NCBI GenBank assembly: GCA_017610205.1
Contig: JAFCCL010000007.1
Coordinates: 1 to 64,000, forward strand
From: Candidatus Iainarchaeum sp.
GTDB lineage: Archaea > Iainarchaeota > Iainarchaeia > Iainarchaeales > GCA-2688035
Direction: 5' to 3'
DNA length: 64,000 bases
In this document: positions 1 to 64,000 of the stretch, piece after piece
How the letters are laid out: every line of letters begins with the position of its first letter
How positions within the stretch are numbered: the stretch's first letter is position 1
Made by a program: the position numbers and the translations under genes
The notes under the pieces: model-generated
Told to the model about the DNA's origin: nothing
What the model saw: only the letters and a program-made list of their open reading frames with translations
The model's database searches: none

Positions 1-213
1 ATAAAAAAAACTCCAACCAGAAGCCATAATAGGACTATTCTACAAAAATATAGTAGGCGAATAGATGACACGTTCAAGAGAATCCCTAAAACGAAATAAT
101 ATCAGGATACCACAAGCCAAGTTTTTCGCCGAAACTCTTAAATATAACCTTGTGTATAATAGTAATGGTAACCTATAAGGGCTATAGGGGGCTGCTTCTT
201 GGGGTGCCTCTTG

Positions 214-247
214 GGGAGGCGGAATTACACAATCACACCGAGCTGCA
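214..247 (+). repeat. 34-bp dispersed repeat, copy 1 (resembles a tRNA 3' end plus trailer), just upstream of a TA promoter
   Basis: gggaggcggaattacacaatcacaccgagctgca matches gggaggcgggattacacaatcacgccggacggca at 18084-18117 (29/34 identical). Confidence 0.8.
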
Positions 248-250
248 AAA

Positions 251-267
251 AAGAAAGCTTTAAATAG
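251..267 (+). promoter_or_regulatory. Probable BRE/TATA box of the TA operon
   Basis: aaagaaagcTTTAAATA about 35 nt upstream of ATG 302; SD-like aggtga before the start. Confidence 0.5.
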
Positions 268-301
268 ATTTCTACTTATTTTACTTATTTAAGGTGATTT
301 A

Positions 302-508
302 ATGGTTAACATGACTATGGCTATTCCTGAACAATTGCACAAGGTTATGAAAAAACACGCTGAAATAAAGTGGACTGAAGTGGCAAGGCAGGCAATAGAA
401 AAAAAAGCAAGAGAAGTAGAAGAAGAAAAAATGATTTGGATGAAACACGCCCACGAACACGCAGTCAAAAGAGGATGGAGTGAGGCACATGAGCTCTTCA
501 AGTTTTGA
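302..508 (+). CDS. RHH-type antitoxin
   Basis: 68 aa; N-terminal NMTMAIPEQL...WTEVARQAI ribbon-helix-helix pattern; overlaps the downstream toxin. Confidence 0.75.
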   Translation: MVNMTMAIPEQLHKVMKKHAEIKWTEVARQAIEKKAREVEEEKMIWMKHAHEHAVKRGWSEAHELFKF

Positions 509-839
509 ACAAGGAGAAATCGTAGTAGCACCAATTCCATTCTCAAGTCAATTTTCAGCTAAGATAAGGCCAGCACTTGTTATAAGTAAAGAAAAATACA
601 ACAACAAATCAGAAGATGTCATCGTACTAAAGGTCACAAGCAAGGGAAAAGACTATCCTTTTGACGTAGGACTATCAGCAAAAGATTTTTCAGCTGGAAA
701 ACTCAAACACGAAAGTGTAATCCAAGCAGACTTCCCAGTGGTTATAGAAAAAAGAAGCATATCACAAAAGATTGGGAAAGTTTCAAGCAAAAAACTCAAA
801 GAAGTAAAACAGAAGCTAAAGGAATTGTATGAGCTCTAA
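489..839 (+). CDS. PemK/MazF-family toxin endoribonuclease
   Basis: QGEIVVAPIPFS..KIRPALVIS..YN..DVIVLKVTS motif; ATG 489 preferred over GTG 480. Confidence 0.9.
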   Translation: MSSSSFEQGEIVVAPIPFSSQFSAKIRPALVISKEKYNNKSEDVIVLKVTSKGKDYPFDVGLSAKDFSAGKLKHESVIQADFPVVIEKRSISQKIGKVSSKKLKEVKQKLKELYEL

Positions 840-1001
840 AATAAAAAGAAGTTGTGTAGTTTGTGGCAAAAAAATGGGAATTAAAATAGCAGACAACGGC
901 AAATATGACAAGGGGCACTATTTTGGAAAAATGAAATTTTTGTCGGAATAAAAGGAATGCACTGCAATAGCTGTGCAAAAATAATTCAGGAAAAGTTTTG
1001 A
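829..1001 (+). pseudogene. Truncated CxxC small protein (829-951) followed by an HMA/CopZ-like fragment (945-1001)
   Basis: Read manually: MSSKIKRSCVVCGKKMGIKIADNGKYDKGHYFGKMKFLSE*; in another frame GIKGMHCNSCAKIIQEKF* (GMxCxxC). Confidence 0.5.
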
Positions 1002-1009
1002 AGTAATTC

Positions 1010-1393
1010 CTATTTTGATTTCCACAAAGCATGCAAGTTGCAGTAAATTCTTGCAGTAACGTTTGTTGCAGTTGTTTCAAATTCTGCTTTAGACGCCTGT
1101 CCTGGCTTTAGGAATTTTTTACAAGAACTTCCATCAGCAAGAATTTCAATCCATTCAATGAAATGCTTTTCTTCCATTGGATGAGGAATTGAACCAACCT
1201 TTACTTTTACGCCTTTTTCAGTCTTTTCAATTATTGGAACATGCTTTTCGTTTCCTTTGTCTTCAGTCTTTTCTTCAAGCAGGTTCATTGGCTGGCTGCA
1301 GCATACAAGCTCGCCGCCTCCAACGTGAAGCATTTCAACAATGTTTCCGCAGATTTGACATTTAAAAATTTGCCCGATTTTTTCCACAGCCAT
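1010..1393 (-). CDS. dfx: Desulfoferrodoxin (2Fe superoxide reductase)
   Basis: CQICGN..LVCC desulforedoxin domain; [16 protein letters not shown] and CNLH ligands. Confidence 0.95.
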
Positions 1394-1407
1394 TTTTTCA
1401 TGCACCC

Positions 1408-1992
1408 TTAGTATTCTTCGCATTTTAACTGAAAAAAGCCTTTGGCATGATTACAGCTTGGGCATTTTTCCGGAGGCTCTTTGCCAAAGTGGGCATAACC
1501 GCATTCCCTGCAAACCCACCAGACCTCTTTGCCTTTTTTGAAAAATGTTCCGGTTTCAACCTGTTTCAAAAGCTTGGCATACCTTTCCTCATGGTGCTCT
1601 TCGGCTTTTGCAATTGACTTGAGCCTTTTGGCAATTTCTATTAAGCCCTCTTTTTCTGCTGTTGCTGCAAAGCCAGGGTACATTTTTGAATGCTCGTAGT
1701 TTTCTCCTGCAATTGCCGCTTTAAGATTTTCTGCAGTAGTTCCAAAAGTTGTTGGAACTGAAGCTTCAACTTCTATTTCATCAAATATTTCACTGTTTTT
1801 CTTCTTCAATTCGCTTATGTGTTCAAAAAGCCTTTTTGCATGCTCTTTTTCGTTTTCTGCAGTAATAAGAAAAATCTCTGCAATCTGCTCAAAGCCTTCT
1901 TTCCTTGCCTGTTTTGCGTAAAAAGTGTAGCGGTTTCTTGCCTGGCTTTCGCCAATAAATGCTTTGGATAAATTTTTTAGTGTTTCCTTCAA
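1408..1992 (-). CDS. rbr: Rubrerythrin
   Basis: [21 protein letters not shown] and EEHHE diiron motifs; C-terminal CRECG..CPSC rubredoxin domain. Confidence 0.95.
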
Positions 1993-2079
1993 ATTAAAAA
2001 AACTCCTTTCTTTTTTTAATTAATAGAACAAACGTATTATATTTATTATTTTAGGGCCAAAAATGCAAAAAAAAGGAAA

Positions 2080-2700
2080 TTAAACCAGTTTTCTTTCAGA
2101 AAAAGCAGTTTCAACAAGACCTTTTGTATCAAGCTTTTTTTCTTTCAATTCAATAAAGGCACGCTTTGCAGCGGTTGAAGGCTTGTCAGGAATTGAACAG
2201 CATGAGCTTGGCTGAGTGCTTATTTTAAAGGTTTCAAACTTTTTTGCAATTGCCTCAATTTCAAGCTTGTCCATTCCAAGCAACGGCCTTATTACAGGAA
2301 TTGAAATGCATCCTGCTTCAGCATTCAGATTGCTTAAGGTTTGCGATGCAACCTGTCCAAGGCTGTCGCCTTTAAGCAAGGCATTTGCATTTTCTTCAGC
2401 TGCAAGCCTTTCTCCAAGTCTTGACATCATTCTCTTACACAAAACACAGGCAAATTTCCTGTCACAGTTTTCAACAATTGCATTAAGAATTGGGAAAAAT
2501 GGAACAACAGCAAGCTTTATTTTTTTCCCGAATTTTTGCTCCAAATGCCTGACAAGGGAAATGGTTTTTTGTTCAGCCGTTTTGTCCAAAGCAACTGTAC
2601 TGCAATGCAATGCAACAACTTCCATGCCTTGTTCCAATGCAAGTGAGATTGCTGCAGCACTGTCAATGCCACCACTTAGCAAAACAATAACTTTTGCCAT
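2080..2700 (-). CDS. thiI: ThiI-like tRNA sulfurtransferase, catalytic domain only (no THUMP)
   Basis: LLSGGIDS PP-loop, GDSLGQVASQT, RPLLGMDK; CVLC and CC cysteines; 206 aa. Confidence 0.8.
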   Translation of the reverse strand: MAKVIVLLSGGIDSAAAISLALEQGMEVVALHCSTVALDKTAEQKTISLVRHLEQKFGKKIKLAVVPFFPILNAIVENCDRKFACVLCKRMMSRLGERLAAEENANALLKGDSLGQVASQTLSNLNAEAGCISIPVIRPLLGMDKLEIEAIAKKFETFKISTQPSSCCSIPDKPSTAAKRAFIELKEKKLDTKGLVETAFSERKLV

Positions 2701-2723
2701 AATATCAACTCAATTAATGAAGG

Positions 2724-4163
2724 TTAGTTTCTGTAAACGAAATCGCTTACATCACTGCTTTTTCTTGACCTGCGTTTTCTTGTGCTTCCGCTTCCGTGGA
2801 AACCACGCTGTTCAGGTCCTTTGTTCCTTGAATCATGTCCCTGGGTTTTGTTGCCAAATCTGCTTGAACCTCTGCTTGAACCTCTGCTTGAACCTCTGCT
2901 TGAACCTCTGCTTGAACCTCTGCTTGAACCTCTGCTTGAACCTCTGCTTGAACCTCTGCTTGAACCTCTGCTACCTCTGCTTTGACCTCTGCCGCCAAAG
3001 CTTCGGTTTCCAAAGCTACCTCTTTCGCCTGAACTGCTTCTGCCTCCAATGCCACCGCTTCTTTGACCTCGGCCCATTGGCATTGCCCTTCTTGATTTCA
3101 TTGGGTCAAACCACAGTTCCCTGCTTTCAGTGTCTTCAGGAACGAATGTTATTGCATGTCCTATTGCACCCATTCTTCCTGTTCTTCCAACACGGTGTTT
3201 GTAGGTGTCAGCATCGTTTGGCCTGTCAAAGTTTACAACAAATTCAACGTTGTCAATTTGCAAGCCGCGTGCTGCAACATCTGTTGCAATTAAAATATTT
3301 TTTCTTCCAAGCTTGAAATTTTTTAGGGCAATTTCCCTTCCTTTTTGGCTTTTGTCACCGTGAATGCTTGTTGATTTAAAGCCCTTGCCCTTTAATTCGT
3401 GGTTGAGTTTGTCAGCGTACCTTTTTGTTGAAACAAATACAAGAACCCTGTTTTTGCCAGCACTTGCAATTATTTCAAGTAATTCCCTTAGCTTACTGTT
3501 TCTTGAAACATTTATAGTTTTTTCAATTATGTTTTTTCCAATGATTTCATCTTCTATTAGCACTTCTTTGTAATCAGGAATATATTTTTTGATTAGTTGG
3601 GCAACGCTTCCGTCAAGCGTGGCTGAAAAGAGATGTGTGTATTCGGGTCTTATGAATGCAAGTATTTCTTTTATGTCTGAAATAAATCCCATATCAAGCA
3701 TGCGGTCAGCCTCATCAAGAACAACTGTGTCAAAGATTCTTGGATCAATTGCCCTTCGTTTGAAGTGGTCCAAGAGCCTTCCAGGGGTTGCACAAAGAAT
3801 GTCAACTCCTTTTTCTATCTCACGGAGCTCTGTGTTGATATTGTGACCGCCGTATACAGACACAACTCTGAAGCTTGTGAACTTTGTTATTCCCGAAATT
3901 TCTTTTCCGACCTGTGTTGCAAGTTCGCGTGTCGGGCAAAGTATGAGAATTGATTTTGACCTCCCTTGAAGCATTCTTTCAGCCAGGGATATTCCAAAGG
4001 CTGCTGTTTTGCCAGAGCCTGTAAAGCTTTTTGAAATAACGTTGTTTCCTTTTATTATTAGGGGGATTGTTTTTTCCTGCACTTCTGTTGGAGTCTTGTA
4101 TCCAAGCCCCTTTAATGCCCTTTTGAGCTCTTTGCTTAAAGGCATTTGTTCAAAATTTACCAT
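2724..4163 (-). CDS. DEAD-box RNA helicase with an RG/RS-rich tail
   Basis: Q motif [32 protein letters not shown]; ATG 4163 follows SD aggtga. Confidence 0.95.
2860..2967. repeat. Perfect 12-bp tandem repeat x9 (ctgcttgaacct) encoding (RGSS)9 in the helicase tail
   Basis: Counted directly; degenerate copies flank it at 2968-2995. Confidence 0.95.
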
Positions 4164-4189
4164 TAGATTTTTCACCTTTTTTTGTTTCT

Positions 4190-4322
4190 ATGCAAATTTT
4201 AGTTTTTTAAAATTTTTAAAAATTAAATTTTTTATAATTTTTTTTAAAATTTTTAAAATTAATTCTTTGCAATTTTTTAAATTTTAAATTTTTTTTTATT
4301 TTTTATTTTTATTTTTTTTATT
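4190..4322. other. Almost pure A/T low-complexity tract between the divergent helicase gene and mbh operon
   Basis: About 130 bp of T/A runs with only a handful of G/C. Confidence 0.7.
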
Positions 4323-4499
4323 GCTATACAAACAGTATGTTAATTCATTAAAGAATTAGATAATGCTATTGTACTACATAATTCAATTCGTGAGTGTTTT
4401 TATACCTTTCTAAGAGGCCAAATTGTTACAAAATACTGAGCTATTGCTTGATAGCAAGTTTATTTAAGCGGTTTAGTCTTAATAACTTGGGAGAAAAAT

Positions 4500-5012
4500 A
4501 TGGCCGTGCTTGCAGTTGCGTTTGTTTTTTCGTTCTTGTTTTACCTAGTTTTGACGGCAGGTTCGGGAAAGGTTTTATTTTGGTCAATTGAAGAAATTGG
4601 CTTTGGGCTTGTTTTTGCTGCTTTTACAGCAGTTCTTGCAAAAAAGTTTTTTTGTTCTACAGGCACAAAGCTTGGTTTCCGGTCTTTGAATCCAAAAAGG
4701 TGGGTGTTTTTTTTAATTTATGCAATTGGCCCGCTTTTTTTTGAAATGGCAAAAGCCAATATTGAAGTGGCTTATAGGATGATAACCAAAAAAATAAAGC
4801 CAGGGATTGTAAAAATTTCTCCTGGGATGAAAAGCGATTTTGGTACTATGATGGTTGCAAATGGAATTACACTTACTCCCGGAACACTTTCGGTGGATGT
4901 TGATGAAAAGGGAAATATTTACGTGCACTGGATTTTTGTTGAAAGTAAAAACCCAAAATTGGAGGATGTATGTTCAAGCTTTCCAAAGTGGATTAGGAGG
5001 ATTGCTGAATAA
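4500..5012 (+). CDS. mbhA: Membrane-bound hydrogenase subunit A (MrpE-like)
   Basis: KANIEVA..IKPGIV..ANGITLTPGTLSVDV..YVHW. Confidence 0.9.
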   Translation: MAVLAVAFVFSFLFYLVLTAGSGKVLFWSIEEIGFGLVFAAFTAVLAKKFFCSTGTKLGFRSLNPKRWVFFLIYAIGPLFFEMAKANIEVAYRMITKKIKPGIVKISPGMKSDFGTMMVANGITLTPGTLSVDVDEKGNIYVHWIFVESKNPKLEDVCSSFPKWIRRIAE

Positions 5013-5035
5013 ACAGCTGGCAAAGGTGAAGGTTT

Positions 5036-5302
5036 ATGATTGGGTCTGGATTTGAATTCATGGTTGTGGCCGTTGCTTTGGTTGTGTTAATGCTTGTTTG
5101 CCTTGCAAGGGTTTTGCTTGGGCCAACAATGCCTGACAGGGTTGTTGCACTTGATACAATAAACACTTTAGTAATGGCTTTTCTTGTTGTTTTAGGCGTG
5201 GCTTTAAATGCAATAATTTACATTGATGTGGCAATTGTTTACGCATTGCTTGCATTTGTGTCAACATTGTTTATTTCGAAGTATCTGGAGGCAGAAGCAT
5301 GA
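5036..5302 (+). CDS. mbhB: Mbh subunit B (MrpF-like)
   Basis: GPTMPDRVVALD..YIDVAIVYALLAFVST. Confidence 0.9.
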   Translation: MIGSGFEFMVVAVALVVLMLVCLARVLLGPTMPDRVVALDTINTLVMAFLVVLGVALNAIIYIDVAIVYALLAFVSTLFISKYLEAEA

Positions 5303-5336
5303 TTGCTTTTGCAATTTACTTGGAGGGAAGGACAGG

Positions 5337-5699
5337 ATGATTATTTTGGTAATTTATGCATTTCTTGCAATTGGAATAATTTTTCAAACTTCTGGCGTGA
5401 TTGCGTTGCATCAGTTTCCCGATGTTTACACAAGGTTGCATGGGTCAACAAAGTGCACAACCTTTGGCTCAATTTTCATTTACTTGGCAGTGATTGTTTA
5501 CGGTGCATGGTTTGCTTTTTCCGGACAGCCAGAGTATGCTGTGCTTTCAATTCATACACTTATTGTAATGGTCTTGCTTCTTGTAACAAACCCAACCGGA
5601 GCGCATGCTATTGCACGGGCGGCTTACAGGTCTGGTGTTATGCCAAAGGGAGCTGTTGTTGACATGCTTAAGGAAAAGTACAGGGTGGGCAAAAAATGA
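5337..5699 (+). CDS. mbhC: Mbh subunit C (MrpG-like)
   Basis: FPDVYTRLHGSTKCTT..TNPTGAHAIARAA; start moved to ATG 5337. Confidence 0.9.
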   Translation: MIILVIYAFLAIGIIFQTSGVIALHQFPDVYTRLHGSTKCTTFGSIFIYLAVIVYGAWFAFSGQPEYAVLSIHTLIVMVLLLVTNPTGAHAIARAAYRSGVMPKGAVVDMLKEKYRVGKK

Positions 5700-5953
5700 T
5701 TTTTGAAATTTTGCAGGCTGTTTTGCTTTTGGGAATTGTTGTTTCAGGACTTTTGGCTGTGAAAAGCAGTGATTTGCTAAGGGCGGTAATTTTTCTTGCG
5801 GCAATGAGCATGCTTTTGTCAGCCCAGTTTTATTTGCTTCAGGCTCCTGATGTTGCAATCGCTGAAGCGGCTGTTGGAGCAGGTCTTTCAACAGCAATTT
5901 TTGTGATTGCAATCAGTAAAACGGAAAGGTGGGAGAATGGAAAAAAGCATTAA
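5696..5953 (+). CDS. mbhD: Mbh subunit D (DUF4040 / MrpA-B fragment)
   Basis: LQAPDVAIAEAAVGAG. Confidence 0.9.
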   Translation: MIFEILQAVLLLGIVVSGLLAVKSSDLLRAVIFLAAMSMLLSAQFYLLQAPDVAIAEAAVGAGLSTAIFVIAISKTERWENGKKH

Positions 5954-6206
5954 AATATCAGTTCTTGTGTTGCTTTGCGCTTTTCTTTTAATGGCAGGAA
6001 TGCTGATGCATAACGAAGACATGCCTGATTCAACGCCAATGGATGATTATTTTATTGAAAACGGGCAGGTTCAAACAGGCAGCAACAATATTGTTGCCGC
6101 AATAGTGTTTGATTACAGGGGTCTTGACACGCTTGGAGAAGCAAGTGTGCTTTTTGGTGCGGCAACAGGAGTTTTGATTGCGTTAGGGGTGAAAAAGAGT
6201 GGATAA
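5937..6206 (+). CDS. mbhE: Mbh subunit E
   Basis: TGSNNIVAAIVFDYRGLDTLGE. Confidence 0.9.
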   Translation: MEKSIKISVLVLLCAFLLMAGMLMHNEDMPDSTPMDDYFIENGQVQTGSNNIVAAIVFDYRGLDTLGEASVLFGAATGVLIALGVKKSG

Positions 6207-6696
6207 GGAAATGTCTCCAATTGTAAAAAATGTTGCAGTTGTCCTTGTAATTCCAATAACCATGTTCGGCTTATACATAATTTTGCATGGGCATTTGACT
6301 CCTGGGGGAGGATTCCCAGGGGGGGCAATAATGGCAAGTCTTGTTGTGTTGTTCTTTGTTGCTTTTGGAAAAGAGTGGGCTAAGAAAATCAATAAGGGAA
6401 TTTTGTTTTTTGGGGAAAGCTTTGGGCTTGCATTGTTTGGGTTGCTTGCCTTCCTTGGTCTTGGAACAAGCTTTTTTCACAATTTTCTTGCAAATTCAGA
6501 TTCGTTGTTTGGAATGTCAATTCCTTTTGGGGCAAATTCTGGGTTTTTGTGGAGTGGTGGAATAATTCCTTTGATGAATATTGCTGTAGGGCTTGAGGTG
6601 TTTGCTGCACTTTCAATTATTGCAGTAGTAATGTTTTTAGAAAACGGCAAAGTAATGTTTTCAGAAAAGGAAAATAATGTAGGTGGCAAAAAATGA
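6199..6696 (+). CDS. mbhF: Mbh subunit F (MrpB-like)
   Basis: HGHLTPGGGFPGG..NIAVGLEV. Confidence 0.9.
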   Translation: MDKEMSPIVKNVAVVLVIPITMFGLYIILHGHLTPGGGFPGGAIMASLVVLFFVAFGKEWAKKINKGILFFGESFGLALFGLLAFLGLGTSFFHNFLANSDSLFGMSIPFGANSGFLWSGGIIPLMNIAVGLEVFAALSIIAVVMFLENGKVMFSEKENNVGGKK

Positions 6697-7031
6697 TTGG
6701 TTTTGTTTTTCTTGCAGTGATTGCTCTTGCTGCAATTGGAATTTATGCCGCAATGTTTAAAAGAAACCTGATAAAGATTGTTGTTGGCATTAACATTATT
6801 GCTTCTGCTGCAAACCTTTTCCTTGTAAGTCTTGGATATAGGGAGGGGGGAATTGCTCCGATTTTTACAGGAGCTGAATCGCTTAATATGGTTCTTGCAA
6901 CCCCGCAGGCTTTGACTCTTACTTCAATTGTAATAAATCTTGCAGTAACTGCTTTGATGCTTTCTTTTGCAATAATGATTTATAGGCATTATGGCTCGCT
7001 TGATGCCCTTAAAAGGAGGCTTAAGGAATGA
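6693..7031 (+). CDS. mbhG: Mbh subunit G (MrpC-like)
   Basis: NLIKIVVG..PQALTLTSIVI. Confidence 0.9.
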   Translation: MIGFVFLAVIALAAIGIYAAMFKRNLIKIVVGINIIASAANLFLVSLGYREGGIAPIFTGAESLNMVLATPQALTLTSIVINLAVTALMLSFAIMIYRHYGSLDALKRRLKE

Positions 7032-8560
7032 TTCTTGAAAATGCACCTGCGCTTGCAATAGGCATTCCTCTTTTTGCTGCCTTTGCAGTATTTTTCTTCG
7101 GAAAACTTGGGAAAAGGGCAATGAAAGTGTGGGTTGTTGCAGGACTTTTGGCAGCCGAGGTTTTTATTATCTGGCTTGCTATGGATGCATTATCTGGCAT
7201 TAGCCATTTTTATGCTGTTGGAGCACAGGTTCCGGGAATTATAAGCCAGGCTGGTTTCCCGGTAAGGGTTGTGCTTGTGGTTGATGCTGTTTCTGCTCTT
7301 GTTGCCCTTGTTGCAATGTCTTTGTGTTTGCTTGCAGGGCTTTTTTCACTGCGGTTTTTTGAGAAAAAAGAGGGTGGCGAAAAATTTTATTCGCTGCTTT
7401 TGCTTTTGGCTGCAGGAATTACAGGCCTTAGTTTTACAGGGGATTTTTTTACAATGTTTGTTTTTCTGGAGGTAATTTCAATTTCTTCAGCAGGGCTTAT
7501 TGTATTTTTTAGGGAGGGAGAAGGTTTTGAAGCAGGGTTCAAATATCTTGTTCTTTTGGCAATTGGGGCATTGTTTTTGCTTTTTGGAGTGGGAATTTTT
7601 TATGGAAAATATGGCCTGCTGAACATTGGAGCAATTGCTTCACTTGTTGGTGTTAATGCTTCGTTTATTGATTTTACTGCTGTTGCATTGATTGCGTCTG
7701 CTCTTTTGCTTAAATGTGGTTCTTTTCCGGTGCATATGTGGAAGCCTGATGTTTATCAAAAGGCAAGCGGAATTGTTTCTGCAGTGCTTGTGGCTTCAGG
7801 GCTTGTCGGAATTTATGCATTGTTTAGGGTGCTTTTCCTAATGCTTGCAAATACGCCTCTTAGTGCAATGGTTGGATGGGTTATTGCAATTCTTGGAGTG
7901 TTTTCAATTTTTGTTGGGGTAACAATGGCTTTGAAGCAAACCAGTTTGAAAAGGCTTGTTGGTTATGCTGCTGTTGCTGAAACAGGGTTTGTGTTGCTTG
8001 CATTTGGAACTGGGTTAGCTGCTGTTACCAGTATGGATATTTTTTCATTTAGGGCAGTAATTGGGGGAATGTTCCAGTTGGTTAATGATGGGCTTGACCT
8101 GGGATTGCTTTTCCTTTTAATTGCTGCTGTTGGCTTTGTTACAAAAAAGAAAAGGATTGGGGAGATAAGCGGGCTTGCTCACAAAAGCCCTGTTCTTGCA
8201 GTTCTTTTTCTTATTGGCATGTTTGCAATTTCTGGGATGCCGCCTTTCAATGGATTTGCAAGCAAGATTATAATTTATGAATCTGTTTACATGGCAAGCC
8301 CTGTGTTTTCAATTGTTGGAATTTTGGGAAGTGTTATGCTTTTGGCAATTTTTGTAAAAGTGTTTGTTGCAATTTTCCTTGGTCCGCCTTATAAGGGAAA
8401 GGTGGAGGTTTTGCCAAAAAGCATGCTTTTGGTTATGTGCATTTTTGCATTTTTTATTTTGTTGCTTGGGCTTTTCCCAAAGCAGGCAATTGAGGGAGTG
8501 TTCCTGCCGGCTGCAAAGGCATTGATTAACAGCCAGGCTTATATTGGGGGAATTTTGTGA
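7028..8560 (+). CDS. mbhH: Mbh subunit H (MrpD-like ion-translocating subunit)
   Basis: GDFFTMFVFLE, EAGFKY, LKCGSFPVHMW.PD, GMPPFNGFASK; many TM helices. Confidence 0.92.
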   Translation: MILENAPALAIGIPLFAAFAVFFFGKLGKRAMKVWVVAGLLAAEVFIIWLAMDALSGISHFYAVGAQVPGIISQAGFPVRVVLVVDAVSALVALVAMSLCLLAGLFSLRFFEKKEGGEKFYSLLLLLAAGITGLSFTGDFFTMFVFLEVISISSAGLIVFFREGEGFEAGFKYLVLLAIGALFLLFGVGIFYGKYGLLNIGAIASLVGVNASFIDFTAVALIASALLLKCGSFPVHMWKPDVYQKASGIVSAVLVASGLVGIYALFRVLFLMLANTPLSAMVGWVIAILGVFSIFVGVTMALKQTSLKRLVGYAAVAETGFVLLAFGTGLAAVTSMDIFSFRAVIGGMFQLVNDGLDLGLLFLLIAAVGFVTKKKRIGEISGLAHKSPVLAVLFLIGMFAISGMPPFNGFASKIIIYESVYMASPVFSIVGILGSVMLLAIFVKVFVAIFLGPPYKGKVEVLPKSMLLVMCIFAFFILLLGLFPKQAIEGVFLPAAKALINSQAYIGGIL

Positions 8561-8898
8561 GCGAAATAATTTTTAGCACAGGATCCGTTGCTTGGAGTCC
8601 TCTAATGCTTGTTGCAGGTGTTGCTATTGCAATAGCAATAGCTTATCTTGTAAGAGCTATGGGGAGCAATAACTACAAGCGTTCAGGGGAACAGGGTATG
8701 GCATTCTTTTCAGGGAACAGGCATCCTGATGACGGAATTGGAAGTGAAAATCTTTACTGGGGGTTTTTCAAATCAATGGAAGGCTATTATGAGTTTATGA
8801 AAAAAATGCATTCGGGAATTGTAAACGATTATGTTTTCTGGTTTGTGCTGGTTGTGGTTGTATTGCTTGCAGGAATGGCTTTTGGGGGAATTTTATGA
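8557..8898 (+). CDS. mbhI: Mbh subunit I
   Basis: FFSGN..NLYWGF..HSGIVNDYVFW; position between MbhH and MbhJ. Confidence 0.85.
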   Translation: MSEIIFSTGSVAWSPLMLVAGVAIAIAIAYLVRAMGSNNYKRSGEQGMAFFSGNRHPDDGIGSENLYWGFFKSMEGYYEFMKKMHSGIVNDYVFWFVLVVVVLLAGMAFGGIL

Positions 8899-9323
8899 GC
8901 TTGAAGGATTTGAACAGGTCTTTGTGGGTTTTTCATGTAAATTCAGGAAGCTGTAATGGTTGTGATATTGAAATTGTTGCAACTTTGACTCCCAGATATG
9001 ACATTGAAAGGTTTGGAATGAAGCTTGTTGGAACGCCAAGGCATGCTGATGTTTTGCTTGTTACAGGGCCTGTTACAAGAGATATGGAAAAAAAGCTCAG
9101 AAGGGTTTTTGACCAGACACCTGACCCAAAGGTGGTTATGGTTATAGGAAATTGTGGAAGCACAGGCGGTGTTTTTTACGAGTCATATAATCTTGTAGGG
9201 CCTGTTGACAGAATTATTCCGGTAGATGTATATGTTGCCGGCTGTCCGCCAAGGCCTGAGGCAATAATTGAGGGTGTTGTAAAGGTCTGGGCAAAGCTTG
9301 AGAAAAGAGGTGAAAAGAAATGA
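8895..9323 (+). CDS. mbhJ: Hydrogenase small subunit (NuoB-like)
   Basis: SCNGCDIE, PRHAD, GNC, GCPPRP. Confidence 0.95.
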   Translation: MSLKDLNRSLWVFHVNSGSCNGCDIEIVATLTPRYDIERFGMKLVGTPRHADVLLVTGPVTRDMEKKLRRVFDQTPDPKVVMVIGNCGSTGGVFYESYNLVGPVDRIIPVDVYVAGCPPRPEAIIEGVVKVWAKLEKRGEKK

Positions 9324-9913
9324 GTGCTGTGAAAATTAAGGCAGAGGAAGGCAAGGTCTTGGAAAAGACAGCAAACGGCAGAGGAAAAATTAGGCCAGAG
9401 CAAATTGTTAATGCTTTTGAGAAAAAGTTTGGAAAAAAGTTTAGTGCAAGAATTGAAACAAAAAAGCACAAGGCAAGAAAAATTGTTGTTGTGAAGATGG
9501 TTTGGGCAAAGATTGACAAAAGCCTGTTTAAAGAAGCTGTTGCATTCCTCTGTGAATTGTATCCAAGAGTACATTTTAGTGTTGCTTCAGGCTATGATTT
9601 GGGTAAAACAATTGAATTGATTTACCATTTTGCCATTGGGTTTGGCGGAAGCCTGGAGGAATTTTTGTTCAATTTAAAGGTTGTTTTGCCAAAAAAGGAT
9701 TTGGTTTTGGAAAGCATTACTGATTTGATTCCAGGAGCGCTTATTTCTGAACGGGAATTGCAGGAAATGCTTGGAGTAAAAATAAAGGGCATTCCTGATT
9801 CAAGAAGGCTGTTTTTGCCAAAAGAAATTCCAAAAGGGGTTTATCCTTTGAGAAGAGACAGCAAGGGCCCTGAAAAGCTTGTAAGAAATCTTAATGAGGC
9901 TGGTAAAAAATGA
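9320..9913 (+). CDS. mbhK: Mbh subunit K (NuoC-like)
   Basis: SITDLIPGA..ERELQEMLG..GIPD.RRLFLP..YPLR. Confidence 0.9.
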   Translation: MSAVKIKAEEGKVLEKTANGRGKIRPEQIVNAFEKKFGKKFSARIETKKHKARKIVVVKMVWAKIDKSLFKEAVAFLCELYPRVHFSVASGYDLGKTIELIYHFAIGFGGSLEEFLFNLKVVLPKKDLVLESITDLIPGALISERELQEMLGVKIKGIPDSRRLFLPKEIPKGVYPLRRDSKGPEKLVRNLNEAGKK

Positions 9914-11208
9914 ATTCTGGAAAAATTATTGAAAAAAAATACAGGGAACGGAAGCCTGATAAGCCTGTTAAGAAAAAAAGAGACAGGAAAAGCTATAGCC
10001 TTTCAATTGGCCCTATTCATCCAGCACTCAAGGAACCTGTAAGGTTTGATTTGAAAATTGAGGGAGAAAAGGTTGTAAATGTTGATTTTGAACTAAGCCA
10101 GGTGCATAGGGGAATTGAATGGGCAGGAACAAGAAGGAACCCTGTGCAAATTATTTACCTTGCAGAAAGGATTTGCGGAATTTGTAATATTTGCCATTCA
10201 GCATGCTTCTGTATTGCTGTTGAAAACATTGCAGGCATTGGGGTTCCGGCAAGAGCGCACTATATTAGAACAATTTATGGCGAGCTTGAAAGAATGCACT
10301 CGCATATTTTGTGGGCAGGAGTGGCAGCACACGAACTTGGCTTTGACAGCGTAATGTATTATACCTGGAAGGTCAGGGAAAAAGTTATGGATGTTATGGA
10401 AGCTCTTGCAGGAAACAGAATAACAAAGGGAATAATGATGATTGGAGGAGTAAGGCGTGACATTAAAGAAAAGCAGGTTCCAATGCTGAAAGAAGCCTTG
10501 GAGTATTACAAAAAAGGATTTGGAAAACTTGGGGATATTTTTCTAAAAGACCCGGTGATAAAATCAAGAACTGTTGACACAGGAATTTTAAGCAAGCAAG
10601 ACGGGCTTGCACTTTGTGCTGTTGGGCCAACAGCAAGGGCTTCAGGAATAAAAAAAGACGTAAGGCAGGATGCAGCATATGCAGCCTACTCTGATTTGGA
10701 TGTAAAAGCAATAACTCCAAAAAATCTTTTAGGAGAGGTTAAAGGAGATGTGTTTGACAGAATTGTGGTAAGGCTTTTGGAAGTAAAGCAGTCTGTTGAA
10801 ATAATAGAAGAGTGCCTTAAGCAGATGCCAAAGGGCAAAATAGTGTACGAGGAAAAAATTCCAAAGCTTTTGGCGGAATTAAGGTCTGTTGAAGGAGATG
10901 GCATTGGAAGAATTGAGGCTCCAAGAGGCGAAGTTATTCATTATGTTAAACTTGTTGGGGAGGAATCTCCTTTTTGCTGGAAGGTTAGAGCGCCAACATA
11001 CAACAATCTTTTGCCATGGGGCCCGATGTTGATGGGTGAACAGGTTGCAGACGTGCCAATAATTGCGGCTTCAACAGACCCGTGTATGTCGTGTACAAAC
11101 AGGGCGGTGGTAACCGATGGAAATAATGAAGAAGTTTTGGACAACGAAGCAATGCGCAGGCTTTCAGTTGAAAAAACAAATGCTTTGAAAAGGAGGGTTG
11201 GAAGATGA
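9910..11208 (+). CDS. mbhL: [NiFe]-hydrogenase large subunit (group 4, Mbh type)
   Basis: L1 ERICGIC and L2 DPCMSCTNR supply all four Ni-Fe cysteines; C-terminal extension for protease cleavage. Confidence 0.95.
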   Translation: MNSGKIIEKKYRERKPDKPVKKKRDRKSYSLSIGPIHPALKEPVRFDLKIEGEKVVNVDFELSQVHRGIEWAGTRRNPVQIIYLAERICGICNICHSACFCIAVENIAGIGVPARAHYIRTIYGELERMHSHILWAGVAAHELGFDSVMYYTWKVREKVMDVMEALAGNRITKGIMMIGGVRRDIKEKQVPMLKEALEYYKKGFGKLGDIFLKDPVIKSRTVDTGILSKQDGLALCAVGPTARASGIKKDVRQDAAYAAYSDLDVKAITPKNLLGEVKGDVFDRIVVRLLEVKQSVEIIEECLKQMPKGKIVYEEKIPKLLAELRSVEGDGIGRIEAPRGEVIHYVKLVGEESPFCWKVRAPTYNNLLPWGPMLMGEQVADVPIIAASTDPCMSCTNRAVVTDGNNEEVLDNEAMRRLSVEKTNALKRRVGR

Positions 11209-12203
11209 TTGAAGCTTTGCAGGCAATAGCATTGATTCCTGTTGTTGCAATTGTTGGAATTTTTATTAGTCTTTTGTTCAAGGGAATTGACAGAATTTTG
11301 GCGGCAAGAATGCAGGCAAGAATTGGACCGCCTTTAAGCCAGCCTTTTATTGATGTAAAAAAGCTTTTTATGAAAGAAAATATTGTTCCAAAAAATTCTG
11401 TTAAATGGCTTTTTGAAATTATGCCAATTGTTTCTTTAACAGCATCGCTTGTGGTCCTGCTTTATGTGCCATTGTTTGGATTTAAGCCATTGCTTGATGG
11501 CTATGGTGATTTAATTCTGGTAATTTATCTTTTTGCAATACCTTCACTTGCAATGGTTTTAGGAGGCTTTGCCTCATCTTCAAGATATGCAACAATAGGT
11601 GCGCAAAGGGAAATGGTTACAATGCTAAGCTACGAGTTTCCCTTGGCAATTTCAATTATTGCAATTGCATGGGTTATTTCAAAAACAGGGACGTGCATTC
11701 CTGCTTTTTCGCTTGGTACAATTTTTACAATTCCAGTATGGGGCCTTGTTGGACCAATTGGATTTTTGGGATTGGTTCTTTTGTCGCTGGTAATGTTATT
11801 TGTGATGCCTGGAGAAATTGGTACAGTTCCATTTGATGCGCCTGAAGCTGAAACAGAAATTGGAGGCGGGGTTTTAACAGAGTACAGTGGCAGAAATCTT
11901 GCTCTTTTTTATATTTCGTCTTCGGTAAAAACAATTGCGTTTGCAGCGCTTATTGTTGCATTGATTATACCGTGGAATATTTCAAACATATTATTGCTTG
12001 GTGGAACAGGGGCAATTGTGGCAGACGCTTTGTTTTTCCTGGCAAAATTGTTTATTGTTGTGTTCGTTGGCTCAACTTTTGTAAGAGTTGCAATAGCAAG
12101 ATTTAGAATAACACAAATTGTAAAAATTTACTGGGGATATGCAAGCCTTGCAGCTCTCTTTGGGCTTTTGCTTATTGCAATTGACTTAAGTTGGATGGTG
12201 TGA
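11205..12203 (+). CDS. mbhM: Mbh subunit M (NuoH-like)
   Basis: DRILAARMQARIGPP..PFDAPEAETE..TEYSG. Confidence 0.93.
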   Translation: MIEALQAIALIPVVAIVGIFISLLFKGIDRILAARMQARIGPPLSQPFIDVKKLFMKENIVPKNSVKWLFEIMPIVSLTASLVVLLYVPLFGFKPLLDGYGDLILVIYLFAIPSLAMVLGGFASSSRYATIGAQREMVTMLSYEFPLAISIIAIAWVISKTGTCIPAFSLGTIFTIPVWGLVGPIGFLGLVLLSLVMLFVMPGEIGTVPFDAPEAETEIGGGVLTEYSGRNLALFYISSSVKTIAFAALIVALIIPWNISNILLLGGTGAIVADALFFLAKLFIVVFVGSTFVRVAIARFRITQIVKIYWGYASLAALFGLLLIAIDLSWMV

Positions 12204-12254
12204 AAATGTTTGGCGGCAAAATGGTTTTGAAGAAATTGAATGGAGGTGCATGAA

Positions 12255-12632
12255 ATGTTTGAAATGGCAAAAGAATTATTGAAACAGTTGTTCAGAAAGC
12301 CTTTTACTAACAGGTTTCCGTCAAAGCATGTGCCAAAGTCAACCACAAAGCTTTTGAAAAATGTTAAGGAAGGAATGGCAAAAGTAAACCGACCTGTTCC
12401 AATTCCCGAAGGGTTTAGGGGAAAAATTGCTTATGATAAAGAAAAATGCATTGGCTGCAAGCTCTGCATAAAAGTATGTCCTGCAAACTGCTATGATTTT
12501 CTTGAAAAAGAACGCAAGGTAAAATACCATTTGTCAAGATGCACTTTTTGTGCACAGTGTGTTGATGTCTGCCCAGTAAATGCTTTGACTTCAACAAAGG
12601 AATTTCTTTTATCAGATTACAAAACGCATTAA
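12255..12632 (+). CDS. mbhN: Mbh subunit N, 2[4Fe-4S] (NuoI-like)
   Basis: CIGCKLCIKVCP and CTFCAQCVDVCP; ATG 12255 follows SD ggaggtg. Confidence 0.93.
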   Translation: MFEMAKELLKQLFRKPFTNRFPSKHVPKSTTKLLKNVKEGMAKVNRPVPIPEGFRGKIAYDKEKCIGCKLCIKVCPANCYDFLEKERKVKYHLSRCTFCAQCVDVCPVNALTSTKEFLLSDYKTH

Positions 12633-13084
12633 TTGTCAAAAACTTCAATCTCATCCCAGGCTTCTCTTGAAATTATTTCAAGAAGTTTTTTCTTTGCTAT
12701 TTCAACTTGAGGCGATAAAGATTCAACAAGCATTATTTTGCCTGGTTGGACTCCGATAAAAATAATTTTTTCAGCGCTTTTTTCAAGCCTTTCAACAAGA
12801 TGCCTTAAAGGCATTCCGTGTGTTCCGACAACTGCGGAATTAAGCATTTCTTTTTGCAAAAGCCTGAATTTTCCTGCGGCAAGACCCATGACTGCAGCAT
12901 CAACTATTACAAGAAGTTTTGGTTTTTCCTTTTCAACAACACCTGCAAAGTTTTCAGGAACTGTTTCGCAAGGAAGAGAAAGCCAGCTCTCTTTTTTGGT
13001 TTTCTGAAAATCCGATGCGATTTTTGTGCCAATGCCATCATCGCCCTGCAGCTCGCTCCCAATTCCCATTAAGATTTTTTCCAA
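12629..13084 (-). CDS. hycI: Hydrogenase maturation endopeptidase
   Basis: GIGSELQGDDGIG, ETVPEN, IVDAA, THGMPL. Confidence 0.9.
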   Translation of the reverse strand: MEKILMGIGSELQGDDGIGTKIASDFQKTKKESWLSLPCETVPENFAGVVEKEKPKLLVIVDAAVMGLAAGKFRLLQKEMLNSAVVGTHGMPLRHLVERLEKSAEKIIFIGVQPGKIMLVESLSPQVEIAKKKLLEIISREAWDEIEVFDN

Positions 13085-13107
13085 AAATATTCACCTGACC
13101 AAACATT

Positions 13108-13485
13108 TCATTTAAATTCCAATGCAAATATCAGAACTTCGTTTCCTTTGGCAATTTCAAAATCATGGCTTTTGCATTTTGGACAATGCATTTCAAAAGT
13201 TCCAAGATGAGCCATTTCGTGTGTTACATTGAAATCCGAAACCTTGCCGGAAAAGCCGCATTTGCAGTTTATTTCAGGACAAATTTCTTTCACTTTAATT
13301 TTTGTCTTCAAATCAGGACCAAATTCTTTTTTGAGCATTTCTTCAAGCCAAAATTTGACATTGTCAGCCTGAATATTTTTTAATGCACCTATTCCAACCT
13401 CAAGCTTTATCTCCTTTGGCTTTTTGCCTTTGGCTTCTTTAACAACTGCGTCTAAAATTCCTTGAATTACTGCAATATCATGCAT
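13108..13485 (-). CDS. hypA: Hydrogenase nickel metallochaperone
   Basis: MHD start, LEVGIG, CKC and CPKC Zn ligands, GNE. Confidence 0.88.
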   Translation of the reverse strand: MHDIAVIQGILDAVVKEAKGKKPKEIKLEVGIGALKNIQADNVKFWLEEMLKKEFGPDLKTKIKVKEICPEINCKCGFSGKVSDFNVTHEMAHLGTFEMHCPKCKSHDFEIAKGNEVLIFALEFK

Positions 13486-13514
13486 TTAATTACCTTCCAT
13501 TCAAAAACAAACAG

Positions 13515-13982
13515 TCACTGCAGTTGTTCAACTGCGGTAATGAGTGAACCTGTGCAAATTTCAGTAGGGTTTTCCATTGAAAGCAAATCTGTTCCGCCAA
13601 TGGCATCTTGTGGAATGTTGCAAAGCATGTCCTTGCCTTTAAGGGTTTTAAACTGCTCTTGCAGTTGATCAAACAATTCCTGCTCTGAGGAATCTAACGG
13701 CACGTCAAGTGTTTTCATCTCAAATTTTGTCACTTTAAGATAGAAGATACAGTTATCGCCTACAGGTCCCCTGATTTCAGAGTACAATTCCATAATGCTT
13801 GATTCGTCTTCACGGGATATTGTTACCTTTGCAGGTTCACATGATTGCGTTGCTTCCTCAAAACAGGCAGGGTCTGAACCACAGTCCTTTAAAGCTGCAG
13901 ATGTTGTTCCATCAGGTGCAATGCAGCCTGAAAGAATTAAAGAAACAACCAGCAAAATAGCTATTGTAAAAACTTTTTTCAT
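13515..13982 (-). CDS. Putative lipoprotein/surface protein with Cys pairs
   Basis: Signal peptide with LSGC lipobox-like motif; DCGSDPACF, CEP and ICTG. Confidence 0.7.
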   Translation of the reverse strand: MKKVFTIAILLVVSLILSGCIAPDGTTSAALKDCGSDPACFEEATQSCEPAKVTISREDESSIMELYSEIRGPVGDNCIFYLKVTKFEMKTLDVPLDSSEQELFDQLQEQFKTLKGKDMLCNIPQDAIGGTDLLSMENPTEICTGSLITAVEQLQ

Positions 13983-14109
13983 CTAAATAATAAGATATGT
14001 TGTTATTTAAATATTTACTTTTTTACCCTATTTTGCAGAAAAAAAAGTAACTGCCTTTTTATAGTTCAGTTCCTTTTAATTAACTGAAGAATAATAATGA
14101 GGCGTTTTT

Positions 14110-16266
14110 GTGAAAGGGCTGCAAAAGCTATTTGATCCAAAATCCATTGCAGTTATTGGTGCAAGCAATGAACAGGGAAGCATTGGCCTTTCACTGATGA
14201 AAAACCTTGTTGGAAGCGGGTATAAGGGAACTGTTTATCCTGTAAACCCAAATAGAAAAAATGTCTTTGGAATCAGGTGCTACAAAAGCGTTTTGACTCT
14301 CCCTGAAGAAATTGATCTTGCAATTGTTGCAACTCATGCAAAAATAGTTCCAATAATTATAAAACAGTGCATTAAAGCAAAAACCAAATCAATTATTGTT
14401 GTCAGTTCAGGGTTTGGAGAAATTGGCAAAGAAGGAAAAATGCTTGAAAAGGAAGTTAAAAAAATTCTCAGGGGGACAGGAGTAAGATTGCTTGGGCCAA
14501 ATTGCCTTGGCTATATCAGAACCGATAAAAAAATCAATGCAAGTTTTGCAATAAGAAATGCATTGCCTGGAAAGATTGCACTAATAAGCCAAAGCGGAGC
14601 ACTTTGCTCAGGCATTCTTGACTGGGCCTTGAAACAAAATGTCGGATTCAAATATTTTATTTCAATTGGTGCAATGCTGGACGTTGATTTTTCAGATTTA
14701 ATAGAATTTATTCAAAAGGACAAAAAGGTAGAAAGCATTGCAGTGTATATGGAAACAATCAAAGACGCAAAAGCATTTATGAAGGCGGCAACAAAGTTTT
14801 CAAAAAAAAGACCAATTATTGTTGCAAAATCAGGAAGGTTTGATGAAAGCGCAAGGGCAGCCATTTCCCATACAGGAAGCATGGCAGGAGATGATGAGGT
14901 TTTTGATGCAGCCTTTGAAAGAGCAGGCATTGTTAGAGTTGAAAATATACAGGAGTTGGTAGGATGCAGCCAGGCTCTTGCAAAACAGCCGCTTCCAAAA
15001 GGAAACAGGATTGCAATAATAACAAATGCCGGAGGACCAGGAGTGATGGCAACAGATGCAATAATTCAAAGAAAATGCAAGCTTGCACATCTTTCAAAAA
15101 GGGCGATGAAGGCACTTGAAAAGGAAATGCCAATGCATTGGAGCAGGGGAAATCCAATTGATTTGCTTGGTGATGCAGGACCAGACAGATACAAAAAAGC
15201 AATTGAAATAGTTTTGAAGGAAAAAAATGTTGACGGAATTGTAGTTATCCTTAGCCCGCAGGCAATTTCAAAGCCAGTAGAGGTTGCAAAAGCAATTGCT
15301 GAAAAGATAAGCGGTACAAGCAAAACTGTTTTGGCATGCTGGTTTGGTGAAAACTTTGTAGAAAAAGGCCGAGAGATTTTAAGAAAAATGAATGTGCCGT
15401 GCTATAGAACGCCTGAATCAGCAATAAGGGTTTTCAGTTATATGAACAGCTACCGGGAAAATATCAAAAATTTGTATGAAGCGCCTGTTGAAACAGAACT
15501 AAAAGTTAAACCAGATAAGGAAAAAATAAACGGAATTATAGCAAGTTATTTGAAAAGGGGACAAATTGTTGTTAACGAAATAGACAGCAAAGAAATACTC
15601 CGAGAATATGGGATTCCTATAAACAAAACATTTCTTTCAAAAAATGCAAAGCAGGCAGTTAAAGAAGCAGAACAAATTGGTTTTCCTGTGGCAATGAAAG
15701 TTGTTTCAGACGAAATAACTCACAAGACAGATATTGGAGGTGTAGCATTAAACATTGTGTCAAAAAAAGAGGTTGAATCACAATTTAAGAAAATAATTAA
15801 AAACGCGAAAAGGGTTAGGGGAGCAAAAATCAAGGGAGTTAGTGTTCAGAAAATGATTGAGGCAGGAAACATTGAATTGATTATTGGAAAAAAGAACGAC
15901 AGTGTTTTTGGGGCGGTTATAATTTTTGGAACAGGAGGAATTGCAACCGAAATATTCAAAGACAAAAGCATTGGGCTTCCGCCACTTAACCAAAATCTTG
16001 CACGCAGGATGATAAAAAATACAAAGGTTAACAAACTTCTTAACAGTCCAAGAATCAGACTAAAGGCAGATGTTTCAGAAATTACAGGAATACTTACCAG
16101 ATTTTCACATTTTGTGGTGGACTTTCCAGAAGTTGAAGAGGTTGACATCAATCCAATCATTGTTTCAAAAGGAAAATTTTATGCTGTCGACGCAAGAATG
16201 GTTTTAACAAGGCATGCAAAAAAGGGTTTTGAACACCTTGCAATAATGCCAAGCAGAAAAAAATAG
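14110..16266 (+). CDS. Acetate-CoA ligase (ADP-forming), fused alpha/beta
   Basis: PKSIAVIGAS, LGPNCLG, SQSG, SHTG (phospho-His), TNAGGPG, HKTDIGGV, DINP. Confidence 0.9.
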   Translation: MKGLQKLFDPKSIAVIGASNEQGSIGLSLMKNLVGSGYKGTVYPVNPNRKNVFGIRCYKSVLTLPEEIDLAIVATHAKIVPIIIKQCIKAKTKSIIVVSSGFGEIGKEGKMLEKEVKKILRGTGVRLLGPNCLGYIRTDKKINASFAIRNALPGKIALISQSGALCSGILDWALKQNVGFKYFISIGAMLDVDFSDLIEFIQKDKKVESIAVYMETIKDAKAFMKAATKFSKKRPIIVAKSGRFDESARAAISHTGSMAGDDEVFDAAFERAGIVRVENIQELVGCSQALAKQPLPKGNRIAIITNAGGPGVMATDAIIQRKCKLAHLSKRAMKALEKEMPMHWSRGNPIDLLGDAGPDRYKKAIEIVLKEKNVDGIVVILSPQAISKPVEVAKAIAEKISGTSKTVLACWFGENFVEKGREILRKMNVPCYRTPESAIRVFSYMNSYRENIKNLYEAPVETELKVKPDKEKINGIIASYLKRGQIVVNEIDSKEILREYGIPINKTFLSKNAKQAVKEAEQIGFPVAMKVVSDEITHKTDIGGVALNIVSKKEVESQFKKIIKNAKRVRGAKIKGVSVQKMIEAGNIELIIGKKNDSVFGAVIIFGTGGIATEIFKDKSIGLPPLNQNLARRMIKNTKVNKLLNSPRIRLKADVSEITGILTRFSHFVVDFPEVEEVDINPIIVSKGKFYAVDARMVLTRHAKKGFEHLAIMPSRKK

Positions 16267-16914
16267 CTAGCTTTCCTTAACCTCAAAGCACTCGCAGTAA
16301 TCTCCCAATCCTGATATTATTCCGCGAAACCTGTTCAGGCATTTAACAGCTTTGTCATACCTGATGTCTTTTGTCTGGCTTTTAAAGCATTTGATGGCTT
16401 TAACTTTTTTTGAAATGGTTTTTGAAATGTCCTCAAAGTGTGCTGGTTTCTGTATTGGCGTCCAGATTTCATAGCACAAAACCTCTTTTACATCCCATGG
16501 CTTTCCGGTCCCCTTAAGCCAGGGCCCGCTTGCTTTCCACACAGAATCAAAAACAAGTTCTGACGTTACCCTGTGGTCCCTGTGCTGGTCTTTTGCATAA
16601 GGACAAATTACAAGCTCTGGTTTTTCTTTTCTGATAATTGAAACAATTTTCTGAAGGTTTTTTTTGTCAAATTCAAGAAAGCCGTCAGGATTCCTAAGAA
16701 AAATTGTCTTCTTCACGCCCAAAATTCTCGCGGATTTTTTTGCCTCTGCTTCCCTTTGCCTTGCAAGCTTTTTTTCAGAAATTTTTATGCTTCCGCTTTC
16801 ACCAGAAGTCAGGTAAACAATTGCAATTTTGTTTTTTTTAGTCAGGTTGGCAATTGTGCCACCGCAGCCGATTGCTGCATCGTCAGGATGTGGTGCAAAT
16901 ACAAGCACATTCAT
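16267..16914 (-). CDS. PIG-L/LmbE-family deacetylase
   Basis: PHPDD, TSGE, R..EA, D.H.DH; start reassigned to ATG 16914. Confidence 0.88.
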   Translation of the reverse strand: MNVLVFAPHPDDAAIGCGGTIANLTKKNKIAIVYLTSGESGSIKISEKKLARQREAEAKKSARILGVKKTIFLRNPDGFLEFDKKNLQKIVSIIRKEKPELVICPYAKDQHRDHRVTSELVFDSVWKASGPWLKGTGKPWDVKEVLCYEIWTPIQKPAHFEDISKTISKKVKAIKCFKSQTKDIRYDKAVKCLNRFRGIISGLGDYCECFEVKES

Positions 16915-17002
16915 GGCAGAATAAACTGTTTCAAAACATTTAATGCTTTCGGAAACAGACAAACACAATGATTAAAAAGGACTTTGCGCTTTCTTAATTA
17001 AA

Positions 17003-18058
17003 ATGATTGAATGGCTTTCTGCACCTAATTATTGGGAGAATTCCCTTGCACAAATTATTCTTTTTTTTGCATGCATTGTGCTGTCTGTTATTATTGGAAA
17101 AGTAATTTATTATATGATTAAGACAAGGGCAAGAGAGGTTACAAAGAAAAGCGAGTCAAAAATTGACGACCTGTTTTTGCATACAATTGAAAAGCCGCTG
17201 ATTTTTTTCCTTATAATGATAGGAATAGGAATTGGCCTTAATGTTCTGACAATTACCGAAAACATGCGTCCAATAGTTGATGCAATTTCCAACATTTTGA
17301 TTACAGTTGGAGCCGCGTGGATTGTAATAAACCTTATTGACGCAGTAATAAAGCTTTACTTTATGCCATTGGCTGAGACAACAGACACAAGGCTTGACGA
17401 CCAGCTTATTCCTATTGCAAGCAAGGTTATGAAATGGCTTGTTATAATTTTTGCATTTCTGATAATAGTAAACAGTTTTGGATATGACATAACAGCAATC
17501 CTTGCAGGGCTTGGAATAGGAGGTCTTGCATTTGCGTTTGCAGCAAAGGAAACAATTGCCGACATGTTTGGAGGGCTAAGCATTCTTATAAGCAAGCCGT
17601 TTATGGTAGGAGACTGGATTGACTTTGACGGAACAGTTGGACAGGTTGAAAAAGTAAGCTTAAGGCATACAACAATCAGAAACCTTGACAAAAGAGAGGT
17701 AAGTGTTCCAAACAGTAAGATTTCAAAAAGCTCAGTTATAAACATTAGTTCTGCTCCGTCAAGAAAAATCATTATTAATCTGGGTCTTACCTATGAAACA
17801 CCTGTGAAGAAAATAAACAAGGCAATAGAGCTTGTAACAGGCATTATCAACAACCACAAGGACTGTGAAAATTACCCAATTGTGCAGTTTTCCGAATTCA
17901 AGGACAGTTCACTAAATCTCCTTGTAATCTACTATGCAGACAACAAAAAATGGTTTGCTGCAAGGCACGACATAAACATGTCAATAAAAGAAGCTTTTGA
18001 AAAGGCAAAAATAGACTTTGCATATCCAACGCAAACGATTTACACAGCAAAAGCCTGA
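17003..18058 (+). CDS. mscS: Small-conductance mechanosensitive channel
   Basis: LAGLGIGGLAFAFAA, PFMVGDWI, VPNS, AYPT. Confidence 0.92.
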   Translation: MIEWLSAPNYWENSLAQIILFFACIVLSVIIGKVIYYMIKTRAREVTKKSESKIDDLFLHTIEKPLIFFLIMIGIGIGLNVLTITENMRPIVDAISNILITVGAAWIVINLIDAVIKLYFMPLAETTDTRLDDQLIPIASKVMKWLVIIFAFLIIVNSFGYDITAILAGLGIGGLAFAFAAKETIADMFGGLSILISKPFMVGDWIDFDGTVGQVEKVSLRHTTIRNLDKREVSVPNSKISKSSVINISSAPSRKIIINLGLTYETPVKKINKAIELVTGIINNHKDCENYPIVQFSEFKDSSLNLLVIYYADNKKWFAARHDINMSIKEAFEKAKIDFAYPTQTIYTAKA

Positions 18059-18069
18059 ATAAAAGGAAA

Positions 18070-18117
18070 CCAGGCGCAAATCCGGGAGGCGGGATTACAC
18101 AATCACGCCGGACGGCA
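18070..18117 (+). repeat. Dispersed repeat, copy 2: degenerate tRNA T-arm, acceptor 3' strand and trailer upstream of a TA operon
   Basis: ccagg-cgcaaat-ccggg T-arm-like hairpin, then a match to 214-247; weaker relative at 19043-19075. Confidence 0.7.
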
Positions 18118-18153
18118 GTATATTTATAAACTGTTTACATTACAATATAATGT

Positions 18154-18690
18154 ATGACAAGATTGCTTGTTATTAGCGACAGCAGTTCATTAATCATTGG
18201 AACCAAAGCAGGATTGTTGGATGTGATATGTGAAGAATTTGAGGTTGAAATCCCTGAAAAGGTTTTTGAAGAAACGGTCGTGGCAGGAAAAGAGTTACAG
18301 AAAATTGATGCGTTAAGGATAGAGGAAGCAATTGAAGAAAACAAAATCGTGATTAGAAAAACAGAACCTTTGAAAAAAAGTAAAGCGAGCAAGTGGTTAA
18401 GCCAACTTAATTTGGATAAAGGAGAAACAGAGGCCATAAAATTGTACCTTCAAACAAACGCAAAATTACTATTGGTTGATGACAGACAGGCAATAAACGC
18501 AGCAAAGTTGCTTGAAATAAACTGGGCAACAATCCCGGACATTATCGTTGGCTTTGCTGAAAGGAAAAAAATCTCAAGAGAGAAAGCATTAGAAGCATTA
18601 AAGATTGCCCAAAGGGAAGGAAGATACAAAATTGGTTTTATTCTTAAAGCATTTACCAAAATTGAAGAACTCAAAGGAGGGAAAAAATGA
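18154..18690 (+). CDS. PIN-domain (DUF3368-like) toxin
   Basis: VISDSSSLI, VFEE, LDKGETEAI, LLVDD. Confidence 0.85.
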   Translation: MTRLLVISDSSSLIIGTKAGLLDVICEEFEVEIPEKVFEETVVAGKELQKIDALRIEEAIEENKIVIRKTEPLKKSKASKWLSQLNLDKGETEAIKLYLQTNAKLLLVDDRQAINAAKLLEINWATIPDIIVGFAERKKISREKALEALKIAQREGRYKIGFILKAFTKIEELKGGKK

Positions 18691-19001
18691 AAACAGAACT
18701 CGTTTCCGCAAGGTTTGAGAAGAAGGACACTGCATTGATAGAAGAAGTTGCCAGAGAAGAAAAAACAGACAAAACCACAGCGCTAAAAAGAATATTTGTA
18801 CTTGGCGCAAAACAATACAAGCTAGAAAAAGCAATAAAACAGTACCAAGAAGGGAAGATAAGCCTGGGCAAAGCAGCAGAAAATGCAGGAACAAGCCTCT
18901 GGGAAATAATGGATGAACTAAAAGAAAGAAACATATCAAACCCGCTAAGCGAAGAAGAATTTAAAGAAGGGCTCAAAAACCTTGAAAAGGTTTGGAAATG
19001 A
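18687..19001 (+). CDS. UPF0175-family antitoxin
   Basis: AIKQYQEGKISLGKAAENAGTSLWE; ATGA overlap with the PIN gene. Confidence 0.85.
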   Translation: MKTELVSARFEKKDTALIEEVAREEKTDKTTALKRIFVLGAKQYKLEKAIKQYQEGKISLGKAAENAGTSLWEIMDELKERNISNPLSEEEFKEGLKNLEKVWK

Positions 19002-19159
19002 AGAAGCCACAAACCACTAACTACCTACTACCCACTAAAGCCCCTGTGTGCAAATCCTGGAAGGGCAGAAATCACTACTTTTTTAAACTCTTAAATGCAG
19101 TATTGTTTTGGTTGAAATGTTGAAGACCACTGATTACAGGAATTTAACAACAAAGCATT

Positions 19160-19340
19160 ACGGAAACTTTTCTTTTAAATACTAACCTGGAACAGTGCAG
19201 TTCTTGTGCATTCAGATAAATGCAAGGTACAAATAATGAAACATAAAACAAAACCTATTTACACAACTCAATTTTATTCCGAAATTTTAAATAAAAAAAT
19301 AATATTGAATTTCCTGGATATTGCCCAGCTTGCAAAATAG
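19160..19340 (+). pseudogene. Remnant of a class I glutamine amidotransferase C-terminus
   Basis: Read manually: ..SDKCKVQIMKHKTKPIYTTQFYSEILNKKIILNFL..*; catalytic H-P-E has become Y-S-E and there is no intact 5' part. Confidence 0.55.
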
Positions 19341-19376
19341 GAAAGGAATAAAAGAAAGTTTGCTTTTAATAAAGGC

Positions 19377-20117
19377 ATGGAAACCATTGCATGGATTTTG
19401 CTTGCAACAATTGCAAACAGTCTTTTGGCTCTTGTTGGTGCAGTAACTCTTGGCTGGAGCAGGAAAACACTTGAAAGGATTTTGCACGCTCTTGTAGGAT
19501 TTAGCGCAGGAGCCCTTCTTGGAGGGGCATTCTTTCACCTTATTGCAGAATCACTTGAAGAAATGCCAACAATGGAAAGCTTTTACATTGTCTTTGTTGG
19601 CTTTATTCTATTCTTTTTGATTGAAAGATTTTTGCACTGGCATCACTGCCACAAAGGAAAATGTGATGTACACGCCTTTTCCTATTTGATTCTTGTTGGA
19701 GACGCAATTCACAATTTTATTGATGGTTTGATTATTGCCGCAAGCTTTCTAGTAGACATTGGCGTTGGCATTGTAACAACACTTGCAGTAATGAGCCACG
19801 AGCTTCCGCAGGAATTAGGAGATTTTGGAGTTTTGGTATACGGCGGGTTTAGCAGGAAAAAAGCATTGTTGTACAATTTTGCCTCACAGCTTACAAGCGT
19901 TGCCGGAGGCATAGTTGGCTTCTTTTTCCTTGGAACAAGCGAATTTGCAGTTTACCTTTTGCCTTTTGCAGCAGGCGGATTCATTTACATTGGAGCATCT
20001 GATTTAATTCCTGAATTGCACAAGCAGAAGAATATGAAAAAGGCAATGGAGGCATTTGTGTTTTTCCTGTTTGGGGTAGGGTTTATGATTGCAATAAAAC
20101 TGTTTTTTGCAGTATGA
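19377..20117 (+). CDS. ZIP-family metal transporter
   Basis: HWHHCH loop, DAIHNFIDG, HELPQELGDF. Confidence 0.92.
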   Translation: METIAWILLATIANSLLALVGAVTLGWSRKTLERILHALVGFSAGALLGGAFFHLIAESLEEMPTMESFYIVFVGFILFFLIERFLHWHHCHKGKCDVHAFSYLILVGDAIHNFIDGLIIAASFLVDIGVGIVTTLAVMSHELPQELGDFGVLVYGGFSRKKALLYNFASQLTSVAGGIVGFFFLGTSEFAVYLLPFAAGGFIYIGASDLIPELHKQKNMKKAMEAFVFFLFGVGFMIAIKLFFAV

Positions 20118-20148
20118 AAAAACTTTTTGGAGCTAAGGTGGCGATTGG

Positions 20149-20877
20149 ATGCAGGATTTTTTTTTAATTGTTTTTCTTATTTTTGTCGGGCAGACTTTAG
20201 GGGCATTGTTAGGACTTGTCAAAAAACCAAGCAAGAGCTTTCTGTATTACTCACTTGCGTTTGCCGGCGCAATGATGATTGGAATTTCAGTCTTTGAATT
20301 GATTCCTGAAGCACTTGCAACAGCGCCTTATCACTATGCATTAATCGGATTTCTGATAGGAATCCTTGCAATAATTGCGATTGACAGGACATTGCCGCAT
20401 ATAAATCCGCAATTGGGAAAAAAGGAAAAGCCAAGCATTAAAAGAAGCGTTACAATGCTTGTTACAGGAATTGCATTGCACAACATTCCAGAAGGGCTTG
20501 CAATCGGAATAGGATACGCACTTGACCCTGCACTAGGGTTGCTAATAGCAATAGGAATTGCAATGCAGGACATTCCAGAAAATATTGCAACAATCGTTCC
20601 GCTTTATGCCCTTACTGGAAAAAAAATGAAGTCTTTTGCAATACTTGTTGGAACAGTATTGTTTGAAGTATTTGGATTTGTTTTAGGCTGCTTTTTGCTT
20701 TGTGATATGCCTCCAAGTGTTTTAAGTGTGGCACTGGGAGCAGCAGCAGGAATAATGATTTACATTTCTCTTGACGAGCTTTTTCCAACAGCAAAGTTAA
20801 TGGAAAATCCCTACAAAAAGGCATCAACACTTCTTGTAGGCTTTGTATTAGTTGCTTTGATGATAATGCTTTTTTAA
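20149..20877 (+). CDS. ZIP-family (ZupT/GufA-like) transporter
   Basis: LHNIPEG, QDIPEN, AGIMIYISLDEL. Confidence 0.9.
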   Translation: MQDFFLIVFLIFVGQTLGALLGLVKKPSKSFLYYSLAFAGAMMIGISVFELIPEALATAPYHYALIGFLIGILAIIAIDRTLPHINPQLGKKEKPSIKRSVTMLVTGIALHNIPEGLAIGIGYALDPALGLLIAIGIAMQDIPENIATIVPLYALTGKKMKSFAILVGTVLFEVFGFVLGCFLLCDMPPSVLSVALGAAAGIMIYISLDELFPTAKLMENPYKKASTLLVGFVLVALMIMLF

Positions 20878-20911
20878 AAAAAAAGACCAAAACAAACCTT
20901 TAAATACTATT

Positions 20912-20927
20912 ATGAGCATATGTTCAT
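20912..20927. promoter_or_regulatory. Palindromic operator between the TATA box and the DUF134 start
   Basis: atgagcatatgttcat (7/8 pairs) directly after tttaaata at 20899-20906. Confidence 0.6.
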
Positions 20928-20928
20928 T

Positions 20929-21234
20929 ATGGCTAGGCCAAAAAAGGCAAGATTTATAGCTAGCAATCCAGAGGTTACATACTTTAAGCCAAGGGCAATT
21001 CCACTAGCAGAACTGGAGGAAGTAAAGCTTGGTTTGGAGGAGATTGAGGCATTAAAGCTCAAGTTTTTGGAAAATCTTGAGCAAAAGGATGCAGCAAAGA
21101 AAATGAAGGTTAGCAGGACAACATTTTGGCGTGTTTTTAACAGTGCGGGAAAAAAGGTTTCAGATGCACTAATTAATGGCAAGGCTATTAAGATTGAAGG
21201 AGGGCATTATGCCCTTGAAAAGGAGGTAACATAA
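20929..21234 (+). CDS. DUF134 (UPF0251) HTH protein
   Basis: MARPKK..YFKP..EEIEALKL..QKDAAKKMKVSRTTF..KKVSDAL..IEGG. Confidence 0.92.
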   Translation: MARPKKARFIASNPEVTYFKPRAIPLAELEEVKLGLEEIEALKLKFLENLEQKDAAKKMKVSRTTFWRVFNSAGKKVSDALINGKAIKIEGGHYALEKEVT

Positions 21235-21390
21235 ATGCCTGGAAGAGGAAGAATGGGCGGTTTTGGCATGGGTCTAGGAGGCAACTGCATTTGCCCGAAA
21301 TGTGGGGCAATAGCAGTGCATCAAAGAGGCATGCCTTGCACTCAGCAAAAATGCCCAAAATGCGGAAGTATTATGACAAGGAAAATGTAA
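21235..21390 (+). CDS. 51-aa Gly/Cys-rich putative metal-binding peptide
   Basis: Read manually: MPGRGRMGGFGMGLGGNCICPKCGAIAVHQRGMPCTQQKCPKCGSIMTRKM; strong SD aggagg. Confidence 0.8.
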   Translation: MPGRGRMGGFGMGLGGNCICPKCGAIAVHQRGMPCTQQKCPKCGSIMTRKM

Positions 21391-21429
21391 TTGCTTTGAA
21401 AATAATTCAATCAAACAAAGGAAGTTATA

Positions 21430-22614
21430 ATGAATAAGCTTGAGAAAGCAGCTGTTATTTCAGCCTTGGGAAACGCATTTGTTTCGGTAATCAAATTTGC
21501 TGCCGGAACCGCTTTTGGTTCAGTGGCACTGATAGCAGACGCCATACACTCTTTCACTGACATAATTGGAAGCATCGCTGTTTTCTTTGGAGTAAGGTTT
21601 GCAGATGTTAAAAGCGAAAAATTCCCTTACGGACTTTACAAGCTTGAAAACCTCATAAGCCTTTTTATTGCACTTATAATTTTTTGGTCAGGCATTGAAA
21701 TCGCCTTAGAATCAATTGCAAAGCTCGCTTCCCCAATTCAGGTAACAAGCTTTGAGGCAATAATTGTCGCAATTTTTGCACTTGCAATCGTTTATGCTTT
21801 GGCAAAGTATAAGGAAAGAATTGGCAAAGCAGAGCACAGCCCAAGCATGATTTCAGAGGCAAAACACAGCATGCTTGACGCATATGGAAGCATTGGCGTT
21901 GTTGCAGCTATTGGCTTAAGCTTTGCAGGGTTTCCAATATTTGACCCGCTAATAGGACTTGTCATTGCGGTTCTTGTATTTAAGGCAGGTGCAGAAATTT
22001 TCATTGACTCTGCAAAGGTTTTGCTTGACATAAGCCTTGACTACAAAACCATAAAGAAAATTGAAAAAATTGCTTCAGCACAAAAAGGAGTCAAGATTAA
22101 GGAAATTCTTGCAAGGAACTCTGGAAGGTATATCTTTGTTGACCTAAAGCTTGAAACAGGCTTGAAAGATTTGAAAAGAGTTGACCAGCTACATAGGCAA
22201 TGCGAAGCCGAGATAATGAAAGCAGTACCAAGAATTGACAAAATAATGGTTGACATTCACTACAAGAAAAAACCTGTACTTGTTTATGCTACACCCTTGG
22301 AGAAAAGAAGTGAAAAAAGCCCTATTGCAAAAGAATTTGGAACTGCAAAATTTTTTGGCATCTTTAAGGCGGAAAACAGGGCAGGAAAAAGCGGGCTTAT
22401 TGAAAGCAAAATAATTGAAAATCCAAACTGGAAAAGCAAGGAAAGGAAAGGAATTCTTGCAGCGCAGTTGCTTGCAAAGAACAAAATTGATGTGCTTTTT
22501 GCAAAAGAGGAAATGCACAAGGGCGGCGCTTTTTATGCACTGCAAGAATCATTTATTGAAATGAGAAAAACACCGGAAAAAACTTTTAGTAAGTTGTTGG
22601 GGGAATTCAAATAA
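21430..22614 (+). CDS. Cation diffusion facilitator with a C-terminal NifX-like domain
   Basis: ADAIHSFTD, FPYG..KLE, HSMLD; tail FGTAKFF..IENP..GILAA..IDVL. Confidence 0.88.
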   Translation: MNKLEKAAVISALGNAFVSVIKFAAGTAFGSVALIADAIHSFTDIIGSIAVFFGVRFADVKSEKFPYGLYKLENLISLFIALIIFWSGIEIALESIAKLASPIQVTSFEAIIVAIFALAIVYALAKYKERIGKAEHSPSMISEAKHSMLDAYGSIGVVAAIGLSFAGFPIFDPLIGLVIAVLVFKAGAEIFIDSAKVLLDISLDYKTIKKIEKIASAQKGVKIKEILARNSGRYIFVDLKLETGLKDLKRVDQLHRQCEAEIMKAVPRIDKIMVDIHYKKKPVLVYATPLEKRSEKSPIAKEFGTAKFFGIFKAENRAGKSGLIESKIIENPNWKSKERKGILAAQLLAKNKIDVLFAKEEMHKGGAFYALQESFIEMRKTPEKTFSKLLGEFK

Positions 22615-22634
22615 TAGAAAATGAAACAATTAGT

Positions 22635-22892
22635 TTGATTGGATTTATTGTTCTTGCCTTTTCGCTTGTCTTTGCCTATGCAGGCACACTTTCTCAATGC
22701 ACTTACAGGAAATATATTGTTCCTGCAATGCTTTTGGTTATAGCAATAATGTTTTTGTCAGAAACAATTTCGGCATTGATGGTTGCTGTTTCAGCAGTAT
22801 TGTTTTACAGTGGATACAAAGGGTATGGTATAGAAATAAGGAAAGAAGAGCAAGCGAAAGCAGAAGAAGAAACAAAGGAGGAGAGTAAATGA
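22635..22892 (+). CDS. Small membrane protein
   Basis: Three hydrophobic segments and an acidic tail; ATGA-coupled to the next gene; start uncertain. Confidence 0.55.
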   Translation: MIGFIVLAFSLVFAYAGTLSQCTYRKYIVPAMLLVIAIMFLSETISALMVAVSAVLFYSGYKGYGIEIRKEEQAKAEEETKEESK

Positions 22893-23416
22893 AGGTAGCG
22901 GTTAGCGCAGTATCGGAAGATATAAAACAGCCAGTAAACCTTGTATTTGGCAGATGCCCTGGCTATGTGATAGCGGAAATTGACGAAAAAGAAGTAAGGG
23001 AAACAAAGTTTGTGCAAAATCCTGGAATGAACACAGGAATGGGTGCAGGAATTGCCGCAGCACAGGTAGTTGCATCACAGGGTGTGCAGGCAGTAATTAG
23101 CGGGAATGTAGGTCCAAATGCATTTATGGTTTTGCAACAGTCAGAAATAAAGGTTTATAGGGTAGCTAGTGCAAGTGTTGAACAGGCTTTGCAGCAATTT
23201 GCTGAAGGAAAGCTTGAAGAAGTAAAGGGCTCAACAGCACCAGGTCACTTTGGAATGGGAAAAGGAACTGGAAGAGGTGCCGGAGCAGGTACAGGAAGAG
23301 GAATGGGCAGAGGTGCCGGAGCAGGTACAGGAAGAGGAATGGGCAGTGGAATGAACCGTGGTTCAGACACTGGAAAAGGAATGAGAACAGGTCTTGGAAG
23401 AGACTCGCCAATGTAA
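22889..23416 (+). CDS. NifB/NifX-family protein with a Gly-rich tail
   Basis: FGRCP, NP..GAGIAAAQ, ISGNVGPNA. Confidence 0.9.
   Translation: MKVAVSAVSEDIKQPVNLVFGRCPGYVIAEIDEKEVRETKFVQNPGMNTGMGAGIAAAQVVASQGVQAVISGNVGPNAFMVLQQSEIKVYRVASASVEQALQQFAEGKLEEVKGSTAPGHFGMGKGTGRGAGAGTGRGMGRGAGAGTGRGMGSGMNRGSDTGKGMRTGLGRDSPM
23273..23344 (+). repeat. Perfect 36-bp tandem duplication (RGAGAGTGRGMG x2)
   Basis: agaggtgccggagcaggtacaggaagaggaatgggc occurs twice in tandem. Confidence 0.9.
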
Positions 23417-23434
23417 AAAAGGAGGTTTTTTGAT

Positions 23435-23812
23435 ATGAAGGTTGCTGTTTCAACTGATAGTGGAAATGTGGCAGAGCATTTTGGAAGATGCCCTCAATTC
23501 ACAATTGCAGAAATTGAGAATGGTAAGGTTGTAAAAAAAGAGGTTATTGAAAACCCGGGACATACGACAGGGTCTTTGCCGCGGTTTTTTAATGAGAAAG
23601 AGGTTTCGGTTGTGATTGCAGGCGGTGCAGGCTTTAGGGCACAACAGTTCTTTGAAGAGTTTGGAATAAGGCTGGTGGTTGGCATTTCAGGAAGCGTTGA
23701 TAATGCATTGCAAGCTCTTTCCGAAGGAAAACTTGAAAGCGGAAAAGGCAGTTGCAGTCCTGGTGCAGGAAAAGGGTATGGAATTCCAAAGGAAGACGGT
23801 CACGGAGAATAG
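23435..23812 (+). CDS. NifB/NifX-family protein
   Basis: HFGRCP, NPGH..G.LP, IAGGAG. Confidence 0.9.
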   Translation: MKVAVSTDSGNVAEHFGRCPQFTIAEIENGKVVKKEVIENPGHTTGSLPRFFNEKEVSVVIAGGAGFRAQQFFEEFGIRLVVGISGSVDNALQALSEGKLESGKGSCSPGAGKGYGIPKEDGHGE

Positions 23813-23853
23813 ATTTATCCAAAGCACTGCAGGAAAAATAAGTTTGGGATAAA

Positions 23854-24504
23854 ATGAAGCTAAAAATTTTGGTTGACAACCAAGCAATGTCTAACTTTAG
23901 GGCAGAATGGGGCTTCAGTTGCCTTGTTGAAGCAAAGGAAAATGTTCTGTTTGATACAGGGACAAGCGCTGATGTGCTGGCGTTCAATGCAGAAAAGTTC
24001 GGCATAAAGCCAGAGCAGATTAGCAAAGTTGTTTTGTCGCATGATCATTTTGACCACACTGGCGGCCTTGAATGGGTTTTGCAAAATCCAAAAGTTAAGG
24101 TTTTTGTTTTAGATTCATTTTCTGATGAAACAAAACAGAGTATTGAAAAAAAGGCTGAATTGATTGAAGTAAGCAAGCCTGTTGAAATAAGCAGAAGTGT
24201 TTTTTCTACAGGAAAATTAAGCAATTCAATTGACGAGCAGGGTTTGGTTCTGGAAGTAAAAGAAGGAGTAATAGTTTTGGTTGGCTGTTCCCACCCAGGT
24301 TTGGAAAAAATTTTGAAAAAAGCCAGGAAGTATGGAAGGATTCACGCTGTAATCGGAGGATTCCACGATTTTAACAAGTTTGATGCACTGGAAAAGGTTA
24401 AGATTATTGCTGGAACACACTGTACTGAGCATAAGACAGAAATTCAAAAACTTTTTCCAAAAGCGTTTACAGAATGCTCTGCCGGAACAGAATTTGAATT
24501 TTAA
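23854..24504 (+). CDS. MBL-fold metallohydrolase (COG1237-like)
   Basis: WGFS, LFDTG, SHDHFDHTGG, GCSHPG, GGFH, HCT. Confidence 0.9.
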   Translation: MKLKILVDNQAMSNFRAEWGFSCLVEAKENVLFDTGTSADVLAFNAEKFGIKPEQISKVVLSHDHFDHTGGLEWVLQNPKVKVFVLDSFSDETKQSIEKKAELIEVSKPVEISRSVFSTGKLSNSIDEQGLVLEVKEGVIVLVGCSHPGLEKILKKARKYGRIHAVIGGFHDFNKFDALEKVKIIAGTHCTEHKTEIQKLFPKAFTECSAGTEFEF

Positions 24505-24514
24505 GGCGACTTTA

Positions 24515-24601
24515 ATGCGAAAGGAATGCAAGTGGTTTCAGGCTTGCCAGATGAAAAGATTTTGGGGAGATGGAAGGGTTTGCCATTTACGCTTCCATTA
24601 A
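24515..24601 (+). pseudogene. Probable 5' fragment of a small Cys-containing protein, cut off by the udg 3' end
   Basis: MRKECKWFQACQMKRFW.. then runs into the opposite-strand udg gene. Confidence 0.35.
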
Positions 24602-25165
24602 AATGGAAAAGTCTTTTTTGAGGGGTTCAAGCATTCCTGCATTATAGGTTGCCACTGCTGGATGGTACAAGGGAATTATTTCTATTTGGCCTGTAAGGGT
24701 TGATACAGCAAAAGTTTTTCCATGGATTAGACTTATCCCAGCAAGCTTATCCTGCAAACCGAATTTTTTCATGATGAATGATGCAGCAAAGTTTCCAAGG
24801 CAGCAGATTTTTTCTGGCCTTATTGTTTCAATTTGGCTGCCGAGGTAAAGCGAGCAGGCTTTGATTTCACTTGGAAACGGGTTCCTGTTTTGAGGAGGCC
24901 TGCATTTCAAAACATTTGTAATGTAAATATCTTGCCTCTTCAGGTTAATTGAGTTTAAAAGCTGGTCAAATATTGTGCCTGCCTTTCCAACAAATGGCTT
25001 GCCCTGCCTATCCTCATTAAAGCCTGGTGCTTCACCTACAAACAATATTTTGGCATTCAAGCTGCCCTCTCCCAAAACAGGGCTGCCCCTCGTTTTCCAC
25101 AGGTCACAGCGCCTGCAGTTTGCCACTGCCTGTCTCAATCCAGCAATTGCTTCATCTTTTAACAT
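24587..25165 (-). CDS. udg: Family 4 uracil-DNA glycosylase (4Fe-4S)
   Basis: CRRCDL, GEAPG..E, PFVG, KCRPP.NR, HPA. Confidence 0.95.
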   Translation of the reverse strand: MLKDEAIAGLRQAVANCRRCDLWKTRGSPVLGEGSLNAKILFVGEAPGFNEDRQGKPFVGKAGTIFDQLLNSINLKRQDIYITNVLKCRPPQNRNPFPSEIKACSLYLGSQIETIRPEKICCLGNFAASFIMKKFGLQDKLAGISLIHGKTFAVSTLTGQIEIIPLYHPAVATYNAGMLEPLKKDFSILMEA

Positions 25166-25335
25166 TTTGGTTCAAACCATACTGCACTAAACCCTTTTTC
25201 AGTGCTATTTTTCCACTAGAAAAGTATATGAAAATGTTTACAGAAAACCCCTTAAAAGCTTCTTTCATTACTTTTATTCAATTAAAGAAAAGAGTAAAAA
25301 GGATAACCCCCCTTAAAAAAAGTTTTGATTGAGCG

Positions 25336-26673
25336 ATGGCAATGAAGGTTTGTATTGTTGGAGGTGGCGGGGCAGGCGTAACCGCTGCAAACAAGATTAG
25401 GCAATTGGATCAAAAATCCGAAATCACAATTTTTACAAAAAGAAAGGTGATTGGCTATCCTCCTTGTGAAATGCCCTATGTTTTGGGAAGAGACATTGCT
25501 TCTTTTGAGGAAATTGTTCACTCGAAGAAACAAGATTTTACAAAGAAAAAAATAAAGGTCTTGTTTGAAACAACTGTTGAAAAAATAGATCTGGGCAAAA
25601 AATTCGTTTTGGCAAAGGGAAAAAGACACCACTATGACAAGCTTGTGTTAGCAGTTGGTGCAGAACCCTTTGTTCCGCCTATAAAAGGAACAGATGGAAA
25701 AAACGTTTATTGCTTGGGCACTGATATAAGCCCTGCAAAAAGACTGGACAAAGCAATTTCGCACTTTGACAGTGCTGTTGTGGTTGGTGCTGGTGGAATC
25801 GGGCTAGAGATGGCAATTGCGTTAAAGAAAAGAGGGTATAAAAGAGTTTATCTTGTTGAACTTGCTGATAGAATTCTTCAAAGCAGCCTTGACAAAGACA
25901 TGAGCAAAATAGTTGAAAACTACTTAGAAGAAGCTGGAATACAGTTAATGCTTTCAACTAAAATAAGTGAAATAAGAGACTTGATGGACAAAAAGATTGT
26001 GACATTGAATGGCAGGGAGATTAGCGTCAGCCTTATCCTGTTTGCTGCAGGCAGCAGACCGAGAACCAAGCTGGCAAAAGAAGCAGGTTTGACTGTTGGC
26101 AAAACAGGAGGAATACTGGTAAACAATTACTTGCAAGCAAGCGACCCGAATGTGTTTGTCATTGGAGATTGCATGGAAAGCTGGGAAGCCCTAACAGGAA
26201 AAAAGACATTAAACATGCTTGCAAGCAACGTTGTTAGAAGCGCAAAAATAGCCGCAAAAAACATCGTGGAAAAAGAGCTTACTCCTTTTAATGGGACTAT
26301 TTACTCGTTTGCAATCCAGGTTGGAAAATTTTTGATTGCATGCACAGGCTACAGTGAAAGCTATGCAAAGAAAGTTGGATTGGATGTTATCACAAGCACA
26401 CACGAGGCATTGACCAGGCACCCTGCTTTGGGCGGAAAGCCAGTCTACATTAAATTGATTATGGGCAAGGCCAGCCGCTGTATGGTTGGAGGTCAAATCA
26501 TTTCCCAGGACAACATTGTTGTAGGCTGGGTTGACAAGTTGGTTGTGGCAATAAGTGAAAAAATTCCTTGTAGCAAGCTGTCTTTGATTGAAAACCCTTA
26601 TACGCCGGCCATTGACAACCCTTACAATGCTTTAACCCAGGCAATTGACAAACTGATAGCGGAAAAGGTTTAA
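25336..26673 (+). CDS. FAD-dependent NADH oxidase / CoA-disulfide reductase family oxidoreductase
   Basis: GGGGAG, redox Cys in YPPCEMPY, GAGGIGLE, IGDC, YTP. Confidence 0.88.
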   Translation: MAMKVCIVGGGGAGVTAANKIRQLDQKSEITIFTKRKVIGYPPCEMPYVLGRDIASFEEIVHSKKQDFTKKKIKVLFETTVEKIDLGKKFVLAKGKRHHYDKLVLAVGAEPFVPPIKGTDGKNVYCLGTDISPAKRLDKAISHFDSAVVVGAGGIGLEMAIALKKRGYKRVYLVELADRILQSSLDKDMSKIVENYLEEAGIQLMLSTKISEIRDLMDKKIVTLNGREISVSLILFAAGSRPRTKLAKEAGLTVGKTGGILVNNYLQASDPNVFVIGDCMESWEALTGKKTLNMLASNVVRSAKIAAKNIVEKELTPFNGTIYSFAIQVGKFLIACTGYSESYAKKVGLDVITSTHEALTRHPALGGKPVYIKLIMGKASRCMVGGQIISQDNIVVGWVDKLVVAISEKIPCSKLSLIENPYTPAIDNPYNALTQAIDKLIAEKV

Positions 26674-26727
26674 TCAGAACAAGAAAGGGGAATTTTGCCC
26701 GTGTTTTTTGCTTTATGCCCTTTTTTA

Positions 26728-27606
26728 CTATTTTGTATACTTTAAAACAATGTCCCCTTCTTTGACTCCCAAATCAAAGGCGATTACATTGCATTTGGCT
26801 ATTAGCATAAAAAACACGCCATTGAACTGGCTTAACCCCTCATAATTCCCTTGCCCTTTTGAAATAGTCACATCATGGTTTTTTATCCAACTCCTGACTT
26901 CTGGAGAGTTTCTTACAGGCCCTGTGCCTGGCAGCCCGTTGTCTGTTGCCCTGAATTCAACTAGGGGAATTTTGTCCATGCCAATGTATTTAGCGTCTTC
27001 CATTGTAGCATCATTTATTATGGGCCCGCCTTTTATTACCACAGTAACCATTAGGTTTGCAAGCCCTGCTTTCTTTCGCAATTTTAAGATTGTTTCTATC
27101 AGCAGCTTGTCAAAGGCTATTTCTCCAGCGTTGTCTGTAAAGAATAAAAGGCTTTTTGCATTACTTAGCTTTTCTTTGAATTTTTCATAGTCGTTTATTG
27201 CAAACTCTTTGCCCAAAACCTCTTCAACCGTTTTTTCAACGTTAAATGAACCGCCTGTGGGGCCAAAATCCATAATGTTTCCGGCAATCGAAATTCTTAT
27301 TGCTGCAAGCAGCGGGTCAGGGCTAGTGTCAACCTCGCACTTTATTTTGGGAAGCATTTTCATTGCAAGGTTATTGCAGTCTTTCTTCACTTTTTTGTAC
27401 GGGTCGTCTATTCCAATTTCCTTTCTAATAATTCCATGCACCGCATGTGCCATCTCCGGCGGTGTCAGAGACCAATCCAAATCCAACAGATGGCGCATAA
27501 CCTGCCTTAACAGTTTCTCCTGCAATTTTTCGTCCCTGGTATTCATTCTCAGGGCTTTTAGCAATTGCCTTTGAAAACAGGGAATGCAATCCAGATTAGC
27601 TTTCAT
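26728..27606 (-). CDS. ARMT1/DUF89 damage-control phosphatase
   Basis: CIPC, DPYK, GNIMD, DNAGE..FD, INDAT, KGQGNYE. Confidence 0.92.
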   Translation of the reverse strand: MKANLDCIPCFQRQLLKALRMNTRDEKLQEKLLRQVMRHLLDLDWSLTPPEMAHAVHGIIRKEIGIDDPYKKVKKDCNNLAMKMLPKIKCEVDTSPDPLLAAIRISIAGNIMDFGPTGGSFNVEKTVEEVLGKEFAINDYEKFKEKLSNAKSLLFFTDNAGEIAFDKLLIETILKLRKKAGLANLMVTVVIKGGPIINDATMEDAKYIGMDKIPLVEFRATDNGLPGTGPVRNSPEVRSWIKNHDVTISKGQGNYEGLSQFNGVFFMLIAKCNVIAFDLGVKEGDIVLKYTK

Positions 27607-27743
27607 TTTAATCTCCTTCTATGTCTTCCATTAGATTTTATACAGTACTTCAAATAAAGCTTTTCTTTCGAAAACCCTAAAAAGTGTTGCAATCATTTAC
27701 TTTTCTATTCACTATTTTCTAGGGAATTTGGCGGTAAGCAACA

Positions 27744-28517
27744 ATGAACAAAATTGAATTAAAAAATGTTGGAAAAAGGATTGCGGTAGTTAGTGGAAAG
27801 GGAGGCACAGGAAAAAGCACTTTTTCCACTTTGCTTGCTTTGAGTTTGGCAGCCAAAGGAGAAAGAGTTGGCTTGCTTGATATTGATGTGCATGGCCCAA
27901 ACATCCCTCTAATGCTTGGGATTGAGGGAAAAAACATGGGTGTTGACAGCAACAAAAGGCTACTGCCTGTTAAGGCCGAGCCAAACCTAAAAGTCGTTTC
28001 CACCAGCTTTATGCTTAAAAAAGACCAAGCACTTATTTGGAGAGGGCCACTAAAATCAAACCTTATAAAACAGGCAGTGGAGCAGACTGACTGGGGCAGC
28101 CTGGATTTTCTCATTGTTGACAATCCCCCAGGAACAGGTGATGAAACAATTACCCTGACCCAATTAATTGATTTGAACGGAGCAATAATTGTGGGAACGC
28201 CGCAAACAGCGTCAGTATACGATGTAAGAAAAGCAGTAAACATGATGAAAACCGTCAATGTCCAGGTTTTAGGATTAGTGGAGAACATGAGTTATTGCAT
28301 TTGCCCGCATTGCAAAGAAAAAATTGACTTGTTTGGAAAAGGCAGAATAAAACAGCTGGCAAAAGAGGAAAAAGTGCCCTTTTTGGGTGAAATTCCCATA
28401 GACATTAAACTAAGGGAAATGGCTGACAAAGGTGGCATCAAGCTAAACAACCTTAACCCGAAAATAAAGAAAACTATCAATGACATAATCAAAAACATAG
28501 GCAACAAAAGCTTTTGA
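27744..28517 (+). CDS. Mrp/NBP35 (ApbC) Fe-S carrier ATPase
   Basis: SGKGGTGKS, DVHGP, WRGP, DNPPGTGD, ENMS..CPHC. Confidence 0.93.
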   Translation: MNKIELKNVGKRIAVVSGKGGTGKSTFSTLLALSLAAKGERVGLLDIDVHGPNIPLMLGIEGKNMGVDSNKRLLPVKAEPNLKVVSTSFMLKKDQALIWRGPLKSNLIKQAVEQTDWGSLDFLIVDNPPGTGDETITLTQLIDLNGAIIVGTPQTASVYDVRKAVNMMKTVNVQVLGLVENMSYCICPHCKEKIDLFGKGRIKQLAKEEKVPFLGEIPIDIKLREMADKGGIKLNNLNPKIKKTINDIIKNIGNKSF

Positions 28518-28556
28518 ATGGAAAAGAGACCAGCCAAGAGTATAAATCAAATAAAC

Positions 28557-28576
28557 ACATAAACAAACGTTTATAT
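28557..28576. promoter_or_regulatory. Putative ArsR/SmtB operator
   Basis: Imperfect inverted repeat acataaac-aaac-gtttatat just upstream of the ArsR gene. Confidence 0.5.
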
Positions 28577-28608
28577 GGTTTTTGTTTCATAATTATTATT
28601 AGTTGCAA

Positions 28609-28986
28609 ATGATTAACCCAAAGGACTCACAAACCGCAATGGCTTTCGCAAGAGTATTTGCCACATTGTCAGACCCGAACAGGTTGCTGATACTGAAAAC
28701 GCTTGGAGACAAGGAAAAGTCAGTAAACCAGCTTGCGATTGAATTAAACCTTTCACAGCCACTGGTTTCACACCACTTGGCTGCGCTTAAAGCAAACGGC
28801 CTGGTGAAAGCAAAAAAAGCAGGCAGCTTTGTATTTTACAACACGGCAACAAAAAAAATCGCTGAGTTGGTTAATAGCTTGGAGAACACTTTGGAAGACA
28901 TAGCAAAAAACATGGAATTAACACCTTTTCCCCAGCCACTTTTTCCTTTCAGAAGAAGAGGCAGAAGGGGAAGAGGGTGGATGTAA
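28609..28986 (+). CDS. ArsR/SmtB transcriptional regulator
   Basis: LSDPNRL, SQPLVSHHL..L..GLV; start could be 28603. Confidence 0.9.
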   Translation: MINPKDSQTAMAFARVFATLSDPNRLLILKTLGDKEKSVNQLAIELNLSQPLVSHHLAALKANGLVKAKKAGSFVFYNTATKKIAELVNSLENTLEDIAKNMELTPFPQPLFPFRRRGRRGRGWM

Positions 28987-29005
28987 AAAAGGAGGTGAGA
29001 TAAAT

Positions 29006-29416
29006 ATGCCATTTGGAGATAGAACAGGACCAAACGGACTTGGCCCAATGACAGGTAGAGGAGCAGGCTACTGCGCCGGCTATTCAACGCCTGGATATGC
29101 CAACCCTGTTGGGAGCAGAGGCTTCTATGGTAGAGGTGCCGGCTTTGGAAGAGGTGGCGGCAGGGGCTTTGGACGCGGCTTTGGAAGAGACAACAGGCAG
29201 CGCTTTTACGCAACAGGCGTGCCAAGTAGGGTATACGGAACTTATGACCCTTATGCAGTGCCTTACGCAGCGCCTTACAACTCTGCTCAAGCACCAGCAC
29301 AGCCTTCAGAAGCTGAACTGCGCAGACAGGAAAAGGAAGCCCTGGGACAAGAAGCAAGTGCCTTGGAGCAAGAGCTTGCCGAGATAAAGAAAAGACTTGT
29401 CGAATTAGGCAAGTGA
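29006..29416 (+). CDS. DUF5320-family Gly/Arg-rich protein
   Basis: MPFGDRTGP.GLGPMTGRGAGYC; RGG repeats; C-terminal coiled coil. Confidence 0.88.
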   Translation: MPFGDRTGPNGLGPMTGRGAGYCAGYSTPGYANPVGSRGFYGRGAGFGRGGGRGFGRGFGRDNRQRFYATGVPSRVYGTYDPYAVPYAAPYNSAQAPAQPSEAELRRQEKEALGQEASALEQELAEIKKRLVELGK

Positions 29417-29435
29417 ACGGCAAGAAGCAAGTAGG

Positions 29436-29476
29436 CTGGCAGCCTTTGAAGGCTGTCAGTTTGGATTTTTTTTTGC
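29436..29476 (+). terminator. Hairpin plus T-tract terminator
   Basis: ctggcagcct-ttga-aggctgtcag followed by a T run. Confidence 0.5.
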
Positions 29477-29635
29477 TTACATGAATTCCAAGGCAGAATA
29501 GCCCACAAAGTATTCAAAGATTTAAGTTTAATAGTGGCTTTTAGGCTGTTCTAATTTCACTACTCGCTTGCCATTTAAAAATGGGTGTGGGCACAATAAT
29601 CACTATCAAAACTTGTTTTTGAGTGGTGTTTTTTT

Positions 29636-30043
29636 TTGTCTGACCTTGATGTAGAAAGAATCAAAGCAGAAAAATTAAGGAAAATGCAGGAGCAAATGCA
29701 TCAAAACGAGGTGAAAAAAGTGGAGATTGAAGTAAACGACGAAAATTTTCAAAAAGAAGTAATTGACAAAAGCAGAAATGTTCCGGTTGTGGTTGACTTT
29801 TGGGCAACTTGGTGCGCACCCTGCCTTACTCTTAGTCCGACCCTTGAAAAGCTTGCAAAAAAATTCAATGGAAAGTTTGTGCTGGCAAAAGCAAACGTTG
29901 ACGAAAGCAAGGCCGCAAGCACAAAATATGCCATCTCATGCATTCCTGCAGTGAAAATGTTTAAGAATGGAAAGGTAACAAACGAATTCATCGGAGCTTT
30001 GCCAGAAGCAGCGGTTGAACAGTGGCTTCGCAAAAACATCTGA
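29636..30043 (+). CDS. trxA: Thioredoxin
   Basis: VDFWATWCAPC, IP, FKNG; N-terminal helix SDLDVERIKAEKL. Confidence 0.9.
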   Translation: MSDLDVERIKAEKLRKMQEQMHQNEVKKVEIEVNDENFQKEVIDKSRNVPVVVDFWATWCAPCLTLSPTLEKLAKKFNGKFVLAKANVDESKAASTKYAISCIPAVKMFKNGKVTNEFIGALPEAAVEQWLRKNI

Positions 30044-30055
30044 AGGCAGTTAAAA

Positions 30056-30865
30056 ATGAAGATAAAAAAAATAACTATTTTTCCCGGCCGCAGCAAGCAA
30101 GGCGAAAAAGAATCCTTTGAAAAAATCGAGATATTAGCCGGGCAAAAAATAGGAATTGTCGGTCCAACAGGCTCGGGGAAAAGCCAATTGTTATATGACA
30201 TTGAAAAGCTTAGCCGAGGAGAAACAAAGACCCTAAGAAAGATTTTGATAAACGATAACAAAGTGCAGAAAGGCCTTAGAACAGACCCGGCAAGAAAAAT
30301 AATTGGCTATTTAACCCAGCATATGAATTTTATGACAGACACAACAGTCCAAAATTTTTTGGAAACCCATATAATGACAAGAGGCCGGCACAGGTCAGAG
30401 GAAAGCACCAAAGAGCTGGTTGAAAAGATAATAGAGTCCGCAAACACCATAACAGGCGAGGAAATCAACAAGAATACGAATTTACTTATTTTGTCAGGCG
30501 GGCAGTCAAGAGCTTTAATGGTTGCAGACCTTGCATATATCAGTGAGTCCCCAATTATCCTGATAGATGAAATAGAAAACGCTGGCATAAGAATCAGTGA
30601 AGCCCTTGACCTGTTAATCAAAAAGGGAAAAATAATCTTCTTGGTAACACACAACCCGATTCTTGCTTTGGATACTGACAAAAGGATGGTCATGAAAAAC
30701 GGGGCAATAAGCAACATTATTTATACCTCAGTTAAGGAAAGAGGAATTGCAAACTATCTTTCATGGATTGATAACTACATGTTAGATGTTAGAGAAGAGG
30801 TAAGAATGGGGAAAAAAGTGGAAGAACTGCGGCTGATATGTACGCCAATGGGGGTAAAAAGATGA
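30056..30865 (+). CDS. Stand-alone ABC-type ATPase (no permease nearby)
   Basis: GPTGSGKS, LSGGQSRALM, ILIDEIENAG, VTH. Confidence 0.88.
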   Translation: MKIKKITIFPGRSKQGEKESFEKIEILAGQKIGIVGPTGSGKSQLLYDIEKLSRGETKTLRKILINDNKVQKGLRTDPARKIIGYLTQHMNFMTDTTVQNFLETHIMTRGRHRSEESTKELVEKIIESANTITGEEINKNTNLLILSGGQSRALMVADLAYISESPIILIDEIENAGIRISEALDLLIKKGKIIFLVTHNPILALDTDKRMVMKNGAISNIIYTSVKERGIANYLSWIDNYMLDVREEVRMGKKVEELRLICTPMGVKR

Positions 30866-31653
30866 AAATAGCAATTTTTGGCGGAACACCAGGAAGCGGA
30901 AAAACAAGTGTAATCAAATTTGTAATGCAGGAACTGAAAGACTTAAGCATTCATTATGCAAAATTTGATGTTGTATCCACAGAAGACCACCTGCTAATAA
31001 AAAACAAGTTTGGGATAAACACTGAAAAGAAAATATCTGGAGAAATATGCCCAGACCATTACGCTGCACTTGAAATCCCAAAAATCGTTGAAAAGCACAA
31101 AAACAAAGATCTAATTATAATAGAAACAGCTGGGCTTTGCCTAAGGTGCTCGCCATATATAAACGAAGGACTTGCAATCAACATCCTGAACATTTTGGCA
31201 GGAAAGCCTTCAAGTTATGGTCCACTGCTAACACACGCTGACCTAGTGGCTACAACCAAGGGCGACCTGATTTCACAGGCAGAAAGGGAAATCTTCAGGT
31301 CGGAAGTTCTGAAAGTTGCCAAAAATGCTTCAATAATTGAAGCAAACGGCCTAACAGGCGAAGGTGCGATTGACATAGCAGAGGCAGTGAAAGAAAGCCC
31401 TGAAATAAAAGGAAAACTTACCTTGAAGCATTCCATGCCAACCGCTGTTTGCGGATACTGCTATGGAAACAAAACAATTGATTCAGAGGAAACATTGAAG
31501 CGTTACTCACTTGGCAAGGAACTGAAAGCAAGGATTCCAAACCTGAACTGCGGAAAATGCGGATTCAAATCATGCAATGAATTCATAAGAGCGGTTTTGG
31601 ATAAAAAAGTGAATGAAGATACGTGCCCTTACTTGAAAGGCAAGAAGGGATAG
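30862..31653 (+). CDS. HypB/UreG-like (G3E) Cys-rich GTPase fused to a putative Fe-S domain
   Basis: GTPGSGKT, CPDH, ETAGLCLRC, TKGD, CGYC; C-terminal NCGKCGFKSC..CP. Confidence 0.82.
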   Translation: MKIAIFGGTPGSGKTSVIKFVMQELKDLSIHYAKFDVVSTEDHLLIKNKFGINTEKKISGEICPDHYAALEIPKIVEKHKNKDLIIIETAGLCLRCSPYINEGLAINILNILAGKPSSYGPLLTHADLVATTKGDLISQAEREIFRSEVLKVAKNASIIEANGLTGEGAIDIAEAVKESPEIKGKLTLKHSMPTAVCGYCYGNKTIDSEETLKRYSLGKELKARIPNLNCGKCGFKSCNEFIRAVLDKKVNEDTCPYLKGKKG

Positions 31654-31655
31654 AA

Positions 31656-32000
31656 ATGAAAAAAGGGCTTAAAAAAGAACTTGATAATGCAATAGACACA
31701 TCGGGTACTGAATTAAAATGGGTTCCAGACCCAAAGGGATATTTTACAATAAAACCCATTTTCTCACAAAAAAAAGTTTTTGTAAGACATTATAACTCAA
31801 AAGATGTTTTAGAACAAACCTTTGCAGGAACAATCACACCAGAAATAGTTCAGGCAATTATCCAAAGAAAACTAATCTCAAGATTAGACCATGCTGCCTA
31901 TCTTGGAAAGGAAACAGAAAAAGCAATAATCGCATTAAAAAACAAACTAGAGTATGTTCAAGGCAACAAATTGCACTTAGAAAGTAAAATAAGGGATTAA
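31656..32000 (+). CDS. DUF4346-like protein
   Basis: DPKGYF.I..HY..G..ISRLDHAAYLGKE.EKA..AL..YVQ. Confidence 0.8.
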   Translation: MKKGLKKELDNAIDTSGTELKWVPDPKGYFTIKPIFSQKKVFVRHYNSKDVLEQTFAGTITPEIVQAIIQRKLISRLDHAAYLGKETEKAIIALKNKLEYVQGNKLHLESKIRD

Positions 32001-32057
32001 TTGAAACGTTTCAAACCTGAAAATTTTATGGACTGGAGATAAATTGGAGTTGGTAAA

Positions 32058-32411
32058 ATGCCATGGGTAGACAAAGAAAAATGCACAGGCTGCACTATTT
32101 GTGTGAAAAACTGCCCGGTAGAAGCTATTAGTATGGAAAATGGAAACGCCGAAATAGATATGGATAAATGCATAAGATGCGGCAAATGCCATGAAGTATG
32201 TCCTCAAGAAGCAGTCAGGCATGACAGCGAGAAAATTCCACAAGAAATTGAAGAAAATATTGAATGGGCAAAAAGACTAATGAAACACTACAAAACAAAA
32301 AAAGAAAAGAAGGAATTTCTGAAAAGAATGGTTAAACATTTTAACAAAGAAAAAAAGGTTGCGGAAGAAAGCCTTAACAAGATTAAAGAAATCGAGGCTG
32401 ACAAAAAATGA
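32058..32411 (+). CDS. 2[4Fe-4S] ferredoxin with a helical C-terminal extension
   Basis: CTGCTICVKNCP and CIRCGKCHEVCP. Confidence 0.9.
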   Translation: MPWVDKEKCTGCTICVKNCPVEAISMENGNAEIDMDKCIRCGKCHEVCPQEAVRHDSEKIPQEIEENIEWAKRLMKHYKTKKEKKEFLKRMVKHFNKEKKVAEESLNKIKEIEADKK

Positions 32412-32992
32412 ACAAAGAAATGAGAAACTGGGAAGGAAAAGAAGGAATCAGATTCCTAAAGAGAATTGGAATTAAGCCAGGCCAGAAAGTCTTGGATTTT
32501 GGGGCGAGAGTCGGACACTATTCGATTCCGGCGGCAGTGGTTGTTGGAAACCGCGGAAAAGTTTACGCCTTGGATAAAAACAAAGACCCTTTAAACGAAT
32601 TAAAAAGAAAGGCTACAGAACAAAAACTGGAAAACATAATCTTGGTCAAAACCAATGGCAGGTTGAAAACCGAGCTGGAAAATAACTCTGTTGACGCTGC
32701 ACTTGCTTATGACGTATTGCACTTGATAGACGACAGAAAAAAGTTGTACATGGAAATCAACCGAGTTCTTCAAAAGAATGGCCTGTTTTCAGTATATCCA
32801 AAACACAACAAATTAGACCAACCAGAACAAAGCTTGAAAAATCTGGGACCAAAAGACATTGTGAAAGAAATAGAAGCCCACAACTTTTATTTTGAAAAAA
32901 AGCATTGTGGGCTTATAAGCCATGATGATTTTTTCAACAAAGGATGCGTTTTGAATTTCAGGAAAAAGAGAACTCCTAGAGGCAAGAAATAA
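32408..32992 (+). CDS. Class I SAM-dependent methyltransferase
   Basis: VLDFGARVGHY, VYALD, SVD..YDVLH. Confidence 0.85.
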   Translation: MNKEMRNWEGKEGIRFLKRIGIKPGQKVLDFGARVGHYSIPAAVVVGNRGKVYALDKNKDPLNELKRKATEQKLENIILVKTNGRLKTELENNSVDAALAYDVLHLIDDRKKLYMEINRVLQKNGLFSVYPKHNKLDQPEQSLKNLGPKDIVKEIEAHNFYFEKKHCGLISHDDFFNKGCVLNFRKKRTPRGKK

Positions 32993-33198
32993 TGAAAAAA
33001 ACAATAAACGGCTGGTTGTTTAACAGAATAGAAAAGCTTGGAAACAAGGAATTTAACCATATTGGATGCGAAGGCGAAAACAGCTCTTTTGGAGACTTTC
33101 TTGCCTCGTTTGTGCCAAAAATAGGAACAAGAAGGAAAGCAAGGTTTACAATAGAAACGCTTGACAATTCTGAAAAAAAGGCGAGGAATAAGCACTAA
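32992..33198 (+). CDS. Small hypothetical protein
   Basis: 68 aa; TAATG-coupled within the operon. Confidence 0.6.
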   Translation: MKKTINGWLFNRIEKLGNKEFNHIGCEGENSSFGDFLASFVPKIGTRRKARFTIETLDNSEKKARNKH

Positions 33199-33218
33199 AA
33201 AGGAGGCAGTGATGGAAA

Positions 33219-33395
33219 ATGGTTAAAATAAACAAAAAGTTATGCGCTGGATGCGGAAACTGTGTGGAAGCATGCCCTTTTGAAGTATTAAAAATTAAAG
33301 ATGGAAAAGCAGTGGTTGTAGATTCGGAAAAATGCCAAAAATGCGGGGCCTGCATGTCAATCTGCCCAAACAACGCAATCAAAATTGAGGAATGA
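33219..33395 (+). CDS. 2[4Fe-4S] ferredoxin, 58 aa (absent from the ORF track)
   Basis: Read manually: MVKINKKLCAGCGNCVEACPFE...CQKCGACMSICPNNAIKIEE. Confidence 0.92.
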   Translation: MVKINKKLCAGCGNCVEACPFEVLKIKDGKAVVVDSEKCQKCGACMSICPNNAIKIEE

Positions 33396-33396
33396 T

Positions 33397-33663
33397 ATGA
33401 ACAGAAAAATCAAAAAACTTATCAAAGAATTTGAGGGATATGCAAAAGAAAACGGCTTTAGGCTAAATCCTGATTCAAAAATAGCGAAAGAAACGATAAG
33501 AGGGCTGCTTGAAAACGAGAAAAAGCATGGACAAAGGTACTGTCCCTGCAGAAGAGTAACAGGAAATAAGGAGGAAGACAAAAAAATAATCTGCCCCTGC
33601 ATTTATCACGAAAAAGAAATCAAAACACAGGGCCACTGCCTTTGCCAGTTGTTTTTCAAGTGA
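33397..33663 (+). CDS. Ferredoxin-thioredoxin reductase catalytic subunit
   Basis: YCPCR, ICPC, HCLC.LF. Confidence 0.92.
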   Translation: MNRKIKKLIKEFEGYAKENGFRLNPDSKIAKETIRGLLENEKKHGQRYCPCRRVTGNKEEDKKIICPCIYHEKEIKTQGHCLCQLFFK

Positions 33664-33669
33664 TTCAAA

Positions 33670-33987
33670 ATGCAGCTGCTTGTTTTTGTTTCATCACATT
33701 GCCCACACTGTCCAAAAGCAGTAACAGCCGTAAAAGAAGCTGTTTCCCAATACAGTGACTACAATTTGAGTTACAGAAAAATAAGGGCAAAAACAGCGGA
33801 AGCAAAACAAATTTCGGGCAAATATGGCATAAGGGCATACCCCACAATAATAGGCCTAAACGACCGTGAGGAAACAGTATGCAAAATTATTGGAGTGCCA
33901 AGCGAAGAAAAACTTAGGAAAGAAATTGAAAAAGCCCTTGGCCTGAGAAAATCGCTTTTCAGAAAAATTTTTGGCGGCAGGACATGA
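33670..33987 (+). CDS. Thioredoxin/glutaredoxin-like protein
   Basis: CPHC, YGIRAYPT, GVP. Confidence 0.85.
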   Translation: MQLLVFVSSHCPHCPKAVTAVKEAVSQYSDYNLSYRKIRAKTAEAKQISGKYGIRAYPTIIGLNDREETVCKIIGVPSEEKLRKEIEKALGLRKSLFRKIFGGRT

Positions 33988-34382
33988 ACCCAAACGATTT
34001 TTTAAACAAGGGAAACAAAATTGCAGTAGTGGGCGTTTCAGCCAATCAGAAAAAATGGGGCTTTAAAATATATGAAGAGCTAAAGTCTTCTGGCTTTCGC
34101 GTTTACCCAATAAACCCAAAACAAAAAATAATAGGGCAGGATGTCTGTTACCCAAATTTGGAAGCCTTGGCAGAAATCCCTGATGTTGTAATAACAGTTG
34201 TTCCCCCAAAGGTTACGGAACAAGTTGTAAAGCAGTGCAGAAAACTTGGCATAAAAAGAGTTTGGATGCAACCAGGCTCTGAATCAGAAAAAGCAATAAA
34301 GTTTTGCAAACACAATAATATTGAAATAATGCATGATGCTTGTTTTATTGTTAATGGTTTAAAAATGGGGGAAAAAAGATGA
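33984..34382 (+). CDS. CoA-binding protein (YccU-like)
   Basis: IAVVGVS, VYPINP, VWMQPG. Confidence 0.9.
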   Translation: MNPNDFLNKGNKIAVVGVSANQKKWGFKIYEELKSSGFRVYPINPKQKIIGQDVCYPNLEALAEIPDVVITVVPPKVTEQVVKQCRKLGIKRVWMQPGSESEKAIKFCKHNNIEIMHDACFIVNGLKMGEKR

Positions 34383-34723
34383 TAACTTTTGCATGCAAAA
34401 AAATAAGGCTGGATGAAATTGTCAGATGTTCATTTAGTTTGAACAAGACAGAATACAATGCGCTAATGTTTTTGCTTAAAAAAGAAAAAGAATTTGATAT
34501 TTACACTCTTTCTAAAAAAATGGGTTTAGAGAGGACAACCTTGCAAAAGGCACTAAAAAAGCTTTTAGACAAAAAGCTGGCAAAAAGAAGGCAGGTAAAT
34601 ATAGAAACAGGCGGCTATTTTTTTCTATACAATGTAAAAAACAAAGGCTCAATAAAGATGCGGCTTTTGGAGATAATTAGGCAATGGGAAAAAACCGCTG
34701 AAGAGGAAATACAAACCCTATAA
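34379..34723 (+). CDS. TrmB/MarR-like winged-HTH regulator with N-terminal cysteines
   Basis: FACKK..RCSFSLNKTEY, ERTTLQKAL..L, GGY. Confidence 0.8.
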   Translation: MITFACKKIRLDEIVRCSFSLNKTEYNALMFLLKKEKEFDIYTLSKKMGLERTTLQKALKKLLDKKLAKRRQVNIETGGYFFLYNVKNKGSIKMRLLEIIRQWEKTAEEEIQTL

Positions 34724-34725
34724 TA

Positions 34726-34740
34726 ATGCACATATGCACA
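34726..34740. promoter_or_regulatory. CATATG-centred imperfect palindrome upstream of a TATA box
   Basis: atgcacatatgcaca followed by tatttaaa at 34746; same core as 20912-20927. Confidence 0.4.
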
Positions 34741-34783
34741 AAACCTATTTAAATTGTTTGACATGCATTTGAATTGGTTTAAG

Positions 34784-35617
34784 ATGAAACAAATTGCAAT
34801 TACAGGTGGCAAGGGAGGGACAGGAAAAAGCACTGTTGCAACAGCTATTGCTGTAGAGCTTGGGAAAAGGCATAAAGTGCTTTTAGTTGACGCAGATGTT
34901 GACTGCCCCAATGACCACCTGCTGCTTGGAATTGAGAGAACGAAAGTCAGGACAGTATACCAAAGAATTCCAACGTGGGATTTTGAAAAATGCACCAAAT
35001 GCGGCAAGTGTGCAGAGACCTGCAAGGTCAATTCCATTTTTGGCCCAAAAGGAAAACAGCCCATTTTTTTACCACAGCAATGCAATGGTTGTGGCGCATG
35101 CGTTATAACCTGCCCTGCAAATGCAATAAGCTGGAGTGAAAAGGAAATCGGCGAAATTTTTAGGGGAAACGGCCATGGCATTGGTTTTATTTCAGGCGAG
35201 TTAAAGGTAAATGAAGCTGTTTCCGAATTTGTTGTCAATGCGTTAAAAGAGGAAGTTAAAAAAATTGGGAAAGGATACGATTTTATTTTGTTTGACACAG
35301 CAGCTGGAACCCATTGTGATGTGATTTCTGCTTTGGAAGGAAGCAGCATTGCTTTGGCTGTTACAGAGCCAACTCCGCTTGGAGAGCATGACCTTGAATT
35401 GATTATGAAGCTGTTGAAAAGGCTTGGCATAAAATTTGAAATTGTTTTGAACAGGTTTGAAGAAGGCATGGAAAAGCTGATTGAAAAAGTTGCTGAAAGC
35501 AACGGAAAAAAGATTGCGTCAAAAATACCCTACAGCAAAAAAATAATGGAAAACTACAGCAAAGGCATTCCAGTAAAACATGAAAGCATTGAAAAGATTG
35601 CGGAGCTGGTTGAATGA
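34784..35617 (+). CDS. MinD-like P-loop ATPase with inserted 2[4Fe-4S] domain (COG1149)
   Basis: GGKGGTGKS, DADVDCPN, two CxxCxxC..CP-type motifs, DTAAG, VTEPT. Confidence 0.9.
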   Translation: MKQIAITGGKGGTGKSTVATAIAVELGKRHKVLLVDADVDCPNDHLLLGIERTKVRTVYQRIPTWDFEKCTKCGKCAETCKVNSIFGPKGKQPIFLPQQCNGCGACVITCPANAISWSEKEIGEIFRGNGHGIGFISGELKVNEAVSEFVVNALKEEVKKIGKGYDFILFDTAAGTHCDVISALEGSSIALAVTEPTPLGEHDLELIMKLLKRLGIKFEIVLNRFEEGMEKLIEKVAESNGKKIASKIPYSKKIMENYSKGIPVKHESIEKIAELVE

Positions 35618-36495
35618 AAAAAATAACAGTTTTAAGCGGAAAAGGTGGTGTTGGAAAAAGCAGTATTGCCGGTTCGCTTGCAGTTCTTTTGGCAAAAAAG
35701 CATGAAGTTATCTGTGCCGACTGTGATGTTGACGCCTCAAACCTTGGGCTTGTTCTGGGATTAAAGGAAAAGGATTTTGAGGAATGGGAAAGAATTTCAA
35801 CAAACGAAAAGGCTGTTTTGGACGAAAAGAAGTGCAATGGCTGCAAAAAATGCGTTGAAAGCTGTTACTTTAAGGCAATCAAATGGAACAAGGAAAAAAA
35901 ACAGCCTGTTTTTGACAGCCTTATATGTGAAGGATGCGGCGCATGTGAAATAGTTTGCCCTGAAAACGCAATAATTCTTGAAAAAGTGCAAAATGCAAAA
36001 ATTGGATTTGGGAAAACAAAATACGGTTTTGGCATTGTTTCAGGACAGCTTGAAATGGGCGAATCTGGTTCTGGAAAGGTAGTGGCAGAAGTAAGAAAGC
36101 TTGCAGAAAAAAAAGGCAAGGGAGCGGAAATTATGGTTATTGATGCTGCAGCAGGAATAGGATGCCCTGTAATTGCCTCAGTTGTTGGAAGCGACTTTGT
36201 CATAGGGGTTACTGAACCAACGCCGTCAGGACTCTCAGACTTGAAGAGGGCTTTGCAGATGACAGAGCATTTTGGAATTGGTTGCGGGATTGTGATAAAT
36301 AAGCACGACCTTAATCCAAAATTTACAAAAAGGATTGAGGCATTTGCAAAAGAAAATGGTTTGGAAGTTCTTGCAAAAATTCCTTATGAAAAGGCATTTG
36401 TTGAGGCATTAATTAACCTTGTGCCAATAATTGAATTCAAATCAGAAACGAAAAAGTTTTTTGAAGAAATAATTGGCAAGCTTCCTAAGGATTAA
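35614..36495 (+). CDS. MinD-like P-loop ATPase with inserted 2[4Fe-4S] domain (COG1149), second paralog
   Basis: SGKGGVGKS, DCDVDA, CNGCKKC, CEGCGAC..CP, GIGCPV, VTEPT. Confidence 0.9.
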   Translation: MKKITVLSGKGGVGKSSIAGSLAVLLAKKHEVICADCDVDASNLGLVLGLKEKDFEEWERISTNEKAVLDEKKCNGCKKCVESCYFKAIKWNKEKKQPVFDSLICEGCGACEIVCPENAIILEKVQNAKIGFGKTKYGFGIVSGQLEMGESGSGKVVAEVRKLAEKKGKGAEIMVIDAAAGIGCPVIASVVGSDFVIGVTEPTPSGLSDLKRALQMTEHFGIGCGIVINKHDLNPKFTKRIEAFAKENGLEVLAKIPYEKAFVEALINLVPIIEFKSETKKFFEEIIGKLPKD

Positions 36496-36555
36496 GAAAC
36501 TTACTTAAAGGTTATGCACATTTAATAAATTCAATAAAAAAAGAAGTTGTTTTAA

Positions 36556-37392
36556 ATGAAAAAAATGCTTTTACTTGCATTAATTGCGTTTCTTTTCATG
36601 GCTTCAAGCGTAAGCGCTGAAACAGTATGTGGAGTCTATTTTACAAAAATTGGATGCCCTGTATGCTCAAAAGTAGACCCTGTTATTTTGGATCAATGGA
36701 TTTCAAGCAGGGATGATGCAGTGGTAATAGAATATGTTATGGACTCATGGTATGAACCACATGCAATCCTGATGGGAGAATACAATTTGGCACACGGGAC
36801 AGGCAGCTCTGTTCCATTAATGATAAAGAATGCTAATGAAACATGGGCAGGAATTCCTGCATTTTACACAAACGACAACATTTTTCAGCATGCTGAAGAA
36901 TTCTTTAAAGATGACGAAGGAAAATGCCTGCTTGTTGAAGGGGAAATTTCCTTTGAAGAAATTAATTTGAATGAATTGCCTGAAAAACCAAAGCTTTGGG
37001 CAGGCAAAAGGCTTTTGGTCAGGACAGGCGTTGCTGAAATTGAAAGCGATTTCCTAAAAGAGCTTTTGTTTAAAGAGGATTTGGTAGCAGTGCTTGCAGG
37101 CACGCAGTATGAGTTGAAGGAAGTAAAGGCAGAGCCAGCTCCCTACTCAGGCGGAGAAATTCCCTTTGCACAAGCGATTGACATTGGAGATGGATGGGTT
37201 TTAAAGCTAAAGGAAGCAATTGAATTGCCTGAAAATGTTGAGCAACTGCAAAATGGAGGCAATGGCGGGAATGGAAATGGCAATGAAGGTAATGGAAATG
37301 CTGTAGAAGCAAACCCGTTTGTTTTTCCTGCAATAGCAATGATTGTCTGTATTATTGCATTAATTATTTTCATTAAGGTGAAAAAGAAATGA
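36556..37392 (+). CDS. Exported, membrane-anchored thioredoxin-fold protein
   Basis: Signal peptide, GCPVC, SVP, Gly/Asn linker, C-terminal TM helix. Confidence 0.75.
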   Translation: MKKMLLLALIAFLFMASSVSAETVCGVYFTKIGCPVCSKVDPVILDQWISSRDDAVVIEYVMDSWYEPHAILMGEYNLAHGTGSSVPLMIKNANETWAGIPAFYTNDNIFQHAEEFFKDDEGKCLLVEGEISFEEINLNELPEKPKLWAGKRLLVRTGVAEIESDFLKELLFKEDLVAVLAGTQYELKEVKAEPAPYSGGEIPFAQAIDIGDGWVLKLKEAIELPENVEQLQNGGNGGNGNGNEGNGNAVEANPFVFPAIAMIVCIIALIIFIKVKKK

Positions 37393-38204
37393 CTGACTTG
37401 ACTATTCCGGCAATTGTTTCCCTTGCATTGGTTGACTCTATAAACCCATGTGCAATCGCTGTTTTGTCCCTTTTGATTATTGCATACATGACACACAATC
37501 CACATGAGAAAAAAAAAGCCTTGCTTGCAGGATTTTTCTTCATCTCAGCTGTTTACATTGTTTACCTTATTTATGCCATTGTTCTTGTTGAAACAATAGG
37601 CACCTTTATAGAAGTCATTTCCGGCTCGGAACTGTTTATTTACGGCGGCTTCAGCCTTGTTGCAATAGCATTAGGTGTTTTCAACATAAAGGACTTTTTC
37701 TGGTACAAACCAGGCGGTCTCTTGAGGGAAATGCCAGTGAAATGGAGGCCTGCAGTTCAAAAACTGTTAAGTGGAATTGAAAGCCCTAAAGGCGGCTTTA
37801 TTCTCGGAATTTTTGTAACAATTTTCCTCTTGCCATGTACAATTGGGCCATTGCTAATGGCCTGCACTTTGCTTGCAAAATACGGCTCGCTTTTCGCATT
37901 GCCATGGCTTTTGCTTTATAATTTAATCTTTGTTCTGCCAATGCTTGTAATTGTAATAGCAATTTACATTGGCTTGACAATGGTTGAAAGCGTAACAGAA
38001 TGGAAAGACAAGAACATCAAATACCTGCATTTGGTTGCCGGAATTATAATGGCAGCTATTGGATTATACCTTGCATGGGATGCAGAAAATGCATTTCACA
38101 TAATGCTTGGGCCAATTGACTTGAACTTTTTCACAATTGGAATAATTGAAATCCCTGTGCTGCTTGCAATAATTCTGTTCAGGCACAAAGCAAAGAAAGA
38201 ATAG
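37389..38204 (+). CDS. CcdA/DsbD-like transmembrane electron transporter
   Basis: DSINPCA and LPCT.GP membrane Cys pair; multiple TM helices. Confidence 0.82.
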   Translation: MTDLTIPAIVSLALVDSINPCAIAVLSLLIIAYMTHNPHEKKKALLAGFFFISAVYIVYLIYAIVLVETIGTFIEVISGSELFIYGGFSLVAIALGVFNIKDFFWYKPGGLLREMPVKWRPAVQKLLSGIESPKGGFILGIFVTIFLLPCTIGPLLMACTLLAKYGSLFALPWLLLYNLIFVLPMLVIVIAIYIGLTMVESVTEWKDKNIKYLHLVAGIIMAAIGLYLAWDAENAFHIMLGPIDLNFFTIGIIEIPVLLAIILFRHKAKKE

Positions 38205-38234
38205 TGCCTTTTTCTTTTTTTCCTCAATTAAATA

Positions 38235-39335
38235 ATGCAAATGATTCCAAAAAACCTGAAGGATTTGGTTACATTTGTTCCAAACAAGGGCGAGCCAATT
38301 CACAACTGGTTTTACTATAAAGAAGGTTACAGCGGCGGGTTTGTGGAATGGGCTGTGAAAGAATTTGAACTGAAGGAACCAATAGTTGACCCCTTCTGCG
38401 GTGTTGGAACAACACTTTTAGTATGCAAAAAACTTGGACTGGAAAGCATTGGCTTTGATGTAAGCCCTCTGGCAGCATTTGTTTCAGAGGCAAAAACAAG
38501 GGATTATGATACTAAAAAAGTAATGGCGGAACTGCAAAAGTTTAAGGAAATGGAGCCAAAGCAGGCTGGAAAATTTCCAAATAAAAATGTAAGAAGGCTT
38601 TTTTACGAAAAGCAGCTTGACGACATTTACTTTTATTACAGGAAAATTGACAAAATACAGGACGCGCGTGTGAGGGTATTGTTCCTGCTTGCATTGATTG
38701 ACACCACGTCAAGGGTTGCAAATGTTGTCAAAGTAGGAGGCTCTTTAAGGAAGCAGAAGAAGCCAAAGATGCCTGTGAAAAAACTTTTTTTGGGAAAGGT
38801 AAAAAAGATGGTTTTGGATTTAAAAAGAGTGCAGGCAAAAGGGCCTGAGCCAGAGGTGTTTCAGGCAGATGCAAGGAATGTAAAGCTTGAGGAAAACAGT
38901 GTCGGAGCTGTTGTCACAAGCCCTCCTTATCTGAACAAAATTGAATACACTTTAATTTACAAGATTGAATTAGGGCTGTTTTTCAGGGAGCAGGAAACAA
39001 GGCTTAGGGCACACATTCAGGACAGTGCAACAGGAAGGGATTTTGGAAGCAGGATGCCTTTGGTGGCAAAAGCCTACTTTGATGACATGAAAAAGGTTTT
39101 GGAAAACATGTTTAAGTTTCTGAAACCCGGCGGCAAGGCAGTCATTGTTGTTGGAGGAGGGTGCTTTCCATATGAGGTTGTTGAATCAGATGACATTTTG
39201 ATTGAGGAAGCTGAAAAAATCGGCTTTAAAAAGCTTGACAAGATTGTGGCAAGGAAATACCAGTGCATGCGAAACAGGACAATAAAGGTGGGAATAGTGA
39301 GGGAAAGCGTTCTTGTACTGGAAAAGCCTGCTTAG
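38235..39335 (+). CDS. Amino-DNA methyltransferase (probably m4C), orphan
   Basis: HNWFYYKEGYS; motif I DPFCGVGTT precedes motif IV TSPPY. Confidence 0.85.
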   Translation: MQMIPKNLKDLVTFVPNKGEPIHNWFYYKEGYSGGFVEWAVKEFELKEPIVDPFCGVGTTLLVCKKLGLESIGFDVSPLAAFVSEAKTRDYDTKKVMAELQKFKEMEPKQAGKFPNKNVRRLFYEKQLDDIYFYYRKIDKIQDARVRVLFLLALIDTTSRVANVVKVGGSLRKQKKPKMPVKKLFLGKVKKMVLDLKRVQAKGPEPEVFQADARNVKLEENSVGAVVTSPPYLNKIEYTLIYKIELGLFFREQETRLRAHIQDSATGRDFGSRMPLVAKAYFDDMKKVLENMFKFLKPGGKAVIVVGGGCFPYEVVESDDILIEEAEKIGFKKLDKIVARKYQCMRNRTIKVGIVRESVLVLEKPA

Positions 39336-39750
39336 GCCCCAAACTTGTCGAAAGCGTGTTTTGCAAGTTTTAAATAATTTGTTTTTGGCGTACTGCCGCC
39401 TATTTTTCCAAACATTATAATCTCTGGTTTTATCTTGAAATCTTTAACAAGTAATTTCGCCTTTGAAGCAATTGCAGGAGTGAAGGCTACAATAATGTCA
39501 GCGGTAAGAAGTTTTGATATAAAGCTTATTGAGTTTGATTTGCTTCCAGAAGAGGAGACATGAAATCGGTGACTGATATTTTTTGAACGAACATACTCTA
39601 AAAATGCTTGAGCATTCCTTGGACTTCTTAATGCACTAACTTCACAAACAAAAAGAATGTTAATTATTTTAGGTCTCTTTCGAGTAGTATGCTTTTTGGT
39701 CTTTTTTTAGCAGTTTTTTTCTTGTTAACTTTGTTTGAAATGAAAATCAT
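39332..39750 (-). pseudogene. Frameshifted LMW-PTP/ArsC-like (CX5R) protein
   Basis: ATG 39750 frame stops after 28 aa; the -1 frame after an A7 run reads ..INILFVCEVSALRS..ADIIVAF.. to TAA 39332. Confidence 0.6.
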
Positions 39751-39880
39751 GTATAAAATAGATTTCTTTGAAAAATAAAAAAACTTACCTTTGTTTGGAA
39801 GAAATGCACTACTGAAAGCTTTAAAAGCAGGAAAGTCATATTATTATCAAATTCTTTAACAGTTTGGGAGGTTGAAAATT

Positions 39881-40039
39881 ATGCCAGCGAAAAAACCATT
39901 TGGCGGATATGCAATTTGCTTCAAAGGATGTACAGAAACAGCGGAAGACATTTTTGGAAGCGGAAAAATTCCACCAAGCGAAATGACCAAAAAGATTTGG
40001 GCTTACGTTAAAAAGAAAGGCATTGCCGGAAAAGATTAA
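39881..40039 (+). CDS. 52-aa SWIB/MDM2-like mini-protein
   Basis: Read manually: MPAKKPFGGYAICFKGCTETAEDIFGSGKIPPSEMTKKIWAYVKKKGIAGKD; SD gggagg and a downstream T-tract. Confidence 0.7.
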   Translation: MPAKKPFGGYAICFKGCTETAEDIFGSGKIPPSEMTKKIWAYVKKKGIAGKD

Positions 40040-40159
40040 GGCAATGCATTTTTTCCTTTTTTAAAATACTCAAAAAACAACGACTTAGGAAAATAATTTC
40101 CTTTAAAAAAACAACTGATACCAATTATTTCAGACATTTCTTTGCTTTGTTTTATAAAG

Positions 40160-40206
40160 GCAAACAAAGTAAGACGTGCTATACTGAGCAAAGCGAAGTA
40201 TAGCAC
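40160..40206. repeat. Miniature hairpin element, copy A
   Basis: gcaaacaaagtaag, then a perfect 10-bp inverted repeat gtgctatact/agtatagcac around the loop gagcaaagcga. Confidence 0.6.
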
Positions 40207-40229
40207 AACGATACCATATGTTAATTGGT

Positions 40230-40301
40230 GCCCTGGTAGTCTATCGGTTAGGATACGGCCCTGTCGAGGCTGTGAGGCGGGTTCAACTCCCGCCCAGGGC
40301 G
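40230..40301 (+). tRNA. tRNA-Asp(GTC), no intron, CCA not encoded
   Basis: Acceptor gccctgg/ccagggc, anticodon arm cggcc-ctGTCga-ggctg, T-arm gcggg-ttcaact-cccgc. Confidence 0.95.
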
Positions 40302-40505
40302 CTAACCCAGGGGCATTACGCCCCTTTTTTTCTTTTTACCGCAAAAACGCTTTTAGCCAAAGCTTTACTATAATATAATAGTATAACGTAACGAATAAAT
40401 GAGTAACTAAAAGGAAAGGCTTTAAATGAAAAAAGTATAAGGATTTCTATATCATTTTTAGTAACGAAACAATTAAGTAAAAGTTAGCCTTATTAATAAA
40501 TAATC

Positions 40506-40907
40506 ATGTTTTTTTGGAAAAAGTATTCTAAGCCAGTTTTCATAGCCTTGTTTTTGCTACTTAGCTTTTTGGTCCTGTTTTTGGATGTTAAAGCAATTCC
40601 ATTTTTTGGCTTAACCTTTGAAGAGGAAATCCTCTTCCCTGCTTTCGGAGTACTGCTTTTGGGCTTTGGATTGCTGGTCTTGAACAAAAAGCTTTCAGGC
40701 AAGTCAAACCTGATTGAAGAACTGCGAGAAATGACTATTGCTTCAAAATTCTTTGGCTTGCTTTCGCTTCTCTCGCTTGTAATCATAATCATTCTGATAA
40801 TTTTCCAAGGCTTTTCCCTGTTCAGTTTTACACCCGCCATAATTACTGAGGAAAGAATTGTTGCTATCGTAATGCTTGTGTCTGCCGTGATTTTCATTCT
40901 TGTTTAG
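40506..40907 (+). CDS. Hypothetical 4-TM membrane protein
   Basis: 133 aa with four hydrophobic segments. Confidence 0.6.
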   Translation: MFFWKKYSKPVFIALFLLLSFLVLFLDVKAIPFFGLTFEEEILFPAFGVLLLGFGLLVLNKKLSGKSNLIEELREMTIASKFFGLLSLLSLVIIIILIIFQGFSLFSFTPAIITEERIVAIVMLVSAVIFILV

Positions 40908-41017
40908 TGTAGAAAAACTGAGGGCATTTTAATCTGTTTAGTGTTCTGCGTTTATTTTTTTGAGGTAACCAAAAGCGAAAATAAAGTATTAAATAACACA
41001 TCTGTGTTTATACAAGT

Positions 41018-42178
41018 ATGGAAGAAGTTTTTTTGTTTCTAGCCTTTGCCTTTTCACTTACTTTTGCAATTGGGCTATTGTTGGAAAAAATAAGGGTTCC
41101 TTGGATTTTTGCAGCCTTGTTAATAGGTGCTTCACTCACTTTTTATAACCCCTTTTATTCTGTTACGTCTTCTCAAACATTTAGTCTCTTAGCACAACTA
41201 GGAATGTATTTTTTGCTTTTTGTGATAGGTTTTGAGATAGACCTAACTAAGATGAAAAAAGCAGGCCGGTTTATTTTAAAAAGCACCTTCTTTATCATTT
41301 TCTTAGAAGCTCTTTTTGGAACAGCTCTTATCCATCTTGTTTTTGGATACGACTTATTCATTTCATTTATTGTAGCATTATCTTTTGCAACAGTTGGCGA
41401 AGCAATATTAATTCCTATTCTGGATGAGTTCAAAATAATAAACACAAAATTAGGGCAAAGCATTATTGGAATAGGCCTCTTAGATGACATACTAGAAATC
41501 CTCATTTTAATAGTCGTAATATTTGTAGTAGGCACTACCACTCACACACCTACAGGCATAAGTATGACAATAGCAGCACTCTTTCTTTTATTTGGCCTGA
41601 CCTTTGCATTAACAAAACTGGAAAAAGCAAGCAAAAAGTTTAACTTCTTAAACGTCGAAATTTTATTTCTTTTTATCCTTTTTGTTTTCTTTTTGTTTTT
41701 AGGAATAGGAGGATACGCACATGCCATTCCAATTGCTGCTTTTCTTGCAGGAATTGCCCTAAAAACATTTATTCCGGAAAAAAGGCTGAAAAAAGTAGAA
41801 TCAGAAGTTAAAACAATGTGCTATGGTTTTTTTGCTCCAATATTCTTCTTAGGGGTTGGCTTGTCAATGGACATCAAATATATTATTGCTTTCCCACTGC
41901 TCATACTTTTGATTGTAATTGTTTCCAATGGAGCAAAGCTCCTCGGTAGCTATATTGTTGCAAGAAAAGAACTTGGGTCAAAACAATCCATTCTGCTTGG
42001 AATAGGCTTATCGGTAAGGTTCAGTACAAGCATCGTTATCGTAAAAATTCTGTTTGAAAACAACATAATAGGAAGCAAATTATTCTCCATTATAATAGCC
42101 TCAAGCATAGTGTTTACATTCCTCGTCCCACTCTTATTCTCCAATTTGCTCGTAAGATGGAAAGTCGCCCACACCTAA
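41018..42178 (+). CDS. Cation:proton antiporter (CPA2/Kef-like)
   Basis: LG..FLLFVIGFE, LLDD, AFLAG, FFAPIFF..G; about 13 TM helices. Confidence 0.88.
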   Translation: MEEVFLFLAFAFSLTFAIGLLLEKIRVPWIFAALLIGASLTFYNPFYSVTSSQTFSLLAQLGMYFLLFVIGFEIDLTKMKKAGRFILKSTFFIIFLEALFGTALIHLVFGYDLFISFIVALSFATVGEAILIPILDEFKIINTKLGQSIIGIGLLDDILEILILIVVIFVVGTTTHTPTGISMTIAALFLLFGLTFALTKLEKASKKFNFLNVEILFLFILFVFFLFLGIGGYAHAIPIAAFLAGIALKTFIPEKRLKKVESEVKTMCYGFFAPIFFLGVGLSMDIKYIIAFPLLILLIVIVSNGAKLLGSYIVARKELGSKQSILLGIGLSVRFSTSIVIVKILFENNIIGSKLFSIIIASSIVFTFLVPLLFSNLLVRWKVAHT

Positions 42179-42701
42179 ACCCAGGCAGCAAATCCATTCC
42201 ATGCCAAAATAAAAACAAGGCAAAGGCCTGTTTTAGCTTACTTAAAAAAAAAACGATGATTTAATTAACTTCTTGCACTACACTATTTCTACAGAAAATT
42301 CGCCAAATTAATTGGTTTGGGGCACTTGATTTTAAGGAATGCGTTCCGCCCAGGGCGCTAACCCAGAGGCATTACGCCCCCTTTTTTCTTTTTACCGCAA
42401 AATGCTTTTAGCCAAAGCTTTTACTGGAATATAATAATATAATGGTAAACATTTATGGGTAACTAATAGGAAAAGCTGTAAATGAAAAAAAGGTAAGTAT
42501 TTAGTTGGATCTATTTTCAAGGCTCAGAAATACGTTAAAACGGCCAAAATTGAAAAATAGCACTCAGTAACTAAATACGTACAAAAAAAAGCATAAGCAG
42601 TTCTACACCGCCGCACTGTTCAAAACAATAAAAAAAAGGCAAACCAAAAAATATAATAACTAAAAAAGCAATATTATAACCAGAAAAAAGAGGTTCAAAG
42701 A

Positions 42702-43676
42702 ATGTCATTAAAACTAAACCTTACAGTTCCAAACAAGGCAATCCACGCACTCATAGCAGTCATCATTGTTTCTGCCTTGGTTACAGGAGCTGTTGCTTAT
42801 GCTAACAGTGGGGATGTGCTAAATCTTGCTCCGCCAACAACAATTCCCAACCCAGGACACTCTTCCACACAGATAATGATTAACCTTGGGGTAGCAGTCG
42901 CAGGTGACCCATGCACAGGTGATATCACATTACAGCAGGCTTTGGAAGACGGGTGTTTTAAGATATCAGAACCCTCTATTCCTGCCTGTGCCGACAACGA
43001 AATTCTCAAATTCAATGCCACTAGTGGAGCGTGGGAATGCAACATGCCTGTCACAGTACCGTTTATTCCATCCTGTGCTGGTGATGAAATCCTCAAGTTT
43101 GATGCCACTGCTGGAGATTGGGTATGCAGCACAGATGAAAGCCTAGGGCTGGTTTCGTGTGCTAACGAAGACTATTTGAGATTTGATACCATTGCAGGGG
43201 ATTGGGTTTGCGACAGCGGAGGCAGCCCATGCATTGCAAACCCTGCCTGTGCTGCCACCACCTGTGTTGGTGACACTTGTACTGATTCATGTGGCAACGT
43301 GTATAATGGCCTTTCCAGCAGCGGGTCTTGCTGCGTTGACACCAGCTGGACACCTGCCACTTCAACTTTTTGTTCAGGTACAAACTTTACCCAGACAAGC
43401 AACTGTGGCAGGACTAGGGTTGCTGTTGGAACTAAATCATGTTGTACTACTTATACCGATTCCTTCAATTGTGCTTTTGGTAATTATGGAGAGGTCACTT
43501 GCCCACCTGGTTATTATGTGAACAGTTACAGTTGTGCTCAAACAAGTTATCATTATCCTCCAGCTGTTTGTAATATTTGGAGCTCGGATTGGTTTAACCG
43601 TAATGCGGGGTGTAGTTGTTTGATGAGTTCGGGAACTGGTACGTGTCGTGTTTCAGTAGAATGCTGCCAAAGCTAA
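42702..43676 (+). CDS. Cys-rich secreted/surface protein with three C..EILKF....W.C repeats
   Basis: N-terminal TM/signal, PNPGH motif, repeats at about 42978-43211, Cys/Thr-rich C-terminus. Confidence 0.8.
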   Translation: MSLKLNLTVPNKAIHALIAVIIVSALVTGAVAYANSGDVLNLAPPTTIPNPGHSSTQIMINLGVAVAGDPCTGDITLQQALEDGCFKISEPSIPACADNEILKFNATSGAWECNMPVTVPFIPSCAGDEILKFDATAGDWVCSTDESLGLVSCANEDYLRFDTIAGDWVCDSGGSPCIANPACAATTCVGDTCTDSCGNVYNGLSSSGSCCVDTSWTPATSTFCSGTNFTQTSNCGRTRVAVGTKSCCTTYTDSFNCAFGNYGEVTCPPGYYVNSYSCAQTSYHYPPAVCNIWSSDWFNRNAGCSCLMSSGTGTCRVSVECCQS

Positions 43677-43696
43677 GAGGAAAAAAAAACGAAAAA

Positions 43697-43960
43697 ATGG
43701 ATAAAAAGGGAAAAAATCCAGGCGCTATTACAAACCCAGAGTATGTTTTGAGCATAATTCAGGGCTACTTTGTAGGCGATGCTTCGCTTGAAGACAGATT
43801 GACAAAGCTTCAGTGGGTTTTCAGAGCTTGCAGAACAATGCTCTTTAGGAGACCCTATTAGAATATTAAAACGAATGGAGCCCTAACCTGTGAGGCAGAT
43901 GATGTTGGGAGTGCAGAAGACACTCCCACAAGCAGTATAATTAGACACTTGGGAGTGTGA
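43697..43960 (+). pseudogene. Degenerate surface-protein gene fragment
   Basis: ..ITNP..IQGYFVGDASLEDRLTKLQ.. then, in a shifted frame, IKTNGALTCEADD; interrupted by stops. Confidence 0.4.
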
Positions 43961-44165
43961 AATTTTGATGCAACAGGGTTAGGCTTTGGCTCCGTGAATA
44001 TTTAAACAAATGGAAAGGTGGTTTCCTGTAAACAAATTATTCTGTTAACCAAAGCACTAAAAATGGTTATGGTCTTAAATGAATGATTATTCCTTGAAAG
44101 AAAAGCGAAGGAAAATAACTTGAAGGCAAAAAAACAACAAAAAAAGGTTTTAAAGTACGGTTAAG

Positions 44166-44390
44166 GTGATTGTTTACACATCCCCAACATGCACTTACTG
44201 CTATGTTGTGAAAATCTTTTTAAAGAAAAACAAAATAGAGTTTGAAGAGATTGATATCTCAGAAGATAAGGAAAGCGGAAAACGCTTGGAGAAAAAAACA
44301 GGTGTTGAAACTGTTCCTGTAACCTTTGTCGGAGAAAAGTTTGTTATAGGATATAACAAGAAAAAACTAAAGGAACTTTTGGGGCTGTAA
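44166..44390 (+). CDS. Glutaredoxin/NrdH-like protein
   Basis: YTSPTCTYC, TVP, IGY; start uncertain. Confidence 0.85.
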   Translation: MIVYTSPTCTYCYVVKIFLKKNKIEFEEIDISEDKESGKRLEKKTGVETVPVTFVGEKFVIGYNKKKLKELLGL

Positions 44391-44393
44391 AAA

Positions 44394-45596
44394 ATGGAAG
44401 TTGTTTCTGCAGCAAAAAGATTTTTCAGCTCAAAATTTAACTTATACCTTGTAATTGCCCTTGTTTTGATTGGCACCGCACTTGTTGCCCATGGATATTT
44501 CGCTGAGCCTGTTGAAGAAGAGGGCTTGATATTGCATTACTTTTACTTGCCGACTTGCCCACACTGCAAGGAACAGGAGCCTATAGTAAGGGAGCTTGAG
44601 GCAGAGATGGCTGAAGTGAAGTTCTTTTACCACGATGCTTCAACACAAGATGGTGCTACCCTGTTCTACAAGATGGCTTCTGAGATAGGTTTGAATACTT
44701 CAAGACTTGGAACGCCAACTGTAATTCTGAACCATGGCTATCTTTTAGGTTTACATAGCAAGGAGGAGATAATTTCGGCAATCGAAGACTGCAGGATAAC
44801 GTGTGAGGCCGAAACGCAAAGAGAAATAGAGGTCAGGGAAGTAAGCACTTCTTTTACAGAATTTGAGCTTCCTTTTTTTGGCAGGGTAAACCTGATGTCA
44901 ATTTCACTGCCTGCCCTTGCAGCAATGCTTGGGTTGGTTGACGGCTTTAACCCGTGTGCAATGTGGGTGCTTGTTTACCTGATTGCCTTGCTGATAGATG
45001 TTGAAGACAAGAGAAAAATGTGGATTGTTGTCGGAACTTTTGTGCTTGCTTCAGGCCTTCTTTACTTCTTTTTTATGACTGCATGGCTCAATATATTCCT
45101 TTTAGTTGGATATGTAAGAATCCTGACAATAATAATCGGACTTATTGCCCTGGGAGGGGGAATCCTGAGCATGAAAGATTATATTACAACAAAGGGCGAC
45201 CTTGAATGCAAGGTCGAAACCGATGGGTCGCACAAGAAAACCATGCAAAGGATCCAGGACATTGTGAAACAGCCTTTGACAATTCCAATTATTCTGGCAA
45301 TTTTTGTCCTTGCATTTGTTGTAAATTCTGTTGAGTTTGTTTGCTCTGCAGCCATTCCGGCGGTTTTTACACAGATACTTGCATTAAGCAATATTTCAAT
45401 CTTTGAGCAATATGGTTACATTCTTCTTTATGTGTTTTTCTTTATGCTTGACGACCTGATAATATTCAGCCTGGCAGTATTTGCCATAAGCAGCAGTTTT
45501 GTCCAAAAGTATGCAAAGTACTGCAGGTTTATAGGAGGAATTATTCTTTTTATTCTTGGAATGTTGCTTCTCTTTGCCCCAGGACTTTTGGGCTAG
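44394..45596 (+). CDS. Thioredoxin-domain + CcdA-like membrane domain fusion
   Basis: CPHC after an N-terminal TM helix; DGFNPCAM and EFVCSAAIP membrane Cys pair. Confidence 0.85.
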   Translation: MEVVSAAKRFFSSKFNLYLVIALVLIGTALVAHGYFAEPVEEEGLILHYFYLPTCPHCKEQEPIVRELEAEMAEVKFFYHDASTQDGATLFYKMASEIGLNTSRLGTPTVILNHGYLLGLHSKEEIISAIEDCRITCEAETQREIEVREVSTSFTEFELPFFGRVNLMSISLPALAAMLGLVDGFNPCAMWVLVYLIALLIDVEDKRKMWIVVGTFVLASGLLYFFFMTAWLNIFLLVGYVRILTIIIGLIALGGGILSMKDYITTKGDLECKVETDGSHKKTMQRIQDIVKQPLTIPIILAIFVLAFVVNSVEFVCSAAIPAVFTQILALSNISIFEQYGYILLYVFFFMLDDLIIFSLAVFAISSSFVQKYAKYCRFIGGIILFILGMLLLFAPGLLG

Positions 45597-45612
45597 GACT
45601 TAAATTAAATGT

Positions 45613-46572
45613 CTAAAAAAAAGCGGTTTGTGGAGCAAGGAGTTCAAGAGACAAAATTAGGAAAATTGCATAAATGGCAAGCAGGAAAAATGCTGATTTT
45701 TTTGAGATGGCGCCTTTTTTTCTTAGCACAGCCCAGATAAAAATAGCTGCTGCAAAAGTAAGAAGAACTGGCGCAAGCAATGGAAGAGTATTTATTTTCG
45801 AAGGGCTTAGGATTGCCAGGGTTCCAAGAACGAGGGTTATGTTTGTAACAGCCGAGCCAAACAAGTCACCCATTGCAAGGGCATACTCCTTTTTCTTTAT
45901 TGCTCTAATTTCAACACTAAGTTCAGGCAAGGTTGTCCCAATTGCCACAGCAGTTGCGCCAAAAATGGTTTGGGGAATAAGAAGAATTGAAGTTATTTGA
46001 ATTGCGCTGTCAACCATGAACTTGCTTGATAACAGCAGCAGCAAAACACTTGCAGCAAAAGCTGCAACCAGCTTCTTTTTGTTATGTGAAACATTGTTTG
46101 AAAAGCCAGTTGGAACCTTTCCGCGCTTGTACAGCCTTATGATTAGGAAGGCAAACAGCACAATGCAGACCACGCCGTAGGAAAAATTTACTGAGCCGGA
46201 ACTGAAAATAAAAAGGCTTATGACAGTTGCAATCAAAAGCAATTCAATCAGGTTATCAACCTCATGTTTCTTAAGGTAGACCGCCCCGCCGAATATCAGG
46301 CACAGGGGAAGAACCAATGCCAGGTCAGCAAGATTTGCACCAAAAATGTCACCAATGGCAAGTGCTGGTGCATTTTCAAAAGCCGAAAAAATTGCAACCA
46401 TCAGCTCTGGCAACGAGGTTGAAACTGAAAGAACAATAAAGCCTATTGCCAGGGTTGAAATTCCAAATGCTTTGCTAAGCAGAAGTGCATGCTCAACAAC
46501 ATACTTGCTGCTTTTGAATAAGATAATGGCACTTGCGATGAAAACAAAAACTGGAAAAACAATGGATTGCAT
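45613..46572 (-). CDS. Ca2+/Na+ antiporter (CaCA/YrbG)
   Basis: Two alpha repeats: STSLPE..GDIFGAN and GTTLPE..GDLFGS. Confidence 0.92.
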   Translation of the reverse strand: MQSIVFPVFVFIASAIILFKSSKYVVEHALLLSKAFGISTLAIGFIVLSVSTSLPELMVAIFSAFENAPALAIGDIFGANLADLALVLPLCLIFGGAVYLKKHEVDNLIELLLIATVISLFIFSSGSVNFSYGVVCIVLFAFLIIRLYKRGKVPTGFSNNVSHNKKKLVAAFAASVLLLLLSSKFMVDSAIQITSILLIPQTIFGATAVAIGTTLPELSVEIRAIKKKEYALAMGDLFGSAVTNITLVLGTLAILSPSKINTLPLLAPVLLTFAAAIFIWAVLRKKGAISKKSAFFLLAIYAIFLILSLELLAPQTAFF

Positions 46573-46683
46573 AATGATAATAACTGCTTAACACAAATAA
46601 AAATAATTGCTTTTTTTGGTTTCATTCAGTTTTGTGCACTATTGCCTTTTTATTATTTCTTTTATATATTTTAATTGGTTCAG

Positions 46684-47265
46684 ATGGCTGAAGGCAAAGA
46701 ACTCAAAAATCTTGTTGAATTTTTTCACATTGCAGGAAAGCTAAAGCTGGAGAAAAGGCGCGGGTGGGTTATCAAAAAAGTCAAGGAGCCTGAAAGTGTA
46801 AGTGACCACAGTTTCAGGCTTGCATTAATGGCAATGGTTTTTGCTGAAAGGCAAAGGCTTGATATATGCAAGGCAATGAAGATGGCTTTGTTGCATGATT
46901 TGCCCGAAGCAATTTGCGGAGATGTTGCTGTTCGCATTGAGGAAGAAATGCAGGAAATACCAAACAAGGAAAAAGAGGAAATGGAACAAAAGGCGTTTGA
47001 GCATGAGCTAAAGCTTTTGCCAAAAGGTGTTGCAGAGGAATTCAAAAGTCTTTTTGAAGAGTTTAACAGAAGGGAAAGCAGGGAGGCAAAGCTTGTTTAT
47101 GAATTGGACAGGCTTGAGGCATTATTTCAAGCGGTTGAATATGAAAATGAAGGACATTTGGAAACAAGCCTGCAGGAATTTTTTGATTATGCAGAAAGCA
47201 GATTGAAAGATGTGGAACTGAAACAGGTTTTTGGTTTGCTTATGAAGGAAGGGAAAAAAGAATAG
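46684..47265 (+). CDS. HD-domain hydrolase (YfbR/HDDC2-like)
   Basis: RRGW, ESVSDHS, HDLPE..GD, DRLE. Confidence 0.9.
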   Translation: MAEGKELKNLVEFFHIAGKLKLEKRRGWVIKKVKEPESVSDHSFRLALMAMVFAERQRLDICKAMKMALLHDLPEAICGDVAVRIEEEMQEIPNKEKEEMEQKAFEHELKLLPKGVAEEFKSLFEEFNRRESREAKLVYELDRLEALFQAVEYENEGHLETSLQEFFDYAESRLKDVELKQVFGLLMKEGKKE

Positions 47266-47581
47266 TGGCAGAATGGGCTGAAAGGATGCAGATCCTGTGT
47301 GGAAAATTTCCACAGGAATTGGGAAAAATTCTTGAAAAAGTGGGTTTTTTTGTAAAAAAATGGCTTTTTGGTTGCAAAAAAGGGCTTTTGAAGGGCTTGG
47401 TTTGGGAAGCTTTAAATGGTTTTCCATTTTTAATTTAATAGATTATTTTTATAATCAACGATTTTTTGGATTGAGAGTAAATTGTTTAAGATTGGTGCCA
47501 TCTAAACAGAACCATCATTAGAGTGGATTCAGCCAAGAGCATGGTTTCCGAAAATCGTGAAAGAGAAACGAGGGGCTAAGC

Positions 47582-47824
47582 TTGCCGGTTAAATCTGTTG
47601 AAACAGCGTACGATCATTTTCTTGTTCCAAAGCAGGTAATGATTTCAAAGGAACAGGCTGCAGAACTTCTTAAAAAATATAATTTAACACTTAATCAGCT
47701 TCCAAAAATTTCAAGCAAGGATGCTGCAATAGCAGAACTCAAACCGGTAAAAGATGAAATTGTAAAGATTATCAGAAACAGCCCTACTGCCGGAAAAACT
47801 GTTTATTATAGGAGGGTTGTCTGA
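47582..47824 (+). CDS. rpoH: RNA polymerase subunit H (Rpo5)
   Basis: HFLVPK, QLPKI, SPTAG..YYR.V. Confidence 0.93.
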   Translation: MPVKSVETAYDHFLVPKQVMISKEQAAELLKKYNLTLNQLPKISSKDAAIAELKPVKDEIVKIIRNSPTAGKTVYYRRVV

Positions 47825-49291
47825 ATGAACAATTGGGAATTAATTAATACGTATTTTAGAGACAAGAATTTTGCCCAAATGGAAATTGACAGCTTTGACC
47901 AGTTTGTTGAAAAAAAGCTTCCTGAAATTGTTGAAGAAAGCGGGGAGATAGTTCCAAAGATTGAAGAGGTTAAAATCGAATTAAGCGATATAGAAGTTTT
48001 AAAGCCAAAAATTGTCGAAGCTGACGGAAGCCCTAGAACAGAATTTTACCCAATGGAAGCAAGGACCAGAAATAGGTCTTATGCAGGTCCGATTTTTCTC
48101 ACAATGAGAATGCTAAGACGTGATGTTGAACAGGATGTAAGGCGTGCATTCATTGGTGAACTGCCAATAATGGTTAATTCAAAGCTTTGCTGGCTTAATG
48201 AAAAAAGTGTTGAAGAACGAATAGAAGCAGGTGAAGATCCTTTGGACACCGGTGGATATTTTATTATAAACGGTTCTGAAAAAGTTTTGATGACTCAGGA
48301 GGTTCTTGCAAGCGACCGTGTTTTAATAAGCAAGGGGTTGAAGGGAATTGATGCAGAGGTTATTTCAACAAAGGGTGCATTCAAAGGAAGAGTGCGTGTT
48401 TCAAGAAAGCCAGATGGTATGCTAAATATTACGTTTCCTTCTTCTCCAAAAAAGCTTAAGCTGTTTGTTTTGCTTAAGGCACTTGGCCTTAAAACAATGA
48501 GGGAATTCAGGGATGCTTTTCCTGTAGAGAAAGAAATTGAAAATGACATTCTTTTAAACTGGCAGAATACTTTTGTAAAAAATGAGGAAGAGGCTCTTGA
48601 CAGGCTTGGAAAATATGTTGCACCAGGCCAGGTAATTGATTACAGACTTAGAAGAGCACAAGAGGTAATTGACGCATTCCTGCTTCCGCACATTGGCCAA
48701 GCAAAGGAAGACAGGCTTGCAAAGGCATATTATTTGACAATGATGGCAACAAAGGCAATTGAAAGGTCATATGGCTTAAGGTCTGATGATGACAAAGACC
48801 ATTATTCAAACAAAAGGCTTGAGCTTTCAGGAAAGCTAATGGAACACTTATTCAGGTACAGTTTCAAATACTTTATTAAGGACTTAAAATTCCAAATTGA
48901 CAGGACTGTTACAAGAAGAAGAAAGCTAAACATTAGCACTGTTGTAAGACCTGGAGCAGTAAGTGAAAGAATCAGGTTTGCTATGAGCACAGGAAACTGG
49001 ATTGGAAGAGCAACTGGTGTTAGCAAGTTTATGGACAGAGTAAATTATTTGAGTCCTTTAACAGATTTAAGAAAGGTAAAAAGCCCGTTGAACAAGAACC
49101 GTGAACTGTATGAGGCAAGGGATGTTCATGGAACTCATTGGGGAAGGCTTGGACCGGTTGAAACACCAGATGGACCGCAATGTGGTTTGGTAAAAAACCT
49201 TGCTTTGATGGCAGAGGTTACAACAGAATCTGAAGAGACTGCTATTGAAGACCTTTTGCACAAAAAGGGCGTAAAAATGAGGAAGTTGTGA
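47825..49291 (+). CDS. rpoB2: RNA polymerase subunit B''
   Basis: GGYFIINGSEKV, DHYSNKRL, ETPDGPQCGLVKNLAL. Confidence 0.96.
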   Translation: MNNWELINTYFRDKNFAQMEIDSFDQFVEKKLPEIVEESGEIVPKIEEVKIELSDIEVLKPKIVEADGSPRTEFYPMEARTRNRSYAGPIFLTMRMLRRDVEQDVRRAFIGELPIMVNSKLCWLNEKSVEERIEAGEDPLDTGGYFIINGSEKVLMTQEVLASDRVLISKGLKGIDAEVISTKGAFKGRVRVSRKPDGMLNITFPSSPKKLKLFVLLKALGLKTMREFRDAFPVEKEIENDILLNWQNTFVKNEEEALDRLGKYVAPGQVIDYRLRRAQEVIDAFLLPHIGQAKEDRLAKAYYLTMMATKAIERSYGLRSDDDKDHYSNKRLELSGKLMEHLFRYSFKYFIKDLKFQIDRTVTRRRKLNISTVVRPGAVSERIRFAMSTGNWIGRATGVSKFMDRVNYLSPLTDLRKVKSPLNKNRELYEARDVHGTHWGRLGPVETPDGPQCGLVKNLALMAEVTTESEETAIEDLLHKKGVKMRKL

Positions 49292-49296
49292 TTGAA

Positions 49297-51120
49297 ATGG
49301 TGGCAAAATCAAAAATTGGAAAGGTTTACATTAATGGGAGACTTATTGGATTCCACGAGCATGTTGAAAAGCTTACTAATGAATTGATTAAAGCCAGAAG
49401 GGCAAACAAGATAAATCACCAGATAAACATTGCCTTTCACGAGGACACAAACGAATTGTACATTAACACAGATGCAGGAAGAGTGCAAAGACCTGTTATT
49501 GTTGTTGAAAATGGAAAGTCAACAATTAGTGAAGAACAATTGAAACAGGTTGTAGAAGGAAAAATGCATTGGGAAGATCTTGTAAAAGAAGGATTAATTG
49601 AATACCTTGACTCAGAAGAAGAAGAAAATGCACTTATTGCCATTGACGAAAAGGCGCTTACAAAAGAGCATACTCATTTGGAGATAAATCCAATTGCAAT
49701 TTTGAGTGTTATTAGCTCAATGATTCCGTATATTCAACATGATATGGCAGGAAAGGCATTGCATGGGGCAAAGATGTTCAAGCAAAGCCTTGGAATTGGA
49801 GGCATAAATTACAATCTTAGGTCTGATACTGAAAGCTATCTTTTGCATTACCCGCAAAAAAGCATGGTAAAAAGCAAAACTATGGGATTACTTGATCTTG
49901 ACAAAAGACCACAAACACAAAACCTTGTTGTTGCAATTGTCCCTTACAGAATTTTTAACACACTTGATGCTTATGTAATAAACCAAGCTGCTCTTGACAG
50001 AGGCATGGGAAGAAGCTGTTATTTTAGGAATTATGATGTCATTGAACAAAGATATCCAGGCGGTCAAGCAGACCGGTTTGAGCTTCCTGACGACGAAACA
50101 GTTGGATATTTGGGTGAAAACGTTTACAAAAAAATAGGCGACGACGGCATTGTAAACATTGAAACATATGTTGCAGAAAAAGATATTGTTGTTGGACGAA
50201 CAAGCCCTCCGCGTTTTTTGGAGGAAGTCAGTGAATTTGGAGTTGTTAAGGAAAAGAGACGAGACAGCAGTGTTGCTACAAGAAAGGGAAAACCAGGATT
50301 TGTTGACAAAGTAATGCTTACTGAAAGCAGTGACGGAAACAAGCTTGTAAAGATAAAAATAAGAACAACGATGATTCCGGAAGTTGGTGACAAGTTCAGC
50401 AGCAGACACGGACAAAAAGGAGTTGTTGGAGCAATTATTCCAGAAGCAGATATGCCTTTTACAATTGACGGAATAAAACCCGACCTAATACTAAATCCAC
50501 ATAGTATTCCAAGCAGAATGACCATGGGACATTTGCTTGAGATGCTTGGCGGCAAGGTAAGCAGTTTGAAAGGAGAAGATATTGACGGAACTCCATTCAA
50601 CAGCATGACAAAAGATGATTTGGAAAACATGCTTGAAGGAACAGGATTTAGAAAGGATGGAAAGGAAACATTTTATGACGGTATTACAGGTAAAAGAATT
50701 ACAGGACAGATTTTTTCAGGAATTATTGCTTACAGAAGACTTTTCCATATGGTTGCACACAAAATGCAGGCAAGAGCAAGAGGGCCGGTGCAAATTCTTA
50801 CAAGACAGCCAACAGAAGGAAAAGAAAAAGATGGCGGCCTAAGATTTGGTGAAATGGAAGGAGAAACACTTGTAGGACACGGAGCAGCAATGCTTTTACA
50901 GGAAAAATTTATTGAAAACAGCGATCGCATTGTAGAACTTGTATGTGAAAAATGCGGAGTTATAGGAGTGCATGACCAGATAAGAAACAGGCGTTATTGC
51001 CCTTTGTGCGACAGCAGCAGGGTTTATCCTGTTGAAATGAGTTATGGCTTCAAATTAATGCTTGATGAATTAAAGGCACTGGGAATATACCCAAAAATTG
51101 TAATTGGAGACAAGGCGTGA
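49297..51120 (+). CDS. rpoB1: RNA polymerase subunit B'
   Basis: GDKFSSRHGQKG, NPHSIPSRMT, GGLRFGEME. Confidence 0.96.
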   Translation: MVAKSKIGKVYINGRLIGFHEHVEKLTNELIKARRANKINHQINIAFHEDTNELYINTDAGRVQRPVIVVENGKSTISEEQLKQVVEGKMHWEDLVKEGLIEYLDSEEEENALIAIDEKALTKEHTHLEINPIAILSVISSMIPYIQHDMAGKALHGAKMFKQSLGIGGINYNLRSDTESYLLHYPQKSMVKSKTMGLLDLDKRPQTQNLVVAIVPYRIFNTLDAYVINQAALDRGMGRSCYFRNYDVIEQRYPGGQADRFELPDDETVGYLGENVYKKIGDDGIVNIETYVAEKDIVVGRTSPPRFLEEVSEFGVVKEKRRDSSVATRKGKPGFVDKVMLTESSDGNKLVKIKIRTTMIPEVGDKFSSRHGQKGVVGAIIPEADMPFTIDGIKPDLILNPHSIPSRMTMGHLLEMLGGKVSSLKGEDIDGTPFNSMTKDDLENMLEGTGFRKDGKETFYDGITGKRITGQIFSGIIAYRRLFHMVAHKMQARARGPVQILTRQPTEGKEKDGGLRFGEMEGETLVGHGAAMLLQEKFIENSDRIVELVCEKCGVIGVHDQIRNRRYCPLCDSSRVYPVEMSYGFKLMLDELKALGIYPKIVIGDKA

Positions 51121-51130
51121 TAACATGAAA

Positions 51131-51179
51131 GCGAATGAAATGAGCATGTGCCATAGCGAACAAAGTGAGCGTATGGCAC
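51131..51179. repeat. Miniature hairpin element, copy B, between rpoB' and rpoA'
   Basis: gcgaatgaaatgagc, then inverted repeat gtgccata/tatggcac around gcgaacaaagtgagcg. Confidence 0.6.
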
Positions 51180-51204
51180 CCGCATTCAAGGGGCGTGACC
51201 TTGC

Positions 51205-55079
<3,875 letters not shown>

Positions 55080-55081
55080 AA

Positions 55082-55384
55082 ATGGTTGAGGCAGGAAAGG
55101 AATTAAGAAGAGCTGTTGACACAGGAAATGTTCTCTTTGGAAAAAGAGGAGTTGAAAAAAGCGTTTTAAAAGGCAAATGCAAACTTGTTATTATAAGCAG
55201 TAATGCTGAAAAGTATGCTAAAGAAAGGGTAGAACAGTTGTGTAAAACAGCAGGAACTCCTTTTTTTGAATTTGAAGCAACAGGAATTGACATTGGAAGC
55301 TACTGCGGAAAACCATTTGTTGTTTCCTTTGCAGGAATAGAAAATGCAGGCAAAAGCAAGGTTCTTGGGCTTATAAAAAAGTAA
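55082..55384 (+). CDS. rpl30e: 50S ribosomal protein L30e
   Basis: AVDTG.V..G, G..CGKPF.VS; operon position. Confidence 0.93.
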   Translation: MVEAGKELRRAVDTGNVLFGKRGVEKSVLKGKCKLVIISSNAEKYAKERVEQLCKTAGTPFFEFEATGIDIGSYCGKPFVVSFAGIENAGKSKVLGLIKK

Positions 55385-55404
55385 GTAGTGTAACAGTGTT
55401 CAGA

Positions 55405-55818
55405 ATGCGATTGACAAGTGATGAAATTTTTTATTTGAATGAGCTTAACAGCGCAAGCGGTGCAAATGCACGCGATTGTGTTATAGGCGGAAATGTAATT
55501 ACATTTCTTGTAAAAAAAAAGGAATTGGGAAAGGCAATCGGAAAAGATGCGGTTGCAGTAAAAAAACTGAGGCTAAAACTCAAGCTTAATGTTGAATTAT
55601 TGGAATATACAGAGGAAGGAAAGGAGTTTATCAAAAAGGCATTGTATGATATTAAGATAAAAGAAATTAAATTTGTTGAAAAAAATGGTAAAAAAATTGC
55701 AAATGTTATGCTTGAATCAGGCGAAAGACGTAAAATATTGAGTCAAACAGGCAGACTGAAAAGAATTAAAGCTTTAGCACGAAGGAATTATAAAGTTGAG
55801 GATATAAAAATTCATTAA
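55405..55818 (+). CDS. nusA: Archaeal NusA
   Basis: DCVI, GKAIGK KH motif; lies between L30e and S12. Confidence 0.88.
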   Translation: MRLTSDEIFYLNELNSASGANARDCVIGGNVITFLVKKKELGKAIGKDAVAVKKLRLKLKLNVELLEYTEEGKEFIKKALYDIKIKEIKFVEKNGKKIANVMLESGERRKILSQTGRLKRIKALARRNYKVEDIKIH

Positions 55819-55833
55819 GTTAAGTGATTTATT

Positions 55834-56262
55834 ATGGCAAAAGGAGAATTTGCAGCAAGAAAGTTGGAGTCCGACAGGCAGAAGTGGAACTGGAAGAACC
55901 CACGCTATAAGCGAAAAAAGCTTGGAATGGATAAAAAGCACAACCTGCTTGAAGGAAGCCCGCAGGGCAGAGGAATTGTTATTGAAAAAAGAGGGGTAAC
56001 AGCAAAACAGCCTAATTCAGGTATTAGAAAATGTGTAAGGGTACAGCTTATAAAAAACGGAAAACAGCTTACAGCTTTAGCACCAAAAGATGGTGCAATA
56101 AAATTTATTGACGAACACGACGAAGTAATAGTTGAAGGAATTGGCGGAGCACAAGGAGGACCAAAGGGAGACCTTTGGGGAGTAAAGTACAGGGTAACAC
56201 ACGTTAACAATCAGGCTCTTGAAATGCTCAGGTCAGGAAAAAAGGAAAAGGTTAAAAGATAA
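55834..56262 (+). CDS. rps12: 30S ribosomal protein S12
   Basis: [21 protein letters not shown]. Confidence 0.97.
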
Positions 56263-56280
56263 ATTTAAGGTGCTTTTTTT

Positions 56281-56883
56281 ATGGCAAAAGTTTTTGACAA
56301 GTGGGATTCTGAAGGCGTTAAAATAACTGATTTGAGTATTGCACGCTATATAGTGCTTGATTCAAAAACAGTGCCGCACACATTTGGCAAACAAACTCAA
56401 AAAATGTTTGCAAAAGGAAAAATGAGCATTGTTGAAAGGCTTATTAACAAAATTATGAGAAGCGGACAGGGAAAAAGAAAGCTTTCAGGAAAATATATAA
56501 GAAACAGGCAGGGCTGCGGAAAAAAATTACAAGCAATGCGAATTGTTGAAGAGGCTTTTGAAATAGTTGAACAGAAAACAAAACAGAATCCACTGCAGGT
56601 TCTTGTAAAAGCTCTTGAAAATGCAGCTCCAAGAGAAGATACTACAAAAATTAAAAGAGGCGGAATTGCTTACGCAGTAGCAGTTGACGTTGCTCCAATT
56701 ACAAGACTTGACGAAGCATTGAAAAACATTGCTTTGGCAGGATTTGTTGGTTCATTCAATAAGAAAAAAACTGCCGGAGAAGCTTTGGCAGAAGAACTTA
56801 TTCTTGCTTCACAGGAAGACCAAAAAAGCCTTAGTGTAAAAAGACGGGATGAAGTTGAAAGAATTGCAAAGAGCAGCAGATAA
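56281..56883 (+). CDS. rps7: 30S ribosomal protein S7
   Basis: IVERLINK, NPLQVLV.A.EN.APRE, ERIAKSSR. Confidence 0.96.
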   Translation: MAKVFDKWDSEGVKITDLSIARYIVLDSKTVPHTFGKQTQKMFAKGKMSIVERLINKIMRSGQGKRKLSGKYIRNRQGCGKKLQAMRIVEEAFEIVEQKTKQNPLQVLVKALENAAPREDTTKIKRGGIAYAVAVDVAPITRLDEALKNIALAGFVGSFNKKKTAGEALAEELILASQEDQKSLSVKRRDEVERIAKSSR

Positions 56884-56903
56884 TTTTTAAAAGTTGTTTT
56901 TTT

Positions 56904-59096
56904 ATGGGAAGAAAAGAGGACATGGTAAAACTTGCAGAATCCCTAATGAATGACAGGGAACATATCAGAAATATTGGTGTTGTCGCACACATTGACCACG
57001 GCAAGACTACGATGACAGATTCGCTGATTGCCGCCGCAGGTCTGATGAGCGAAGAACTTGCAGGCAAGCAAAGGATGATGGACTACTACGAACTTGAGCA
57101 AGCAAGAGGAATTACGATTAATGCTGCAAACATTAGTCTTGTGCACGAGTTTGAGGGAAAAAAGCACCTGATTAACATTATTGACACGCCAGGGCACATT
57201 GACTTCGGAGGAGAAGTGATTAGAGCAATGAGGGCTGTTGACGGAGTAATTGTTGTTGTTGATTCTGTTGAAGGAGTAATGCCACAAACTGAAACAGTTA
57301 TAAGGCAGGCTTTGAAGGAAAGGGTAAAGCCAACTTTGTTCATTAACAAGGTTGACAGGCTTGTAAACGAATTGCAGCTTACTGCTGAACAAATGCAGGA
57401 AAGGTTTGTAAAAACAATTGCACAGGTAAACAACCTGATTAAAAAAAATGCTTCAAAGGAATATGTTGAAGAATGGCAGGTTAGGGTAAATAACGGCTCG
57501 GTTTCATTTGGTTCAGCTTACAACAATTGGGCAATAAGCAGCCATTCAATGAAGGAAACAGGAATCAGCTTCAAGGACGTGTTTGATTACTGCAAAAGCG
57601 AGGACCAAAAGACTTTGGCAAAAAAGAGCCCGTTGCATGAAATTCTTTTAAGAATGGTTATAGAGCATCTTCCAAACCCAATTGAGGCACAAAAGTACAG
57701 GGCAGCAGTTATTTGGGCAGGTGACAAAGAATCAGAAGTTGGAAAGGCAATGATTTCCTGTGACAAAGACGGGCCTATTTCAATGATGGTTACAGATGTT
57801 ACAGTTGACCCGCATGCAGGAGATATTGCAACAGGAAGGATTTATTCAGGAACGTTAAAAGCAGGCACAAAAGTCAGGGCAATTGGAATGCAAAAGGAGG
57901 TTGCCATACAACAGGTTGTTCTTTTTATGGGACAGGAAAGAATAAAGGTTGACGAGGTTCCCGCAGGAAACATTGCAGGCATTACAGGATTAAAAGAGGT
58001 TTTTGCAGGAGAAACAATTGGAAGTGAGGAAATAAAGCCGTTTGAAAGCTTTAAGAGTTCAGCAGAACCAGTTATGACAATAAGCGTTGAACCAAAGCAA
58101 ACAAAGGATTTGCCAAAGCTAATAGAAGTAATAAGGCAGATTTCAAAAGAGGATCCAAACATTGTTTCAAGCTTAAACCAGGAAACAGGAGAACATTTGC
58201 TTTCAGGAATGGGAGAACTGCATTTGGAAGTAACACAATACAGAATTGAATCAGACCACAAAATTCCAATTGAAGTAAGCCCGCCAATTGTTGTTTACAG
58301 GGAAACTATTTTGAAGGAAAGCCCTACTTTGGAGGGAAAAAGCCCTAACAGGCACAACAAATTCAAAATGAAAGCAACTCCAATTCCAAAGGAACAGCTT
58401 GAAAAACTTATTGAGTCAAAAATTTTGGGAAAAATAAAACCAAAGGACAAGGAAATGATTGCAAAGTTTGAAGAAATGGGATTTGGGAGGGACACAAGCA
58501 GGAGAATTTGGGCAGTTCACAATAATTGCATTCTTGCAGATATGACAAGAGGAATTGTTGCATTGCACGAAATCAGAGAACTTGTTATACAGGCATTTAA
58601 TGACGCAATGGACCAGGGTCCTTTGGCAAAAGAAAAATGCTTTGGAGTAATGATAGAACTTGAAGATGCAACCCTGCACGAGGATGCAATCCACAGAGGG
58701 CCTGCACAGGTCTTGCCAGCAGTTACAAGAACATGCTATGCCGGCATGCTAAGCGCAGACGCTGTTTTGTTTGAACCAAAACAGACTTTGTTTATTTCAT
58801 GCCCACAGGATTACATGGGGTCTGTTTCAAAGGAATTGGGTCAGAGAAGAACTCAGATTACTGAAATGAAACAGGAAGGAGACGCAAGCATTTTCATAGC
58901 AAAGGCTCCTGTAAAAGAACTTATTGGCTTCTCAGCAGCCATCAGAGGCGCTACACAGGGAAGAGCAATCTGGACAGCAGAATACGCAGGATATGAACAG
59001 CTCCCACGTGAGATGCAGAAAACTGTTATAGAAGAAGTAAGGAAAAGAAAGGGCATGGACCTAACAGTTAAAAGCGCGCAATTCTTTTTGGAATAA
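56904..59096 (+). CDS. fusA: Elongation factor EF-2
   Basis: AHIDHGKTT, DTPGH, NKVD; diphthamide loop HEDAIHRGPAQ. Confidence 0.97.
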   Translation: MGRKEDMVKLAESLMNDREHIRNIGVVAHIDHGKTTMTDSLIAAAGLMSEELAGKQRMMDYYELEQARGITINAANISLVHEFEGKKHLINIIDTPGHIDFGGEVIRAMRAVDGVIVVVDSVEGVMPQTETVIRQALKERVKPTLFINKVDRLVNELQLTAEQMQERFVKTIAQVNNLIKKNASKEYVEEWQVRVNNGSVSFGSAYNNWAISSHSMKETGISFKDVFDYCKSEDQKTLAKKSPLHEILLRMVIEHLPNPIEAQKYRAAVIWAGDKESEVGKAMISCDKDGPISMMVTDVTVDPHAGDIATGRIYSGTLKAGTKVRAIGMQKEVAIQQVVLFMGQERIKVDEVPAGNIAGITGLKEVFAGETIGSEEIKPFESFKSSAEPVMTISVEPKQTKDLPKLIEVIRQISKEDPNIVSSLNQETGEHLLSGMGELHLEVTQYRIESDHKIPIEVSPPIVVYRETILKESPTLEGKSPNRHNKFKMKATPIPKEQLEKLIESKILGKIKPKDKEMIAKFEEMGFGRDTSRRIWAVHNNCILADMTRGIVALHEIRELVIQAFNDAMDQGPLAKEKCFGVMIELEDATLHEDAIHRGPAQVLPAVTRTCYAGMLSADAVLFEPKQTLFISCPQDYMGSVSKELGQRRTQITEMKQEGDASIFIAKAPVKELIGFSAAIRGATQGRAIWTAEYAGYEQLPREMQKTVIEEVRKRKGMDLTVKSAQFFLE

Positions 59097-59129
59097 AGGA
59101 TTGTTTTTTAAAGACCTTTTTGAAGCAAG

Positions 59130-60242
59130 CTATTTTTCAACGCAATACATTTTTAGCGGAGTGCATTTTTCCAAATCCTTTGAGGCCTTTTTGCCAAGCA
59201 CTTCTTTAAAGTGTTTTGGAGTAAGGCCGTTGTTTGGCCGCCTGATGATAATGTTTTCTTTGGATAAGATTTCGCCTGCTTTAACGTCTTCCTTTACCCA
59301 GATTGAGGGCCTGAAAATTATATTTTTTGCTTCTTCTTCACCAGGACCATAAGAAGGAGTTCCAAGCATTGTTTTTGTAGTTGGATTTGTTTTGTCAATG
59401 GAAATGTTTTCCTTTTCTACCAGCCTTACCTTTTCAACTAAAGCGCTGAATTCTTGTGGTTCTAAAGAAAAAGCAGCGTCAGGTCCGCCTTCATCTCTTA
59501 AAATAATTAAGTGCTTTTCAATTACACAGGCACCAAGCTGTGTTGCGATGACTGCATCTTCTGTACCAGGAACATGGCTTGAAAGACCTGAGAGAACAGA
59601 GAAATTTTTCTCAAGTTCTGGAATTGTTGCAAGGTTCATTTCTTCTGGTTTGGCAGGGTAAGAGCTGATGCAGTGAAGAAGGATAATATTTGGACAGCCT
59701 GCTTGCTTAAGGGTTTGAATTGCAAGCGCTATCTCTTCCTTGCTGCAAAGACCGGTTGACATTATTACCGGTTTCTTTGTTTGCCCAATTTTTTTAAGCA
59801 AGGGAATGTGAACAACTTCAAAGGAAGAAACCTTGTACAAGGAAACATTCATTTTTTCAAGAAAGTCAACTGCTGTAGCGTCAAAAGGCGCAGAGAAAAG
59901 GAAAAGTCCTTTTTCTTCAGCGTATTCTTTGAGCTTTGGTTGCCATTCCCAGGGAGTGTGAGCTTCTTTGTAAAGGCTGTATAATGTTCTGCCTTTCCAG
60001 AGATTGTCTTCGGTTATTACAAAAAATTCGTTTTCACAATTTAAGGTAATTGTGTCAGCAGTGTAGGTTTGAAGCTTTACTGCGTCTGCTCCTGCTGCAG
60101 CTGCAGCGTCAATTATTTCAAGCGCCTTGTCATAGCTTTGGTGATGATTTGCAGACATTTCTGCAATTATGAAAGCAGACTGGTTTTGGCCAATTTTTCG
60201 CTTTAGCTTGCCTTGCCTTAATTCAAATTCTTGCACTGGCAT
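59130..60242 (-). CDS. pseI: Pseudaminic/sialic acid synthase (NeuB/PseI family)
   Basis: IAEMSANH, KLQTYT, HTPWEW, LHCISSYP, IEKH, GPDAAFSLEP, C-terminal SAF domain. Confidence 0.85.
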   Translation of the reverse strand: MPVQEFELRQGKLKRKIGQNQSAFIIAEMSANHHQSYDKALEIIDAAAAAGADAVKLQTYTADTITLNCENEFFVITEDNLWKGRTLYSLYKEAHTPWEWQPKLKEYAEEKGLFLFSAPFDATAVDFLEKMNVSLYKVSSFEVVHIPLLKKIGQTKKPVIMSTGLCSKEEIALAIQTLKQAGCPNIILLHCISSYPAKPEEMNLATIPELEKNFSVLSGLSSHVPGTEDAVIATQLGACVIEKHLIILRDEGGPDAAFSLEPQEFSALVEKVRLVEKENISIDKTNPTTKTMLGTPSYGPGEEEAKNIIFRPSIWVKEDVKAGEILSKENIIIRRPNNGLTPKHFKEVLGKKASKDLEKCTPLKMYCVEK

Positions 60243-60334
60243 AGAAAGAAAATGGCGTGAAATGTTATTTAAATGAATTCTTGCAGGGCTTGTACCCAAA
60301 AATGTTTAAATAGCTTGAAGGCAAGGATATTATT

Positions 60335-60784
60335 ATGAGTAGAGCCAGTTTGTATGGGAGAAGACCAAATCCTGGGAGGAAAACTAGAACTGGGCAGGAC
60401 AGGGTTGAACTCGCACAAAAACTTGCAGGACCCGGAGGAAGAGTTTCAAAGGGTTTGGCTAAAAGTCTTGATGAAAGCCTTGGAAGAAGGCGGGTTAGGA
60501 AATTGCTTAAGGCAAACTTTTCTTTTCCGGCAATTGAACGCTGGTTGAATGTTTATGGCAGCAATAGAACTACTTTAAAGCATTTGATGGATGTGGTTAG
60601 TCCAAAGTTTCCAATGACGTTTTACAATATTTTGGGATGGGAAAGGTTCAAAATGGTTGTAAAGCATGTTGGAGGCCTTTCAAAGGAGAAATTAAAAATA
60701 ATTTTAAATGAGGCAAAAGCTGGAAAAAGCGGGAAAGAACTTGTTGAAATGATTAAAAGCAATTTTAAAGGAAAAAGGTTTTGA
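60335..60784 (+). CDS. Basic hypothetical protein
   Basis: 149 aa, Arg/Lys-rich; TATA tttaaata about 25 nt upstream. Confidence 0.7.
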   Translation: MSRASLYGRRPNPGRKTRTGQDRVELAQKLAGPGGRVSKGLAKSLDESLGRRRVRKLLKANFSFPAIERWLNVYGSNRTTLKHLMDVVSPKFPMTFYNILGWERFKMVVKHVGGLSKEKLKIILNEAKAGKSGKELVEMIKSNFKGKRF

Positions 60785-60958
60785 TGGAATAAAAATGCCT
60801 TGTGGTAAGAACCATCAGAAAAAAATCTAAAACCCAAAATTCAGCCTTTAATAAAGTGTTTTTAAAGCTTTTGGAATAAGAGATTGTAATTGAGAGTTAG
60901 TGGTTTCCAATTTCTCCATAAAAGAATTGGTGGCGAATTCAGTTTGGAGGTATAGAAA

Positions 60959-62236
60959 ATGGCTGATAAACCACACGTTAACCTTGTCTTTATTGGACAC
61001 GTTGACCATGGAAAAAGTACACTGGTTGGAAGACTTTTGTATGACTCAGGCGCATTGCCTGAACAAGAATATAGAAAACTTGAGGCTGAGGCAAAATCTG
61101 TTGGAAAGGGAACCTTTGCATTTGCTTTTGCAATGGACAACCTTAAAGAAGAAAGGGAGCGAGGGGTAACAATTGACGTTTCCTACAAGAAATTTGAAGG
61201 AAAAAAGAACAATTTTACCATAATTGATGCACCAGGCCACAAGGACTTTATTAAAAATATGATTACCGGAACAAGTCAGGCTGACGCCGCTGTTTTGGTT
61301 ATTGCTGCAAAAGAAGGCGTAATGGCACAGACAAAAGAACACGCTTTCCTTGCACAGGTAATGGGCTTAAAGCAGCTTATTATTGCAGTAAACAAAATGG
61401 ACGAAGTCAACTATGATGAGGCAAAATTCAAAGAAGTTCATGAACAAGCAGAAAAGCTTCTAAAAGGTGTTGGATATAAAGGAGAGCAAATGAAATTTAT
61501 CCCGGTTTCTGCATGGGTTGGAGACAACGTTGCAAAGAAATCTGACAAAATGACATGGTATAAGGGACCAGCACTAATAGATGCTTTGGATGAAATTATT
61601 CCGCCAAAACCACCGACAAATAAGCCTCTAAGACTACCTGTTCAAGATGTATACAACATCAAGGGCGTAGGAATTGTGCCAGTCGGAAGGGTTGAAACAG
61701 GAATTGTAAAGCCAGGTGATAAAATAATTGTTGAGCCAAGCGGAGCAACAGGTGAAATAAAAACACTTGAAATGCACCATGAGCAATTGAAACAGGCAAT
61801 TCCAGGCGACAACATTGGCTTTAATGTAAGAGGACTTGAAAAGGGAGACATTGCAAGAGGCGATGTAATCGGACCAGTAAGTGACCCACCAACTGTAGCA
61901 AAAGAATTCGAAGCACAGATTGTGGTTTTGTCACACCCTACAGCAATACCTGTTGGATACACTCCAGTATTCCACCTTCACACAGCCCAGCTTTCATGTA
62001 AAATAACAGAAATTTTGAAAAAGCTGGACCCTAAAACAGGCCAAACAAAGGAAGAAAATCCAAAATTCCTGAAAACAGGAGACGCAGCAATTGTAAAGAT
62101 TGTGCCAACCAAGCCGGTTGTAGTGGAAGAATATAAGAAATTCCCACAGCTTGGCAGATTTGCAATCAGGGACATGGGCCAGACTGTTGCGGCAGGAATG
62201 GTCACAAAGGTTGTGCCAAGGGAGAAAAAGAAGTAA
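60959..62236 (+). CDS. tuf: Elongation factor EF-1 alpha
   Basis: [27 protein letters not shown]. Confidence 0.97.
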
Positions 62237-62327
62237 TTTTGGAATACATAAAAAGTAAATAAAACAGGGAAACAGTGCTTTTACTGTTTTCCTTTTTTCC
62301 ATTTTTTTTAAGCAAAGGTGAACATGG

Positions 62328-62636
62328 ATGCAAAAAGCAAGAATTAAACTGACATCTCCTGAATTTGGGCAGATAACAGAAATCTCTCAAAGAATGGTTG
62401 AAATTGCAGAAAGAACAGGTGTTAAGCATTCAGGAATTATCCCCTTGCCAACCAAAAAACTAATTGTGCCAACAAGGAAATCTCCCTGCGGCGGCGGAAC
62501 AGAAAGCTATGAAAGATGGCAATTAAGAATTCATAAAAGACTAATTGACGTTGAAGCAGACGAGCGAACCCTTAGAAGAATTATGAGGGTTGAAATCCCA
62601 GAATCAGTTCACGTTGAAATAGAATTAAAAGAATAG
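62328..62636 (+). CDS. rps10: 30S ribosomal protein S10
   Basis: PLPT..TRKSPCG.G..W..RIHKR. Confidence 0.96.
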   Translation: MQKARIKLTSPEFGQITEISQRMVEIAERTGVKHSGIIPLPTKKLIVPTRKSPCGGGTESYERWQLRIHKRLIDVEADERTLRRIMRVEIPESVHVEIELKE

Positions 62637-62695
62637 GACTTTAAGACGAAACTGTTTTAAATAACACAACCCTATTTCTTTTGAGGGATTCAAAA

Positions 62696-63217
62696 ATGCA
62701 GTATTATATCGGCTCAGACCACGCAGGATTTAACCTTAAGGAAATTATTAAGGAAAAGCTTAAGGGCAAGTACAAGTTTGAGGATATGGGAACCTTTTCT
62801 GCTACAAGAATCGATTATGCAATAGTTGGCTTTGAGGTTGCAAAAAAGGTTGCATCTGAAAAAAATGCAATTGGAGTATTAATTTGCGGGACAGGAATTG
62901 GAATGAGCATGGTTGCAAACAAGGTTCCAGGAATAAGGGCAGCACTGATTTATGACGGATTTACAGCAAAAATGGCAAGGCAACACAATAATGCAAACAT
63001 TGCATGCATTGGAGCAAGAAAGATTTCACCGCAGGCAACAATTTCAATTATTGACACCTTTTTGTCAGCAGGCTTTGACGGAAATAAGAAAGGCGGAGAA
63101 AGGCATAAGAAAAGGGTAGAGCAGATAGTGGCAATTGAAAAAGAGCATTTTAAGGAAGATGCAATTAAAAAAGGATTTTCTCTGGAAAACCTGTTTGGCA
63201 GCAAAAAAAAGGTTTAA
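62696..63217 (+). CDS. rpiB: Ribose-5-phosphate isomerase B
   Basis: GSDHAG, DY, ICGTGIG, ANKVPGIR, HNNAN, RH..RV. Confidence 0.93.
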   Translation: MQYYIGSDHAGFNLKEIIKEKLKGKYKFEDMGTFSATRIDYAIVGFEVAKKVASEKNAIGVLICGTGIGMSMVANKVPGIRAALIYDGFTAKMARQHNNANIACIGARKISPQATISIIDTFLSAGFDGNKKGGERHKKRVEQIVAIEKEHFKEDAIKKGFSLENLFGSKKKV

Positions 63218-63246
63218 ATAAAACTCTTTTCCTATTAGATTATTTT

Positions 63247-63681
63247 ATGGGCAAACAGATTTATCCAGAACCAACTGTGGGGGCACTTATATTGAATGAA
63301 AAGAAAGAAGTACTGCTTTGCAAAAGCCCTAAATTTAACGGAAAATTCATTGTGCCAGGTGGGCATGTGGAGGTAGGAGAAACGCTTGAGCAGGCGATGA
63401 AGCGAGAAATAAAGGAAGAAACAGGGCTTGAAATAGAGCCTGTGAAATTTATTGCTTTTTACAATGCGATTTATCCAAAGGATTTTTTTGAAAAACGGCA
63501 CTTCATTTTCTTTGATTTCCTTTGCAGGGCAAAAGAAGGTGCAAGGGAATGCCTGGACAATGAGGAGTTAATTAAGGCTGTTTGGATTAAACCAAAAAAG
63601 GCATTGAAAGAATTGAATCTTGAACTTTACACTCAAAAAACTATTGAAACCTACCTTGAAGGTGAAAAAGGCAATGTTTGA
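63247..63681 (+). CDS. NUDIX hydrolase
   Basis: Nudix box PGGHVEVGE..A..REIKEETGL. Confidence 0.92.
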   Translation: MGKQIYPEPTVGALILNEKKEVLLCKSPKFNGKFIVPGGHVEVGETLEQAMKREIKEETGLEIEPVKFIAFYNAIYPKDFFEKRHFIFFDFLCRAKEGARECLDNEELIKAVWIKPKKALKELNLELYTQKTIETYLEGEKGNV

Positions 63682-64000
63682 ATTGTTTGAGCACAAGGCC
63701 GATGCAGGCGTAAGAGGAGTTGGCAAAAGCAAAGAGGAAGCATTTGCAGAATGCGCAAAGGCAATGTTTTCTGTAATGGCTGATTTGAAAAAAATTGGTT
63801 CCGAAGAAAAGTTCGATGTAGAGATTGAAACAAATGACCTTGAAAGCCTTTTGGTTGATTTCCTAAACCATTTGCTTTACCTAAGAGATGTGAATGAAAT
63901 GCTGTTCAGTAGGTTTGACTTATACATAACAAATGATGGCGGTGGATGGAAGCTTAGGGGAAGGGCATTCGGAGAAAAAATTAATAAGGAAAAGCACGGC
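63674..64000 (+). CDS. Archease (partial, runs off the window)
   Basis: Read manually: MFELFEHKADAGVRGVGKSKEEAF..LESLLVDFLNHLLY..GE. Confidence 0.9.
   Translation, partial: MFELFEHKADAGVRGVGKSKEEAFAECAKAMFSVMADLKKIGSEEKFDVEIETNDLESLLVDFLNHLLYLRDVNEMLFSRFDLYITNDGGGWKLRGRAFGEKINKEKHG

Follow-up and report, generated by a model that had tools for sequence, protein, structure and literature searches.

The window analyzed here, a stretch of 64,000 nucleotides of contig JAFCCL010000007.1 from a Candidatus Iainarchaeum genome, contains a run of co-oriented genes in which two nucleotide-hydrolyzing proteins are surrounded by ferredoxin, thioredoxin, and other redox genes (Table 1). All 12 open reading frames of the original prediction, from the first thioredoxin to the HTH protein, were found where it had placed them, and profile searches with Pfam and NCBIfam upheld their family assignments. 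Taken as longest ORFs, neighboring genes are 6 to 57 nt apart or overlap by 1 to 31 nt. The end of the run, previously set at position 34,723, was not borne out; genes go on to approximately 39,335, including two MinD-ferredoxin ATPases. The GTPase most likely starts later than listed, at the ATG at 30,862, which overlaps the ABC stop codon as ATGA, has GGGGGT upstream, and coincides with the point at which homologs begin. The start of the DUF4346 gene is most likely the ATG at 31,656, 2 nt past the GTPase stop. The 12-gene run is a mosaic of an ABC-GTPase core, a ferredoxin/FTR/thioredoxin chain, and an insert of DUF4346 and methyltransferase genes, with MinD-ferredoxin, NifX, DUF5320, and Mrp genes on its flanks.

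Table 1. Genes of the run and its flanks, with positions in the window (core components as longest ORFs).
Feature	Position	Strand	Matches
Upstream flank: Mrp/NBP35-type Fe-S carrier ATPase, ArsR regulator, DUF5320	27744..29416	+	PF10609 302.6 bits, PF01022, PF17253
Thioredoxin, TrxA type, first gene of run	29636..30043	+	PF00085 2.9e-27; TIGR01068 99.8 bits vs cut-off 96.8
Permease-less ABC-type ATPase, core component 1	30056..30865	+	PF00005
G3E GTPase (HypB/UreG-like) with RnfB/CFeSP-type Fe-S domain, core component 2	30838..31653	+	PF02492, PF04060
Stand-alone DUF4346 ('PterinBD') protein	31623..32000	+	PF14251 2.9e-19
2x[4Fe-4S] ferredoxin, C-terminal helical tail	32058..32411	+	Fer4 families
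Class I SAM-dependent methyltransferase	32408..32992	+	PF08241, PF13847
68-aa conserved small protein	32992..33198	+	tblastn homologs; Pfam: none
58-aa 2x[4Fe-4S] ferredoxin	33219..33395	+	Fer4
Ferredoxin:thioredoxin reductase (FTR) catalytic-subunit homolog, CPC...CPC...HCLC	33385..33663	+	PF02943 82.8 bits
Small thioredoxin, MJ0307 type	33670..33987	+	PF00085, PF13192; TIGR00411 1.5e-13, below its cut-off
CoA-binding (CoA_binding_2) protein	33984..34382	+	PF13380 111.8 bits
Lrs14/TrmB-type winged-helix regulator, two N-terminal Cys	34379..34723	+	PF01978; NF040939 7e-13
Two MinD/CbiA-type ATPases with inserted 2x[4Fe-4S] ferredoxin domains, run continuation	34754..36495	+	PF01656, Fer4

Walker A, Q-loop, LSGGQ, Walker B (including the catalytic Glu), and H-loop motifs are all present in the ABC protein, which also has a conserved C-terminal extension of approximately 50 aa (alignment A2, 23 sequences). 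Its D-loop is indeed atypical, with IENAG in place of the SALD type, and the N and G are invariant in all 23 sequences. The ABC gene lies immediately 5' of the GTPase gene in 75 of 80 related loci. At the other five, no more than 330 nt of contig is available upstream, such that the adjacency holds in all 75 testable loci, and these span two domains of life. Natural fusions of the GTPase and the ABC ATPase exist on separate contigs (P0126, 613 aa, in an 11-member cluster; P0131, 509 aa, with five members), and the ABC half of P0131 shares 41% identity with the window protein and carries a DEVENAGI motif. These patterns strongly support a conserved unit composed of a permease-less ABC ATPase and a HypB/UreG-like GTPase that carries a fused RnfB-type Fe-S domain. 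The trio of ATPase, GTPase, and DUF4346 that had been proposed as the unit fails the neighborhood-conservation check, as DUF4346 adjoins the GTPase in only five of the 80 loci; it rides along in particular lineages, together with the methyltransferase.

Co-folding of the ABC ATPase with the GTPase gave a score of 0.61, compared with 0.00 for the best of three controls. Among solved complexes, 116 of 157 reach this mark, as do two of 215 mismatched pairs; these counts hold only roughly here because our own alignments were used. The runs share at least 81% of contacts, and the partner pLDDT is at least 76. The predicted interface involves ABC residues 84–94, 101–109, and 151–165 and GTPase residues 143–155 and 165–182, with the GTPase helix that follows the guanine-binding KGD motif (143–155) placed in the ABC Q-loop/helical-subdomain groove. 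Interface residues are, however, only weakly more conserved than the remainder in both the GTPase (mean identity 0.84 vs. 0.75, p = 0.045) and the ABC protein (0.78 vs. 0.68, p = 0.058). Together with the adjacency and the fusions, the models strongly support binding of the soluble ABC ATPase to the HypB/UreG-type GTPase, with the two-gene cassette as the predicted functional unit.

Transporters seat the coupling helix of the membrane domain on the corresponding ABC surface. In SufC, the Q-loop and helices a2/a3 are contacted by SufD, according to the available part of PMC6006206. In the prediction, the GTPase is thus docked in the groove that SufC uses for SufD/SufB and that transporters use for their membrane domains, and would therefore replace the permease. 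This placement also bears on the possibility that the protein is an ordinary transporter ATPase with its permease gene at another locus, and that the neighboring GTPase is unrelated to it. Every catalytic motif of transporter nucleotide-binding domains (NBDs) is present, and transporter NBDs are the best sequence matches. However, such a role is hard to reconcile with the invariant adjacency, the fusions, and the predicted filling of the coupling-helix groove by the GTPase. As noted originally, the run itself has no permease, and the pair has no conserved membrane-protein neighbor; the commonest such family is a CDF exporter (15 of 78 loci). A multi-pass protein found in seven loci brings its own second ABC gene, and the genome has only one other ABC match at E <= 1e-5. 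Given this evidence, we consider the transporter assignment the least probable of those weighed here. The predicted grip on a soluble partner through the Q-loop and helical region, and the location among Fe-S and redox genes, are both reminiscent of SufBC2D and SmsCB (SufC-SufD contacts as described in part of PMC6006206). The partner differs in being a G3E GTPase rather than a SufB/SufD beta-helix protein.

The CPDH, CLRC, CGYC, and CxxCxxxxC...C motifs that had been recognized in the GTPase are invariant in all 15 aligned homologs. Its putative ligands are C71-P-D-H74, C101, C104, C205, C208, and C238/C241/C246/C263. Across 20 sequences with identity down to 28%, C71, C101, C104, and C205 never vary, and conservation at H74 and C208 is 90% or higher. 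The PF04060 domain matches the N-termini of CFeSP and RnfB. In the AF2 model, pLDDT falls below 50 at residues 102–111 and 197–214, which are exactly the Cys loops. HypB and UreG structures are the top Foldseek hits (2wsm, 4hi0, and 2hf8; TM-score 0.70–0.73 on target), and the sequence match to HypB 2wsm has an E-value of 1.5e-10. The resemblance includes the fold, the P-loop, the KxD guanine motif, and a Cys...His pair at the interfacial metal site; the aligned counterparts of CPDH in HypB and UreG are a C-H and a CPH motif, respectively. A second Cys also follows the Walker B strand, and GLCxRC aligns with the second Cys of HypB. In contrast to HypB and UreG, the cassette GTPase has three extra invariant Cys and the fused PF04060 domain, and its obligate partner is the ABC ATPase rather than HypA or UreE/F/D.

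This similarity raises the question of whether the protein stands in for HypB, inserting nickel into the organism's own [NiFe] hydrogenases together with HypA. The window encodes an Mbh-type hydrogenase (approximately 4500–12632), a HycI protease, and HypA (13108–13485), and a second hydrogenase is found on another contig (C19). Moreover, the cassette GTPase is the only G3E-type match at E <= 0.001 in this 92%-complete genome, and its CPDH falls on the nickel-binding motif of HypB. Nevertheless, the reading as a HypB-like nickel inserter failed when tested. [NiFe] large subunits were found in only 12 of 50 cassette-bearing genomes, and although these MAGs are incomplete, 38 misses are too many. 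The score against the hypB model TIGR00073 is far below its cut-off (38.2 vs. 121.2 bits), and hyp or hydrogenase genes never adjoin the cassette in 80 loci. An Mrp/MinD-type ATPase could instead act as HypB, as in Thermococcales. Nickel insertion is accordingly very unlikely, if slightly less so than transport.

The redox genes are frequent partners of the cassette. A ferredoxin cluster is present in 56 of 78 related loci (median offset +876 nt from the GTPase start). The 58-aa ferredoxin of the run is the ortholog of the one most often found 3' of the GTPase elsewhere, and homologs of the longer ferredoxin occur in a subset of loci. In 36 of 78 loci, a thioredoxin gene directly precedes the one for the ABC ATPase, and FTR, which is single-copy in this genome, was found in 30 of 78 loci and 27 of 50 cassette-bearing genomes. 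On paper, FTR, two thioredoxins, and ferredoxins provide the full ferredoxin-to-thiol chain of the ferredoxin:thioredoxin (disulfide) reductase systems of anaerobes. In comparison with those systems, the chain is an optional companion here and leaves the two NTPases unexplained. Given the frequencies of FTR and [NiFe] hydrogenase among carriers, neither can be an obligatory client.

In the 68-aa protein, the His of an NHxGCEG motif is invariant and the Cys nearly so; the protein has no match to a Pfam family. It is linked to the GTPase: tblastn matches were found in 13 of 80 loci, the gene is directly 3' of the GTPase in six (L015, L037, L044, L049, L072, and L073), and in L021 it shares a single reading frame with the GTPase-FeS protein as a fusion. 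DUF4346 and the methyltransferase are a separate, lineage-specific insert outside the conserved core. DUF4346 is present in six of 80 loci, and in the one where it does not adjoin the GTPase it is 4 kb away. Both genes occur together in the window, L001, L002, L004, L006, and L019, and both are missing from L005. The AF2 model of DUF4346 (pLDDT 87) has no clear match among solved folds, and the methyltransferase has weak ArsM/UbiE-like matches with NCBIfam scores far below cut-offs. Other neighbors give the cassette a metal and Fe-S setting; they include MinD-ferredoxin ATPases (21 of 78 loci), Mrp/NBP35, NifX-like proteins, a regulator of the CsoR family, the CDF exporter, and DUF134/DUF5320. 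The flanks of the run hold what we take to be the gene kinds of an ORP ('orange protein') type cluster, namely MinD-type ferredoxin ATPases, NifX-like and Mrp/NBP35 proteins, and DUF134/DUF5320 relatives. The likeness to the ORP-type cluster of anaerobes with MrpORP, as far as it is described in the available part of PMC6345978, is limited to these flanks and does not extend to the ABC-GTPase core.

The cassette has a patchy distribution, being found in eight of 201 sampled genomes of its own phylum and six of 20 of its own family. It occurs in archaea and bacteria with very small cells, namely DPANN archaea, Patescibacteria, and Dependentiae. Of 50 carriers, 48 keep a scaffold of the SufB or IscU type, such that a general Fe-S role is not needed from the cassette, which does not replace SUF/ISC biogenesis. 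A search of the window's own genome found no SufB/D match; IscS-IscU is present.

Distant relatives of the cassette occur in coenzyme M (sulfonate) operons in all three Methanomassiliicoccaceae loci, a setting that points to sulfur chemistry over metal delivery. Methanogen genes for an 'ATPase / Ni2+-binding GTPase / COG2000 Fe-S protein' next to those of coenzyme M biosynthesis are mentioned in a 2025 paper, with their role stated as unknown in the available part (PMC12068725). The combination thus still lacks a characterized function, as originally claimed, but is not entirely undescribed. The ABC proteins are homologous (45–49% identity by tblastn to L077–L079), as are the GTPases (36–42% identity, with the same invariant Cys/His set), and a PF04060 module is present. 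In the cassette, however, this module is fused to the GTPase and the COG2000 protein's second domain is absent, the neighbors are ferredoxin, FTR, and thioredoxin rather than sulfonate enzymes, and the hosts are the lineages named above.

These relatives suggest a different possibility, that the cassette encodes not a chaperone but a redox enzyme of sulfur metabolism powered by NTP hydrolysis. Ferredoxin would supply electrons, via the PF04060 cluster, to a catalytic site rich in Cys, where ATP and GTP hydrolysis would drive an uphill sulfur conversion, for example the production or reduction of sulfite, persulfide, or sulfide. Thioredoxin and FTR would service thiol products or ligands, and by analogy the logic would resemble that of other ATP-driven low-potential electron-transfer systems. 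In the three Methanomassiliicoccaceae loci, the ABC, GTPase, and separate PF04060 genes lie between genes for a cysteate-synthase-like PLP enzyme and ComD/ComE, with an HcyBio sulfur-insertion gene opposite. A two-Cys CsoR-family regulator is upstream of the cassette in 11 of 78 loci, and thioredoxin and FTR often adjoin it. Furthermore, the colocalization with coenzyme M genes is presented as unexplained (PMC12068725, available part), and a soluble ABC ATPase belongs to the ATP-driven reductive MCR activation complex (PMC12176620, available part). On the other hand, the DPANN/CPR form lacks the second COG2000 domain, which the 68-aa protein does not resemble (hhalign probability 0.4%), and no sulfonate or sulfur-assimilation gene was found in the window. 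The GTPase-only subfamily adjoins metal-chelate uptake and metal-binding families (80 loci: cytoplasmic DUF1858+SBP_bac_6 in 33, DUF364 'heavy-metal chelation' in 17, Peripla_BP_2 in 13, and FecCD in 10). To our knowledge, all characterized G3E GTPases are metal or cofactor chaperones and none are redox enzymes, which also counts against this explanation. A sulfur-metabolic enzyme is therefore somewhat unlikely, although far less so than a nickel inserter or a transporter subunit.

An ATP/GTP-driven, ferredoxin-fed metal/Fe-S system, as originally predicted, is still the best reading. Its unit had been drawn wrongly by including DUF4346, but the general idea gains support because the ABC ATPase and GTPase are always adjacent, are naturally fused, and pass the co-folding test. 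Tentatively, with a probability of about 0.4, we regard the cassette as a two-NTPase machine for the assembly, delivery, or repair of a specialized metal/Fe-S centre in anaerobes. The two proteins may form a 2:2 assembly, in which the ABC dimer would close and open at the expense of ATP and thereby force two GTPase protomers toward and away from each other. A metal or Fe-S-type centre may be held at the GTPase dimer interface by the HypB ligand positions (Cys71/His74 and Cys101/104) and three further invariant Cys. The fused RnfB/CFeSP-type [4Fe-4S] domain would draw electrons from the adjacent 2x[4Fe-4S] ferredoxin, such that the centre could be built, reduced, or released. In about half of the carriers, co-encoded FTR and thioredoxins may keep ligand or client cysteines reduced. 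For the organisms that carry it, the cassette would have an accessory and environment-dependent role rather than a housekeeping one.

Profile searches of each open reading frame against Pfam and NCBIfam mostly agree with the families that the original prediction had guessed for the 12 genes of the run. These genes (see table) overlap or are separated by gaps of 6–57 nt. Judging from homologues and the DNA, the GTPase gene most likely starts at the ATG at 30862, in an ATGA overlap with the stop codon of the ABC gene, and the DUF4346 gene most likely starts at the ATG at 31656, 2 nt past the GTPase stop. The ferredoxin-thioredoxin reductase (FTR) homologue matches PF02943 (82.8 bits; cut-off 22) and its translation has the CPC, CPC, and HCLC cysteine pattern of the putative reductase. 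The DUF4346 protein matches PF14251 (70.1 bits; cut-off 29.6), and pterin binding is implied only by the Pfam name. A Foldseek search of its fold against the PDB gave no match at E ≤ 0.001, and the best Z score of 6.4 in a wide VIA-align search is in the noise range, with no clear solved fold; no literature on "DUF4346" or "PterinBD" was found.

Features of the window with the coordinates and strands reported for them
Feature	Position	Strand
MazF/PemK-type toxin gene	480–839	
Desulfoferrodoxin and rubrerythrin pair	1010–1992	minus
Mbh/Mrp-type membrane-bound [NiFe] hydrogenase cluster with HycI and HypA	4500–13485	
HycI protease	12629–13084	minus
HypA	13108–13485	minus
Run of 12 co-oriented genes	29636–34723	
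TrxA-type thioredoxin, run member		
ABC-type ATPase, run member	30056–30865	
CobW/HypB/UreG-family GTPase with C-terminal PF04060 "FeS" domain, run member	30838–31653	
Stand-alone DUF4346 protein (current name "PterinBD-DUF4346"), run member		
Two 2x[4Fe-4S] ferredoxins, run members		
Class I SAM methyltransferase, run member		
68-aa open reading frame without a family, run member		
FTR catalytic-subunit homologue, run member		
MJ0307-type thioredoxin, run member		
CoA_binding_2 protein, run member		
Lrs14/TrmB-type regulator, run member		
CxxC protein followed by multi-pass membrane protein	36556–38204	

The run extends past 34723 into two MinD-type ATPases with ferredoxin inserts. Beyond these lie a CxxC protein, secreted or anchored and with the motif at its N-terminus, a multi-pass membrane protein that has Pro-Cys twice, and a DNA methylase. 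The multi-pass protein has a weak SfLAP match (30.1 bits, under the cut-off of 35), and we take its pairing with the CxxC protein to resemble a transmembrane thiol relay of the CcdA/DsbD type. Both accompany the run in related loci L002 and L012; seven others (L004–L006, L020, L036, L069, and L073) have just the membrane protein. The upstream flank includes genes for DUF5320, ArsR, an Mrp/NBP35 ATPase, a pyridine-nucleotide disulfide reductase, NifX-like proteins, and a CDF exporter. The window also contains a MazF/PemK-type toxin gene and a desulfoferrodoxin–rubrerythrin pair, an oxygen-stress set in a window that is otherwise of anaerobe type. The source genome has 1.37 Mb and is 92% complete.

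The GTPase belongs to a large and highly conserved family: the search returned 4725 matches, the best 120 of which are 63–100% identical to the window protein. PF02492 and PF04060 occur together in 119 of these best 120 of 4725, a few of which also carry PF07693; P0115, among the same 120, is a truncated 245-aa protein with PF04060 only. With one genome scanned for each species, 80 loci were recovered, hosted by DPANN archaea, Patescibacteria/CPR, Dependentiae/TM6, and Babeliales, together with a few genomes labelled Methanosarcinales and three distant Methanomassiliicoccaceae. The window proteins were mapped onto these loci, and all open reading frames within 5 kb of the GTPase (itself found in 78 loci) were clustered. 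The ABC gene is directly upstream of the GTPase gene in 75 of the 80 loci; the other five (L021, L026, L035, L075, and L076) have at most 330 nt of contig upstream of the GTPase. The adjacency is invariant across two domains of life (75/75 loci with upstream DNA). The counts for other neighbours are lower bounds, since many loci end at contig edges: small ferredoxin 56/78, thioredoxin just upstream 36/78, FTR 30/78, MinD-ferredoxin ATPases 21/78, NifX-like genes 17/78, DUF134 and a CDF exporter 15/78 each, DUF5320 13/78, and a two-Cys CsoR-family regulator 11/78.

The unit first proposed, a trio of ABC ATPase, GTPase, and DUF4346 protein, does not hold up in this comparison, with DUF4346 beside the GTPase in 5/80 loci. 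These are the five closest loci (L001–L004 and L006; 84–90% identical). In L019, the DUF4346 gene lies 4 kb from the GTPase, directly after the methyltransferase gene and before a TrmO-like gene, and L005 has neither DUF4346 nor the methyltransferase. Because its adjacency is confined to the closest loci, and given the L019 arrangement and the joint absence in L005, DUF4346 is best seen as a methyltransferase-linked rider. The two genes occur together in six loci (31656–32992 in the window; adjacent at L019:3044–4412) and may form a separate small methyl-transfer module. TrmO-like genes are located just upstream of the thioredoxin gene in L001, L003, L004, and L005. A SLAC1/TehA-type anion channel gene, which the window lacks, directly follows the GTPase or DUF4346 gene at L001:9811–10806 and in the same place in L005, L010, and L014, and is also present at L009:6861–7853. 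The 68-aa protein has matches in 13/80 loci, directly after the GTPase in six. It is linked to the ABC–GTPase cassette: in L021:43–936, the 68-aa family forms the C-terminus of one open frame that begins with the GTPase and continues into its PF04060 Fe-S domain, a natural fusion that ties the small protein to the cassette. The original prediction is right in its details and wrong in its unit.

The ABC protein matches PF00005 (55.9 bits; cut-off 25) and has Walker A, the Q-loop, the LSGGQ signature, Walker B with the catalytic Glu, and the H-loop. In an alignment of 23 ABC sequences, GxTGxGK, Q88, LSGGQ, ILIDE, and TH199 are invariant or nearly so. An atypical D-loop had been noticed from the sequence, and the alignment bears this out: the SALD-type motif is missing and is replaced by IENAG, in which N175 and G177 are invariant and I173, E174, and A176 are at least 90% conserved. 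The ATPase had also been described as permease-less, and no permease is present in the run and no membrane family is conserved beside the pair in the 78 loci. A search of the ESM Atlas with the ABC protein returned generic "ABC" clusters only. SufC of the SUF scaffold pairs with SufB/SufD; in contrast, the partner here is the GTPase, and no PF01458 match to SufB or SufD was found in the 92%-complete source genome.

The GTPase matches PF02492 over residues 12–167 (35.4 bits; cut-off 20.7). Its Walker A (GTPGSGKTS) and guanine motif ([ST]KGD) are conserved, with G16–S24, K141, G142, and D143 invariant in 15/15 sequences. By sequence it is closest to HypB/UreG (2wsm at 1.5e-10), and the top Foldseek matches of its AF2 model (2wsm at 2e-9, 4hi0, 4lps, 2hf8, and 5xkt) indicate a HypB/UreG-like fold. 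The model has a mean pLDDT of 74.6, with a confident G domain and poor Cys loops at residues 102–111 and 197–214. In profile alignments, CPDH aligns to the interfacial metal motif of HypB (C-H) and UreG (CPH), marking a putative metal site, and GLCxRC aligns to the second HypB ligand. Among 20 family members, with identities down to 28% and forms without the Fe-S domain included, C71, P72, C101, C104, and C205 are invariant and D73, H74, and C208 are at least 90% conserved. For the PF04060 tail, matches were obtained to the N-terminal [4Fe-4S] regions of RnfB and of the large subunit of the corrinoid/Fe-S protein (CFeSP). The literature searches found nothing relevant tying PF04060 to PF02492.

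Natural fusions also join the GTPase and the ABC protein. In a profile search across 1.84 billion representatives, two turned up on separate contigs, namely P0126 (613 aa; cluster of 11) and P0131 (509 aa; cluster of 5). Over 255 residues, the window ABC protein shares 41% identity with the ABC half of P0131, which includes a DEVENAGI motif. The co-folding check suggested alongside the original prediction gave a positive result for the ABC protein with the GTPase at 1:1: the score is 0.61 (runs 0.64, 0.61, and 0.61), and the best control scored 0.00. This mark is reached by 116/157 solved complexes and 2/215 mismatched pairs, counts that hold only roughly here because the co-fold used custom alignments. 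The runs share at least 81% of contacts, the partner pLDDT is at least 76, and we know of no solved ABC–G3E complex that the model could have memorised. The prediction supports binding between the two proteins. The predicted interface involves the Q-loop segment 84–94, residues 101–109 of the helical subdomain, and residues 151–165 after the signature motif of the ABC protein, and residues 143–155 (directly past the KGD guanine motif and mostly invariant) and 165–182 of the GTPase. Interface residues are slightly more conserved than the rest, a weak enrichment (GTPase p 0.045; ABC p 0.058). Transporter nucleotide-binding domains hold the coupling helix at this ABC surface. SufC holds SufD via the same surface (PMC6006206). 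No description of an ABC–GTPase complex was found in the searchable literature.

The cassette was found in 8/201 sampled genomes of the window's phylum (E ≤ 1e-20), in 2/58 of the high-quality ones, and in 6/20 genomes of its own family, and it is not a core gene set in the phylum. Among 88 pattern matches on viral contigs, there was no relative of the cassette. A search of sequencing runs listed no RNA run and two DNA runs, the latter sharing a small fraction of words. Between DPANN and the Patescibacteria and Dependentiae, ultra-small archaea and bacteria respectively, the pair shares 60–95% identity. A quick maximum-likelihood tree was built from 71 locus GTPases and the window protein, leaving out 7 of 78 rows with lengths outside 240–300 aa. 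A single bacterial clade (SH-aLRT 89), in which 44 of the 45 rows are labelled Bacteria, contains all CPR/TM6 GTPases and adjoins a DPANN grade. The domain label changes 4 times on this tree compared with a shuffled mean of 19, which points to few inter-domain transfers. Two loci labelled Chloroflexi and Falkowbacteria (L002 and L003) nest in the archaeal clade and are 94–95% identical to and fully syntenic with the window; they are probably mis-binned contigs. In the searches made, which left bioRxiv supplements and subscription journals outside their scope, no printed description of the DPANN/CPR form of the cassette was found, and none of the papers listed for DPANN and CPR dealt with FTR.

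A distant version occurs in the three Methanomassiliicoccaceae loci (L077–L079), where the adjacent ABC and GTPase genes are 45–49% and 36–42% identical (tblastn) to those of the window and the Cys/His set is shared. In all three, the cassette genes are flanked by ComD/ComE and by a PLP enzyme resembling cysteate synthase, with an HcyBio sulfur-insertion gene opposite; no such sulfonate/coenzyme M biosynthesis genes were found in the window. These loci carry PF04060 on a separate 208-aa protein (COG2000) with a second domain of no named family, whereas the window form has the PF04060 part only, fused to the GTPase, and lacks the second domain of about 170 aa. The 68-aa protein was considered as a stand-in for this second domain and is unrelated (hhalign probability 0.4%). 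The coenzyme M-operon relatives are listed with role unknown in a 2025 paper (PMC12068725).

A further subfamily has the GTPase without the Fe-S domain and was sampled in 80 metagenome loci, 72 of which contain the GTPase ORF. A homologous ABC gene of about 340 aa is directly downstream (its cluster occurs in 60 loci, unrelated ABC paralogues included), and this partner is 44% identical to the window ABC protein. Its N-terminal extension has no DUF1858 match at E ≤ 0.05. A signal-less, cytoplasmic DUF1858+SBP_bac_6 protein is encoded directly upstream in 33/80 loci. The pair is followed by DUF364/DUF4213 ("putative heavy-metal chelation") in 17/80 and by a Cys-rich protein of about 80 aa in 7/80, and Peripla_BP_2 and FecCD occur in 13/80 and 10/80, respectively. 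In seven gut/fermenter loci of this subfamily, panC-panD lies directly upstream.

These three subfamily contexts suggest one engine with three adaptor sets. They point to metals (iron-type binding/uptake), to sulfur (coenzyme M and sulfur insertion), and, for the window form, to ferredoxin/thiol redox. A metal–sulfur centre is their simplest common denominator, and the reading that ranks first is therefore a system acting on a metal or Fe-S centre. The functional guess of the original prediction was of this kind, and it remains the front-runner, with modest confidence. A serious rival is that the cassette is itself a sulfur enzyme, as the coenzyme M and sulfur-insertion genes around the methanogen relatives would suggest; the metal-binding and uptake genes around the GTPase-only forms, and the HypB/UreG-type metal motif, speak for the metal/Fe-S-centre reading.

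More specific roles were also considered. HypA, HycI, and an Mbh-type hydrogenase are encoded 17–26 kb upstream of the GTPase, no other G3E-type match was found in the 92%-complete genome, and a HypB-like role merited a test for these reasons. A canonical HypB was not found in that genome, and the GTPase scores 38.2 bits against the hypB model TIGR00073, under the cut-off of 121.2. Among 50 cassette-bearing genomes, which are incomplete MAGs, a PF00374 [NiFe] hydrogenase was found in 12/50, and a HypB surrogate is rejected as the general role; FTR was found in 27/50, and it is rejected as an obligatory partner. A substitute for general Fe-S biogenesis is likewise rejected, as SufB-type scaffolds occur in 21/50, IscU-type in 38/50, and either in 48/50; the only scaffold-free cassette genomes are two small MAGs (G023 and G031), and the source genome (92% complete) has IscS and IscU and no SufB/D match. 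These presence/absence tests indicate that the cassette is not a hydrogenase maturase, an FTR-specific factor, or a stand-in for general Fe-S biogenesis.

For the metal/Fe-S-centre reading, the following sequence of events may be envisaged. Extrapolating from the 1:1 model and family behaviour, an ABC dimer and a GTPase dimer would form a 2:2 complex. ATP binding would close the ABC dimer, and the docked helices would alter the GTPase dimer interface, where Cys71/His74, Cys101/104, and Cys205/208 may hold a metal or Fe-S-type centre, by homology to HypB. PF04060-type domains carry electrons in CFeSP and RnfB, and ferredoxin electrons could similarly reach the interfacial centre through the PF04060 cluster. 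By analogy to HypB and UreG, GTP hydrolysis would then release or transfer the centre, and thioredoxin reduced by FTR, as gene linkage hints, may keep client or ligand thiols reduced. Precedents for soluble ABC ATPases are SufBC2D (PMC6006206) and the complex that activates MCR at the expense of ATP (PMC12176620).

A bolder and rather unlikely possibility is a dual-NTPase redox machine of a new class. The GTPase dimer would replace a membrane domain as the "transmission" partner of the ABC dimer, ferredoxin electrons would pass via the RnfB-type cluster to the interfacial Cys/His site, and ATP and GTP hydrolysis would drive uphill sulfur/metal-centre chemistry. One candidate reaction would be a sulfite/sulfur-delivery step, as hinted by the coenzyme M-operon relatives, with a reduced, thioredoxin-wired version in DPANN/CPR.

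Taken together, the cassette is a real, conserved two-NTPase unit with a predicted function. Metal-centre maturation is already known separately for G3E GTPases and for soluble ABC ATPases, and a complex combining them is not known to have been described. In the model, the site at which the ABC ATPase of a transporter holds the membrane domain appears to be taken by a metallochaperone GTPase, and this GTPase brings a putative built-in Fe-S domain for electron entry. Because two or three small soluble proteins suffice, co-expression offers a direct test of the cassette. Many anaerobes carry relatives of the pair, and others lie within the coenzyme M operons of methanogens. Once known, the job of the cassette would close a gap in what is understood of metal/sulfur cofactors in anaerobes and would represent a new mechanistic use of the ABC fold.
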